From contig NC_057731.1 of NCBI RefSeq assembly GCF_004010195.1, forward strand, positions 29,369,374 through 29,433,373: a stretch of DNA of 64,000 nucleotides. Reading direction: 5' to 3'. Position 1 is the stretch's first letter, and each line of letters opens with the position of its first letter. The translations under genes and the position numbers were made by a program. Below the pieces are notes generated by a model. That model worked only from the letters and a program-made list of their open reading frames with translations, ran no database searches and was not told the origin of the DNA. Below, piece after piece: positions 1 to 64,000 of this stretch. The stretch comes from Chiloscyllium plagiosum (Eukaryota).

Positions 1-275
1 CTCAGGCGACTCTGTGTGGAGTTTGCACGTTCTCCCTGTATCTGCGTGGGTTTCCTCCGGGTGCTCCGGTTTCCTCCCACAGTCCAAACATATGCAGGTT
101 AGGTGAATTGGCCAAGTTAAATTGCCCGTAGTGTTAGGTGAAGGGGTAAATGTAGGGGAATGGGTCTGGGTGGGTTGCGCTTCAGCGGGTCGGTGTGGAC
201 TTGTTGGGCCGAAGGGCCTGTTTCCACACTGTAAGTAATCTAATCTAATCTAATCTAATTGTAAGTAATCTAATC
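1..275 (+). mobile_element. HE1-type shark SINE (5' end outside the window)
   Basis: V-SINE central domain (tgtgtggagtttgcac...ggtttcctccgggtgctccggtttcctcccacagtcc), LINE-like 3' tail and (TAATC)n end. Near-identical to other copies in the window. Confidence 0.85.
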
Positions 276-849
276 ATTTGTGAAATCAGACAGGGAGTGG
301 GGGTGGGAGGTTAGAATGGTTTACTGGCAAATTTAACATAGCTATGTATATGAATTTATAATGACTAACTATGGGGAAAATATGCTTGGGAGGAAATTCT
401 TTCTCAGTTGATGGCTCTGAATGAGTTAGCATTGAAGTTGCATTAACACCACTCCAATCTGTTGCTGTCCCACAGTCTTTGGATGGAGGCAATTGAATTC
501 TACATCATAATCTACATTAATAGGCAGGTGTATTTGGTATAACCCACATGATTCCTAGTAATTACACTTGTCCAGTACTGTATTTGTTCTTATTGCCATC
601 ATGCAGTAAGCCCCCTTTTTAACTAAGAAAAGTACTTCTTCTGTTTAAGCTCACCAGTGGTGTCTCCTCTATGACCGACAATACACAAACCCCAAGTGCG
701 GTATAGACAAAAGGAGATTGATTCAGCCAACATACCATCCCAACTACCAACCACCATTGGGGCCTACATAGTAAAAACAGATTAACAGATTAAACAAAAC
801 CCCCACAAGATAGCAGCAGGTTTTTGGTTGTGGGGGAGGGGTGTCAGGG

Positions 850-2260
850 GTAATTTGATTTCCTTCACTTAGCTGCGAACCTGTCCATGAAGGCAACTAG
901 ACAGTTATAGGATCTGTTGCTGTGATGCAGTTTCTGGGCAATGGAAGGCTTTGTGTCACAGATAGCTGTTTGTAGCTGCTATTCCTTCTTGTGAATTTGG
1001 ATGAAGACCCTAATTGCTAACACTTCAGAATCCTCTCCTCCCTAGTGCAGGGGCTTGGTTTCTGGCAATCTTCTGAGTACCAGGTGCCTGGGCTGTTTGT
1101 TCTTCCCTCAGCAGCTGTGATATTGTTATTTGGAGGTGCTTGTGTAACCACCCTCTCTATTTCTACAGTTGCTCCTGAGGTGTCCACATCTATACTGGTA
1201 AAAGAGACAGGTAGCAGCATTGCTGATGCTTTCTCTGAAGCCTCCATTCTCTCATCCCCAGATATCTAGGGTGGTGGATCTGATGGAGTTGGTCATTTCT
1301 GCATACAGGTCAAGGGCAGGCCGAGGGAAACTGCATAGTACAAAAGAGAGATGTTGTCACTGCCAGTGGTTAGAAGTGGTGTGCAGTGATTGACAGTGAC
1401 GTTGGGATTAATGGAAGAGTTTTTGTGGGACAAAGACCCATTTGGCAGGATATGGATGTCTCAGCATCACCGCTGGAGCAGCCCTGGTCTTATCTTTTGA
1501 GGGCCAAGATTTTTGCCTTGTAGAAGTTAGGGACACAGGTATTAAGCACCCTTCCTCTCGCCCAGGTTCACTCTGCCCTGTTATGGGCTGTCTTCTCCTA
1601 GTGGCTGTTAGTACTGGTGCATGTGGTGGTAAGGTGTTCTGAAGGATTGAGGAAGCAACCCAGAGGGCACACAGAGTTAGTGAAGAGAGAGATTTTTGAG
1701 GGGGAGGGTCAGAGGTGGGGGGGGGGGGATAGGTGGAATACGTGTGTGTTCAGGAGGTGGGGAGTGGACCATATGAGAGAAGGTGTTGCAGGTGATAGTG
1801 AGACTGCTCAAACATGAGCTAGTCATTTCAGTAATAGTGATAGAGTGAGCGTCAGGTGACAGAGTGAAGAGTGTGGCACTTACCCAGGTGGAATGGTGAT
1901 GGTCATTGCCCGTCGTTCTACATTTCCTGTGTTCCTCCAGACACTGGAGACTGCCCTGGCCCATATGGTGAGCTTGCACCGGGCTGGCAGAGTCTGGTGG
2001 CATGATCTCCTCTGCCCATCCTCCAGGAACAGAATGCCCCTACAGGGAGGGTCTATTGGGTGTATGGAGCAGCAAACTCCACTGCTGAAGGTGACCATGT
2101 TTATTTGTGAGCATAATTCAGATTTGTTCAGATTCGTCAGGCTGTCGGAACAATGAGGAGAAATGGGAGGGCAAGGGGCCTTTAAATTAGTAGCTGGGAT
2201 TGACCTCCAGTTCCCTCTCCTGCCGAGTGTCCTACTCCAGGCATTCAATTTGCAGCAGCA
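850..2260 (-). mobile_element. Decayed PIF/Harbinger Myb/SANT-like DNA-binding gene
   Basis: Minus-strand frameshifted peptides RGILFLEDGQRR..QTLPA..VSSVWR..KCRTTGND, donor GTAAGTGCC (1883), acceptor then EKTAHNRAE (1597), later TSIDVDTS. Same layout as the copy at 63.3-63.9 kb. Boundaries approximate. Confidence 0.55.
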
Positions 2261-2848
2261 CCCCTGTACAGAATGCCCATGGCTGCCATTCCCATTGTCT
2301 CTTGGTATGATTGTGGTGTAACCACAGGAATGGGAGTAAGTGGATTGTTCACTTCCCCTTCTGTCATATTTAATGCTTTATACCTTCAAATGGGTCAATC
2401 ACAGCAATACTCTTGGAATCTTTTATTCTGTCCACAAAAGCAACTTTTTAATCTGCTAAAGAACTGGAAGAATATTGATTCAATTCTCCTTTGCCTTATT
2501 TGTGTTTAGTACTAATCTGTGTTTTTATTGCTCAGTAATAAGAGAGGTTTGAAGAGGGAAAAGTAGCAGATTGGTAACCCTTGCTGCTTTTTGTTCACCG
2601 TCTATGATATGGTATCATTCTGGCAACTTCAGGAGGACAAGAGACCTGGTGCATTGTACTGGTATTTTAATCTTCTGTTGCTGCATCCCACACTCTATCA
2701 ACTGAACTATTTTGCTACAATCAGAAACACACCTTACAAAGACTTTCCTGTAGGTTTGGAGTCTGAATAATACTTCACCATGCCCCATCTTCGACAAAAT
2801 TACTTATCTCTGTAACATGGTGAATTCATCATGTTTTAATTTTGAAGT

Positions 2849-3082
2849 TGAAATAACTCCACAGAGGCTGGTATCCTGCCACCAAGTCACCCTTTATTTA
2901 CACATGGAGAGTCCTTGACACCAATCCAGCTCCCTCAGAGCCAGCTGTCTGAGTGAACAGAACCTTTGATACTCCCTTTTCTACCACAGTCAGGGTTCCC
3001 TGATTGGAACAGGTCAACAGCCCCAATAAGGGAACTCATATTCTATGAGGTCTATCTGGCTGACCTCATTACAACCCCTACA
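2849..3082 (-). mobile_element. Solo LTR (Gypsy-like)
   Basis: TG...CA termini and AATAAA on the minus strand. Homologous to 8200-8371 and to 29141-29339 in the opposite orientation. Confidence 0.65.
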
Positions 3083-4499
3083 GAGGGAAAGTGAATAAAA
3101 ATGATCTCTGGAGATGTGCTTATTGGTTGATAATGAGCCAGCTACCTGTTCTAACTCTAGCTGATTCTCACCATTGCTTATCAATGCAAAAAAGCTGGAG
3201 AGATGGAAAATTAGATGCTAATTTATTAATTCCAGTTTTTTGCACACTGTCGAAGATTAATTCAGCATTCACTCCATCCCCATTATAGGCTTCAGAATCT
3301 TAACAATACTGTGGTACTGGAATCTTTAATAGTATTAGCTTTCATACTTCTGTGATAAATGCATAAATGCTCACAGTCTCTGTAAAATGAATAGGGGCAT
3401 TGGCCAAAACTCAAGGAGGAAACAAAAAGACAATTGAAATGCAATTATTACACAATGGATGAAATAACTTCAAAGAGTAGTTTGGTTAGATTATAGGCAA
3501 AAGAAAAATTATGGGTAACTGAAAATATATTGAATTATATTATTTGAAAGTTAATCAGAAAAGCGAAAGTTATCTGTTGGATCCTGTATATTCTTTTGCT
3601 CAAACAGACATAAAAATGATCTGAAATGTTGGAAATGATATCTACATCAAACAATTACAATTTTGGTGTAAATTTAATAACTTCAGGGCTTCGCAATTTT
3701 AAAATTCTGATACTTCAACAATTTCTCAATCTCACTTCCAATTGTTAAAAATACATTATGTGACGCTAATGCATTCATCAACCAATCTAATCCAGCACTG
3801 AAAGACAAAGTTTTCACACGGATCCACATTTTACTATTGCTAAAATAACATGAGCTATATTGTGTGTCAGCCTTTTATCTCTGTTAAAAATTAATTATGA
3901 TACATATTTCACGTTTTATTGAAAATGTTATATCTCAATTTCACACAGAAATGTTAAGATGCTGACTCCTTTTCTTCAACATCTATTTTATATAATATAT
4001 TTCTCTGTATGACTAATTTTCAGTGACAGCATTGGAAGCTATAACAATTTTGGTATGACTATAAATCCTTTAATTTAGTGTTACTGCCTTTTGTAGCATT
4101 ATATGATTAAATCTTACCTACTTGATAGAAGACAGTAATAATCCAGTCATATTCATCATTTGGCTTGACCTCTTCCTGGCTTAGTATGCCTGCCAGTTAG
4201 TATGCTCCTTTATGATGACAGAATATAATGTGTTTCATATTCAATTCTTATAGACCTTTATGAGAAACCATGAGATTTGTCTGAGGTAGCTGTAAATCTA
4301 TTAGCACTGCATTTAAATTGCTGAGATAGATATACCTTAGGTCAGATTTTGTAACTGGAATTAATATAGTTGTTAAATAATATTACATGGTAAGAGAATA
4401 TGTTATATTTCAGCAGCATTGTTATTTCACAAATTTTGTCAGAATGTGATTGATGTTTTGCAACCAACTGGATCACATTTGTTTTGTTTTATTTGTTCA

Positions 4500-5350
4500 T
4501 GATGTGGGATGTGGGTATCCCTGGCTAAGGCACATTAATTGCCCATCCCTATTTGTCCTCCGCGAAGTGGTAGTGAGCTGCAAATTCATATGGTATAGGT
4601 GCACCCATTGTGCATTTGAGAAGGAATTCAAGAATTTTGACTCAAGTAAAAGCAATACAATTCCAAGAAATTTAAGACAGAGATAGATAGGTCCTTGATT
4701 GTCACGGGGATCAAGGGTTACAGGGAGAAAGCAGAGGATGAGGTTGAGAAACTTATCAGCCATGATTGAATGGTGGAGCAGACTCAATGAGCTGAATGGC
4801 CTAATGGCTCCTGTGTCTTATGGTCTTAAATATAGTGTCACTTGGAAGCAAATTGCAGGTGATGGTTACCCCGTGTGTCTGCTGCCCTTCTCTTTCCAGA
4901 TTGTAGAGATCATAGCATGGGAAGGTGTTGTCACAGAGGTCTGGGTGAGTTGCTGCAGTGCATTTTGTATATGGCAGCTACTGCTACCTTGGGGTCAGTG
5001 GTGGAGAAAGCAAATGTTTAAAGTGCAAAGGCTATTGATGAAATGCACTGCTTTGTCTAAATGGTGTCACATTTCTTGAGTGTAATTGGAATTGCACTCA
5101 TCAGCCAAGTGAAGAGTATTCCATCACAATCTTGACTTGTATCTGGTGGAGAGGTTTTGGAAGTCAGGATGGCAGAATTTCCAGCGTCTGACTTAGTTTT
5201 GTAGTCAAAGCAATTATATGGCTTGTTCAGTTCAGTTTCTGGAGGATGTTGATAGTTGGGGAATTCAGTCATGGTAATGCTATTGAATGTCAAGGACAGA
5301 TACTTAGATTTTCTTTAGATGGAGGAGGTCATTACCTGGAATTTGTGGCA
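4500..5350 (-). mobile_element. Old LINE (CR1/L2 group) 3' remnant with a nested + strand CR1 3' tail at ~4610-4830
   Basis: Similar to the blocks at 20450-21360, 35880-36060 and 50890-51060 (gtccagttcagtttctgg...). The nested piece ends gtggagcagactc..gaatggcct..ctcctg like other CR1 tails. Confidence 0.55.
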
Positions 5351-5435
5351 CATTTGGAAATCCAGCAAAGAGAGTTTGCTATGCAAGAAAGTGGAGATAG
5401 ATTTGACTCCTCTATTGTCTTGTTGATATTATTTT

Positions 5436-6662
5436 GAAAGGCTGGACATGGCATTAATCAACTCCAGCCTCCCCACTACTCTTGACCCACTCCAATTTGC
5501 CTATCAGACCAATAGATCCCCGTGAGATGCCATATCACTTCCTCTTCACTCCTCTTGACACCAAGAACAGCTATATAAGAATCCTACTCATTGACTACAG
5601 TTCAGCCTTCAACACTATTATCCCCTCGAGACTGATTACTAAACCTAGTGATCTTGGACTAAGCCCCACTCTGTGCAACTGGATCCTCAGTTTCCTGACC
5701 CACAGGCCACAATGAGTGAAGATTGGGGACAATATTTCATTGTCACTAACACTCAACACTGGAGCCCCCCAGGGCATACTCAGCCCCCTACTGTACTCAC
5801 TGTATACCCATGACTGCGTCGCCAAATTCCAGACTAATGCCATTTACAAGTTTGCTGATGACACCACCATAGTTGGTCGAATCTCAGATGGCGACGAAAC
5901 AGACTATAGATGGGAGGTGGAAGACCTGGAAAAATGATGCACAGAGATCAATCTAGCTCTCAATGCTGGCAAAACCAAGGAACTCATTATTGACTTTCGG
6001 CGGGATGTTACTCATGCCCCCCTATACATTGACAGCACAGAGGTGGAACGACTAGAGAGTGTCAATCTTCTGGGAGTGGTCATCAACAACAAGCTTTCTT
6101 GGACTCTTCATGTGGACGCACTGGTTAAAAAGGCCCAACAACATTTCTTCTTCCACAGGCAACTGAGGAAATTTGGCATGACGGCGAATACCTTTGCCAA
6201 CTTTTATAGGTGCACCACTGAGAGCATTCTGTCTGGTATGGCAACTGTACCATTCAAGTTTGGAGATGGTTTCAGAGAGTGGTGAACTCGTCCCGGACAA
6301 TCACAAAGGAAAACCTTCAATCTATAGAATCCATCTACCAAGCCCGCTGTCAAGGAAAGGCCACCAACATTCTTAAAGATCCATCCCACCCTGGCAATGT
6401 TTCTCTCCAACCTCTACCACTGGGGAGAAGGTACAGAAGCCTGAACACACACACACAAGCCAGTTTTGAGATAGTTCCTACCCTTCTGTTGTTAGATTAC
6501 TGAATGGACTCACAAACCCTTAACATTCACCTATACCTGTGTTTTTGTTTATTGCCACTGTTTACTTATTATTTACTTCTCTATGCTGCTTAACTATATA
6601 ATCTGCCTGTGTTGCATGCACTGTGCCTCGGTACACATGACAATAAATTCAATTCAATTCAA
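5436..6662 (+). mobile_element. 5'-truncated Rex1/Babar-clade LINE (RT remnant plus 3' UTR)
   Basis: Peptides [35 protein letters not shown] and LNTGAPQGILSPLLYSLYTHDC..KFADDTTIVG (RT catalytic motif). Stops and frameshifts present. Ends AATAAA plus (TTCAA)n. Confidence 0.85.
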
Positions 6663-7089
6663 GTTAATTCATTTTCAAACATTTTTATTTGCATATAAAT
6701 GAAGAAGTGAGCTCATATAAGAAACTGAAATATTTACCATAGAAATTTAAATGCTAAAATACTCCTGTCTGACCTGCATTGGGATGGCAGATGATTTTGA
6801 CATTGATTGTCAGGATTCCTGCAGTATTGTTCTGCATTAGGTCTTAACAATTCTGGTGCACAAATCAGTGCAATTGTTTTTAATGAAAGTGAGAACCATC
6901 TCTAAACTTGGAGTTTCTTTCTTTGTGTTGAGATTTAAGGACAACAATATCTGATGGAGATTCTTGTTAACTCTGGCCTATATGTGGCTCCACTTGCACA
7001 CCAAACTGGTGTGAAATAAGTGTACATCTCAACTCTGATTCAAAACCACCAGTAAGAAGACAGAGTCTCATTTGTACATCATGAAACTG

Positions 7090-7270
7090 CCAGATAACCT
7101 GACACATATTCACCCATAGACTACCAGAGAACCTGACCCATATCTACCAGTAGACAACCAGAGAGTTTAACCCATATCCACCACAAGACAATCAGTGATT
7201 CTAACCCATATTCATCACTAAACAGCCAGAGAGTCTAATCCATATTCACTACTAGACAACCAGAGATTCT
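7090..7270. repeat. 34-bp minisatellite, about 5.3 diverged copies
   Basis: Units start at 7090, 7124, 7158, 7192, 7226 and 7260. Consensus approximately CCAGAGARYCTAACCCATATTCACCACTAGACAA. Confidence 0.85.
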
Positions 7271-8199
7271 ACCAGAGAAACATCTTATTAACTGTCAAAT
7301 CTGCCTTATTAATATGCAAACTCCCATTTTACCAAACTCACCAACCAAGCTACATATCATTAAAACTCGACAAGCCAACCAGAGCGTATACCTAATGATT
7401 TAGGATCACTGCTTGCTCCAAATGAGTTCTGTGTTGGAAACAGGTCAACAGTATCTTGGTCATGATGAATGTCCCTCCTGCGCTGCATGGCTGTGAGTAT
7501 GCACAGCCACAGCCAAGGTTCTATTCATGGTGATCGACATTGGCTCTTCTGAAAGTAGCTGCCGCACATAGACCAGGGAAGCTCATACAACTGGAAGGAA
7601 AATTAGAAAGAATGCTGGTCATGACCGATGGGTGCCAACCAATGCACTCCTTCTCCGTGGGCATTTGCATCTACCATCTACCAACCTATCACCACCATCA
7701 TAGCATTTTTACTATGAATAGACTGCAGCGTGTACCAACAACTTGTGTTCAAAGGCTGCAGCAATGACACTTTCATGCAGTGGCAGGCACCTAGCTCACA
7801 GACTGGACCAGGCTGCATCCCTGCAATTGTTATCTTACTGCTCACTCACTCAGCACCTACCTGCTTGCTCACATCATCTCCGTCCTGTCAAGCTGTACCA
7901 ATTAGTGCATTCAAGCAACTGGACACCTTAACTTGCTGCTCAGCAGACCTCAGCCTAGGGGGCACACATTCTACTGTATGGGAGGTGTGATATCAATTGC
8001 ACATCTGCTCCATCTGCAGCAGCTTCTGTCACAAGCACACTGCATGTGTAACAAGCAAGCAGCTATGTGCTCAACTCTACAATGAAGTTAAGGGACTTGC
8101 CTGTCAGTCAAGGATTCCTGGCACAGCAAGTTAAGAGTAGACTCCCATACTACCTAAGGGCACTGGACACAGTCAGGTATCTGGTGGGGGCACGGCCTT

Positions 8200-8371
8200 T
8201 GAAATAACTCCACAGAGGCTGGAATCCTGTCACCAAATCACCCTTTATTCACACATGAACAGTCCATGACCTTAGTACTGCATCATTCAGAGTCAGCTAC
8301 CAGTGTGCAAGTATCTCTGTGACACTCCCTTTGTTATCTGTGAGCTGGCTGACCTCATTGTAATCCCTACA
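8200..8371 (-). mobile_element. Solo LTR, internally deleted relative of 2849-3082
   Basis: Shares tgaaataactccacagaggctgg...caccctttatt and gctgacctcatt..ccctaca termini. Flanks GCCTT and GTCTT resemble a 5-bp TSD with one mismatch. Confidence 0.65.
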
Positions 8372-10530
8372 GTCTTGCTCAGGGGCTTCATGCCTCTGCA
8401 ATCCAGAAGTGGGCCCCGTGGGGCAAATGCACGTGGTGAGATGACCAGGCACCTGTCAAGGTTAAAGATAGAGCTTGCTTGGATAAATCCAGTTATATCA
8501 GTTGAGGGCAATGAACCATCCACACTAGCAAAGGGATAAAGGAGTAGGGGATGATTGGACTGAGAGTGCTGCCTCAGCACTGATTAATCTTGTGATTGGG
8601 GACTGCAGGTTCTGTGCAAGGGCACAGAGTAATTGTCGGGGGGAGCAGTGGGACTTCAAAGGAGGTGATACTATAAAGCATGGCTGGGAAGGGTGTAATG
8701 AGGGAGGGGGTGTTTATTCAGTAGCATCCTGGATTCAGGTGCAGTGGGTGAGGGAGGGGGTGCTGGGAATGACCACTCCAGGCACTGTTTACCAGGGTCT
8801 GGGTGAGAAGGGTAGGGAGATGAACATAAATGGCTGGCTAGGCGCAATGTGAATTCAGAGGGGTTGACAGGTTGGGATTCTAGGAAGGGGATGTGGACAG
8901 TTAGGCACTCACTATCACAGTGAGTGAAAATAGAAGCCGCAGAAAGAGGAGAACTCACTGTCACATGGCTGGCTCTTGAAAGTGTCCGATGGGAAGAAAA
9001 TGGCTGTGAATACAGTCAGAGTGGGTGGGATAAGTGACTCAATCTGTGAAGGAAGAGGCTGCAGCATGCACAGAGGGCTTTTAAATGGGAACAACACAGG
9101 CCCCTGAAAGGCATGAATGCTGCTTACTCCCTGGGTTTCCTTCAGCATTGACCCTCCCTGTAGGTGCTATCTGCCTGGCACAGCCACTGCTAGGCAACTT
9201 CTAGCAGTTTCAAATTTGTGCACAGAGGGAACCAAGTATTAGGGATCTCCAACCAGGAATGCCAAAGGCATACGCACTATATGCCACATTGTACACTACA
9301 GAGTCATCTTCTGCCAGGTAAGCATGAGGCTGCTCTCTAGCAATCCTCTGTGTGCCAGATCCTGGGGCATTCCTCCCTTGGCTAGCTGGAGAACTCTCAA
9401 GGTGAAGTGCTTGCCTGGTTGTGTATCTGCACTCACTGCGTCTATGACTCCCATTGAAGTGTCTCTATTTGGGCCGGAGGAGGGGTATATGTTTATTAGA
9501 GAGTAATGGATTCTATTTTATTTTTAAGCTTAAGGGAAAGGCCCATAGCTAAGAGGGAGAGAATTTCAAATTTACTTTTGGGTTTGAATGGGGCAGTCCT
9601 GTGAAATCCTGGAAATAAGATGGCTTAATAGACACATGTCTGTGAGAGGGAAATGTATTCAGTGAACTAGGTTATCATTAATGAAGAATTTGTGTTAGTC
9701 CTGGATGTGTTTGGATAAAACCCTGAAGAGGTTCCTTACAGCAGAGTGCATTTAAGCTGATGCATGATAATTTCAGGAAGAAACTACCTGAACGTCCAGT
9801 CTAAAAGATGAAGTGACAAGTGCTTTAAATCTAACAAGGTATAGGATTTATTGATTCTGGTATGAATAGTATGTGAGGGTTGTTTTGGATAGTGCACCAG
9901 GGACATGTTTTAGATACAATACAAAATCTATTTTCTTACTTTTCAATTATAAAAGAGTATTTTGCGATTATTAGGGTTATACTTTGTATTTCAAAATCAT
10001 TGAAGTTGCAATATAAATAGTTATCTTAGATCATTCTGTTCCTTTTGGAATAAACTTCAATTTTTTTTATTGTTCAATTAAAATTTACAGCATGATGTGC
10101 TTTTGTTTCAGCGAGAGACACCTCTTTTAATATGAAAACAAATAAAAATATGATCTGTCAAACCTGATCTGTGCCTGAGATTTGACTGGCCTAATATCAG
10201 CTGAGGTCAAAGCAATGTTTTAATATAAAGAAGAAAGACATGTGATATGGAAACAATAGACCAGATTTTGTATAGAGGGCTACCTTGTAACATCTGTCAT
10301 TAATTCGATTTAGCCTACATCCCTCAGCTCATAGAGACATCTAAAGTGTAGGCTGATAGTGGTCTAACGCAATCAAATGACTCATCTGAGAACTAAATGA
10401 CCATGACAATCTTCATAATAAGATTACAAGATTAGGAAATAAAATTGGGAAGGGTTCAGGAGAGTGAATTAGAATGGATATATTCAATAATATCCCAATT
10501 CAGGTACAGAAGGAGAAATGAAGGAGTGCA

Positions 10531-10848
10531 GGGGCAGGCACAGTGGCACAGTGGTTAACACTGCTGCCTCACAGCGCCAGAAACCCGGGTTCGATTCCCG
10601 CCTCGGGCAATTGTCTGTGTGGAGTTTGCATGTTCTTCCCGTGTCTACGTGGGTTTCCTCCGGGTGCTCCAGTTTCCTCCCACAGTCCAAAGATGTGCAG
10701 GTTAGGTGAATTGGCCATGGTAAATTGCCTGTAGTGTTAGGTGAAGGGATAAATGTAGGGGAATGGGTCTGGGTGAGTTGCTCTTCGGAGGGTCAGTGTG
10801 GACTTGTTGGGCCGAAGGGCCTGTTTCCACACTAAGTAATCTAATCTA
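10531..10848 (+). mobile_element. HE1 SINE, full length
   Basis: tRNA-derived head with A box (tggcacagtgg) and B box (ggttcgattcc), V domain, LINE tail and (TAATC)n. Confidence 0.9.
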
Positions 10849-11319
10849 AAAAAAAGAAAGAGTCAGAGGGAACTGTGAGGTATGCAGAAAAAAATAAGAA
10901 ATTAAAAATTGGAAACTCTATACAGTTGTCTGCAAAAGTTAAAGAAATTAGATTTGACTTTTATTAATTTGATTGCTCGCAAATTGATTGACAGCAGTTA
11001 ACATTTATCTCATTGTTAGCTACTCACACTAATTATTGCATTAAATGTCATATGTGGGTTTGGTTTGTATCAACGATGGCAAATAAAATTGTGAATTTCA
11101 GTGAAGGTCAATGGCACAGCAGACAGTGAAATGCTGTTTTTGCAGAGCTAAAAACAGAGTCACATAACTCTGAGAGCAACTGTAAAATATTCATTTTTCA
11201 CTATGCATCAGTGCTTTACCTGAAGTTACCATACCACTCATGCATAAATAGAGAAAGTATCATAAGTTTTGCTATTATTTTGGGAGTGTGTTCTGGCTGA
11301 ACATTTGATTAGAGATTTG

Positions 11320-11988
11320 GGGCGAAATCTTACCATGAAAATTGCTATCTGTCATTGTTAGCAAGTTTTATGGAATGTTTCTATCTGCAAGCCCCAATGG
11401 ATTTTCTCATTCTATCTTCCCAAACTCATCTCAGACCTCCCACCATACCTTATGATGTCATTGTATTCTCCCACACACCACAGATGGAATTATTTGTAAA
11501 TGCTGGGACCTCACAGGAATTCTGGTTTCAGCGCCATTGTTAGAGCCCAGTCCTGTATCAGTCAAGCGCTGGCACTCTGGAGTGCCCTGCATAGTTCCTG
11601 CAAATTCAGAAGGGCGGCAATTGGCTCCACATGGCCTGGGGGGGGGCATATAGCCACTGCCTGGGCATTATATGGGGACATATTGTTAACTAATAGAGGG
11701 CTGGAGGAGGAAGCAGCAAGTTGGAGTCACCAGTTTACTGTTCCCTCTTCGATTTTTGGGCATTTTGCACTTCAATGGGGCCAAATCGCATAATAATGAG
11801 GATACTGATGCATACAAAAAGCCCTTTAACCTCTCACGAATGAGAATCTTGCCTTGCCGTCAACACTTGGTTGGAAAATGGGACTTCTTGCTCTTGATGT
11901 GAGGAAGCATCTCACTATTATCCTCTGGTAATTCTCCCCAGTACTTGCCAATGTTCATGTTATTCAAGTGCCTGAGAATATTCTGCCC
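11320..11988. mobile_element. Putative non-autonomous Harbinger-like element (MITE)
   Basis: Imperfect terminal inverted repeats GGGCGAAATCTT and AATATTCTGCCC. Flanks TTG and TTA resemble a 3-bp TWA TSD. Confidence 0.4.
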
Positions 11989-12831
11989 TTAGAGCCAGTC
12001 CACATTATTTATTTTCTCTTTAGAAAGTTGATTCCTGTATCCTGTTTGCAAACCACAGATTTTTTGGACAAAATCAGTGAGATTTCTCTTGTCAGCAGCT
12101 TTTCAATATGACTTTTTCTTAAATAATGCATGAGTCACAGTTGATTATTGAGCCAAGACGTCTTTGTGAGAATGCAAACGTAGTAGCCAGAATTGCTTTC
12201 AAATAAAAGCATTTTTTAAAGTTAGCTCGCAGTCACGACGTTTACTGTCTTCACACCTCAGCAACTTCAATTGCAGAGACTTTTATTTTAGTGAATATTT
12301 CTACCAGAACTTAATCAGAGCTCGAATTACAATTTCACCTGTTAAGCTGCAGACATTAATATTTTGAAATCTTCTTCCACGTCTATCAACAGAACATTAA
12401 CTTCACTGATTTCTTAATGGTATTTTGATCTACTATTCTTGAACTGTGAAGAGTCAGAAACCTTCGTTTTAACTTGGAGCCATTTCAGAAGAACTTTATG
12501 TGAAACAAATGGCAAAGTTCTTTTGAGGGAAATAATCTTATCCACATTGTCCCCTTTACACATGCAAAACATGTTTTATTCAATTTTTCTTTGTGAACAT
12601 TATTTATTTAAATACGTGAGTGAGCTTTTGGTATACTGCTTGGCACTCTGTCTCTGGGTGAATTAATGACAGGTTGAGGTTCTGTTCCAGACAATTCTAA
12701 TCAGTGAAAACTGAAGCTCTGGTTCAAAATTTTGGCTCATTGTGCAGCAGCGTACTTGTGCCTCATGGGTGCTGGTGGACTTCAGATCATTAGTATAGTT
12801 GGAAATAAAAAGACTTGCATTTATACAGTAC

Positions 12832-12913
12832 CTTTCAAATAAACCTGTTGGACTTTGACCCAGTGTTGTGTTACTTTGTCCACCCCAGTCCAACACTGGC
12901 GCCTCCACATCAT
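12832..12913 (+). mobile_element. Penelope-like terminal fragment
   Basis: aataaacctgttggact...ccccagtccaacactggc..ctccacatca, the same terminus as at 16373, 60514 and 62992. Confidence 0.7.
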
Positions 12914-13490
12914 TTCACAGTCTAAGACATCCCAAAGTGCTTTACAGTCAGAGAAGTAACTTTGAAATTAGGTCATTTATTTAATGTAGGAGAGGTGACA
13001 GACAATTTTCACACGATAAACACCCACAGACAGCAGTTCGATGATGACTAGATAATCTGTTCTAGTGATGTCGGGTAAAGGATGAATAATGACCAGACCA
13101 CTAAAGAACTCTCTCATTCTAGTAATAGATATTACCAATACAGTATGTGGTCGTGACAATAGTTCCTTGAGTCAGTGTGTTGCTCTGAGACAGCCCAGAT
13201 TATGTACTCAAGTCCAGGGTTAGCTATTCCACTCATGATTTCCTGTTTATAAGTTCGAGCAATATCAATGATCCAAGTTTAAAAGAAGATAAAAGCAGAA
13301 TAAAGTATCTTTAGCTAACATTTTAATTTATGAAGGAATTAGGTTGAAAGAAAAGTTGTTATACTCTATTTGCCTTTGCGGAATTCTGTCACATGAGTAG
13401 CCAAAAAATATTTCAACCGGACAGCAACAATAAATAGAAGGGACAGACTGGTGTGTTAAAGTGTTTAGTGCTGATGTGTTACAGGTTTGA

Positions 13491-13634
<144 letters not shown>

Positions 13635-13899
13635 TGAAAGAATATTTATGTTTTGAGCAGGGGTGATTTCTTGGCAAGTGGTATTGGTATTACATCAAAG
13701 AAGCAACATCAGAGGATTGTTGCTGTAGGTGTAGCTGGGAGGATTTAAATCAATATGAAATCTCCATCATTCTAGCTGCCTAACTATGTACAGAATAATT
13801 GCATTTGTTGTATGATTTGCTCTTTAATCTCATTTTTAATAGGGCAAGTAGGGAAAGGTATTCCCTGACTGCAGGAACATATCAAACTGGAAAATAAAA

Positions 13900-14835
13900 C
13901 AACAAACTGTGGATGTTGGAGATTTAAAACAAAAACAGAAAGTGCTTGAGAAACTCAACAGGTCTGACAATATTTGAGAGAAGAAAACAGAGTTAACGTT
14001 TCAACTTTGCTGACTCTTCATCAGAACTGTTAGTAGCTATGATAAAACTGCTGATGCCAAATTGGGGGACCGGGTTAAAAGGGGAGAGGTAAGTGGTTAG
14101 GTGGAGATGGAGCCCAGAGAGAGAGAGAGAGATGTGAGAGGGGTACGTAAACAAGGAGATCATGAATAGCAGGCCAGAGCAGAAGAAATACTGAATAAGA
14201 TAATAAGAAATAAGTGTGAGATAATGGCTGCGTTAGAACATAGAACAAAGAACAATACTGCGCAAAACAAGCCCTTCAGCCCTCGATGTTGCGCCGACCT
14301 GTGAACTATTCTCAGCTGGTCCCCCTACACTATCCCAAAATTCTCCATTTGCTTATCGAAGGATCGTTTATCTAAGGGAATGGTTGAGGACAGAAGTGCG
14401 GGAAATGGCTCAGTGGGGAATCCTTGCCTGAGGAAGAAGATGGGTATTTCTAAGCTCCCCCCCCCCCGCCCCATGACCCTGTGTATGGTGGCACCATCTG
14501 AAATGATGCGATGGTGACGAATAAATTGGGAGAATATGATGGATTCCTAAACGAAGTAGGGTGTGAGAATGCGTGATCAAGGTAAGTGCGTGAGCCGGTG
14601 GGATTTGTAGTGGATGTTAGTGACCAGCCTATCCCGAGAAATGGAAACAGACATGAGGAGGAAGGGAAGTGAGGAGTCGGAGATGGACCAGGTGAAGGTG
14701 ACAAGATTGGAAATTGGAATTGAAATAGATAAACAAAATCAGAAATTGCTGGAAAAGCTCAGCAGGTCTGCAGCATGCGTAGAGGAAAAAAATCAGAGTT
14801 AATGTTTCAGGTCGAGTGACCCTTCCTCAGAATTT
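13900..14835 (-). mobile_element. Penelope-like element remnant: RT thumb fragment between two hammerhead-bearing termini
   Basis: 14450-14700 minus reads (with frameshifts) FTWSISDSSLPFL..SVSIS..DRLVTNIHYKPTGSRTYLD..SHP. Terminal repeats at 13900-14027 and 14730-14833. A LINE tail is nested at ~14235-14370. Confidence 0.65.
14798..14833 (-). ncRNA. Minimal hammerhead ribozyme motif, partly decayed
   Basis: Minus strand reads att-CTGAGGA-AGGGTC-actc-GACCT-GAAA-CATT-aac. The stem III palindrome ACGT is mutated to ACAT. Confidence 0.5.
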
Positions 14836-15390
14836 GACTGTTGCTGTGTTAGAAATCACACAATGACTACTTAGTAGCAAACATAGGGAGCATGGTCTAT
14901 GTATAACCCTGAGCATTACAAAGCTCTGTCATGAGCTGGGGCATATCAGGAAGAACCACCCCACTCAGAAGGCTGCCCAGCCCACACTGGCAACCGTGGG
15001 TAGTACTTCCGCATCTGCTCTCCCTCCCCTAAGACCAAATCAAAAACCCTGTCAGCGCGGTCTAAGCTGGAGGCTATTAGTGCCACAGCCTCTGGTGGGG
15101 AAGGGAGCGGGTGAGAATCTGGCCAGACAGAAGGTGTGGGGAAAGACGAACCATCTTGAGCTCATCTCTGTGGATATGTCCCCATGCCCCTCCATCCAAC
15201 TTTGGAAATGGACCCTCAAAAAAAAAGGAACCAGGAGATTAGAATCTCCTCAGTTGCGAATTGACTCCAAGCTGGGTGGCCGCAGTCAATGTACTGTGCA
15301 CTAGTGAATCAAGGGTGACTTGGTGACAGGATACTCACTTCAGTGCAGATATTTCACAAAGCATCAAGCTGGAATTTCTCTGCACAATTT

Positions 15391-15707
15391 TAGGTTAGAT
15401 TTCCTACAGTGTGGAAACAGGCCCTTCTGCCCAACTAGTCCACATCGACCCTCCGAAGAGTTACCCACTCAGACCCATTTCCCTCTGACTAATGTACCTA
15501 ACAGTATGGACAATTTAGCATAGCCAATTCACCTGACCTGCACATCTTTGGACTGTGGGAGGAAACCGGAGCACCTGGAGGAAACCCACGCAGACAGGGG
15601 GAGAATGTGCAAACTCCACACAGACAGTCGCCTAAGGCTGGAATCGAACCTGGCACTCATGGTGCTGTGAGGCAGCAGTGCTAACCACTGAATCACTATA
15701 CAGCCCC
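15391..15707 (-). mobile_element. HE1 SINE
   Basis: Reverse complement of the 10531 copy, including head, V domain and tail. Confidence 0.88.
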
Positions 15708-16170
15708 AGAAGCAGAATTTTAGCAGAAGGAAGAGCCCAATAAACCCAAAACGATAGGGCAAATGTGATTTTGGAGTTTTCATAAAGCAGTATTGCACAC
15801 GAAGAGAAGGATGCGATGTTGAATCTGCATAATCTGCCACAGTTAGAATGCTATCTGGGATTCTGAGCCCTATGTTATTGAAAGGTCTTTTGGAATCATT
15901 ACAAGAACCACTGCAGTGAGGGTCTTAATTATATTTTTAAAAATTAAAATGGCCTTCTAACTTTAATCTAGTAATAATTTTCCTAAAGATTTGGAGAAGT
16001 TAACTAACAAAAGACAGTTACCCTGATTGATGACTGCTCAGTAACAAGTGGGCATATGTTCCAAATTTTCACCAGGAGAATGAAAAGGAAATTAAAGGGT
16101 TACACGTAGTTAGTAGAATATGTGATGTTATATCTAGGCTAGTCTTGAACAGGAAGTCCAATAAATACAG

Positions 16171-16373
16171 AGTTAAAAATCACACATCACCAGGTTATAG
16201 TCCAACAGGTTAAATTGGAAGCACACTAGCTTTCAGGGCGACGCTCCTTCTTCAGGAGGAAGGAGCGTCGCTCCGAAAGCTAGTGTGCTTCCAATTAAAC
16301 CTGTTGGACTATAACCTGGTGTTGTGTGATTTTTAACTTTGTACACCCCAGTCCAACATCGGCATCTCCAAAT
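16171..16373. mobile_element. Fold-back Penelope-terminus mini-insertion
   Basis: About 80 bp inverted arms (16171-16250 and ~16258-16338). 12-bp TSD CAATAAATACAG at 16159-70 and 16374-85. Confidence 0.85.
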
Positions 16374-16635
16374 CAATAAATACAGGTACTTAATAAAGAA
16401 GGATATAAAATGGGTGGAAAGTAGAAGAAAATATCAATTAAAGTAGATGGTTCCACTTGACCAGTCAACCAGTATGATAGACCAAGTTGTTGTTCTTCTG
16501 CTATTGAATTTTACCAACTTTGAACATTTTTCTGTTGTTTAAATCAAGAGCCTGAATGATATTCCTGGCGGCACAGCATTGAAATTTGAGAGTCAGCCAA
16601 TCAAAAGGTTGCTTCTATGTTGAGTGTCCAATTCA

Positions 16636-16958
16636 GGGTGGCATGGTGGCTCAGTGGTTAGCACTCAGTGGTTAGCACTGCTGCCTCATAACACCAGGGT
16701 CCCAGTTCAATTCCAGCCTCGGGTGACTGTCTGCGTGGAGTTTGCACATGCTCCCTGTGCCTGCGTGCGTTTCCTTCGGTTTCCTCCCACAGTCACAAAG
16801 ATGTGCAGGTCAGGTGAATTGGCCATGCTAAATTGCCCATAGTGTTAGGTGCATTAGTCAGAGGGAAATGGGTCTGGGTGGGTTACTCTTCGGAGGGTTG
16901 GTGTGGACTGGTTGGGCCGAAGGGCCTGTTCCCACGCTGTAGGGAATCTAATCTAATC
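16636..16958 (+). mobile_element. HE1 SINE with a short duplication in the head
   Basis: ctcagtggttagca is repeated twice, followed by V domain and (TAATC)n tail. Confidence 0.88.
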
Positions 16959-18892
16959 GAATTACAGACAGCAGATGGGTTGCGAGCATGCGAAACACAA
17001 CTAGTGGGTTCAAATTCCAGGTGTTCTCTGAAGCCTTCTGAGATTTAAAAATCAAAGAATGGCCAGCAGTGTAGAAGGGATTCATCAATAATTTACCTCC
17101 AGTTGAACTCTTATTTGGCCTATCAACCCACCAACTACATTAGCTCAGCTGGAAATGGGAACATGACAGGGAATTGACCCAACGTACTATTTTCAGATTT
17201 TTCTCCCAGTCCTGTCTCTATGCTGCCTGTGCAGGGCTGATATGATTCCACCCATTATTTCTGTGTTTTAGGAAATTATGCAAAATCGTGTGTTCAGTGT
17301 TGATAATATTAAAGGTCACAAGTTCTGTCTGAGGAAGGGTTTCGTAATTATCTAACTGTATCGCCTGCTAAAGCAAATGATAGAGCATTCATTGTTTGAA
17401 ATTAAAAGAATTGTTGTATTGACAAAAAGTAAACAAAAACTTATTTAAAAATGTCAATCGGTGCAATCAATTTAGTTTTTTTTTCCATGCACCACTAACT
17501 TCCTGAAAAATAATGCTGGAAATTCTCTTGTATTAAATTTAAAAAATGTCCATTTGAAGTGAGTCTCATTAATCACTTGTTAGTTTGGTCCTCACTGCAG
17601 ACTACCTTTTTAAGAGAAATGTTTCAACCATTGTTGAGACCTTAAATGGTATATCAAACCACTTCTGTTGACCAGATTCTGTTTGAGAATCAAATAATTT
17701 ATGTGTACACTGGCTGCAGACATGACACTAATGTTAAGGTAAAAAATGATCTACACTAACCTTGGCAGCTCTCATTATTTCTCACTTGAATAAAACAAAA
17801 AGTAGTTTAAAATTGATGAGATATTGTGCTAAAGTGACAATGGGAACAGCCATAGCAATATTTATTTTAAGCAATGAAATTCAACTTAGGTGGGATTGCA
17901 GAGTAGAGAATGATGAATCTGTCACCTATTATACCTAGCACTTTCTTTATCTAGTTTATATTAATAAGGACTTGAATATTAACTATTATTTTATATCTTT
18001 TTCTACTTATTCTATGAAGGTCTGTAATGCTTAACTTTTTAAACTTTGCTTCTCTCTTTTCCTACATGTACCGACATTTTTTTGTACCTAGATACCTTGT
18101 ACCTAAGAGGGCGCTATGCATGGTTACATTATGCATATTTCAGTGTTCTGCTGTACTTCTGTACTTGAGTACACGTGGCAATAAAATCTAAATCTAACCT
18201 GATTTTCCAAAATCAAACAGGGTGCTTATCGTGTAGTTAATATGTAAGTGTAAATTTTGACACAAGTGCAATTGGATTCATAACCCATTCTACATTTCCT
18301 TTGTATATCCTTTTTGTTATCTATCAGTAGTGTTCACTTTACACCATGCCTTGAACTAAAATTAGGCCAAAGGCCTAATAATACTCTCAGTAATGGATTA
18401 GCCTTTTGTTAGATATTTATTCGATGCAAGTCAAAAGTTCAGTGTCCAATGAGCATTGTACTCAGGAAACAAATATCAGAAAATTGACCATCAGTATCTC
18501 ACGATATTGGCATATAAACAAAATGGTTGGGAAAGCATTGCACAGTTCATGAGTATGCGAGGCCAGCAGGTTTGTGCTGGAAATGCTGAAGTGAAAATTC
18601 TTTTCCAAATGTTATTAAAAAAAGAATGTCCCTCCTTATATCTCATACCCAGATGTTGAGCAACTGCTCACTATTTCAGAGAAATGAATCCTACGTATTA
18701 AGATACAATCCAAGCAGCCATCTCAAAATCTCACTTCCTTTCTTCTCTTGCTTTCCCTCTTTTGGCACTAAATTTCCTTGCTCCCTTCTATCCCTTTGTT
18801 GAAGATACTTTTGTGTCATATAGTACTGAGAAAGAGTGAAACATCGCCTGTTCCAGATCTCCATTGCTCTATAGCAATGGTATAGTAATGAC

Positions 18893-19180
18893 AGCCTTAG
18901 GCGACTATCTGTGTGGAGTTTGCACATTCTCCCTGTGTCTGTGTGGGTTTCCTCCAGATGGTTCGGCTTCCTCCTACAGTTCAAAGATACTCAGGTTAGG
19001 TGGATTGGCCGTGCTAAATGGCCCGCAGTCTCCAGGCTAGGTGGATTGGCCATGGGAAATGAGGGGTTATGGGGAAGGGGTAGGGGGCTGGGTCCAGGTG
19101 GGATGCTCGTCAGTGGGTCGATGTGGACTCAATAGACTGAATGGCCTCCTTCTACAATGTAGGGGTTCTATAATTCTATA
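18893..19180 (+). mobile_element. HE1-related SINE, 5' truncated
   Basis: V domain present with a variant 3' part. Confidence 0.75.
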
Positions 19181-19202
19181 TCCATCAGCAGTTTGATATT
19201 TT

Positions 19203-19408
19203 TAGATTAGATTAGATTACTTACAGTATGGAAACAGGCCCTTCAGCCCAACAAGTCCACACTGACCCGCCGAAGCGCAACCCACCCATACCCCTACATT
19301 TTACCCCTTCTTACCTAACACTACGGGCAATTTAGCATGGCCAATTCACCTGATCTGCACATCTTTTGGACTGTGGGAGGAAACCGGAGCACCCGGAGGA
19401 AACCCACA
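19203..19408 (-). mobile_element. HE1 SINE 3' half
   Basis: (TTAGA)n tail and V-domain fragment on the minus strand. Confidence 0.85.
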
Positions 19409-20449
19409 TTACTTATAATGTAAATAGTATTTACCTAATTCAGTAATTTATTTATTAAAATTAATGATCATATATTGATATTGATAACAATAAATACTTA
19501 GGATATATATGTATTCTTGTAAGTAACGTAATAAAAAAAATCATTGAGGGCTTATGGGTGTTGCGGGCTAGGACACCATTTATTACCCCACTCTAGTTTC
19601 CCTTAAATACACATTATATAGTAAGGCAAACTCATATTAATGTACAACATAATATTTTTTACACAGCTATTCATTTTTCCTCTGTTAGCTACGTAGAGTT
19701 AATTTGGACCGATTAAGGTTATCCTTAATTAAGAATCTTGGCTGTTAGAAATATTCTGCTTTGAAGCAACAATGCTCAATAATTTCACTACAAAAGCTGG
19801 GAAGTTTACTTATAGTTTAAAGTTGCCCTGCAGTGATCAGTGAAATGTACATCAGGATGCAATGCAACTTGAAAGCTATGCAAAGAATTTATTGAATAGA
19901 AATAAAACACCCAACATTTTAAAGTTCTTTTTTCCTGAAACAGTGCACTAAGTACTTTTTCATGCATAATCACTTCAAATAATGTTAACTTTGTGTGGAT
20001 ACCGTAAAACAAACTTTCCAAAAATGTTACGTATATTGGGTGTGCCATCTTCTTTGAGGTAACATAAAAATTATGATGCTGCAACTGCAGGTATACAACA
20101 TTTTTTTTACATGTCAAACACTTTAATGTCAATTGAGACTATAAAAATTGAGCAGAACTCAATCTTGTTTTCAAGTTATTTTGAACAGATTATAATAAAT
20201 GACAAATCCATCAGACAGCTTGCCTTGGGCTTAGACTGCAAAATTCTGTTTGGTTAATAGTCTATCATAGCACATGATGAAGTCATGCATAACTATGTGA
20301 AAAAAAAACTCCATGTTTTACCTTAATTATCTTGGACAGTAAGAACTAATGGTCTTGGTGTTGCTGTATTTAAGGTAGATTCTGACATTCACCCATCATG
20401 AGGTCATTCTGCTGATCCTGTTGTAAATCACAATTTATTCATTTTTATG

Positions 20450-21360
20450 TCTTTGTAAGATGTGCGCTTCGCTGACTCGGCCATCATTTATTGCCATCCC
20501 TAAATGCATGTAAGACAGTGATGGTGGTGGTGAGCTGTCGTCTTAAACCACTGCAGTTTTTGGGACATAGATATGTTGTCACAAAATGGAGACACTCACA
20601 ATGCTCTTTAGGAAGGGAGTTTCAGGATTTTTCCCGGGGCAGTGAAGGTTTGGCAATACATTCTAAGTCAGGACGGGAATGACTTGGAGGGGAATTTGCA
20701 TGTGGTGCTGTTCCCATATACCTGCTGCCCTTGTTCTTCAAATGGTAAAGGTCACATATTATCAAAGTTGGAAGAAAAATGTTGGTGAATTATTGCAGTC
20801 CATCTTACAGATGGTACATACTGCTGCCACAGCATTATTATGAGGGAAGCGAATGTTGAATGTTCTGGTGAGATGCTGATCAAAGGACTCCTTTGCTGTG
20901 CGTGATGTTGACTTTTTGAGGGAGGTTGGAGGTTCACCTCTTCAGGTAAAAGGAAAGTATTTCATTACATGACTAACTTGTGCCTCCGAGATGGTGGACA
21001 GGCTGTGAGGAGACAGGAGATGATTTACTTAATGCGGAATCTGGAGTCTTTGGCCTACTTTTGTTCTATGGTATTTTTATAGATAGACCAGTTTCATTTC
21101 TGGTCAATGCTAACACCAAGATTGTTAATAATTGGGGATATAGAGATAGTAAGGCCTTGGAGTGTTAAGGGGAGATGGTTAGGTTTTCTCTTAGAGCTGG
21201 TCAATTCCTGTCTCTTGTGTGGTGAGGATTACACGTATATGACACTTACTTACCCCATGCCTGGATGTTATCCAGGTGTTTCTGCATTTAGACATGGACT
21301 TCTTCAGCTTTTAAGGAGTCAGGAATGGTGTGCGAGCATTCAGCAAATATTACGACTTCT
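20450..21360 (-). mobile_element. Old LINE (CR1/L2 group) 3' remnant
   Basis: Collinear similarity to 4500-5350 and 38480-38570. Heavily decayed. Confidence 0.55.
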
Positions 21361-21454
21361 GACTTTTGAAAAGCCAATTCACAATCTGAGTTCGTGCAAT
21401 TGTAGAGACATCACCAGGGAATGGAAGGGGATGCCCCCAGTTCTAAAGAACAGT

Positions 21455-22845
21455 AATAGAAATGCACAACATGAAAACAGAGTCCTAAGTCCAACTTGTC
21501 CATGCCAACCAGACATCCCAACCCAATCGAATCCCATTTGCCAGCACTTAGCCATATCCCTTTACACCCTTACTATTCATATACCCATCCAGATGCCTTT
21601 TAAATGCTGTAATTGTACCAGCCACCACTACTTCCTCTGCTCATTCCATACACACTCCACCCTCTGCATGAAAAAGTTGCCCCTTAGGTCCATTCTATAT
21701 CTTTTCCTTCTCAGCCTGAACCTCCACCCTCTAGTTCTGGACTCCCTCACCCCAGGGTTAAGGTCTTGTCTATCCATGCCCCTAATGATTATAAAAACCT
21801 CTATAAGGTCACCCCACAGCCTCCGACACTCCAGGGAAAACAGCCCCAGTCTATTCAGCTTCTCCCTATATCACAAATCCTCCAACTCTGGCAACATCCT
21901 AAAAATCTTTTCTGAACCCTTTCAAGTTTCACAATATCCTTCCAATAGGAAGGAGACCAGAATTGCACGCAATATTCCAGAAGTGGTTTAACCAATGTCC
22001 AGTAAAATCACAACATGACCTCCCAAGTCCTATACTCAATGCTCTAACCAAAAAAGGAAAGCATACTAAATGCCTTCTTCACTATCCTATCTACCTGCGA
22101 CTCTACTGTCAAGAAACAATGAACCTGTACTCCAAGGTCTCTTTGTTCAGCAACATTCCCTAGTACCTTGTATTAAGTGTATAAGTCCTGCTCTGATTTG
22201 CTTTTCCAAAATGCAGCACCTCTCATTTATCCACGTTAAACTCCATCTGCCACTCCTCAGCCCATTGGCCCATCTGATCAAGATCCTGTTGTAATCTGAG
22301 GTAACCTTCTTCACTGTCCACTACACCTCCAGTTATGATGTCATTTACAAACTTAGCAACTATACCTCTTTTGTTCACATCCAAATCATTTATATAAATG
22401 ACAAACAGTAGAGGACCCAGCATCAATCCTTGTGGCACACCACTGGTCACAGGCCTCCAGTCTGAAAAGCAACCCTCCACTACCACCGTCTGTCTTCTAC
22501 CTTTGAGCCAGTTCTGTATCCAAATGGCTAGTTCTCCTTGTATTCCATGAGATCTAACCTTGCTAACCAGTCTCCCATGAGGAACCTTGTGGAAAGCCTT
22601 AGTGAAGCCCATATAGATCACATCCACCGCTCTACCCTCATCAATCCTCTTTGTTACTTCTTCAAAAAACTCAATCAAGTTTGTGAGACATGATTTCCCA
22701 GGCACAAAGCCATGTTGACTAACTCTAATCAGTCCTTGCCTTTCCAAATACATGTAAATCCTGTCCCTCAGGATTCCTTCCAACAGATTGCCCACCATCA
22801 ATGATAGGCTCACTGGTCTATAGTTCCCTGGCTTTTCCTTACCCC
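21455..22845 (-). mobile_element. CR1-clade LINE (HER1-like), 5' truncated, RT region
   Basis: ORF 22223-22960 contains PGNYRPVSL, QHGFVPGKSCLTNLIEFFEEVT, VTSGVPQGLMLGPLLFVIYINDLD and a degenerate KFVND. The 3' UTR matches 37705-37925. Confidence 0.92.
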
Positions 22846-24829
22846 GTTCACTCGGTTTCTGTCTCCACAGATGCTGCCAGACATTGAGTTTTCTAGCATG
22901 TCCTGTTTTTATTATCACCCTGGTTTTTACCTGATCTACTCTGCACATTTCAACGCTCACACTTGTGGATTATAAAATCCTATGTTTAATGGAGGCACCT
23001 GTTGATTTAATAGCCAGCTATCTCCAAGCAGAAATCCCACCCCAGCCCCATTACCACCCTCATAAAAATCGGGTATGTCATGTTTGGAGGTGGGACTTGC
23101 TACTTCTGCGCCTTTCTGCCATTTTTGATATATCGTCATGAAAATTCAGGCCTGAAAATCACTTCTTTCAATCACAGAGCTCTCTTGAACTGCAAAAGGC
23201 AGTCTCAGGGCCTGATCAGTGCAGCCAAAGTGAACGTCCTACTCTGATACGCTGCGACTCCTTTCTTAGTGTACCTTTTTCTCTATGCGCCCTTTTATTC
23301 ATTACCTTCACACTGACAGAGGTATTAAGAGATGAGAGTGGAATTAGTTAATTGGGATTAGAGATTTTACGAAGGTCAACCCCTGTTTCTGAACCACATG
23401 GATTTCAATCTGTGTGCCCTGCTCGTCAAATATAAACGTTGGACCATCAGATGGAAATGTGGTGAGGATAATCCTCTGTATCAATATGAAATAGACTGAT
23501 GCAAGAACAATGAATATCTACAGCCATCTCATGGACAGAGAGAACCCTGGAACAGTTGGGTATGGATGCCTTGACAAGTGGCCAAGGGTCATTGAGAGAT
23601 CACACAGAGGCAACAATGAAAATCAAATGCTTAACGTCTGCAGGATCTCACCGATGCCGTCCTCATTGTCCTCCTGCTGATCAGTGTGGTCATTCTGAAA
23701 CTAGAATCCAGAACAAAAGGTATCACAAATAAAATCTGTTTTCATAAAACTATTCTCCCTCCTGTGACTTTCCAGCCTGCTCAGTAAAATACCTGCACCC
23801 ACTGAGTGTAGGAACACAGCAGCAGCCTATTGTTCACTGGCAGTGCTAATGCATTCTGCTGAAGAGTCCTCCCAGGATACAGCAGCATAACAGTGAAGGG
23901 CTCCATTGGCACCAAGAAGTTCATGTTACAGTCAGCATCACTGATGTCCTTCACCTGACGGTAACAGCTTGGTTCACCAGCATATGGACAATACAGAGAT
24001 GCTTTGGCATTAGGCATCAGAGTGAAAGTGAAGGACCTGCTGAAAATAGTATAGCCATGAGACTCATTATTTTATTTTAATTGAGGTCATACTATACAGG
24101 AAAGAGCCTAAAGTATCTTTTTTTAATGGCCTACCATGAAAAATGTCTGTTCAACAGCTGCAGTCAAATCAGAAACACAGGTCCTCCAAGCAAATGTTTA
24201 AAAAAGGCTTATTATGGAGGCAGGAGTATCAGTAATACTGTCCAGATACTATATGAATTGTGTGGTCTACTACTGGCTTAAGCTCCCCAATTTCCCAAAA
24301 CTCACCCTCCCTCTGATGACCCATGTCACTGTCGACTCAACCTTGTCCATGTATCCAAACAGAACAAACTGCTTCTAGGCCCCAGTGCAATCTCTAAGTT
24401 GCAGTTAAACGAGGCCCAATTGTTAAATTGGGTCAAGCTCTTCCATTGTACTTCCCGGTCAGTCATCTCTCATGTTTCACAGCTGACTATTGACCATCTG
24501 TACCAGTTCAACCTGTATAACTGTCTCCCCTCCTCATTTGCTTGCCCAAAGTTATACAATTTTATCATTAAAATTCCATTTGGAAGGAAAATTGTTCAAA
24601 AAGATCAATTATGAATGTTCATGTAATTAAAAGGCAACTAATTATTGCAGAATAATTAAATGTGGTTAATGATCTTATTGCTATTATATCAACTGTTGCT
24701 GGCAGGAGATCCCTGATTTTATATGTCTAGCAGTTAAATGGCAAAATATAATTTAAGTTATTGTCTGTCATTATTATTTACACTCTGGAAGTTAATAGAA
24801 TTCCAGCAAATCAGCACTATCAGTTTTGA

Positions 24830-24991
<162 letters not shown>

Positions 24992-27057
24992 TAAGTAATC
25001 CCACCAGCCTTGAAACAAAATAAGTGTTTTGTAGCAAAACACCTTTACTTCTGCAGATATTGCTTTCACCTTTGTGCCAGCTCTCTGTAAGAGCAACCTA
25101 GTCCCTACCACCCTGCCTTTTCAACACAGACTCGCAATTCTTTCATCTCTTGGTAATTATTAAATTCCTTTTTGAGTTCCCATGATTGAAGCCTTCTTGA
25201 CTGCATTATCAGACAGTATATTCCAGGTCTGTGTATAAAAAGCTTTTCCTCATGCCTCCTTTGGTTCTTTTGCCAATCACCTTAAATCAAAATCCTCTGG
25301 TTCAAAACTCTTCAACTGATGGGACAGTTATGCCTTGTCTATTTTGTCTGGACTCCTCATGATTTTAAATACCTCCATCAGATTTCCTGTCTACTTTCTC
25401 TTCACTTTTTTTTTGTCGTAAGTGTGTATGAGTGAGAGTTCTATTACAATGTTAAATTTTGTTTGTTTTTCCAGAGCAGACATTGTGTATTATAGGTTCT
25501 TTTCAATAAAACTGATTTGTACTATCTGTCTTGATATTGAAAATCAGTTCCACGTTTCTTCTTTATCAAGCCCAAGACACATTATTAATCATTTTCCTAA
25601 CCTGTCCTGCCAATTTCAACAATTTGTGCAGATACACCTCAGGTCCCTTTGCCCCAAACGACTTAAGAATAGTACCCTTTCTACCGATACGTATCAATTC
25701 ATATTTCTCTGCATTAAATCACACCATCAACATATCGGCCTGTGCACCTACCTGTCTGTATCCTGCTGAAATCTATTATTATCCTGCACACAATTCACAA
25801 TTATTCTAGGTTTTGTGTCATCTGCAGTATGTGATAGATGCATATTTGGTTATCACATTTGAGAAAGAAGTCAGTATTAGAATTATGGTTACATTTCACT
25901 TCAGTTGAAATTTTTTTGCTAATTTTTGTATTTGCTATAATGGAAAATACTGCAAAGCAAAGGAAGTCAGATCTGTATTTTTGTCAGTTCCTCACAGTTG
26001 CATTCCCTTCATGTCAGTCACAAATCCAACAAACAGCTCCTGACTTTAATAGCCCCACACTTAATATTTTGTCATCCGTTCACCTACTTGGCCTCATTGT
26101 CTGCTCTGATCTCAAACAAAATCTGTACACCTTACCCATTGTTCATGTTACCTCCAATAAGCTCAGTTTCTTCTTTTGTACCACATATATTTTCCCTCAG
26201 TAATTCTTAACCATGTACAAACCTTAATCAGTCACAGATCTGAAAACTGCTCTTACATTTGAGTGACTCTTTATCATTTCTCTCAACATATCATTCCAGA
26301 AGTGACAGATAATCACTCTTCAGCTGCAAGTCTTTTGTCTACTTTACAGCTTAACCATCTCTCTACACTTCATTCATACCACCATGCTTAATGCTATTAT
26401 GAATTGTTTTCACTTGTAGTTAAGCTGGAATTGCAGTCCTTCATCCACACTGATTCAGAATTTTAAAACCTTTGCTTTAGTATAATTTACTTGCCTACTT
26501 TCCACAGATTCACAGAATTTTCATAGTGCAGAAAGAGGCTGTTCAGTCCATTATAACTGTACCCATTCTTCAAATGAGCATCATTACCTATTTTTTCCGT
26601 GTAGCATTGCATGCTATTTCTATCCAAATATTTATCAGCCCTCTTGAATGCCTCAACTGAACCTGCCTGCACTATACCCTAACTACTCGCTGAGTGAAAA
26701 GTTTTCTTGACTTCTTCCTTTTGAACATCATTTTAAATCTCTCTTTCATACTCATTCCTTTTACAAATGGAAATTAGCTTCTCCCTATCTATTTTATCCA
26801 GCTCACTCATGATTTTGGAAACATCTATTAAATCTCCTTCAGCTTTCTTCTGTCCAAGGAGAACAGTTCCTATTTTTTCAAACTACCCTCAGAAATGGAA
26901 GTTTCCCGATTCATATGCATAATATTTTCTTATGTTTCTTTCAGTTTTTCAAACATGTTTTTCCTTAATAATCTTCTTTCTATTCAATAATTTAAACCTT
27001 TTACATTTTTTTTAATCCTATCAGTCTCCTCTACCCAGAGATGAATCTTTTTACAAT

Positions 27058-27229
27058 AGTCCAAAAATGTGCAGGTTAGGTGAATTGGCCATGCTAAATT
27101 GTCCATAGTGTTAGGTGAAGGGGTAAATGTAGGGGAATGGGTCTGGGTGGGTTGCTGTTTGGAGGGTCGGTGTGGACTTGTTGGGCTGAAGGGCCTGTTT
27201 CCACACTGTAAGTAATCTAATCTAATCTA
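27058..27229 (+). mobile_element. HE1 SINE 3' half
   Basis: Tail with (TAATC)n abutting the Gypsy fragment. Confidence 0.85.
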
Positions 27230-29030
27230 AAAGATTTGCAAGTTGGAACACCATCCAGGAGACCAAGTGGCAAATGCGGATGCCTTGAGTCACCTCCCCC
27301 TGGCAGATACAATGCCAGTGGTGCCACACCTCCATTCTGGTTTTAAACTTACTGGACACCACTGACAATATCAAACTGTGGACACAAAAAGATCTGGTCC
27401 TGGCAAAACTAAAACAAAAAGGCCATCACAACCAGAACTAAAACCATTCAGAAGGCAGCGAGACTAAATCATTATAGAGGATGGCATATAATTATGGAAA
27501 ACAGGAGTGATTGGCCTGAGTAAAGATTGCCACCAGATACTGGCTGAGTCATCCAGGGGTTTCCAAAATGAAAATGTTGGCAAGGAGCTATGTCAAGTTG
27601 TCAGGATTGGATGTAGACATAGCTGCATTGATGGGGCAGTGCCCAGAGTGCCAACAAGGACAAAGATTACTGCCACAAGCTTCCCCCACATTTGTGGGAA
27701 TGGCCAAGTGAACCCTGGACTCAGTTGCATGATGATTTTGACGGTCCTTTCATGGGCTATATATTCTTGGTCATTGTGGACGCCCATTCAAAGTGGTTGA
27801 ACGTGAATACAGTTCATTCTTCAAACTTGGGGATGACAATTGAAAAGCTGTGAGCATCATTAATAATACACAGACTCCCAGAATTATTGGTCACGGACAA
27901 TGGGATGTCATTTACCATCAGGGAATTTGAATATTTCCTAAAGTTGAATGGCATTTGGCAAATAAGGACAGCTCCATACCATTTATCATCCAATGGTCTG
28001 CCAGAAAGGGCAGTCCAAGTGTTGAAGGCAGGCTTAAAGAAATAGACTATACTTCACTAGATACCAAACTGTCCCTGTTCCTGTTCGATTATGGGAACAC
28101 CCCACATGCAACTACAGGAATATCTCCAGCAGAGTTGCGAGTTGCTTATGGGGAAAAGACACCACACCAGGTTAAACCTGATATTCCCAGACCTGGGGGG
28201 AGGGGGGAGGGTGAAACAGAAGCAGGAAAGCCAATGCTGGCCACACGCCTCTTCTAAGCAACAGAGACTGTTTACTTCAAGTGACGAAAGTTGGTGTTGA
28301 CACCACAGACATGACCCTGTATTGGTATGAGACGATGTCAACACAAGGCCAGGTCCCATGACTTACAAAATTCAGGTTGGTGATACAGTCCTGAACAAGC
28401 ACGTGGATCACCTGAAAGCTGACACCTCGCAAATGGGGCAGGAGCAAAACATATGTGGCCCCTCAGAAAATTCAGAAAGACTATCAGAAACTGTAGGTTC
28501 TCCCCCTCCATCTAGTGTCAAAGAAAGCTCAGAGTCTGAGATAGAGGCAGCCTCAATACCATCACCGCTGGAAGAAGAGGAGGAATTTCTCCCAAGGTCC
28601 TCCGGGTACAAGAGACAGGCTTTGGTCCAGTACACGTTGCCTGTGGCTGAGTCAGAGTCAGAGGAACCAGAGTTGGGGGCACAAATGTCCCAGGAAAAGC
28701 TGCAAAAAAAGAACAGGCCTACATAACCAGGAACAGGGGTGGGGCGTTGGGGGGGAGGTGGAGGGGCAGCGTGGAATGTAGTGACTGGAACCAGCTTTTT
28801 CAGGTGGATCTTATTAAGTATGAGTTCCTTCGTTAGGCCTGTTAACTGGGCCAATCATGGAGCCCTGGCTGACAGATATAAGCCAGAGTGTCACACAGCG
28901 TTGCCCTTTGATGTGAAGGGCACTGCTTGTCACTGGCCACTCGGGTGTTTCCTTTCTTCCTGGTGGTGGAAACTGAATAAAGATTTCATGCATCTTGTGT
29001 CTCTCACTGTGTCTCACACCTGCACACACA
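27230..29030 (+). mobile_element. Gypsy LTR retrotransposon remnant: integrase, polypurine tract and 3' LTR
   Basis: Frameshifted NADALSHLPL, HPG..KMKMLARSY, FLVIVDAHSKWL, LPELLVTDNG and IRTAPYH.SSNGL motifs. G-rich tract 28735-28776, then LTR TGTAGT at 28777 with AATAAA and a CA end near 29030. Confidence 0.85.
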
Positions 29031-29140
29031 TTAAAAAAAAGCCAGAGTGTTATGTGGCATGGGTACTGGGGGAAAATAAGCACTACTGCTGTCAGGCAGT
29101 AATGTGAGAATAAAAGAAAGGAGAGAGAAAAAAATAAATG

Positions 29141-29339
29141 GGAGAGTCACAGGTTCTGTTCACGCTGAGAACTGGCTCTGAGGGAGCTGCATCAGTGAGA
29201 GTGAAAGACTCTCCACAAATAAACCAGAATGTCAAGAGTTCTGTTCATTCCAGGGACTAGAACTGAGCTAGCTGGATAGAGTCTCGCTCACATAAAGGGT
29301 GACTTGGTGACCCGATATGGCCTCTGTGCAGTTATTTCA
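29141..29339 (+). mobile_element. LTR fragment of the 2849-3082 family
   Basis: ggttctgttcac..ctggctctgagggagctg..taaagggtgacttggtg..gttatttCA. Confidence 0.6.
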
Positions 29340-29696
29340 CCTACCTTTTATCCTTCTATCTTTCCACCCACAGGAATTCAGGCTATCAGTCATATTGTAC
29401 TGTTAATTGATTCATTACCTGGGCCCATCCTGTGGAATGGCTTGTAGTTAATGCCTCTCATCTCTATCCTATTCACCAACAGGACCTGGTGGCTCCACCT
29501 CCTGAAGGAGATATCCCAGCTCCAAATGAACTGAGTTCTATTGTGGTGCTGTTACAATACAAGACCCACATTCAGGCAGCCTCTATCGATGAGATTAACT
29601 CTTTAATGGGTATCACACCAGCAATATCTTATGGAAGCCTATGGCAGGAATTTTCTTTTCAACAAGCTAGTTTTATGGCAGGCTTACCTTTAGAGA

Positions 29697-29965
29697 TAGA
29701 ATAGAATTCCTGGAGAATAGAAGCAGGCCATTCAGCCCATCAAGTTCTTACTCTGTCTCTCCAAAGAACATCCCAAACCTCTGCCCGATTTCTGTAATCC
29801 TGCATTTCCCACAACTAATCCACCTAGCTACATATCCCTGGACAGTGGGAGGAAACCCAAACGGACACAGAGAATATGCAAACCCACACAGACAGTCGCC
29901 CATGGGTGGAATTGAACCTGGGTGCCTGGCACTGTGATGCAACAGTGTTGACCGCTGAGCCAATC
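29697..29965 (-). mobile_element. Diverged HE1-related SINE
   Basis: V-domain and tRNA-head remnants on the minus strand. Confidence 0.7.
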
Positions 29966-32900
29966 CCATTAGCTCTATATATTCTCTTCTCTTCTACAAA
30001 CCTCTGCGATCTGTGTTCTTCCAGCTATAATGGCATATGCAATGCCCACTTCAATTGCCGTGCTTTGAGCTGCCTGGGCTTTATCCTGTAAAAAACTCTT
30101 GAGGTTTTGCTTATTTTATACCTCTTGTAATTGTTTCTTTAACATTTTGTTTGGTCCCTGTACAGATCTAATTTTGGTGTCTGGATAAATATTAGCTAGT
30201 GGTCCAGAAATGTATACTTTATTGTCACGAATGCCATAACTGACAATGTTAAATTACATTGACATTAGAAGATATGCTCAGTATTACATATGTGAAGGTC
30301 TAGCATTTTCTCAGCTGATAGCAGAAAGCCAGTCAGGCAGTGCAGAATGCTTACATGGAGCACCCTAGGTTATTCAGGTGCAAATATTGATGAAAATGTG
30401 AGAAGCAAAAGGCAAAGGATAGATCTTGTAACACAGGATTTCTGTCAACCAATGCTGACCCACATACACTGGACACAAACACTTTGTTTTCCTTTATTTG
30501 ATTGTTGATCATTGGATATGGCATTGCTGGCAAGGCCTACATTTATTGCCTACACCCCATCCTTGAACTGAGTGGTTTGCGAGGCCAATTTAGAACACAG
30601 TTAAAAAATACTGAACTGCATTGCTGTGGATCATTGCTGTGTCTCATTTAGACCAAACTGGGCAAGGGTATTAGTCTTCCTTTCACATTGTTGGTTTTTA
30701 CAGTGATTGTTGATACTTGTCATGATCACAGATTTTCTATTCCAAAATTGAATTTAATAGGTTTGAATCCATGCTCCCAGAGCATTAACTTGGATTTATG
30801 ACACACTGATCATGCCACTATGCATCTGTCTCTCCTTAAATATTTGGTTAACATTAATTTCTGATGGCTAACTTACATCAGATACACACAGAGCCACCAC
30901 GTGTGAAAGTTTTGTGTTCAAGGGAATATTGCATTCCAGTGTGCCATGTCCAGATCATGTCGTTTTGGAAAAGTAAAACTGATGAGTGGTTTCCTGTAAA
31001 CTTACTGGGTATAGTCTCTATCATTCAAGTGTGCATTGCAATGGTCTGATGTGATAGATGTCTCCTGGGGATCTTACAAAGATGGATTCTGATGGAGGAA
31101 CTGTAAGCAACATTTTCAGGCTCATATCAGGCTGGGGCAGGTGGGCACAAAGGCTTTCTGGATCCGTTTTGCCCTTAGGCCAATTTCCCAGTCATAAGAT
31201 CACATTCATCAGGCCAAGATGGATCAAGGCCTTTTGTCAGAGACCATTTAGAATTTTCCAATTGGTCTTCAGGCCTTCTGAGGCATGAAGAAATTGGCAA
31301 GCTGCCTAGAAATGGGTTCCACAGAGGAAGATTTGACGGAGGAGGGGTCAACTCCGAAGAAGGACTTTGAGGCTTGACACTGCCTGCCCGCAGCCCAGAT
31401 GAGTGTTAGTGTCATGATGATGTTATTTCATTAGTAAACACCCCTAGAGACACCCAGATTAATGCACTGGAGATATTGCTTCAAATTCTACCATGACGGC
31501 TTGTTTAAAAATTTTAGGGAGGGCAAGTCAAGATGGGAGTGACCCCTCTGTCTCTTGTTTGAATGACAGTCTGCAATGTACTCTTAACTGGATGGCCTCC
31601 TATTGCCTTCGCAGTTTCTAAAGCCCAGTCTCTGCCACTAATTGGCCAATTAATAAAATCTGGAATTGAAAGCTAGTTTCAGTAATGATGACTATGAATC
31701 CATCAACTTTTGTTGTAAAAACTCAACTTGTTCACTAATACCCTTAAGGGAACGAAGACTGTCCTCATTTTGTGGATTGGTCCTCATGTGCTTTCAGACC
31801 CATAGCAATGTGGTTGACTCTTAACTGTTCTCTGAAATGGCCTAGCAAGTCACAACGTACAAGAGAAACTAGGGGTGAGCGTAAATTGTCATCCTTGCCA
31901 GTGATGCCCACATTCCATGAAAGATTCCATAACAAAAATTATGGCCAGACTGTTAAGGACATTTTTAAACCTAAAAGTTAAAAAGCTCAAGCTCGAGACT
32001 TCCTTTCTTCCTGACTCTTATTGCTGTAGGTTGCATCCCCTTCCTATTGGCTCCTTTGAGACTCCTTTTTTGTCAATATAGCTGACAGTGTTTCACTTAC
32101 AGTGTGAGGCTCTCACATATACTCTGCTTATGACCCTGAAATGGAGGCAGACTGGAGACTGTTAAGATCTTGCAGGTTTTACTACTTTGAACATTTCCAG
32201 TCTTTGTTTTAACACAAAGTTTTGAAATGTAAATAGGCCGAATTATAAGCACGTACAATGGCATACACAAAAAAAACAGCGATTTTGTTTTTCCCTTGGC
32301 TGCAAAACAATAGCAAGATTGCCTTGGTTGCAAATTTTATTTTCTTTAGTGCAAGAAAATGTTCAGTGTTACACAGAACAGCTTGCTAAGAGATTAAACA
32401 GGAACAGGGAGCACTGATGTTCAGGAACATCTCGAGCAGGATTGTCTGTTGTCTCTCCAGTTATTCTTTAGTCTGTTTGTTATTGTTCTCAGAAAACGTG
32501 TCATTCAGGTCACCCAGTAAAGTGTTAAAGAAATGGAATATTTAGAAATGTATAAGCATGACATGCAGGAAGAGACTTGCAGCCTTTTAACACAAATCAA
32601 ACCTTGATGAATTCAACCAGATTTTGGAATTGTACTGATTAAAGATGTAATGAATCAGTATTCACCTTTATCCCCACTGCCCCCAAAACCATAGACATGT
32701 TCTCCACCACCCTCCACGCCCCTCCATCCACTGATCCTTATCATAGACAGGCCTCACTCTGTCCTTTACCAACTCTTGAATTACCTTCTGGAATCCTTGG
32801 CTCCTGTCTAGCCAATGTCAGAAGAGTCAGCATCTCCAGGGGGTACGATGGAGTTCAGCATTTTTTGTTGGTTGTGAGAGGGAGGTCAACACAGTTGGGA

Positions 32901-35900
32901 GAGGATGTACCCCCTGTTTGAGGGTGGGGATGGTGATCACTACTGAGGGATACAGTGGGGTGTGATTACTCTCATAGGGAATGGTGAGGTGGTTAGGTGG
33001 GTTTCATATGAAACAAAGAAATGCTGGCCAATGAATAATTGCAGACACACAGCCTTGGGACACTGAAATGTAATTGAAATAAACACCTACTGTTGTTAAA
33101 AAAAGTTTGAAATGAAGACAGTCTTTGATGAGATTTACATTGTGAAATTGTAATTTTTTTAGAAAACAATTCTCATTTAGCCTGTTATATTACTTCCTAA
33201 AATATAAAATGATATTTAAGTATCATTTGTGTTACTTATTTCTTCTTGGCTCATTGAAGTATTTTTTTCTGTGCAACTCTCTTATCAATGATTTCCTCCA
33301 CAGAATGATATCTAGTTTTCCAATATTATTAGGCATCTGTTTACTGCATCTTACTGCACCATTCAGTTGGATTTTATTTTGCAGAATCCCACCGTTCTTG
33401 TGTTGGACAGGTATATTTAAATGTTTTTCAAAGATGCTTATTTTCTTTTGAGCCCATCATTTTGGAGTGATTTGGATACTGCCACGATGAATGCTTTGTA
33501 GTTTTGAATAAGTCTCTGAATGAACAAATTGTCTGATATAACTAGCAGCAGTATATTTTAAAGAAGCCATAAACTATTAACTGTCTTCAGTATACATCAG
33601 TGCTTAATGTAAAACTAGCGTTCTTTAAAATTCCTGCAAAATGTTGATTTGAACACAAAACAAGAATTACGTTTTGAGCTCCTTTGGACTATTTTTGCAG
33701 TTCTTTGCAGAGTATTGATGTGTCTGCAGAGACACTTCATTCATCAGTTGCACATTTCTGCATAAATCAATGAATTTCCATACTAAAAATTGGTAAGGTG
33801 AAGTTGTCATAGTCCCAGAGACCCGATAGCTGCCCTCTCATTAGAGAGAGGGGACTGTTGGTAAATTTAACCTGAGTGACACCACACCTCAGGCAAGAGA
33901 TGAGGTTGAAATGACAGGATTTGTGTGATCTCAGCTGATACAGGATTAAACTAAACTAAAAATATGGTTGCATGAATAACTAATCAGACTAGCAGCTGGA
34001 TTTCTATGAATCAAAGAAGGACTGCTGGTTCCTGTGTTGGCAATTCAGATGTCCACATTAGAAAGACTAGTGAGGAATATGCACCAGGTGGGAGATACTC
34101 AGGTCCAGTGACAGCTCCAGCCAGACCAAACTCCTCAACAAAGACAGGCTCCTATGATAAGATTTCCTTTTATTTTGAGCATTGTTCCTCTTCCCATGTG
34201 AAGGCAGAAGAGCTTAAAAGCAGAGGCCAGTCTCCTAAATTTGACCAAATGAAGTTCATGAATGGTGAAAAGATAACTGTTAGCATTTTCATGGTATTAC
34301 AGTAAGATGTTTTCAACAGAATTTTTTTTATATTTAAGAGCACCTTGCTGAAATTGAGAGTTCATTTGTGCTGGATTAGCAAATCTTGTAATAGCTGAAT
34401 TCTGCTAACTCTTTCAAAACAGTTAAGCAACATTTAGTAAATCAGTGAAGTCTGATACATACACAGGTCTCTCCATGTGCACCAATTAAAATTGCATGAC
34501 GTGTTTCTTTCATGGTTCCTGATCATGGGCCAACAGTGTGCTCTGTTGTGTATATTGAGGAACCACCAGAGAGGTGGAAATTATAAACAGACCACTGGGA
34601 CTATTAAAGGATCATTCAGCCCTCATTGCAATCACAGCTGAGCTACGAGAGCAATTCCTATTCTGTCAGATTCTGATGTGTTCTGTGTGGAATGCTATGG
34701 AATGAAGTAAGCGGGAGTTAGATAGTGTTTTGCTCATTTCATAACAATTATTTGGAGAAAATTATATTACATATGATATGCACACCCTAATTGCTGCCTT
34801 AAACAGAGGTGGATGGTCAATGTGCCATTGAAGTGAGCTCTCCAGTGAGTAGGTTTGCAACTAAAAGAGCACTGATTAAAATTGCAAGACTTTGCAGAAG
34901 AATTAGGCACTTTTTTTTTACTCTTTGCTGTGCTGGAAAAAAGTTTCCAGAATGTAAATCAGATGTGTGGGAGGACATGTGCCTTGTTTCATTTAATCTT
35001 TCTGAGCTATACAACCAGTGCTGTAGATGCTAATTAAAAATAAAACACAATGATAGAAAATGGCAATGATTTATGTGCGCAAAATGCATTTTAAAAAGGC
35101 AATCAATTTGTCAGCTATCTCTGGGATCATTATGTTCTTTGCAGCTTATTCAATATGTTTAGTTCTTCTTGCAGAATAACTAATTCATTGAATTGTTAAT
35201 GCAGTTTTCAAATGGATATTGTCTACAGCCAATTTTAACAAGTAATCCTTTTAATTTCGCTATCCATATGGGCATAAAGAAGGAATGAGAATGTTAACTG
35301 GGGTATCATTATGGATCAACTGTACCTTGGCCAGATTACTTAGGTTGACCCAATTGTGGTTCAGCATAGTTGAAAGTTAGATCGTAAGTGATTCTGATTG
35401 GGAAGTCACAGTGCCTGTTCAAAACATTAACGAAACAGCATCACTGGGCAATTTCAGATCTGGTGGAATCATTATTAGACATTTATGTTCTGGAATTGCT
35501 TTGAGAGGGAAAAGCCTTGGTGTATTTAGCTATTCTGTACATTTGGATATAGGTGCAAAACTAACTGTACAATTGTGCCACATATGATGGAAATGTGTTA
35601 ACTTTGTAACTGGAGTGGAAAACAACTTGAAAGTAATTTCTGGGAATATGAAGAGTGAAAGCAGTTTTCGATTGCTACTGAGTCTGGGCACTGTGCTTCA
35701 TAAGTGGAAGGGGTGAATGATTAAGCTAGATTAGAGGGTGCTGGAAAAGCACAGAGGCCAGGCAGCATCCAAGGAGCGGGAGAATGATTAAGCTGGTGAG
35801 TTAAAACAGAATGACTTGCCTTAGGTGCTGTAGACCATTTTGAGAGTTGTCAAATTTACACTCAGCCGTGTAAGTGGAGATTATTCTATTACATTCTGAA

Positions 35901-37704
35901 TCTGTGTTTTGGTGGACAAGCTCTTGGGAGTTAGAAAGTCAGTTACTTGCCACAGAATTGAAAGTCTCTCACTTGCTCTTGTAACCACAGTATTTATAAA
36001 GCTGGTCCAGTTCAGTTTCTTGGCAGTGGTGACCACCAAGATGTTAATGGATTTGCTACGGAGACTGTGTTTTTCCTCACTGTGGAATCTAGAACATAGG
36101 GGCATAATCTCAGGATGAGTTTTACAAGTATGAAGATTGTAAGATTGTTATATTTTTGGTCTCCTGAATTTTGGGCAAACTAGAAGAATAAAAGAGGTCA
36201 TGTGATTTGTTCTGCATTCTGTCTGACAAGTAGCTTGCATACAGTAGTTGTCAAAGACTAAAAGATATCTCAGGTTGCCTGACTATGAAGAAGATGTGAG
36301 ATTTTCACACTGATAAACAATGACCAGGACAGTGATGCTATTAGGAATGTGTGGTGTTGTAAATATTGGATCAGATAATGGTTCTAAAACAGTAATGATG
36401 GAGACTGCAGTAAGTTCCACTCAATCGAATGATGTCCTACAGTTTTGGGGAGAGAATCAGGAGTTTAGTTTAAGATCTTGTCAGAGTCAGGCATGTTATT
36501 GCTGGCACCTGATAATCTGAAAAATAATGTCTAAGTAGCCAATGTAATGTACCTATTCTTATGCATTAAACTACATTTTGTTGTTAAAGCAAATGCCTTG
36601 CCATGTAAAGACTTGTAGTTCAACCGCTACCACTGTAAATCAAACAGACCCTTAGATCCACTGTTTAAAAGGGTTAGTGGCAGCAGTCCAACTCAATCAT
36701 TAGCCAGTAATGATTTGTTGCACAGCATGCAAACATGGAAATCAGCAGTGGGATTATTGTTTAAAAATCTCAAGTTAATAATGGTGAAAAAAAACCAAGC
36801 GACAGGATTTTCAAGAAGACACATGAGTTTTCTAGTTTAAAGTCAAAACCACTTCATGAATGCACAGACAGTGAGTCAGCAGCACAAGCTGTGAAGCAGT
36901 CTGTAGGTCTCATGTAAGGGAAAAGCAACATTTCAGGTGAAGGTCTTCACCTCAGCGCTGGCAAGAGGTGTAGGAGAAGCAGTGTGGGCTAGTAAGGGAG
37001 TTAAAAAAAAACTAATCACACTTGACAGTAACAGAGTCCTGAGGGAAGAAACATCTGTAAGGGTTCCCGAATCGAGGGTCATATGGGAAATGGTTGTTTG
37101 ACAGCTCCATGAATAAAGTTTGATGGGCAGCAGAGATAAAAACTAAAGGTCCATGTTGGGAATGATAAATATTAAAATGAAATATTTACTGTTTACAGGA
37201 GGATTGCTGGTATATTGAGAGAGCCTGGCTACAACAAAGAAGTAAAGGGCTGTGAAACAATTACTATCAAGATTGCAGCATCAGGAATATTATGGGGCAG
37301 ATTTAGAGTGACAAATTTACAATCGAAAAGATTTAGGAGATGGAGTCTGACAGAAGAATCTTAAACTGTGATATAATCAAGAGGTTGAAAATTTCACTAG
37401 TGGATTTGGCCAGAAGACTTATTAAAGCTGCAGCCTCAGAAGTTCAAATCAAACAAAGAGTGATGCATTGTGTTTAAGTTTAGAAAGAAGGGAAACTGTC
37501 AGCTTTTCCCATGAGGAATCAAGAAGCCTCTATCTAAGTTACAGAATATAGGAAAACCTTGACTTTATTTGGAGAAGACAATAAGCCATCATTTTTATCT
37601 CAAAAGATGGGGAAACCCAAGCAAGCAGAAGCGGGATAAGGTATTGCTAATTTATTGAACATCAGACTTCAAAAATAGCAAAAGTTATGAAGCATTCTGT
37701 AAAT

Positions 37705-37925
37705 AGAGTCATAAAGTCATAGAGATGTACAGCATGGAAACAGACCCTTCGGTCCAACCCGTCCATGCTGACCAGGTATTCCAACCCAATCTAGTCCCAC
37801 CTGCCCGCACGCGGCCCATATCCCTCCAAACCCTTCCTATTCATATACCCATCCAGATGCCTTTGAAATTTTTCAATTATACCAGCCTCCACCACTTCCT
37901 CTGGCAGCTCATTCCATACATGTAA
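37705..37925 (-). mobile_element. HER1/CR1 LINE 3' end
   Basis: (ATAGAGTC)n-type tail plus 3' UTR matching 21455-21650. Confidence 0.85.
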
Positions 37926-39457
37926 TATCGAATCAGAAGCTTTATTAGAAAGAAATAATGCAGGGGGTATTGTTTGAAGTTTAAAACTTTATAACATAAG
38001 AACATGAAGACTGTAAACAAAAGAAAAACAGAGCCATGGATCTGAAACAAAAACAGAAATTGCTGGAAAAACTCAGCAGGTCTGGCAGAATTTCTGGACA
38101 GAAAGCAAAGTCAACATTTTGGGTCCAGTGACCCTACATAAGAACTGGATTCAGGATTGCTAACATGCAGAATTAAATTAGCTGCACAGTAGATTAAAAC
38201 AGTATTGATATACTGTAAAACTGAAACCATAAAAGCAAGCAAACACCAATAGGATGCTGCACATGTAACACAATTTTAAAGGAATATGAATTAATAATCA
38301 TGCTAAGAAGAAAATGATAGGAGAAGTAGCTATACCCAAAAGTCTTAGACTAGAGATGACCAAATAAAACTCAAGATTGGACATCTCCATGAAAATAATT
38401 CTTAGAACAAAGAATTGTTCCAAAATCGAATACTAGACCTCAAGCTGAATAAATAAATACACAATCGTTGAAATTGATTTATTGTCCATTCCAGGTTACC
38501 CTTGAGAAGGTGATGGTGAGTGGCCTTCTTGAATTGCCGCAATCCGTTTAGTGTAGGTGCACTCAGAGTGGTTGGGTACAGGGGTGGGGGGCAAGAAGGG
38601 CAAGGGGAGGTGGGCAGAGTTTGAAGATTTTATCTATTGATACTGAAGGAACTCAAATGAGAACTTGGCTAGCCGTATGGAAGCACACTGATGGAAATGT
38701 ACATTCTAAAGCTTGATGCATCGGCAGGTCTGTCAGAAAGCCAGCAGGCACCACCAATGAGCAAGAACAGGTCCAGAATCAACTTACACATGGCTTTTGC
38801 AGAACTTTGAATCAATCTTTCCAATATGAAGAGATGGCTAGGTTGATGAGAACATTTGTAAAATTGACCATGGTGCAGTGTTTGATGGCTAATGCCTTAT
38901 TTTGAAGAACAAGCAGAAGTCACGCAGACCCTGAGTACTGCAGTGGAAGCTTGGGTGCGGTCAGCAAATCTCAAGTTGCATGCAGGCTCAGACTGTGATA
39001 TATTGTTTGCTGATATCAGGGCTGAAAAAAGACATATAGACACTTGCAACAATCCAACAACCTGTGCTCCTGCAATTACAAGGAATGCTGAGATATTGCA
39101 GCGATAGGTCTGCAGTGATTCCATGATGAATGATATTGCATTCCTATCTCAGACTGACAGCATTCATGCTCACATCACTGCCATTGTGCTAGTACCCTTC
39201 CAGATACCTTTCAACAAGCTAAGATCGATTGCTGATGCTGCATTTTCAAGGTGGTAAAATCCAAATGCCAGTCCTTCCATGTCCAGAGCTGCTTGAGGTC
39301 ATCCTGCAAGGCTATGTGTAATCTCATCCACTGGTATTCAATGGCCTTTTACCAGCCATGTTACAGCTACTGACTTGAACCGCTTTAGGATCCCTGGAAC
39401 AAAGGCATATGCAATACATGCACTGAGTGAAAATACAAATGGCTGTTCACAATTATA

Positions 39458-39556
39458 GTTGAGATTGTGTTGCTGGAACAGCACAGCAGGTCAGGCAGCA
39501 TCCGAGGAGCAGGAACATCGACGTCTTGGGCCGGAGCCCTTCATCAGGAATGATGG
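39458..39556 (-). mobile_element. 99-bp Penelope-terminus insertion with decayed hammerhead
   Basis: 13-bp TSD GTTCACAATTATA at 39445-57 and 39557-69. Minus strand reads CTGATGA-AGGGC-tccg-GCCC-AAGA-CGTC. Confidence 0.8.
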
Positions 39557-40080
39557 GTTCACAATTATAAATGATCGACTGTTGAATTAGTTAGAGAAAG
39601 GAAGACTTATGCAGAAATTTTGATTAAAACCAAATTAATGTAATTGCACTGAACATACTTCAATTCTGTTGAAAAACAGGCATATTTCTGAAAGAGGTTT
39701 TAATATTTCATGGAGAGTTTCCTGATCTTTAAGATCAGTAAAGCCTCACAGTAGTGTTACAAATCACTGTGTCCTATTTCAGGGTCTAAATGTCATCTAA
39801 TCATTTTGGAGTCAATTTTAAGAAATGCTGCTACAGTCAGAATACTTTAATAGATGTGAATGCCAGTCAGAGACAGGGCTGTAACAAAACAGCATTAGGA
39901 ATTGTCACACGGATTGCCCGAGCCTGATAATGATGTATAGAAAACCAGCCTGATTTCTAGTCGACAAAAAAAAGATGTGTGAGGGCTAGGAAATTAGACA
40001 GCAGTCTATTTTGTCAGCTCCCTTGTGAATTCAATCAGTATATAAACATCAGAGAAGTCTTTAAAGAGAAGTTTGTTAAA

Positions 40081-40110
40081 ATATATATATATATGAGAGA
40101 GAGAGAGAGA
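40081..40110. repeat. Compound (TA)n(GA)n microsatellite
   Basis: Directly visible in the sequence. Confidence 0.9.
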
Positions 40111-43100
40111 CAGGGAGAGAATTCAGAGTTTTATTAATACAGGAATTAAGCACAATAGTAAGGAAATATTACTAAACATTTATAAAACACTGATGAGGCT
40201 TCCACTTGTGTTTTATGTTTGATCCTGGGCACTGCACTTTAGAAAAGATGTAAAGGCCGGGGGAAGCTCAGAGGAAGGCAGAATATTTTTGCTTGTTCAA
40301 TGATGTTAAAATTTATTGCTTCAATCTGCTAAATTTGAAAAGTTGGTTCTTCTAAAAGAGGTTGTTTTGCACTGCCCACCTAAGTACTTTATTAAAAGCT
40401 GTGGCTTCTAAGCATGATATTCATCAGCAGATTGATTCCTGTCATGAGACATATCTCATTCCACAAGAGATGAATTCCTTACCGCAGTCAATAACATATT
40501 GCTGGACTATTGGTCTCACCTCACTGACACCAATAAATTCTAGAAGCTGCTTCTTAGTCTTATTAATTACTTGGCTGATCTTTACAGAGCAGGTGAAGGA
40601 TTGTGCTCATCTTATGTTAGGAGGTGAAAGCAATTGATAATATCACTGGCAACTTGGTTGCTCATAACTGCCTGTCATCGGCAGTCATTTAGTTATCTTC
40701 CATTACATGCTCACTTGCTATCTTGAAAGGAGTCTTAGTTTAGAATTCAGAGTGATATGTGCAGCAATTTCCTGTGTCACAGGACTTTATTTTGATGATT
40801 TTCAGAGCAATGAACAGCTCACTGATCTAGTCCAACTATTATAAATGGGAAGCACATTATCCAGATTAATAGCCACTATGATGTATTCTCACTAAGCTCT
40901 CATGTCCCAGACAAGCAATCCATTTTTAATTCATAATAGGAGAGTCAGAAATTTGTCCAAATAACATAGCTAGAGATGTTGCAATGGGGACAAATTTAAC
41001 CCCCAAAGTTTTGTTGGGTTATTCTCAGAATCACTGGTTAGGAGAGTAGAGGCAAAACATCCTTTAATCCTTTTGAAAATGAGGGATGTGGTGTGTGTGT
41101 GTGTGTGTAATTTTTTTTCTCAGCATTAGCAGATAATACATTCACTCTTTCTTTAACTCAAAAAACTTGTGATTCACTCCTCATTCTTTAAAGTAAACTT
41201 TGTTAACCAATTTTTCACTGGAAAGAAGTGTAGCCTTGTGCTACGAAGAGTTTAAACTTCATTGTGACCAATCAAGGAAGCTTAAAAGTGGTGAGTTGAT
41301 TCCTCCCTTCTCACCTGGTTATAACAAAATAATAAATTATGTCAGTGATGATGGAGGTGTTGAATGAAAAACAATCTTAAAGAAACTTACACTTAAATGA
41401 TGTAAAAGTTGTAACTTCTGTCAAAATTCTGCCATTGTAATAACCAAGTTTCCATACTCTGTACTTCACTTAATATTTTTCTTGTACTATCTCGTAGATG
41501 AGAGCCTGTCTTTCTAAAGTACTGGAAAAGGATTTAGAAAGTGGGAATGTTATATATATTTTTAATTAGAGAGAGCCCATAGCTCAAGACCTATCCCTAT
41601 AATGCAGCAAATGCCTACCTATCCCTATTTGCTGCATTATTGCTCACAGGTCCATTTTGAATGGAATGAACTCAGTTAAGAATGAACCTCAGTATGCATT
41701 TGTTTCTCATGACAATATAAATGATGCAATGTTATGACTGTGACAAGTTTAGAGGACCAGCGAGACCTTGGTGTGCATCTCCATAGGTCCTTGAAGGCAG
41801 CATGATAGATAGATAAGGTGGTTAAGAAGGTCGATGAGATACCTGCCTTTATTTTGTCAAGGCATTGAATTTCATACATGAAAGATATGATGGATAGAAG
41901 CAAAATACCTCAAATGCTGGAAATCTGAAACACAGAATGCTGCAGAAACTCAGCAGGTCTAGCAACATTGGTAGAGACAGAAACAAAATGAACATTTTTA
42001 GTCCGGTATGACTCTTCTCCAGAACTTCAAAGTTGATCAAGATATTGCCTGGGCTCGATCAAGTCAGCTTTGAAGAGATACCAGATAGGCTGCGGCTGTT
42101 TTCTTTAGAGCAGAGAAGATGAAAGTGGGATCTGATTGAGCTGGTTAGAGTTCTGAGAGACATAGATACAGTAAACAGAGAGAAACTTTCCCCATTAGTA
42201 CTGGGGTCAGTAACCATCGGGCACAGCTTTAAGTTCAGGAGCAGGAGGGTTAAAGGGGATTTGATTACAGTGGAGGTGTGCAGCAATATAATTTGGTGCT
42301 CCCATCTCATGAACTAGATTATAACACATAGATAAGCATATCCCACACCACTGCCTTCCCTGGAGCACTGCTGAAGGTGTCTGCCCTAAAAGGGGGTGGG
42401 AATTCTATTTTGATGAAAGCTTGAATTGCCAGAGTATAACACTATGGTCCAAGTGCTGGAAATGGGATTAGAATAGATAGGTGTCTACTGACTGGCACAG
42501 AAAAGGTGGATTGAAGGGTGATTTATCTGCCAGTAAAAACTCTGTGACTTTCTGTGACTATTATATATTTCTGTAACTTGCTTTGTGAAAAGCCTCATTT
42601 CATGGCACTGCATCTGTCTTTACAAGTCATGGACAAGGATTAGGTTTCAGCTTTCGTAGAAAACGGACTACAAAATGAATGAGATCATTGAAAAGACTGA
42701 CAAAGGCCCTGGGATTCTTTACTGGGATTTGAGTGTTGCTGGGACGGCCTGTATTTGTTGCCCACACGTCATTACCCTTGAATTGACTGCCTTGCTTGGA
42801 CACTTCAGAGAGCAGTTAAGAGTTAATCCTAATGTAGGGTCTGAAATCACAGAACAGCTAAGGACAAAAGATTTCTTTCCCAAAAAGATATGTGTGAACC
42901 AGATGGGTCTTAATGACAATCAATAATGGTCTATTAGTCATCTGAGACGAGCTTTCAGTTCCAGAATTGTTTTTGCTAGTAACTAAATGTAAATGCTATC
43001 AATGTAATCATTATAAAGCTGCGCCATTGATCAGAGGTCAATAAGCAGTTCATTTTCCTGTGTTACAAGTTATTTTTGCACACTATTAACAAATATATAT

Positions 43101-45577
43101 TTCAAAGATAAATGCATATAACAGGTGCCAGATCAATTCCAGGACTAAGCTTGGGTGCTAAAAGTCTGAATACATCAAATGGAAATAAAAACTGAAGTAA
43201 GGAGTCCTACTGTTGGGAGAAACTGGAACAATTAAGTGAAATTGTCATACTGTGAAATTAGTCTTGTGTTTGAACAGGTACAAATGTAAGACTGGAAGAG
43301 CTTGTAAGTTTGGGTGTTTGGAGGTTGCAGTGAAAAGTGAGAAGTCATGGATGAGAAACGAGTAGATTTTCATTGCCTCGAGTGCAATTTGGAGGATGAT
43401 TGCACACATTTCATTGAAGCCACTAGATATTCTGTCTACTTTTAAAAATTCTGTGAAGGAAGAGTAATCACTCAGTAATGAGAATTGGTGTTCAAAGATG
43501 TCAAGAAAACCCATTGGTAATTTAATCTGAAAAACAAGCTGAAATATGTCTGCAGCTGGTTGAAGGCAGAAGAGCACTGCCCGAGGTAAATGTATGGAAC
43601 TGGAAGATTCAGGAGTGATAAATTGTTCCTTAGTACAGTGGGTGATTTCCATACAGCTGTCACTTTGGTAGTTACTTGACCATCGGTATCCATATAAAGC
43701 TTGAGAGTTTGAATATCTTGAGTCAGAAGTTTCTAATGGAGATCTCACTTCACCTTCTGCAACCTCTGCACTTTTCCTCCAGAATATGATGAGGGTAATA
43801 CTTTACCCCTCATTTTCTACTGTTGCTGATAATATAAGGAAAACCTGTTTAAATGTAAGTACTTGTAGTGGATAGATGAAGGAAAAACAAACACAAAGCA
43901 AAGCATGCACAGAAGGCCGTGTAATAAATGAAAATAATTGTGTGAAACCCCCTCAGCCAGGTGTAACCTCTGAGGCTAAATAATGCAGTCTGTACCCGGG
44001 GGGAATGAGTAAATTTGATTCTCATATGTTGCAGCAAAGGTCACTTCCTGACCTCAGTTGCCTGAATAATCTAGATCCTAGTACTTCATGTGTCCTTAAA
44101 AGGTTTAACTGCAGTAATTACACTGAAGAAAAATTGCCCCTTCAATATATTAAAGAATTCATAAATTTAAGTTTTCCATAATAGAATTTGGCTTGTGATT
44201 GCTAAGAATTATTTTTCAATGCTGTCTCTCCTGCAGTCACTTAAGATGCTGCCAGATTATTAATATTATTCTTTAAACACATTTCACTTCATCAGAAAAG
44301 CACTTCACCTGAATTAGAAGGAAGAAGCAACTCAGTCGGGTCACATACCTTTATTTAAAATGCTTTTTACACCAGTTTAGAACCTCTACTTCAGCAATAT
44401 CTAAAGTTTCTTTTTCACTTTTCAGAACATGCTTTAAGATGTTAAATTTTAAGGTGCTGTTACAATAAAATAGTCTTACGTTGCACTTACAGAGGACGTT
44501 TAATGTAAAAAGAAACAACACAATGTGCACCAGGAAAACATAACAGACAAATGTGACACTGGGCCAAGAAGATATCAGAAAGAGTAACTAAAAGCTGTAT
44601 GCTTCAAAAGGGATTTAAAGAAATAGCAGGTTGGAAAGGCAGAGAAGGTTTAAGGGAGATAATTTTGGAGCTCAAAATTTAAATGACTGAAAACACTGCC
44701 AAAAATAGTTGAGTGAAGGGAGAGAGCGATGCAGAAGAAACTAGAGTTGTAGTAACCTGAAATGTTCAGAGGATTGCATGGTTGTGGGAAATTTCAAAGG
44801 TACAGAGATGTGAGGTCATTAAAAAAATAAATAGATGAGAGTTTTAAATAAGAGGAGCTGGGTAAACAGCAACCAATATAATGTCGGCAAGCATGAGGTG
44901 GGGATTTCATGAGGTCTAGGATATAAGCAACAAGGTTTTGGATGAGCTAATGTTTATGGGTGCTGAGCAACCATTAGATTTGACCATTGGAATTGTGAAG
45001 GTCACAAAGAGTTGGATATAATTCAACAGGTTTGTGCACAACCTCCCAGTGACAGTCCCATTTGGTGGGACAATGGAGATTAAATATGGGTTAGCAGTGA
45101 TTTGGTCAACTGAGCCAAAGGCTCCATAAAGATCAAGACAAATAAGGAAGATAGGAAGTATTAATATTCATTGTCACAGTCAAGGGGATGCAATTTCTGA
45201 CGTTGATGAGTGCAGTTTCAATTCCGTGGCAGATACATAAGCTTGATTGGAGAGATTCTCACTGTTAGAGGAAAGGTGATGGATTTGGGAGGTAATGGCA
45301 TGCTCAAGGAGTTTGGAAGTGATGGGGAGGTTGGAGGTGGACTGACAGTTTACAAGTACAAGAGGATTGTGGGTGGTATTTTGAAGGGGTTGATATTGGA
45401 AAGCGAGAGTATCAATTTGTTGGAAATTTTATGTCATGAAATAAAGAAACTCTTTGCAACTCAGGATGATCCTGGAGTAGTCAATGATTTTGGGAGGAAA
45501 TAACCTATGATAGGTTTGAACTGGATCCAGCAATGAAGTAAATAGCTAAACCAATTGTGCATTGGTTATTCTTAATT

Positions 45578-45727
45578 TGATTAGATTAGATTAGATTCTC
45601 TACAGTATGGAAACAGGCCCTTCGGCCCAACAAGTCCACACCGACTCTCCGAAGAGTAGCCCACCCAGACCCATTTTCCTCTGACTAATGCACTTAACAC
45701 TATGGGCAATTTAGCATGGCCAATTTG
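45578..45727 (-). mobile_element. HE1 SINE 3' fragment
   Basis: (TTAGA)n tail and LINE-derived 3' region. Confidence 0.8.
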
Positions 45728-45889
45728 GTGTCCCTTGGTTTTTGAGGAAGCACATAATGGGGCTCAACCAGGAAAATAACCAAAGGTATAAATATGGATT
45801 TATTGTGCATAAGGCAATGAAATGCAGACATGAGGGATTGACTGAAGTGATTGACAGTTGAAGAAGTATTGTGAACACAGACAGCTAAA

Positions 45890-46825
45890 GACATAAGAAC
45901 AATAGAACTAGGAACAGGAGTAAGTAATTCACCCCAAGTCTGCTCTGCTCTTTAATAATGATTATGCTGATTTTAACTCGACCTCAATCACTTTGTGGCC
46001 CATTCTCCATAACCCTTGATCCAATTACTAATTAAAAACCTATCGGTCTCCTTCTTAAATTTACTCAATATCCCAGCATCCACCACGCTCTGAGATAGTG
46101 ATTGTTGATGCTTTGAGAGAAGTAATTCCTCATCATCTCTGTTTTAAATCTGCTACTCTTTATCCTGATGACTTAGAAAGATAATCTCTGGACTATTAAT
46201 CCACAATGCACTGGGCACTGGGGTTAAAATTCTGCCATGGAACTTGAATTCATTACAAAATATGAAATTTAATAATGACAATGAAACTGTTGTCAATTTT
46301 TGGAAAAAAACCCATCTGGTTCATTAATGTCCTTTGCAGGGGAAATAGCCATCTTACATGGTCTGGTCTATATGTGACAACAGACGCACAGAAACATGGC
46401 TGACTCTTAACTGCCCTCTAGACAAATAGGGTGGGCAACAATGCCGACATATGGTGAATGAATAAAAGAAACAATGATCTTTCATTCTAGATTGCTCTAC
46501 ATGAGGATACATCTTCTCTACATCCATTTTGTCTATCCCCTATAGTATATTATATGCCTCAATCGAATCTGCTCTCATTCTTCTCCCCTCCAGAGACTAT
46601 AGGCATAAACTGCTCAGTCTCTCTTTATAATACAAGCCCTTCATCTCTGGAATCAATCTAATAAGCCTCCTTTCAACTGCCTCCAATGTAGCTACATCCC
46701 TCCATACACAAGCGAGCGTATGAAAATTGTATGCAACACTCAAGGTCTCACCAATGCCTTGTGCAGTCGCAATAACATTGCCTGAGTTTTATACACTATT
46801 CCTTGAGCAATAAATGCCAAAAATT
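45890..46825 (-). mobile_element. Decayed CR1 LINE 3' region with a nested repeat at ~46170-46460
   Basis: Minus peptide LAFIAQGIVYKTQAMLLRLHKALVRP is typical of the CR1 ORF2 C-terminus. Confidence 0.7.
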
Positions 46826-47554
46826 TGAAATAAAGAGACTTGGAGAGTTTGTGGAGTTGGGGATGAGGGGGTGCGGTTTGGAAGGGGACAGGATGATATA
46901 AATGGTGAAAATGAGGAAAAGATGAGGTGGCCTTATCTCTGATCAAGCTGTTGGGAGTAGCAGGACCAAGAAATGTGGCAATGTTACTGAAGCAACAAGG
47001 TAAGAAAAAGCAGTGAAATCAAAACAGAGAGAATGAAGGCAAAGTATATTAGAGCAATTCCCGCTGCAGTTAGAGAAAAGAGGTGAGGATTTCTTGATTA
47101 TAAAGAAAAATTGGGACAGGAATTTGCAATGCAGTGGAGAATAAAGATTTTTAAAGCAGTTGAGATGGATGGGAACAATTGGAGATAGGATGGATGGTTG
47201 AGAAGTAACAGAAGGTAGTGTAGTAAGCAAGGAGAGATTTGTTGATTTGAGCCACTGTATCATTTTGGTAGTTTGAGCTGGGTAGCTGGTGGAAAGTATA
47301 GCTGCGATTGGGTGTTGAGTAGAAGACAGTAGGATTGGGCCTGATCCAGGCAACTGGAATGTATTGTAGGCAGCAGTCCAGGGTTTCTTTTTAATCAGAG
47401 CCTGGATGTCAATTATGTAACAGCTTGCAAGGACTTTGTTTGAGTTTGACCCAACTTTATCGACAGAAATGCAATATTAGGTGGTGGCTGCTAACATGCT
47501 GGAAAGATCCAAAATGGCTTGGTAATCTCGGGTGAGCAGCGCAAGAATATAATT

Positions 47555-47709
47555 GTGATGTGAAGGTGCTGGTGTTGGACTGGGGTGGACAGAGTTAAAG
47601 ATCACACAACACCAGGTTATAGCCCAACAGGTTTATTTGGAAGTACAAGCTTTCGGAGCGCTGCTCCTTGATGAAGGAGCATAACCTTGGTGTTGTGTGA
47701 TTTTTAACT
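47555..47709. mobile_element. Fold-back Penelope-terminus mini-insertion
   Basis: Minus-strand terminus followed by a + strand copy starting at the hammerhead core. TSD AAG(A/C)ATATAATT at 47543-54 and 47710-21. Confidence 0.75.
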
Positions 47710-48659
47710 AAGCATATAATTTACATTATTCCCAATTGGACATATTGAGTGAGAGAGACAGAAGATGGAATGCTGCTTATAATGAGGCATTGACAACTGC
47801 TTCAATTGAACCCTTTAAAGAATGACATAAATGGCACAGTTGGAAGCTGTGACCTTTTCCTAGAGGGATTAGAAACCTAGCTTGGAGGCAGGAGACCATG
47901 ACAGCATACCATGATAGCAGCCAAAAGTATCAGATTGGAGGAAGGAAATGGGAACAAATTCCCAGTAAATGGAGAAATGAAAGGTGAGACCCCTGGGTGT
48001 TAAGAAAGGAAATAAATTGTAGAGAAAGGCCCAAGACATTGAAGGAGACGATAAGGAACAGGGATAAGAAATAATGGATTCAGGTTTAGAAAAGAAGTCA
48101 GAATGTACACTGAAATGGATGTAGTGGAATTTCAGGTTACACAAATGTACCAAAGGTTAAAATAGCTATGTCCCTGTTGTAATCAGAGGATAGTCCAACA
48201 TTAAAGTTGAAGCCCCAGTGATGTTATTAACTTAAATAGTACAAAGTGTGGGGTCAGGTTCAAGCAACAATGAGCCTTTGAGTAGGTTCAGAGACAGGTG
48301 TACAGGACCTAAGTCCAGGAGCAGTTTGTGGAAGACATTTTGCAATTTAATCATTGACTCCAGTTACTGCCTGAAGCTGATCCAGACCATTTGCAATCTC
48401 AGTGTCCTATTGGACACTGATCTGAGTTTCTGGTGTCATTTCCTCTCTATCACCAAGTAAGTTGAGTTCTATCACTGTGACATCACAGACATGTCACACC
48501 TCAGCTCAACCGCTGTTAAGATTCTCATTCATAACTTGTTACCTTTAGATTTAACTATTATAATCCTCTCTTGGTCAGCTTCATACATTGCACCCTTAAC
48601 AAAATAAGTCCTGAAATTCACACTAACTCCTACATATCCATCATTCTGTTGCTCATGGG

Positions 48660-49512
48660 CCCACCTACAAACAGACCCCATCACCAGAGATATATTTCCC
48701 TCCCCACCCCTATCTGCATTCCATAAAGACCATTCCCTCTGTGACTCTCTTGTCAAGTCCACGCTCCCCACCAACCCACACCCAGCACCTTCACCTGCCA
48801 CTGCTAGAATTGCAAAACCTGCACCCATACCTTCCCCTTCACCTCCATCTAAGGCCCCAAAGGAGCCTTCTACATTCTTCATAGATTTACCTGCACTTCC
48901 ATATGTCATTTATTGTATCTGTTGCTCCTGATATGTTATCCTCTACAAAGGGGAGACAGGACGCCTACTTGCAGAATGCTTCAGAGCACATCTCTGGGAC
49001 ACACGCATGAAGCAACTTCACCGCCCCATGGCTGAACACTTTAACTCCCCGTCCCACTCCGCCAAGGACATGCAGATGCTGGGCCTCCTCCATTGACAAA
49101 CCCTAACCACCAAATGCCTGGAGAAGGAACACCTCATTTTCTGCCTTGGCATCCTCCAATCACACAGGATTAATGTGGACTTCACCAGTTTCCTCATTTC
49201 CCCTCTCCCCATCTTATCCAACTTTCCAACTCGGCATCACCCTCTTGACCTGTCTTACCTGTCCATCTTCTTTCCTACCTATCTGCTCCACCCTCCTCTC
49301 TGATCTATCACCATTATCTCCACCTTCATCTACCTATGGCACTTTCAGCTAACTTCCCCCTAGCCCCACCCCCACCCCATTCCCATTTATCTCTCTAACC
49401 CCCTGGCTCACAAGCCTCATTCCTGATAAAGGGCTTATGTCCAAAACGTCGATTCTCCTGCTCCTCGTATCCTGCCTGACCTGCTGTGCTTTTCCAGCAC
49501 CACACTCTTGAC
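48660..49512 (+). mobile_element. Penelope-like element 3' part (GIY-YIG endonuclease relic plus terminus) inserted in an L2-like remnant
   Basis: Decayed VIYCICCS..LYKGETGRLLAECFRAHLWD..HFNSPSH..EKEHLIFCLGILQSHRINVDF. Ends with decayed hammerhead ctgataaagggcttatgtccaaaacgtc. Confidence 0.85.
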
Positions 49513-51447
49513 CCATGGATCTACATTGGCTATTAACCCAGCAATGCCTCAATTTAAAAGTTCTCATCTTTTGCTTCAAACCCTTCCAGGGCTTTCCCAT
49601 TCCCTACCTTTTCTCTTAAAATAAGATGGCTGAGTAGTTATCTAATATAATTCTTTAAAGTTATGAAAGGTTTGGACAGAATGAATGATGAGAGAATGTT
49701 TCTTCTTGTTTGAAAGAGTATAGCCAGAGCCAGTAATCGAAGATAGTTAAGCAAGAAATCCAATGGAGAATTCTTTACTCAAAGAGTGGAAAGAATGTGG
49801 AAGTCGCTATCACAGGAAGTAGTTGAAGTGAATAGTTTAAGTGTACTTAAAGGAAAACTGGACAAGTATTTAAGGAAAAATGAAATAGACGATTATGATA
49901 GTAAGAAATATAGGAAGAAGGTTCCATAAACACCAACATGGCCTGATTGGGCTGAATAGCCTTTCTTAAGCAGTATATGCTATATAAGCCATTGCAATTT
50001 CCTCTTGTTCCAAAACCTTCAGAGGTAACTGCACTTATCCAATCTGACCATTTATACTACAAATTTTAACTCTCCACCATTGACATTCATGGAGCTACTT
50101 GGCTATGGGACTGTGCTAAATGCAGTATCTCAATGCATGTTTTCGTTATTGCTGGAGAGGCAGAAAGAACATTCTTGTTTTATTATTCCATTTTAATTTA
50201 TTCCTACATGCTACTTATTTCAACACAGTTTCCTTCAGCACGAATGTTGCTGCATGTCTTAGATTTATACAACGTTTCCAATCGATTTCACAGGTCTGTA
50301 GCGAATCTTTTTATCCATTTTAAAATATTGCTTTTTTTTCTGGGGATTGGAGACTGTTCAACATTTAACTTGGTACCAACCAAATACTATTTTCATTCCC
50401 AAAAATAAAGTGAGATTACAGGGTGCAAAACTCTAGTTAACACTGCAGGTGCATTACTTATTAACCTCAAATAAAAGCTAATTTACAGTGGAGGGGCCAA
50501 TATACAATGCATGGAAGTGGCTCTTATGGTGCAGTGGTTGTGTTCCTAATCCTGAGTTAGAAGTCCCAGGTTCCATAACATGTCAGAACAGGTGAATTAA
50601 AAATATCTACAAGGAAAGGAATGTGACTTTCTGAGCCATCAGACCCTGAAAAGCATCTCATGTGATTCAAGTAGTTCTGTTATTTTGTTTTAAATGTATT
50701 GAAAGATATAAACACAGAATGATTTTCTTAAGTGTTACTTAAAAAAGTTATTTTGCTTTGAGGAATAAAGGCCATTTACTAATTATAGGGATTAATTTTA
50801 ACTTTGTACTACCTGTCCTTAACAGGAGATGGGAAAGGAATTATTCACTACAGAATGCCTAGCGTCTGACTAAATACATAGTATTTATATAATTGGTCCA
50901 GTTCAGTTTCTGGTCAATGGTAACCCCGAGGATGCTGGTAGTGGGGGATTCAGTGATGGCCATGCCACAGAATATCAAGAGGCAGTGGTTAGAATCTCTC
51001 TTGTTGGAAATAGTTCTTGGCCTGGTACATGTGCATTATGTATATGTTACTTCACACTTATCAGTCCCAGGTGCTGTGCATTTATCTCACTCATTCATAC
51101 AGAAGGATCCTATATTTCCCTCAATATATCATTCAATTTCATTAATAAACATTAATTTCACAATTTTACCGAACAATTGGACCTTATTAGGCAGGCAGTA
51201 TAAAAGTCAGTAATTGTAAGAAGTTACGGTAGGTGGATCACAGTAAAGGCATGGACAGGAAATGTTGAGGCTTACACCCTTGCCGCATTCTTTTGGTGCC
51301 CATTCTCAATGGCAAGGGTACTTTTGGGGCATAGCATCATCTTACCCGTAAACCTCAAAGGTGTTACTTTAAAAGTTGTGCACTCTGATTCTTCTTTTAC
51401 AATCTGTCTATGCTGTGGTTCTGTTCGCCGAGCTGGAAGTTTTTGTT

Positions 51448-51487
51448 GCAAACGTTTCGTCCCCTGTCTAGGTGACATCCTCAGTGC
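51448..51487 (-). ncRNA. Minimal type I hammerhead ribozyme motif (antisense twin)
   Basis: Exact reverse complement of 51798-51837. Confidence 0.7.
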
Positions 51488-51797
51488 TTGGGAGCCTCCT
51501 GGGAAGCGCTTCTGTGGTGTTTCCTCAGGCATTTATAGTGGCCTGTCCCTGCCACTTCCGGTTGTCAGTTTCAGCTGTCCACTGTAGTGGCCGGTATATT
51601 GGGTCCAGGTCGATGTGTTTGCCGATGGAGTTTGTGGATGATCCACTCAACAAACTCCATCAACAAACACATCGACCTGGACCCAATATACCGGCCACTA
51701 CAGCGGACAGCTGAAACTGACAACCGGAAGTGGCAGGGACAGGCCACTATAAATGCCGGAGGAAACACCACAGAAGCGCTTCACAGGAGGCTCCCAA

Positions 51798-51837
51798 GCA
51801 CTGAGGATGTCACCTAGACAGGGGACGAAACGTTTGC
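51798..51837 (+). ncRNA. Minimal type I hammerhead ribozyme motif
   Basis: GCA-CTGAGGA-tGTCaCC-tagaca-GGgGAC-GAAA-CGTT-TGC: stem I GCA/TGC, intact core, stem II, palindromic ACGT stem III, predicted GUU cleavage triplet. Confidence 0.72.
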
Positions 51838-53397
51838 AACAAAAACTTCCAGCTCGGCGAACAGAACCACAGCAATGAGCACCCGAGCTGCAAATCTTCT
51901 CACAAACTTTGAACAATCTGTCTATTTTAATCACAAAAAAGAAAAGTAAAAGCATTCATGTGTATCTGTGATTCAACCAGACCATCCATTTTAATAACTC
52001 ACTACCCTCCCTATTCCATTTAGTAGTACTTACCATCTGTTTTCTGTCTAAGGGGCACCAGTTCTCTTAAACTTCTTTCCACAATTTGCAGAAACACTCT
52101 TTCCATTAAAACAGAATGCTTTTTGTCTCTTTAACAAACTACAGGTTTTTTTTTCACCTTTAACTCCCATGTCGGGTCAAAAATGGATCTGGACCCATAT
52201 TACAGGAAGAGTGTGGGACTGACTCAGTCGAGCAATAGGTTTTGGGTATCAAGTCTTACCTGAGGAATGAGAGTGAGCTTCTGGCGTTAGCAAACATCAA
52301 ATGGGTACTGACAGAAAAATATGATTGGGAGGTTATGTGCAAGGTATATGATAAATCATGATATGAGTATCATAAAACTTGAGATATCTCTCCACTAACA
52401 GTATACTTTTACATTGCGGTTCGAAATGTGATATGTTGTTTCACTGAAAAGTAGAAACATTCATTCTATCAGAAAGTTAAGCCCATATTTTAAAGTTAAC
52501 AGAACAAGGATAATGTTAAGTGAAAAGTAGAGCAATTAATTGAACCTTCTCAATCTCATCAGTTAATAAGCTGACAGTAATCTTTACCCAGAGATTTGAC
52601 TCTGCTTGGAGCTCTTGTCACCATAAACAGATTAACTATATGTCAATTAAACCATATACAGAAATGTTTGGATGACTTACAGGAATATAGCAGTAGCTTT
52701 CACTTTGCAGCCGAAAATTAATACCAGATACATTGTGGGCTGATCTTGATTGCAACATATGTATAACATTTAACCCATCCTTATTGGAAACACTGTACTG
52801 AGAATGATTCTGAGATGGTATGTTATTTCTTTGTCATTGCATTCTGTCAAAAAGTCGAATCAGATGTTATTACAAGGCCCATGTTTGAACACCAGTTCTG
52901 AGTGGGATAAATTTCACTTAAAGTGGGTATAATGACATTGTCTAAAGATGTTTTTGCAATTTTTAGTATATATTGAATAGTCTCTTGAAGCAGGTTGGAG
53001 CAATGCAAAGACTCACCAAACTAATACGTTAAACACACTATTTCATAAACAGTAGTGCAATGTGTTTTAAAGGTTGCCAGAGATTTAATTGACAACTAAT
53101 TCTAATGATACATTAGGAGTTTTGTCATATCTGGTGGAATTATAATTCAAAATAGATGTTCTTTGTGTTGGATAGGATCATTGTAAGGAACAAGGCTCAT
53201 CATTGCCTTGAAATTATACTATGTGTTAGCAATGCATAAAATTTAACAAATTTTAAGTTCTTGGTTAAATAATATCACTTGAAAAAATTAAATGGATTTC
53301 ATGTTAATTTTTTAGATTGTTACAAATAATTCGAGTCTTTGTCACCATATTTTCGTCAGCAGATTGTGTTTTAATTTTTCCCCTTTCTAAACAGTGG

Positions 53398-54420
53398 TGT
53401 CACACTCCCCCACTCCCTTTGTTTTTGGACTCTAGTTTGGTACGGGTTTCAACAATACTACTATAACATTAAACCAGAAGTAGGGCTTATTTTCACACAC
53501 TCTGAGATGTGCAGTGTGGTAGTGGATATTTTGCAACACAGGAAGGCTTGTAAACATACATTTTAAGATCAGACGAAAAGGATAAAATGTTTATTCAATT
53601 AGCAACAACTCAAGTATGAAACACCTAAGCAATCCTAGTTTATCAATTTTCTTGCATTTAGGACAGAGTCCAAAAGTCCACAGCTGGAATTCTTTGTAGG
53701 GGTATTTTATTGTCTTACTGGCAGTTCAGGAGTTGTCAACAAGTTCTTCAAGTTTCCAGTAATGGTTTTCTGAGGAATATTGGTGAAATATAAATTTTGC
53801 CTTGCTGTTTTAATGAAAGGAGTTGATTATGTGCAGAGAGAACAATTTCAGGTTATTGGCTACTTTTTACTGGTCAAAAGATTTTGCTTAGTAGCTTGGA
53901 GTTAGGAGTTTTGATATTGTTAATAGATGGTGTATGAAGCAGTCTTGACTCCTTAACTGTCCACTATTTTAAAATTATATGGTTAAAAGGAAGTCGTGTT
54001 TAGTATCGTGTGAATCATGTAACCAAGCCTCTTCTCTTGGGGATGTAGTGATTTGGTGGGACAGTTGCCATTGAGACAAAGGCCTGCATTCCAGAAGCAA
54101 TGTAAATGGTGTCCGAATCCACTTGGGAAAGTGTGCTAATACTCAAGCTTCACTTTACCTGGGTTTGTCTTCTTAAGAGCCTACAGACACACACAGACAG
54201 ACATAGATAAACAAAACACCGTACATGTTTTGGGAGGAGTAAAAATATGAGAGGAACTAATCACCTTTGTGGGGATAAGGCTAAGGCTGCAAAGATGACC
54301 AAGAGAGAGTCCTCAATGTTGACATATAAGATGCATTAAAGAAGAATAGAATGCTATGTGAAGTTGTAGAGGAAGGACTATTAAGTAAGGATGGCATTGG
54401 TGGAGTAGTTAGAGGTGACA
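53398..54420. mobile_element. Possible solo LTR (about 1 kb)
   Basis: Termini TGTCAC...GTGACA with flanks GTGG and TTGG. No coding remnant and no second copy in the window. Confidence 0.35.
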
Positions 54421-54889
54421 TTGGTTTAGGTGATCAGTTTAGGTGGTGTGATGATACTATGGCTTTAAGAGGCGTATTTTGTTCTGGCTTTTTTGTGAAG
54501 AAAGGTTGAGTCAGAAGTGCCAATGATCTGTTCCAAGCCAATAAAGTAAACAGCTTGTGAGGCCTTGGGCTTTTTCTCAAGTTGGAACAACAGAAGCAGT
54601 GTGAAGGAATGTGGTCAAGCTCCCACAGAACCAGAATTTTAGTTTAACTTTCAGAAACTGTTGAGATTTGGAAGCTGTTATACATTCTCTTCCTGCGACA
54701 ACAAAGTGCTTGACTTCTCTCACTCTCTCTTAGAGTTTTCTCTTGATGTTCTTTCCTCCTAGGCTGGAGGAACATTGCATGTAAAATAATCTATTTTGCT
54801 GAATTTGCCTCAGCCAATGGTGTGTTTATGGGATGTTACTATTGGAACTGCTAATCAGTAGTAGTTAGCATATACATATCTTGTTTCTA

Positions 54890-55695
54890 TAAATGGAGAT
54901 TAATTTTCTCCTTTACTATTTTCTCTAATAGTGTCTTTACCATTAATGTTAGACTCACTGGTCTACCGTTCCTTGATCTATCTCTACCACCCTTCTTGTA
55001 AAGTGGAGACATGTTACTGTCCTCCAGTCCTCTGGCATCTCCCCTGTAGCCAGGGGTGATTTGAAAATTTGGGTCAAGGCCCCTGTAATTTCCTCCTTTG
55101 TCTCCCACAGCAGCCTGGGTTTCAATCCATCTAGACTTGGGCATTTGTTCACTTGTAAATTTACCAAAACTTCCTCACTTCCTGTATCAATTTCCTCAAG
55201 GACCTCATGATCCATTTTCTCAAATTCTGTATTTGAATCCTCCTTCTCCTGAGTAAACACAGGTGTTATGTACATACTTAACACTCTGTCAATGTCCTCT
55301 GCTTCTTTCACAGATTGCCCCCTTCATCCCCTCGCTTTCCCTGATTATTCTCTTCCCCTTGATATACATGTAGAATGTCTTGGGATTCCCTCTAATCTTG
55401 CTTATCAGCATTCGCCTGCCAGCTTGCCCCTTCTTTGCTCTCCTAATTGCTTTCTTGAGAATCCCCTGTACTTTCAGTACTCCTCTGGGGCCACCATTAT
55501 TTAGCTCCCTTTGAACCTGTTATACATTTCTCTTTTCCTTTATATCCAGTCCTGAATATTCCTAGATATTCATTGCAATCTGCTTTTGGTGCTTCTATAT
55601 TTCATGCTAAAGGAGACATGTTGGGCCTGTACTCCTCTAATACCTTTTGAATGCTTCTGCTGTCTACTGTGGATTTATTCTTAAGTAGCTGTTCC
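54890..55695 (-). mobile_element. CR1 LINE ORF2 fragment
   Basis: Minus peptides ALTQIFKSPLATGEMPEDWR and PLYKKGGRDRSRNGRPVSLTLMVKTLLEKIVK. Confidence 0.85.
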
Positions 55696-55729
55696 CTTAC
55701 AATTCCCAATATAACTCTTCTATTCCAGA

Positions 55730-57340
55730 AGAGAGATTGGCAGAAAACTATAGATCAATGAGCTTGATGTCTATTAAGGGAAAGATGTTAGAATCAATCA
55801 TTATGGAAGCTATATTACATTGGAAAGCTCATGATAATCAGGAAGATTCACCATTGTTCCGTCTAAAGGAAACCAAGCCTAACTAATTTACTATAGTTCC
55901 CTGAAGGAGTACCATGTACTGCGTATAAAGGGAGCCTGTATATGTTCTGCGCAGTACTTGGATTTCCAGAAAACATTTGTTAAGGCACAAAAAAAGCTAT
56001 TGCAAAAAGTAGGAACTCATGGTGTACGGAGTAACATTTTAGCATGTATAGAAGATTGGTTGTTGGCAGAAAACTAAGAGCCTACATAAATAGGTATTTT
56101 CCTCATTGGCAGGATGTGATGAATGGAGTCTTGCCACAGTTTAAGTGTATTTAAGGCACAGATGGATAGGTTCTTGATCAGTAAGGGGATCAATGGTTAC
56201 AGGGAGAAGGCAGGAGATGAGAAACATATCAGCTATAATTGTATGTTGGAGTAGAGTCAATGGGTCAAAAGGTCTAATTCTGCTCCTGTACCTGATGGTC
56301 TTGGTGTTCATATTAGCTCTACACCAATGATTTAATTATGGGAGTGAAGGCATGGCAGCCAGATTTGCAGATAACATGAACATAGGTAAGAAAGTATGTT
56401 GTGAAAAAGACACAAGGATATCGCAGATGAATTTAGCTGGATTGACAGAGTTGGAAAACTCTAGTAGGTACACTATAATGTGTAGAAAATGCAAAGTTGT
56501 TCACTTTAGAGGGATGAACGAAAAAGCAGACTATGGAGGAACCTCAATTATCCGGCATTTGATTATCCAAATATCGGATTATCTGGCAAGATTGCAAGGT
56601 CCTGATGCTTGGCTAAACTATGTTATCCAACATTCGATTATCTGGAATTCGATTAACCGAACAAAACACTCCCACCTCTGTCTTTCAGATAATCAAGGTT
56701 CCTCTGTATACTTCAGTGGACAATGTCAGCAGAATTGTCTGAGTTACAAAGGGATCTTGCTATTCTGAAAAGTTAGTCTGCATGTTATAGCAAGTACTTA
56801 TGAATGCTCATGGAATGCTATTCTTTATGACAAGAAGAATTGAACAGAAGAAGTAAGGATATTATACTTCAGTTGTACAGTTTATTGGTGAAACCACTTC
56901 TCAAATATTGTGTGCAGTTTCAGGTGGTTCAGAACAGGTTTGCTGAAGATATACTTGGAATGAGTGGATGATCTTAAGAAGGAACATCGGGCAAAATGGG
57001 CTTATTTTCACTAGAGCTCAGAGAGTAAGGGGTGACTTGCTTGAAGTCAGTAAAATGCTGAATAGTATTATTCAGTTGGACATGGAAAGGACTGAGGAGG
57101 TGCACCCAGAATAAGAATTCACCCTTTTATGCCAGAGCTGAGGTCGTGTTGTGTGACCCAATGGTCTGGAGGGGTCATTGAATATTTCTAAGTATTTTGA
57201 AAGTAGATAGATTTTATTCGGCAAGGGAACCAAAACGTATTGATGGTAGATGGGAATTTGGAATTCACAATGTAACAGATCAACGTTTACTTCTTGAATG
57301 GTATATCTGGCCTTGGTGACCAAATTCATATGTTCCAATA
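55730..57340 (+). mobile_element. Decayed CR1 LINE (RT region to 3' UTR) with nested insertions
   Basis: NYRSMSL, LTNLL, ARFADNMNIG and KCKVVHF remnants, followed by a CR1-like 3' UTR. Confidence 0.75.
56534..56706. mobile_element. Tc1/mariner (pogo/Tigger-like) MITE
   Basis: About 21-bp TIRs (tggaggaacctcaattatccg and cagataatcaaggttcctctg), TA duplication at 56532-33 and 56707-08, internal TTCGATTATCCG sub-repeats. Confidence 0.8.
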
Positions 57341-58107
57341 TTCATAATTGATTGTTTGGCATCCATGGCCAGATTCTCTGGATAAAGGTGAGAATGTTGA
57401 ATTGGTGGGAATGTGGAATCGGTTGGAATGAGGAATTGGTTGCTACTCCCATCTGAAGAATGTTGTCTCCATTTTGTGCCATCTTTCCTTTCCACATTGA
57501 CTTCAGTGCATACAACATTTACACTGGGTCCGCCAGCTGCCTTACACTTTGAGCACTTTGATTGGCCCTCCCACACTGTCGAATTGCCTGTCATTTCAAA
57601 GAATAAGGAGGAGCCTCATATAAGCCAACACTATTCCAACAGACCTAGACTGGGTAAGTGCAGAAATGATGTTCCTGATTACCAAAGAGACCAGAAAAAG
57701 CCACCATAGTTTAAGGACGTGGGGTAGACCGTTTAGGACTGAGATGAGGAGAACATTCCTCATGCAGAGAGTACTGCAGAAGTCATTGCGCCAGAAAGAG
57801 GTAAAATATTGAGTGTTTTCAAGAATGAATTACATGTAATTCTTAGGGCTAATTGTTCAAAGGGTATGGTGAGAAAGCAGAAACAGGAGTTGGATCACTA
57901 TATGATCAATCATAATCATATTGAGTGGTAGAACCAGCTCAAAGGGCCAAATAGCCTACTCCTTCTATTACACTTTTCTAAATGTTTCTGGGTTTCTAAC
58001 CCTAATTTGACAGTACTTTAGCTGGTGTCTTCTGAACTAACTTTGTACAAAAAGATTATACCCAATGTGCCACTACATTTGTAACTTGGAATCAACTTCA
58101 TTTTGGA

Positions 58108-58258
58108 GAGAAAGTGAGGTTTGCAGATGCTGGAGATCAGAGCTGGAAATGTGTTGCTGGAAAAGCGCAGCAGGTCAGGCAGCATCCAGGGAACAGGAGA
58201 ATCGACGTTTCGGGCATAAGCCCTGAAGAAGGGCTTTTCCAGCAACACATTTCCAGCT
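58108..58258. mobile_element. Fold-back Penelope-terminus mini-insertion
   Basis: 17-bp TSD ATCAACTTCATTTTGGA at 58091-107 and 58259-275. 25-bp inverted arms. Strand switch at ccCTGAAGAAGGGC. Confidence 0.85.
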
Positions 58259-58380
58259 ATCAACTTCATTTTGGACTTGTGTGAGAAAATTCAGCTCCCT
58301 TTTGTCACATACTTACATATATATTAAATCAGTTATTTTTCAAGAGAAGTGGAAAGGAACTATCAGGAAACCCAATGTAA

Positions 58381-58527
<147 letters not shown>

Positions 58528-59834
58528 TAGAAATGAAAAGATGCCAGCTGCATTTAATAAGCTTTACTTTAAAATTATAGACACATTCTAAGCATAAATA
58601 CAAAACAAGAATTTATCAGTTTGGAAGTTTTCATATGTGATGGTCCAGTTGGAAGTTGATGATTGTCTTTAACATTCAAACAGTGTTGGGAAAACTCCTG
58701 TATCTTCAAGCTCCCATTTAGGCACATGGTCAGGTGCAATTAATGCAGCTCAGTTTCACACTGAGCCTTAGACAGGTGCTATGTCCTTCTTTAAAACTGT
58801 GCAAGGGTCTTATGTCTGCCTTAAGCATGAAACCCTTTTATTTCCCTTTAGCTGATGGTATACAATGAGCCACCATACACTCACTAACAGCCCTGCCACC
58901 ATGTTGGATGTTTAATTGCCTGAAAAATGGGCATAGTGCTATCAAACTTCTCCTCTCGGAGTTTTACAAATATTCTTCAATAGATTCTTTCAAATGTTTC
59001 CAAAAATACGGTGACATTATTTCCTTCTGAGACAATTTGCTTTATTGAGTATCTTACAGTAACACTGAACTCACTGATGTCTTCCTACCTGTTACAGCAT
59101 AGTAAAAGCAAAATCCAGTGTGAATTACTTGCTGATATGATCTACAATGTATTAGTTCACTTTCTGTCTTGGAGGAAAGGGCTCATCAGGAATGGTTACA
59201 ACAATCTTTTGATAAAATATCTTTTTATTTGCAAAAAGGGGTCCATTTGGCAATATTATACTGGCTGCTTGGGACCTTTCACATGTCATTCATTTTCAAA
59301 ATATAGAACTTGAGAAGGTGATAGAATTGACAGCATGACAGTAATATGAGAACATAATAAATGCCTGCATGGCACTAATTATTTTGTTTTACAATGATCC
59401 TCTTAACTATTATGTAACATAGAGGTCAGTATCTAACCTTTCTCCTCTCCTCCATTCCAGAAGTAAAATTTTAAACTGAATATTTTTGCAAATTTATATA
59501 AATTCAAAAAACTGCGTCAAACTGGTCATCTTGTTCAAATGCCACATTTTACATATTTCTAGAATTAACACATTATTTGTTCATTCTGACATCATCATTG
59601 ATTTCTGAAAATTGGAAACCTTGCTCTCAATCCATGTAAGCCATTCTTAATGGATGGAGCAAGAACACTATTGTGCTTTTCCATTGCTTTTGTCTTACTC
59701 TATGGTATCATGCCACTGATGTCAATGGAATTACTGTTGAATTTGTGGCTTTCTATGGTTAAGATTTATAATCAATCCCTTTTGAAATGACTTGGATAAA
59801 AACACTGCTCCAGCAAAGGTAAATCTTGTTAGCA

Positions 59835-60514
59835 ATGGTGAGTCACACCTTTAAGGCATTGTCTGAGCTGAGATGTCACCTTTTTTAAAAAAAAACCTTA
59901 ACTTATCTTGAGAATGTGATTAGATTAGATTAGATTACTTACAGTGTGGAAACAGGCCCTTCGGCTCAACAAGTCCACACCGACCCGCCGAAGCGCAACC
60001 CACCCATACCCCTACATTTACCCCTTACCTAACACTACGGGCAATTTAGCATGGCCAATTCACCTGACCTGCACATCTTTGGACTGTGGGAGGAAACCGG
60101 AGCAAACCCACGCAGTCACGGGGAGAACATGCAAACTCCACACAGTCAGTCGCCGGAGGCGGGAATTGAACCCGGATCTCTGGCGCTGTGAGGCAGCAGT
60201 GCTAACCACTGTGCCACCGTGCCACCCAAGTTCTGGGAGTTCTGGGATTTACATGTTAATGAAGCGAAACCAGTAACCCATTCTAAAAGATGAAAGACTT
60301 AACAACAATCTAGGTTTGTTACAATGTCATTTTACTTGCATGACACTGTAATCTTTTGCTATGAATTCTGTGTCTTGTGGTCCTACTCCACAACCACCTG
60401 ATGAAGGAGCAGCACTCCAAAAGCTAGTGCTTCCAAATAAACCTTCCAAATAAGCCTGGTGTTGTGTGATTTTTAACTTTGTTCACCCCATTCCAACACT
60501 GGCTCCTCCACATC
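59835..60514 (+). mobile_element. Penelope-like 3' terminus interrupted by an HE1 SINE
   Basis: Homologous to 62620-62992. Hammerhead core CTGATGA at 60398 with GAAA decayed to AAAA. Confidence 0.75.
59918..60227 (-). mobile_element. HE1 SINE, full length
   Basis: Intact A and B boxes, V domain and (TTAGA)n tail. Confidence 0.9.
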
Positions 60515-60734
60515 ACAAACTTTATCTAAGTACTCCTAGCAACTTCTGTATTAAATTGATGAAACATATGCCTGCTTTGCAATTGTTCTGGGATGTGTAC
60601 TAGATTAGCTTTATCAAGAAGACCATCACATGGAGTGAATTACCTCCAATTATCTGGATCTACCTCAATTTGAAATACTGCTCTGTTGCAAATTTTGACA
60701 ATACTGTTATTTTCCACATATTATTATTCATTGA

Positions 60735-60929
<195 letters not shown>

Positions 60930-62198
60930 TGAGTCAACTTTCTTTGCAAATGTACTTGTTTTAAACTCAATTCAGCCTTTACTTTGACAATGAGAAACAT
61001 CAAAATGTAGTCAAGTGCTGAGCTTTCAAGGACGGCACACTATTCTTGTTTTTGAAACTGTGGGGAATAGTTCCTTGAGTGTGCTGAATATAGCAAAAGC
61101 TATGGACCTTGATAGAGTCTGACTGTAGGTCTCTAGAAACAGCTACACCTCTCATCAATCCGACCCAATAGAACTTGAACACTTGCAACTGCGCAACCAA
61201 ATGAAACATTGTCCAGGTATGTCCTGTCAAACAAACCTGCCCCATCAGCCTTTGTTCAGTCATCAACGCATTGATGAAAAGTGGTGTTGACAGTGCTATC
61301 ATTTGCCTGTCCTTTATATGTCTTCATTCTCTCTTCTGATGTGTTGTCTTTTTCTACAAGTGAAAAAAGGTTACTGAAATGCTGGAAGTTTGAAAAGCAC
61401 AAGGGAACACTAAGGTGTCTGTGCATCACTCCAGTGGTGTGACTGAATAAGCATGAATCATGCAGCTCAGTTTTGATGGATGTTTGCTGTATGTTCTCAA
61501 ATGATACTATAATGTGACATTGCTTCCAATATTAACTTGCAATTTGAAATCTCTAGCAAGGCACATGGAAACAACTATGGAAGACCTCTGCCTTGTTACT
61601 GAAACAGGGTTAGTTAGTTGATTCACATAAAGGATTCTCTGAGAAAGAGTGATCATAATGAGGGAACAGATTGAGCTTGAGAGTGGTGCACTAAATTGGA
61701 AACAATAGTATTAAATCTAAGTAAAGTCAGATATGTAAGTAAAATTTGATCTACATTTTGGTTTTTGCATGCTTCTCACTACTTACACAGTCAAAGGAAC
61801 ATGCTGCATCAGCTTTCAGTTTTTGCTCATATGCAACAAGACCTGGGCAACATCCAGGTTGGTGTTGAGCCATAGCAAAGGGTTCTCATGCTATTCTCCA
61901 CAACTCACACCATCACCAATGTGCCACAACTCTATGGAGCACCACTCATGCTATCACACCAGAAATGAAAGTATTTGCCACGTAGCAGAGAGGAGGAATA
62001 AGTGTTTTTTTTTCAGGCTCAGAGGATGTCCCAAGATATGTGTCACTGGGATCCATGTTGGGACCTGGGACAGGCAGCAGAGAAAAGTGGCCGAGCAGAG
62101 GCTGATAGCTAAGTTCAGTACCCATAGGGAGGGCCTCAACCGGGACCTTGGGTTCATGTCACATTACAAGTGACCACCATTGCACTATACACACAAAC

Positions 62199-62344
62199 NN
62201 NNNNNNNNNNNNNNNNNNNNNNNNNNNNNNNNNNNNNNNNNNNNNNNNNNNNNNNNNNNNNNNNNNNNNNNNNNNNNNNNNNNNNNNNNNNNNNNNNNNN
62301 NNNNNNNNNNNNNNNNNNNNNNNNNNNNNNNNNNNNNNNNNNNN
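62199..62344. other. Assembly gap (146 N) within a CA-rich microsatellite
   Basis: Run of N flanked by (CA)-rich sequence. Confidence 0.98.
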
Positions 62345-62867
62345 ACAGACTTAAGACACTCTGCACTCACTACATGCACACATACACTTTCTCACGCTCA
62401 CAACCCCCAACCCAGACAGACACACATACACACACAGACAAAGACCCACATGCACACATATATTTTGTGGAGTGAATTTGTACTTGTAGGGTGACATTGT
62501 ACTTTGCTCAAAAACTGCATGCATTCATGTAGAACTCTGAGGTCAAAAACTGCATGAATTTATGTAAAACTCCGTTATCTCACTTTTTGGATTAGAATCA
62601 GTCTAAACATCATGGCATAGACAGAGAACACAGGGGCCCAACACCTTCAACATATTGTCTAGCTATCACCCTTGTTAACAGCTAACCCGAGAATGCAACT
62701 TTTTAAAAAGTTTTTGTGATTTACACATGAAAGAAGTGAAACTGTCATGGTATTCTAACAGATGAAAGGCTTAACAGACAATCAATTTTTCAATGTATAA
62801 TTTCAGTTACATCACACTGTAAATTTTTGCGATAAATTCTGTGTGTTAGGATTGAGCCCTCCACTAT

Positions 62868-62902
62868 CACCTGATGAAGGAGCATCGCTCCGAAAGCTAG
62901 TG
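62868..62902 (+). ncRNA. Minimal type I hammerhead ribozyme motif
   Basis: CAC-CTGATGA-aGGAGC-atc-GCTCC-GAAA-GCTA-GTG: stem I CAC/GTG, 5-bp stem II, palindromic AGCT stem III, predicted CUA cleavage triplet. Confidence 0.72.
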
Positions 62903-63319
62903 TGCTTCCAATTAAACCTGTTGGACTATAACTTGGTGTTGTGTGATTTTTAACTTTGTACACTCCAGTCCAACACTGGCATCTCCAAATCATTAAAACA
63001 TTGTGAAAGCAGTGGTAGATAGATCCTTGATTACCATGGCAATGGAAGATTGGCAGGGATATGCAGGAATGTAGAGTTGAGGTTAAATCAAATCAGCCAT
63101 GATCTTATTCATTGATCAAACATGTTCAAAGGGCTTAGTGGCTTACTGTTATTCATATGTTTGGATGTTCACAGCATGCATCTGCTAGGATTGCTGGTGC
63201 TGGCTGCATATTTAACAAGCAGCTGTGCACTGGGTCAAGTGCAGTCAATTCAGAACTACACTGCACAGTTCCCATTCCTCATGCATTATCCCAGAGATGA
63301 CAGACAGAGGCAAGTTAAC

Positions 63320-63900
63320 TCCATGATGTTCCTGGTGGATGGGTGGTGCAGTGGAGGATTATCCTCTTTCCTCAGGCCTACCCGAGGAGACCATGCCACT
63401 AGAGTCTGCCAGCCTAGTCCAAGGTCACTACCAAGATAAATGCAGCATGCATGGCCTGAAGAAACACCCGGCAATGCAGCAAGAAGGTCAATGACTATTC
63501 AATTAGAGATGGTAAGTGCCATTATCTTGTCTCTGCTGTCTCACACTCACTTTAACTGTGCTCCAGCACCCAGCTCCCACCAAGGCTCATGATTTACCAT
63601 TCTCACCACTGTATGCAGCATCTTCTTTCACTCCCACCACACCCACTAACTTTACATGCCCTCTGTGCTGCCTTCTCACTCACTCAGGGAACCTTTCCCT
63701 CATCAGTACTGACAGATATCCCACCCACTTTCATTTTGCTCAATTCCTTCCTCTTTCTCACTCCAGGAGAAAATGGCCCACTGTAGGATTGAAAGGGACC
63801 ATCTTGGGTCTGATATTTGTTTTCTCATCCCCTACAAGAAGCCAATCCTTACCTCTCCTGACTTAGCTGGCAAAGACTGTGACCCTCCATCTAATGGCAT
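63320..63900 (+). mobile_element. Decayed PIF/Harbinger Myb/SANT-like gene, two exons
   Basis: WRIILFPQAYPRRPCH*SLPA*..INAAC..RNTRQCSKKVND, donor GTAAGTGCC at 63512, acceptor AG at 63765-66, then EKMAHCRIER..DICFLIPYKK. Stops present. Confidence 0.6.
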
Positions 63901-64000
63901 TGAAGCCTCAATGTCCTAGGAACAAGTTAGATGGAATGTCCATTGCTTCCTCCTGTCCCATGACTTCCAACATGCCCGAACTTCTATCCCTATTTCACAA

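What the first reader, a model, noticed from the sequence alone, without database searches (positions are those of the whole stretch)
51399..51925. ~460-bp palindrome with an intact hammerhead ribozyme on each strand, inserted as one unit with a 13-bp TSD
Seen: two ~225-bp arms with only a few mismatches, a tiny central hairpin (GTGGATGATCCAC), a perfect TSD ACAATCTGTCTAT, and identical hammerhead motifs at 51798-51837 (+) and 51448-51487 (-). Established: Penelope-like elements carry minimal hammerheads in their terminal repeats and often insert with an inverted 5' part. Inference: this is a young insertion. Transcription from either strand would give a ribozyme plus its exact antisense, so in cpxm2 pre-mRNA it should form a long dsRNA that masks the ribozyme and may be an ADAR or Dicer substrate.
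Basis: partly seen in the sequence, partly recalled or inferred. Interest (0 to 1): 0.7.

Follow-up and report, generated by a model that had tools for sequence, protein, structure and literature searches.

The report
Mirror-image Penelope stub in shark intron
This 501-base insertion in an intron of a shark's cpxm2 gene, absent from the same site in a related organism, is the truncated end of a Penelope-type jumping gene joined head to head with its own mirror image (a layout already described), and the mirror image is predicted to lock its small hammerhead ribozyme into a long hairpin so that it likely cannot cut.

Summary
Observation confirmed; the thing is ordinary. Each arm holds the last ~57 codons of an RT/GIY-YIG Penelope-like ORF (89% identical to a Chiloscyllium protein) and a minimal type I hammerhead. 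Two runs of a related organism show the empty site with one copy of the 13-mer, so it is a true target-site duplication. Inverted copy + 30-40-bp tail + TSD, a junction palindrome, and opposite-strand hammerhead pairs 100-700 bp apart are all in print (PMC3846280, PMC8557442, PMC4209133). Two more such units of other families lie in this window, and the scan noted this pattern before on other DNA (73 findings, at least 11 genomes). Likely mechanism: both nicked target strands primed cDNA at the element's two internal start sites, and the two ends were joined at the centre. The ribozyme is predicted fully masked (about 80 kcal/mol). ADAR/Dicer action is untested: no RNA read crossed this locus's centre. 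The centre junction was not bridged by any listed contig. Interest 0.15.

The parts
51399..51411 (.). Left copy of 13-bp target-site duplication
   Evidence: present once at the empty site in X9 and X13 (table 8)
51412..51641 (-). Inverted, tail-less copy of the element end (ORF C-terminus + pLTR); carries all 5 arm differences away from the centre, including an in-frame stop
   Evidence: (tblastn P0002 407-463 at 51641-51471, 82%)
51448..51487 (-). Minimal type I hammerhead motif, identical to the + copy
51642..51649 (.). 8-nt junction filler (TCCACTCA) made of locally similar pieces; with the left arm's end it forms the small GTGGATGATCCAC hairpin
   Evidence: family sequence upstream of 51650 given by loose ends; alternative reading: 2-nt filler plus a 3-nt deletion in the right arm
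51650..51873 (+). Direct, 5'-truncated copy of the element end (ORF C-terminus + pLTR)
   Evidence: P0002 408-463 at 51647-51814, 89%
51647..51817 (+). Last 56 codons and TAG stop (51815-51817, inside hammerhead helix II) of the RT/GIY-YIG ORF, downstream of the GIY-YIG motif
51798..51837 (+). Minimal type I hammerhead motif; predicted cut 3' of U51834 (GUU); helix III is only the palindrome ACGU
   Evidence: features as listed in PMC4209133
51807..51912 (+). ATG inside the hammerhead and start of a reading frame, stopped at 51876-51878 in this copy (family often has C at 51876); likely the element's ORF start
   Evidence: parallel to PAc in PMC11167929; inference
51874..51912 (+). 39-bp tail, present on this end only
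   Evidence: family copies end at 51874/51875 and at 51913 (table 7)
51913..51925 (.). Right copy of the 13-bp target-site duplication
24992..58413 (+). Host: 33.4-kb cpxm2 intron that holds the insertion (approximate bounds from tblastn)

Best explanation
This is a dead, 5'-truncated insertion of an endonuclease-bearing Penelope-like retrotransposon (likely Penelope/Poseidon clade) in a cpxm2 intron, made of a direct end-copy with a 39-bp tail and an inverted tail-less end-copy between 13-bp target-site duplications, and it was likely built at the site when both nicked DNA strands primed reverse transcription. Steps: (1, inferred) the element's endonuclease nicked the two strands 13 nt apart in AT-rich DNA; (2, inferred from PMC11167929) the bottom-strand nick primed cDNA from the RNA's distal start site (tail end, 51912) and the top-strand nick from the proximal start site 39 nt inward (51873/4); (3, inferred) both cDNAs stopped at almost the same point of the template (within 0-6 nt), probably the broken 5' end of one RNA, and were end-joined with a short filler; (4, shown) the result is a palindrome with a one-sided tail and a TSD, absent in organism B. 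(5, predicted) In cpxm2 pre-mRNA, and equally on the other strand, the antisense arm is made first and captures the ribozyme arm as it emerges, so the hammerhead would not fold or cut; the 227-bp hairpin would be a plausible ADAR substrate but has no shown function. My odds: PLE insertion of known layout 0.97; two-ended priming 0.6; ribozyme silent at this locus 0.9.
For: Arm peptide matches four Chiloscyllium punctatum proteins of 8 candidates, best 89% to P0002, which has an RT domain (RVT_1 E 3e-6, just under the curated cut-off), a visible VVY...YIGQT motif and GIY-YIG look-alikes at 0.95. Empty site: one contig each in X9 and X13 (two studies) runs from 51398 straight to 51913 with consecutive record positions (table 8). 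Two sharp family ends: contigs leave the element into unlike flanks at 51874/51875 (30 in X4; 8+10 in X6; 8+10 RNA reads in X21; mirrored at 51410, 33 in X4) and at 51913 (27 in X5), i.e. 39 nt apart; PAc in vitro cleaves and extends both strands and its tail lies between two RT start sites. ATG in the hammerhead, cut site +28, ends at +67 and +106 parallel PAc (cut 26 bp after the start codon, RT start at 111-118). Other copies join left arm to right arm at many different points, 14 joints read from the listed rows, often with filler letters between (table 5c); 6 of 14 are symmetric within 17 nt against 14% expected for independent truncation (p 0.009; best-supported rows only). Two more inverted+tail+TSD units of other families at 16159-16385 and 58091-58275. 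Masking: (38-41 of the last 41 nt pair with the mirror at each of 5 transcript lengths).
Against: No listed contig bridges the centre with 31 letters on each side; depth there is non-zero in organism A (127-425 at 51646, 0 in organism B) but about 5 times single-copy or more, so not clearly this locus. Outer junctions in organism A extend only 22-25 letters into the element (X4 both sides, X5 right side), under the tool's 31-letter bar, and X5's left contig stops at 51411. The near-symmetric truncation and the small centre hairpin fit fold-back self-priming (PMC3846280) at least as well. All 4 mutational events between the arms are on the left arm (p 0.125), which could mean two different templates. 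No tree was built, so the clade rests on the missing linker zinc finger and the ATG-in-ribozyme layout. 8 of the 14 joints are asymmetric by 42-148 nt.
Confidence: 0.8

Rival explanations
1. Same element and layout, but made by fold-back self-priming: one cDNA (or an antisense RNA) snapped back at its 3' end and was copied on itself; the endonuclease then resolved the hairpin, leaving the tail on one side (model of Arkhipova et al. 2013).
For: Small hairpin at the junction; both arms stop within 0-6 nt of each other; excess of near-symmetric joints, 6 of 14; both arms share letters that are minor or variable in the family, such as T51731 and T51834; PMC3846280 reads junction palindromes this way.
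Against: The tail-less end is a sharp family terminus matching a second RT start site shown in vitro; filler letters at many joints (table 5c) suit end-joining of two free ends (inference); fold-back needs an extra step to stop exactly 39 nt short.
Confidence: 0.3
2. The hairpin acts on the host: it is edited by ADAR or diced and alters cpxm2 splicing or level, or the ribozyme still cuts the intron.
For: 227-bp near-perfect duplex in a gene's intron; three A-C mismatches on the host strand (A51581, A51662, A51663), a context ADAR favours (recalled knowledge); family RNA is present in one single-cell run, 158 reads of 12.96 million.
Against: Lineage-specific, absent in organism B; 6.5 kb and 26.4 kb from the nearest exons; family-level RNA changes were dominated by G>A (10) and C>T/T>C (5 each) against A>G (3), and 2 of the 3 A>G sites are common DNA variants while the third is seen also in opposite-direction reads; no pile-up of read ends at the cut site (table 6). 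These reads come from other copies, so they say little about this locus.
Confidence: 0.1
3. A self-propagating non-autonomous unit (retrozyme- or MITE-like) that moves as a whole palindrome.
For: One inverted joint (51484/51659) has depth 205-299 in X4, X9 and X13, above single copy, so some inverted joints have been recopied.
Against: Joints of other copies fall at many different places; arms are pieces of the PLE coding sequence; no head-to-tail tandem units as retrozymes have (PMC7229834); the inverted repeat does not reach the right TSD; only one copy of this family in the window.
Confidence: 0.05
4. The inversion is an assembly artefact.
For: Centre not bridged; window differs from all four runs at 5 flank substitutions and one insertion among the listed rows.
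Against: Arms differ at 6 sites and the centre has an 8-nt filler; left flank joins the inverted arm and right flank joins the tail in X4; TSD and tail follow the published layout; contigs of other copies show inverted joints.
Confidence: 0.02

Closest known systems
Insertion units of endonuclease-bearing Penelope-like elements: Pen2a_Av of Adineta vaga (PMC3846280, passages read) and the general scheme in Craig et al. 2021 Fig. 2 (PMC8557442, passages read)
   Same: Inverted 5'-truncated copy adjacent to a direct copy, 30-40-bp tail on one end, TSD, palindrome at the inverted junction, pLTR plus tail covering the first codons of the ORF
   Different: Here nothing is left between the arms but the last ~57 codons; TSD 13 bp (8-10 bp in the rotifer cases), tail 39 bp (31 bp); shark family
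Minimal type I hammerheads of metazoan PLEs (Cervera and de la Pena 2014, PMC4209133; parts 1-2 of 4 read)
   Same: Full core, extra nucleotide between 9 and 10.1, G10.1-C11.1, palindromic 15.2-16.2 with no loop 3; the paper already reports dual motifs ~100-700 bp apart on opposite strands (here about 310 bp between motifs)
   Different: Helix I is 3 bp plus a possible GGAGG/CUUCC extension, helix II 6 bp with a bulge; H17 is U in this copy, C in 30-32% (organism A) and 64-84% (organism B) of family depth; no shark element in the parts I read
PAc, Poseidon of Anolis carolinensis (Frangieh et al. 2024, PMC11167929; parts 1-2 of 4 read)
   Same: ORF starts at helix II of the hammerhead; tail bounded by two sharp ends; AT-rich target
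   Different: PAc is full-length and assayed in vitro; the parts I read do not explain the inverted arm by two-ended priming; sequences not aligned here
Non-LTR retrozymes (PMC7229834, passages; bioRxiv 10.64898/2026.07.22.740005, part 1 of 5 and passages)
   Same: Small, protein-less, type I hammerhead, PLE-related
   Different: Retrozymes are head-to-tail tandem repeats giving circular RNA; this is head-to-head, so no RNA strand carries two ribozymes

Membership tests
EN+ Penelope-like element insertion | Single ORF with RT and C-terminal GIY-YIG endonuclease | tested here: met
   Met for the family, not this stub: arm peptide is 89% identical to the C-terminus of P0002, which has RVT_1 at 27.4 bits (cut-off 29.6) and GIY-YIG look-alikes at 0.95, family share 15-20% of members; Pfam gave no GIY-YIG hit at E<=0.1
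EN+ Penelope-like element insertion | pLTR carrying a hammerhead motif | tested here: met
EN+ Penelope-like element insertion | Adjacent inverted 5'-truncated copy | tested here: met
EN+ Penelope-like element insertion | 30-40-bp tail on one end | tested here: met
   39 bp; family ends at both tail borders
EN+ Penelope-like element insertion | Target-site duplication | tested here: met
   13 bp; empty site in X9 and X13
Penelope/Poseidon clade | No zinc-finger-like motif in the RT-EN linker (present in Neptune and Nematis, PMC8557442) | tested here: met
   by eye on P0002: no Cys between the RT thumb region and the VVY motif
Penelope/Poseidon clade | Placement in an RT tree | not tested
   no named reference PLE proteins were fetched
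Minimal type I hammerhead of PLEs | Core CUGANGA / GAAA / UH, extra nt after A9, G10.1-C11.1, palindromic 15.2-16.2 | tested here: met
   against PMC4209133
Minimal type I hammerhead of PLEs | Helix I 4-5 bp and helix II 7-8 bp (Schistosoma families) | tested here: inconclusive
   3 bp (+5-bp extension when forced, 2.4 kcal/mol above the free fold) and 6 bp with a bulge; helix I probability falls from 0.8 in the 40-mer to 0.01 in the 153-mer
Minimal type I hammerhead of PLEs | Self-cleavage as dimer or with element protein | not testable with these tools
   needs an assay; no read-end pile-up in one single-cell library
Rfam hammerhead families | Covariance-model match | tested here: not met
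   no hammerhead match at E<=1 in 48000-56000
Non-LTR retrozyme | Head-to-tail tandem units, each with a type I hammerhead | tested here: not met
   head-to-head, one family copy in the window
MITE / DNA transposon | Terminal inverted repeats abutting the TSD at both ends | tested here: not met
   39-bp tail separates the right arm from the TSD; arms derive from a retroelement ORF

The most novel reading that the evidence does not exclude
Two-ended Penelope palindromes are the shark counterpart of inverted Alu pairs: made ready-folded at insertion, three in this 64-kb gene stretch alone, they supply much of the long nuclear double-stranded RNA, are heavily edited by ADAR (here at A51581, A51662 and A51663 first), and their built-in antisense arm disarms the hammerhead so that they are tolerated in introns.
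Probability: 0.2. Interest if true: 0.5.

Novelty: new member of a known kind. Interest (0 to 1): 0.15.

Why it matters
As a locus it matters little: one dead stub of a very abundant family. As a class, such stubs with an empty site, two sharp ends and a readable centre junction are raw material for an open question, how Penelope-like elements make inverted ends and tails (called undefined in PMC8557442); a search for 'twin priming' with 'Penelope' listed 3 papers, none about PLE integration by title or abstract start. If edited, they would be a main source of double-stranded RNA in shark nuclei; a search on shark ADAR editing of inverted repeats listed 4 papers, none on shark repeats by title.

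Tried and rejected
Whole-genome count: no genome is held for this window, so copy number is unknown; element depth is 6e4 to 3e5 times the flank depth, which the tool says is no copy number. Rfam: only mir-122 at 22 bits against a gathering score of 70, E 0.63, rejected as a generic hairpin. Unconstrained fold of the single arm is no more stable than shuffles (z 0.1). Dimer cofold of two 46-mers did not give the active dimer fold; energy models do not capture it, so no conclusion. Run search: no RNA holder listed, no evidence either way. RNA lay: X22 gave 0 reads (no test); X21 gave 158 family reads, depth 0.2 in the centre bin, so this locus was not tested. A>G at 51812 (12 of 68 RNA reads, about 1% in DNA) rejected as editing: 7 of the 12 are in opposite-direction reads, and non-editing changes (A>C 51818, G>C 51743, C>A 51862) are enriched alike. 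Absolute dating dropped: the 7e-10 rate in PMC10587355 (abstract only) is per generation, so the 'Myr' label is wrong; it is also from a species not shown to be this one, and arms need not have been identical at insertion. Presence/absence within organism A unresolved (X5 left contig ends at 51411). Joint count: 9 of the 15 rows listed in table 5 and 5 further rows of the 12 in table 5c were used; dropped were 2 opposite-strand rows, 4 same-arm skips, 5 duplicates and 2 flank rows; 62 and 30 more rows were not shown. The inverted pair at 18942-19408 (64%) has no TSD and was set aside. Sequence look-up in earlier scan notes found nothing. Search for GUU versus GUC rates gave one unrelated listing; that GUU cuts more slowly than GUC is recalled. 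Search for shark Penelope papers listed 9, none read. Supplements of the cited papers were not opened; alignments there might include shark hammerheads.
Full report
1. Observation. The described features are in the sequence. A 13-bp direct repeat sits at 51399-51411 and 51913-51925, its only two occurrences in the window. Between lies 501 bp: an inverted repeat with arms 51411-51638 and 51647-51874 (97%; 6 mismatches in 227 positions, perfect runs of 90, 24, 53, 40 and 12 bp) and 39 bp, 51874-51912, with no mirror. The whole folds at -470 kcal/mol, z -48. Both hammerhead motifs are identical and lie inside the 90-bp perfect run. A minimal-hammerhead descriptor found 3 sites in the window against 0.01 on average in 100 shuffles; Rfam found no hammerhead. 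tblastn with ray and shark CPXM2 proteins places four exons on the + strand, with the unit in the 33.4-kb intron between 24991 and 58414.

2. What it is. The right arm reads as an open 57-codon frame ending in TAG inside hammerhead helix II; the left arm has the same frame on the - strand with one internal stop. The peptide matched 4 of 8 candidate proteins, all from Chiloscyllium punctatum, best 89% to the C-terminus of P0002. P0002 has an RT domain (RVT_1, E 3e-6, slightly under the curated cut-off), then a VVY...YIGQT motif with Cys and His residues, and its last 164 residues resemble GIY-YIG clusters at 0.95. So each arm is the 3' end of an endonuclease-bearing Penelope-like element, and the host is likely a carpet shark related to Chiloscyllium (inference). 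The linker has no zinc-finger motif, and an ATG inside the hammerhead (51807) opens a frame into the tail, with the cut site at +28 and the two ends at +67 and +106; the Anolis Poseidon element also starts its ORF at helix II, 26 bp before the cut (PMC11167929). This points to the Penelope/Poseidon clade; no tree was built.

3. Reads from other samples. In X9 and X13 (organism B, two studies) a single contig runs from 51398 directly to 51913 with consecutive record positions (table 8): an empty site with one copy of the 13-mer. In organism A, X4 has contigs from the left flank 25 letters into the inverted arm and from the tail (22 letters) into the right flank; X5 has the right junction only. 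These overlaps are below the tool's 31-letter bar. No listed piece bridges the centre; depth at 51646 is 127 in X4 and 425 in X5 but 0 in X9 and X13, suggestive only. The family is very abundant in both organisms (depth 6e4-3e5 times the flank; not a copy number). Family contigs leave the element into unlike DNA at two sharp places: 51874/51875 (30 in X4, 8+10 in X6; mirrored at 51410 by 33 in X4) and 51913 (27 in X5). Other copies join the inverted arm to the direct arm at many different points (14 joints taken from the listed rows), so inversion is routine for this family and mostly made anew. Age is relative: after the split from organism B, but arm-to-arm difference (5 of 221, 2.3%, 95% interval 0.7-5.3%) is like the flank difference to organism B (2.6%) and above that to other organism A samples (0.6%).

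4. How it most likely arose. Shown: TSD, tail, two family ends 39 nt apart, near-symmetric truncation (left arm ends at the mirror of 51644, right arm starts at 51650 or 51644) and an 8-nt filler. From print: PAc cleaves and extends both target strands in vitro and its tail is the stretch between two RT start sites. Inferred: staggered nicks 13 nt apart each primed a cDNA, one from each start site; both ran to about the same point, probably the broken end of one RNA, and were end-joined. This accounts for TSD, tail and inversion in one event (odds 0.6). The rival is fold-back self-priming (PMC3846280), which fits the small centre hairpin and the excess of symmetric joints (6 of 14 within 17 nt, p 0.009, a biased subset) (odds 0.3). 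My data cannot say which arm of the other copies bears the tail, so they do not decide between the two.

5. What the RNA would do. On either strand the antisense arm is transcribed first. Folding of growing transcripts shows 38-41 of the newest 41 nt paired to the mirror at five lengths; in the full element each of the 40 ribozyme positions pairs with its mirror at probability >=0.997, and forcing the ribozyme fold costs 80.6 kcal/mol. Even unmasked, helix III is only the palindrome ACGU, the dimer-type minimal form; a single such motif showed no detectable cleavage and dimers little (PMC4209133), and the PAc ribozyme cut only with protein and was dispensable for insertion in vitro. So this copy is predicted silent as a ribozyme. 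ADAR action is plausible from general knowledge, and three A-C mismatches on the host strand (51581, 51662, 51663) are the places to look. It is untested: in X21, 158 of 12.96 million records lay on the stretch, from other copies; centre depth was 0.2; changes were G>A 10, C>T 5, T>C 5, A>G 3; no read ends piled up at the cut site; X22 gave none. An intronic hairpin would mostly stay nuclear, which makes Dicer less likely than ADAR (inference).

6. Known or new. The layout is in print: inverted 5'-truncated copy and 30-40-bp tail (PMC8557442), with TSD and junction palindromes (PMC3846280), and minimal hammerheads paired on opposite strands 100-700 bp apart (PMC4209133). Two more units of the same build from other families lie in this window: 16159-16385 (178-bp palindrome, tail about 30 bp, 12-bp TSD) and 58091-58275 (17-bp TSD, opposite orientation). 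The scan's earlier notes hold 73 findings with these words in at least 11 genomes, and several already propose priming from both strands; these are unchecked AI notes and not independent support. It is not a retrozyme (no tandem units) nor a MITE. I found no paper on this shark family, but supplements were not opened. Verdict: real, new member of a known kind, interest 0.15.

Noticed in passing
window 16159-16385: Second inverted+tail+TSD unit of another hammerhead-bearing family: 178-bp palindrome (92%), unmirrored tail of about 30 bp, 12-bp TSD CAATAAATACAG; the join falls at the front of the hammerhead.
   Followed up: partly
window 58091-58275: Third such unit, third family, opposite orientation, 17-bp TSD ATCAACTTCATTTTGGA, with short arms and a partial hammerhead; it ends only about 140 bp before the cpxm2 exon at 58414, closer to a splice acceptor than the finding itself.
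   Followed up: partly
window 60240-60515, 62712-62992, 47553-47672, 12830-12914: Further copies of the 16166 family; 62871-62899 passes the minimal-hammerhead descriptor.
   Followed up: partly
window 13921-14029, 14731-14832, 38039-38147: Three ~105-bp related repeats with decayed hammerhead-like cores, probably a fourth family.
   Followed up: no
proteins P0004 and P0005: Chiloscyllium punctatum gene models of NT5DC1 (isoform X3) and MAP3K7 (isoform X3) end in this family's endonuclease C-terminus, suggesting predicted exonisation of PLE copies in host genes.
   Followed up: no
window 51348, 52180, 52201, 52247, 52277, 52291: The window differs from all four runs, both organisms, at these flank places (five transitions and one inserted base): a private haplotype or assembly errors.
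   Followed up: no
family joint 51484/51659: One inverted joint is present above single-copy depth in both organisms (X4, X9, X13), so some inverted joints were recopied from a source element.
   Followed up: no
window 1-266, 10537-10851, 15388-15691, 16664-16966, 18892-19408, 27058-27243, 29817-29962, 45574-45725, 59913-60223: An abundant ~250-300-bp interspersed repeat, SINE-like; two copies form a 64% inverted pair at 18942-19408 without TSD.
   Followed up: no
window 62199-62344: Run of 146 N (assembly gap).
   Followed up: no
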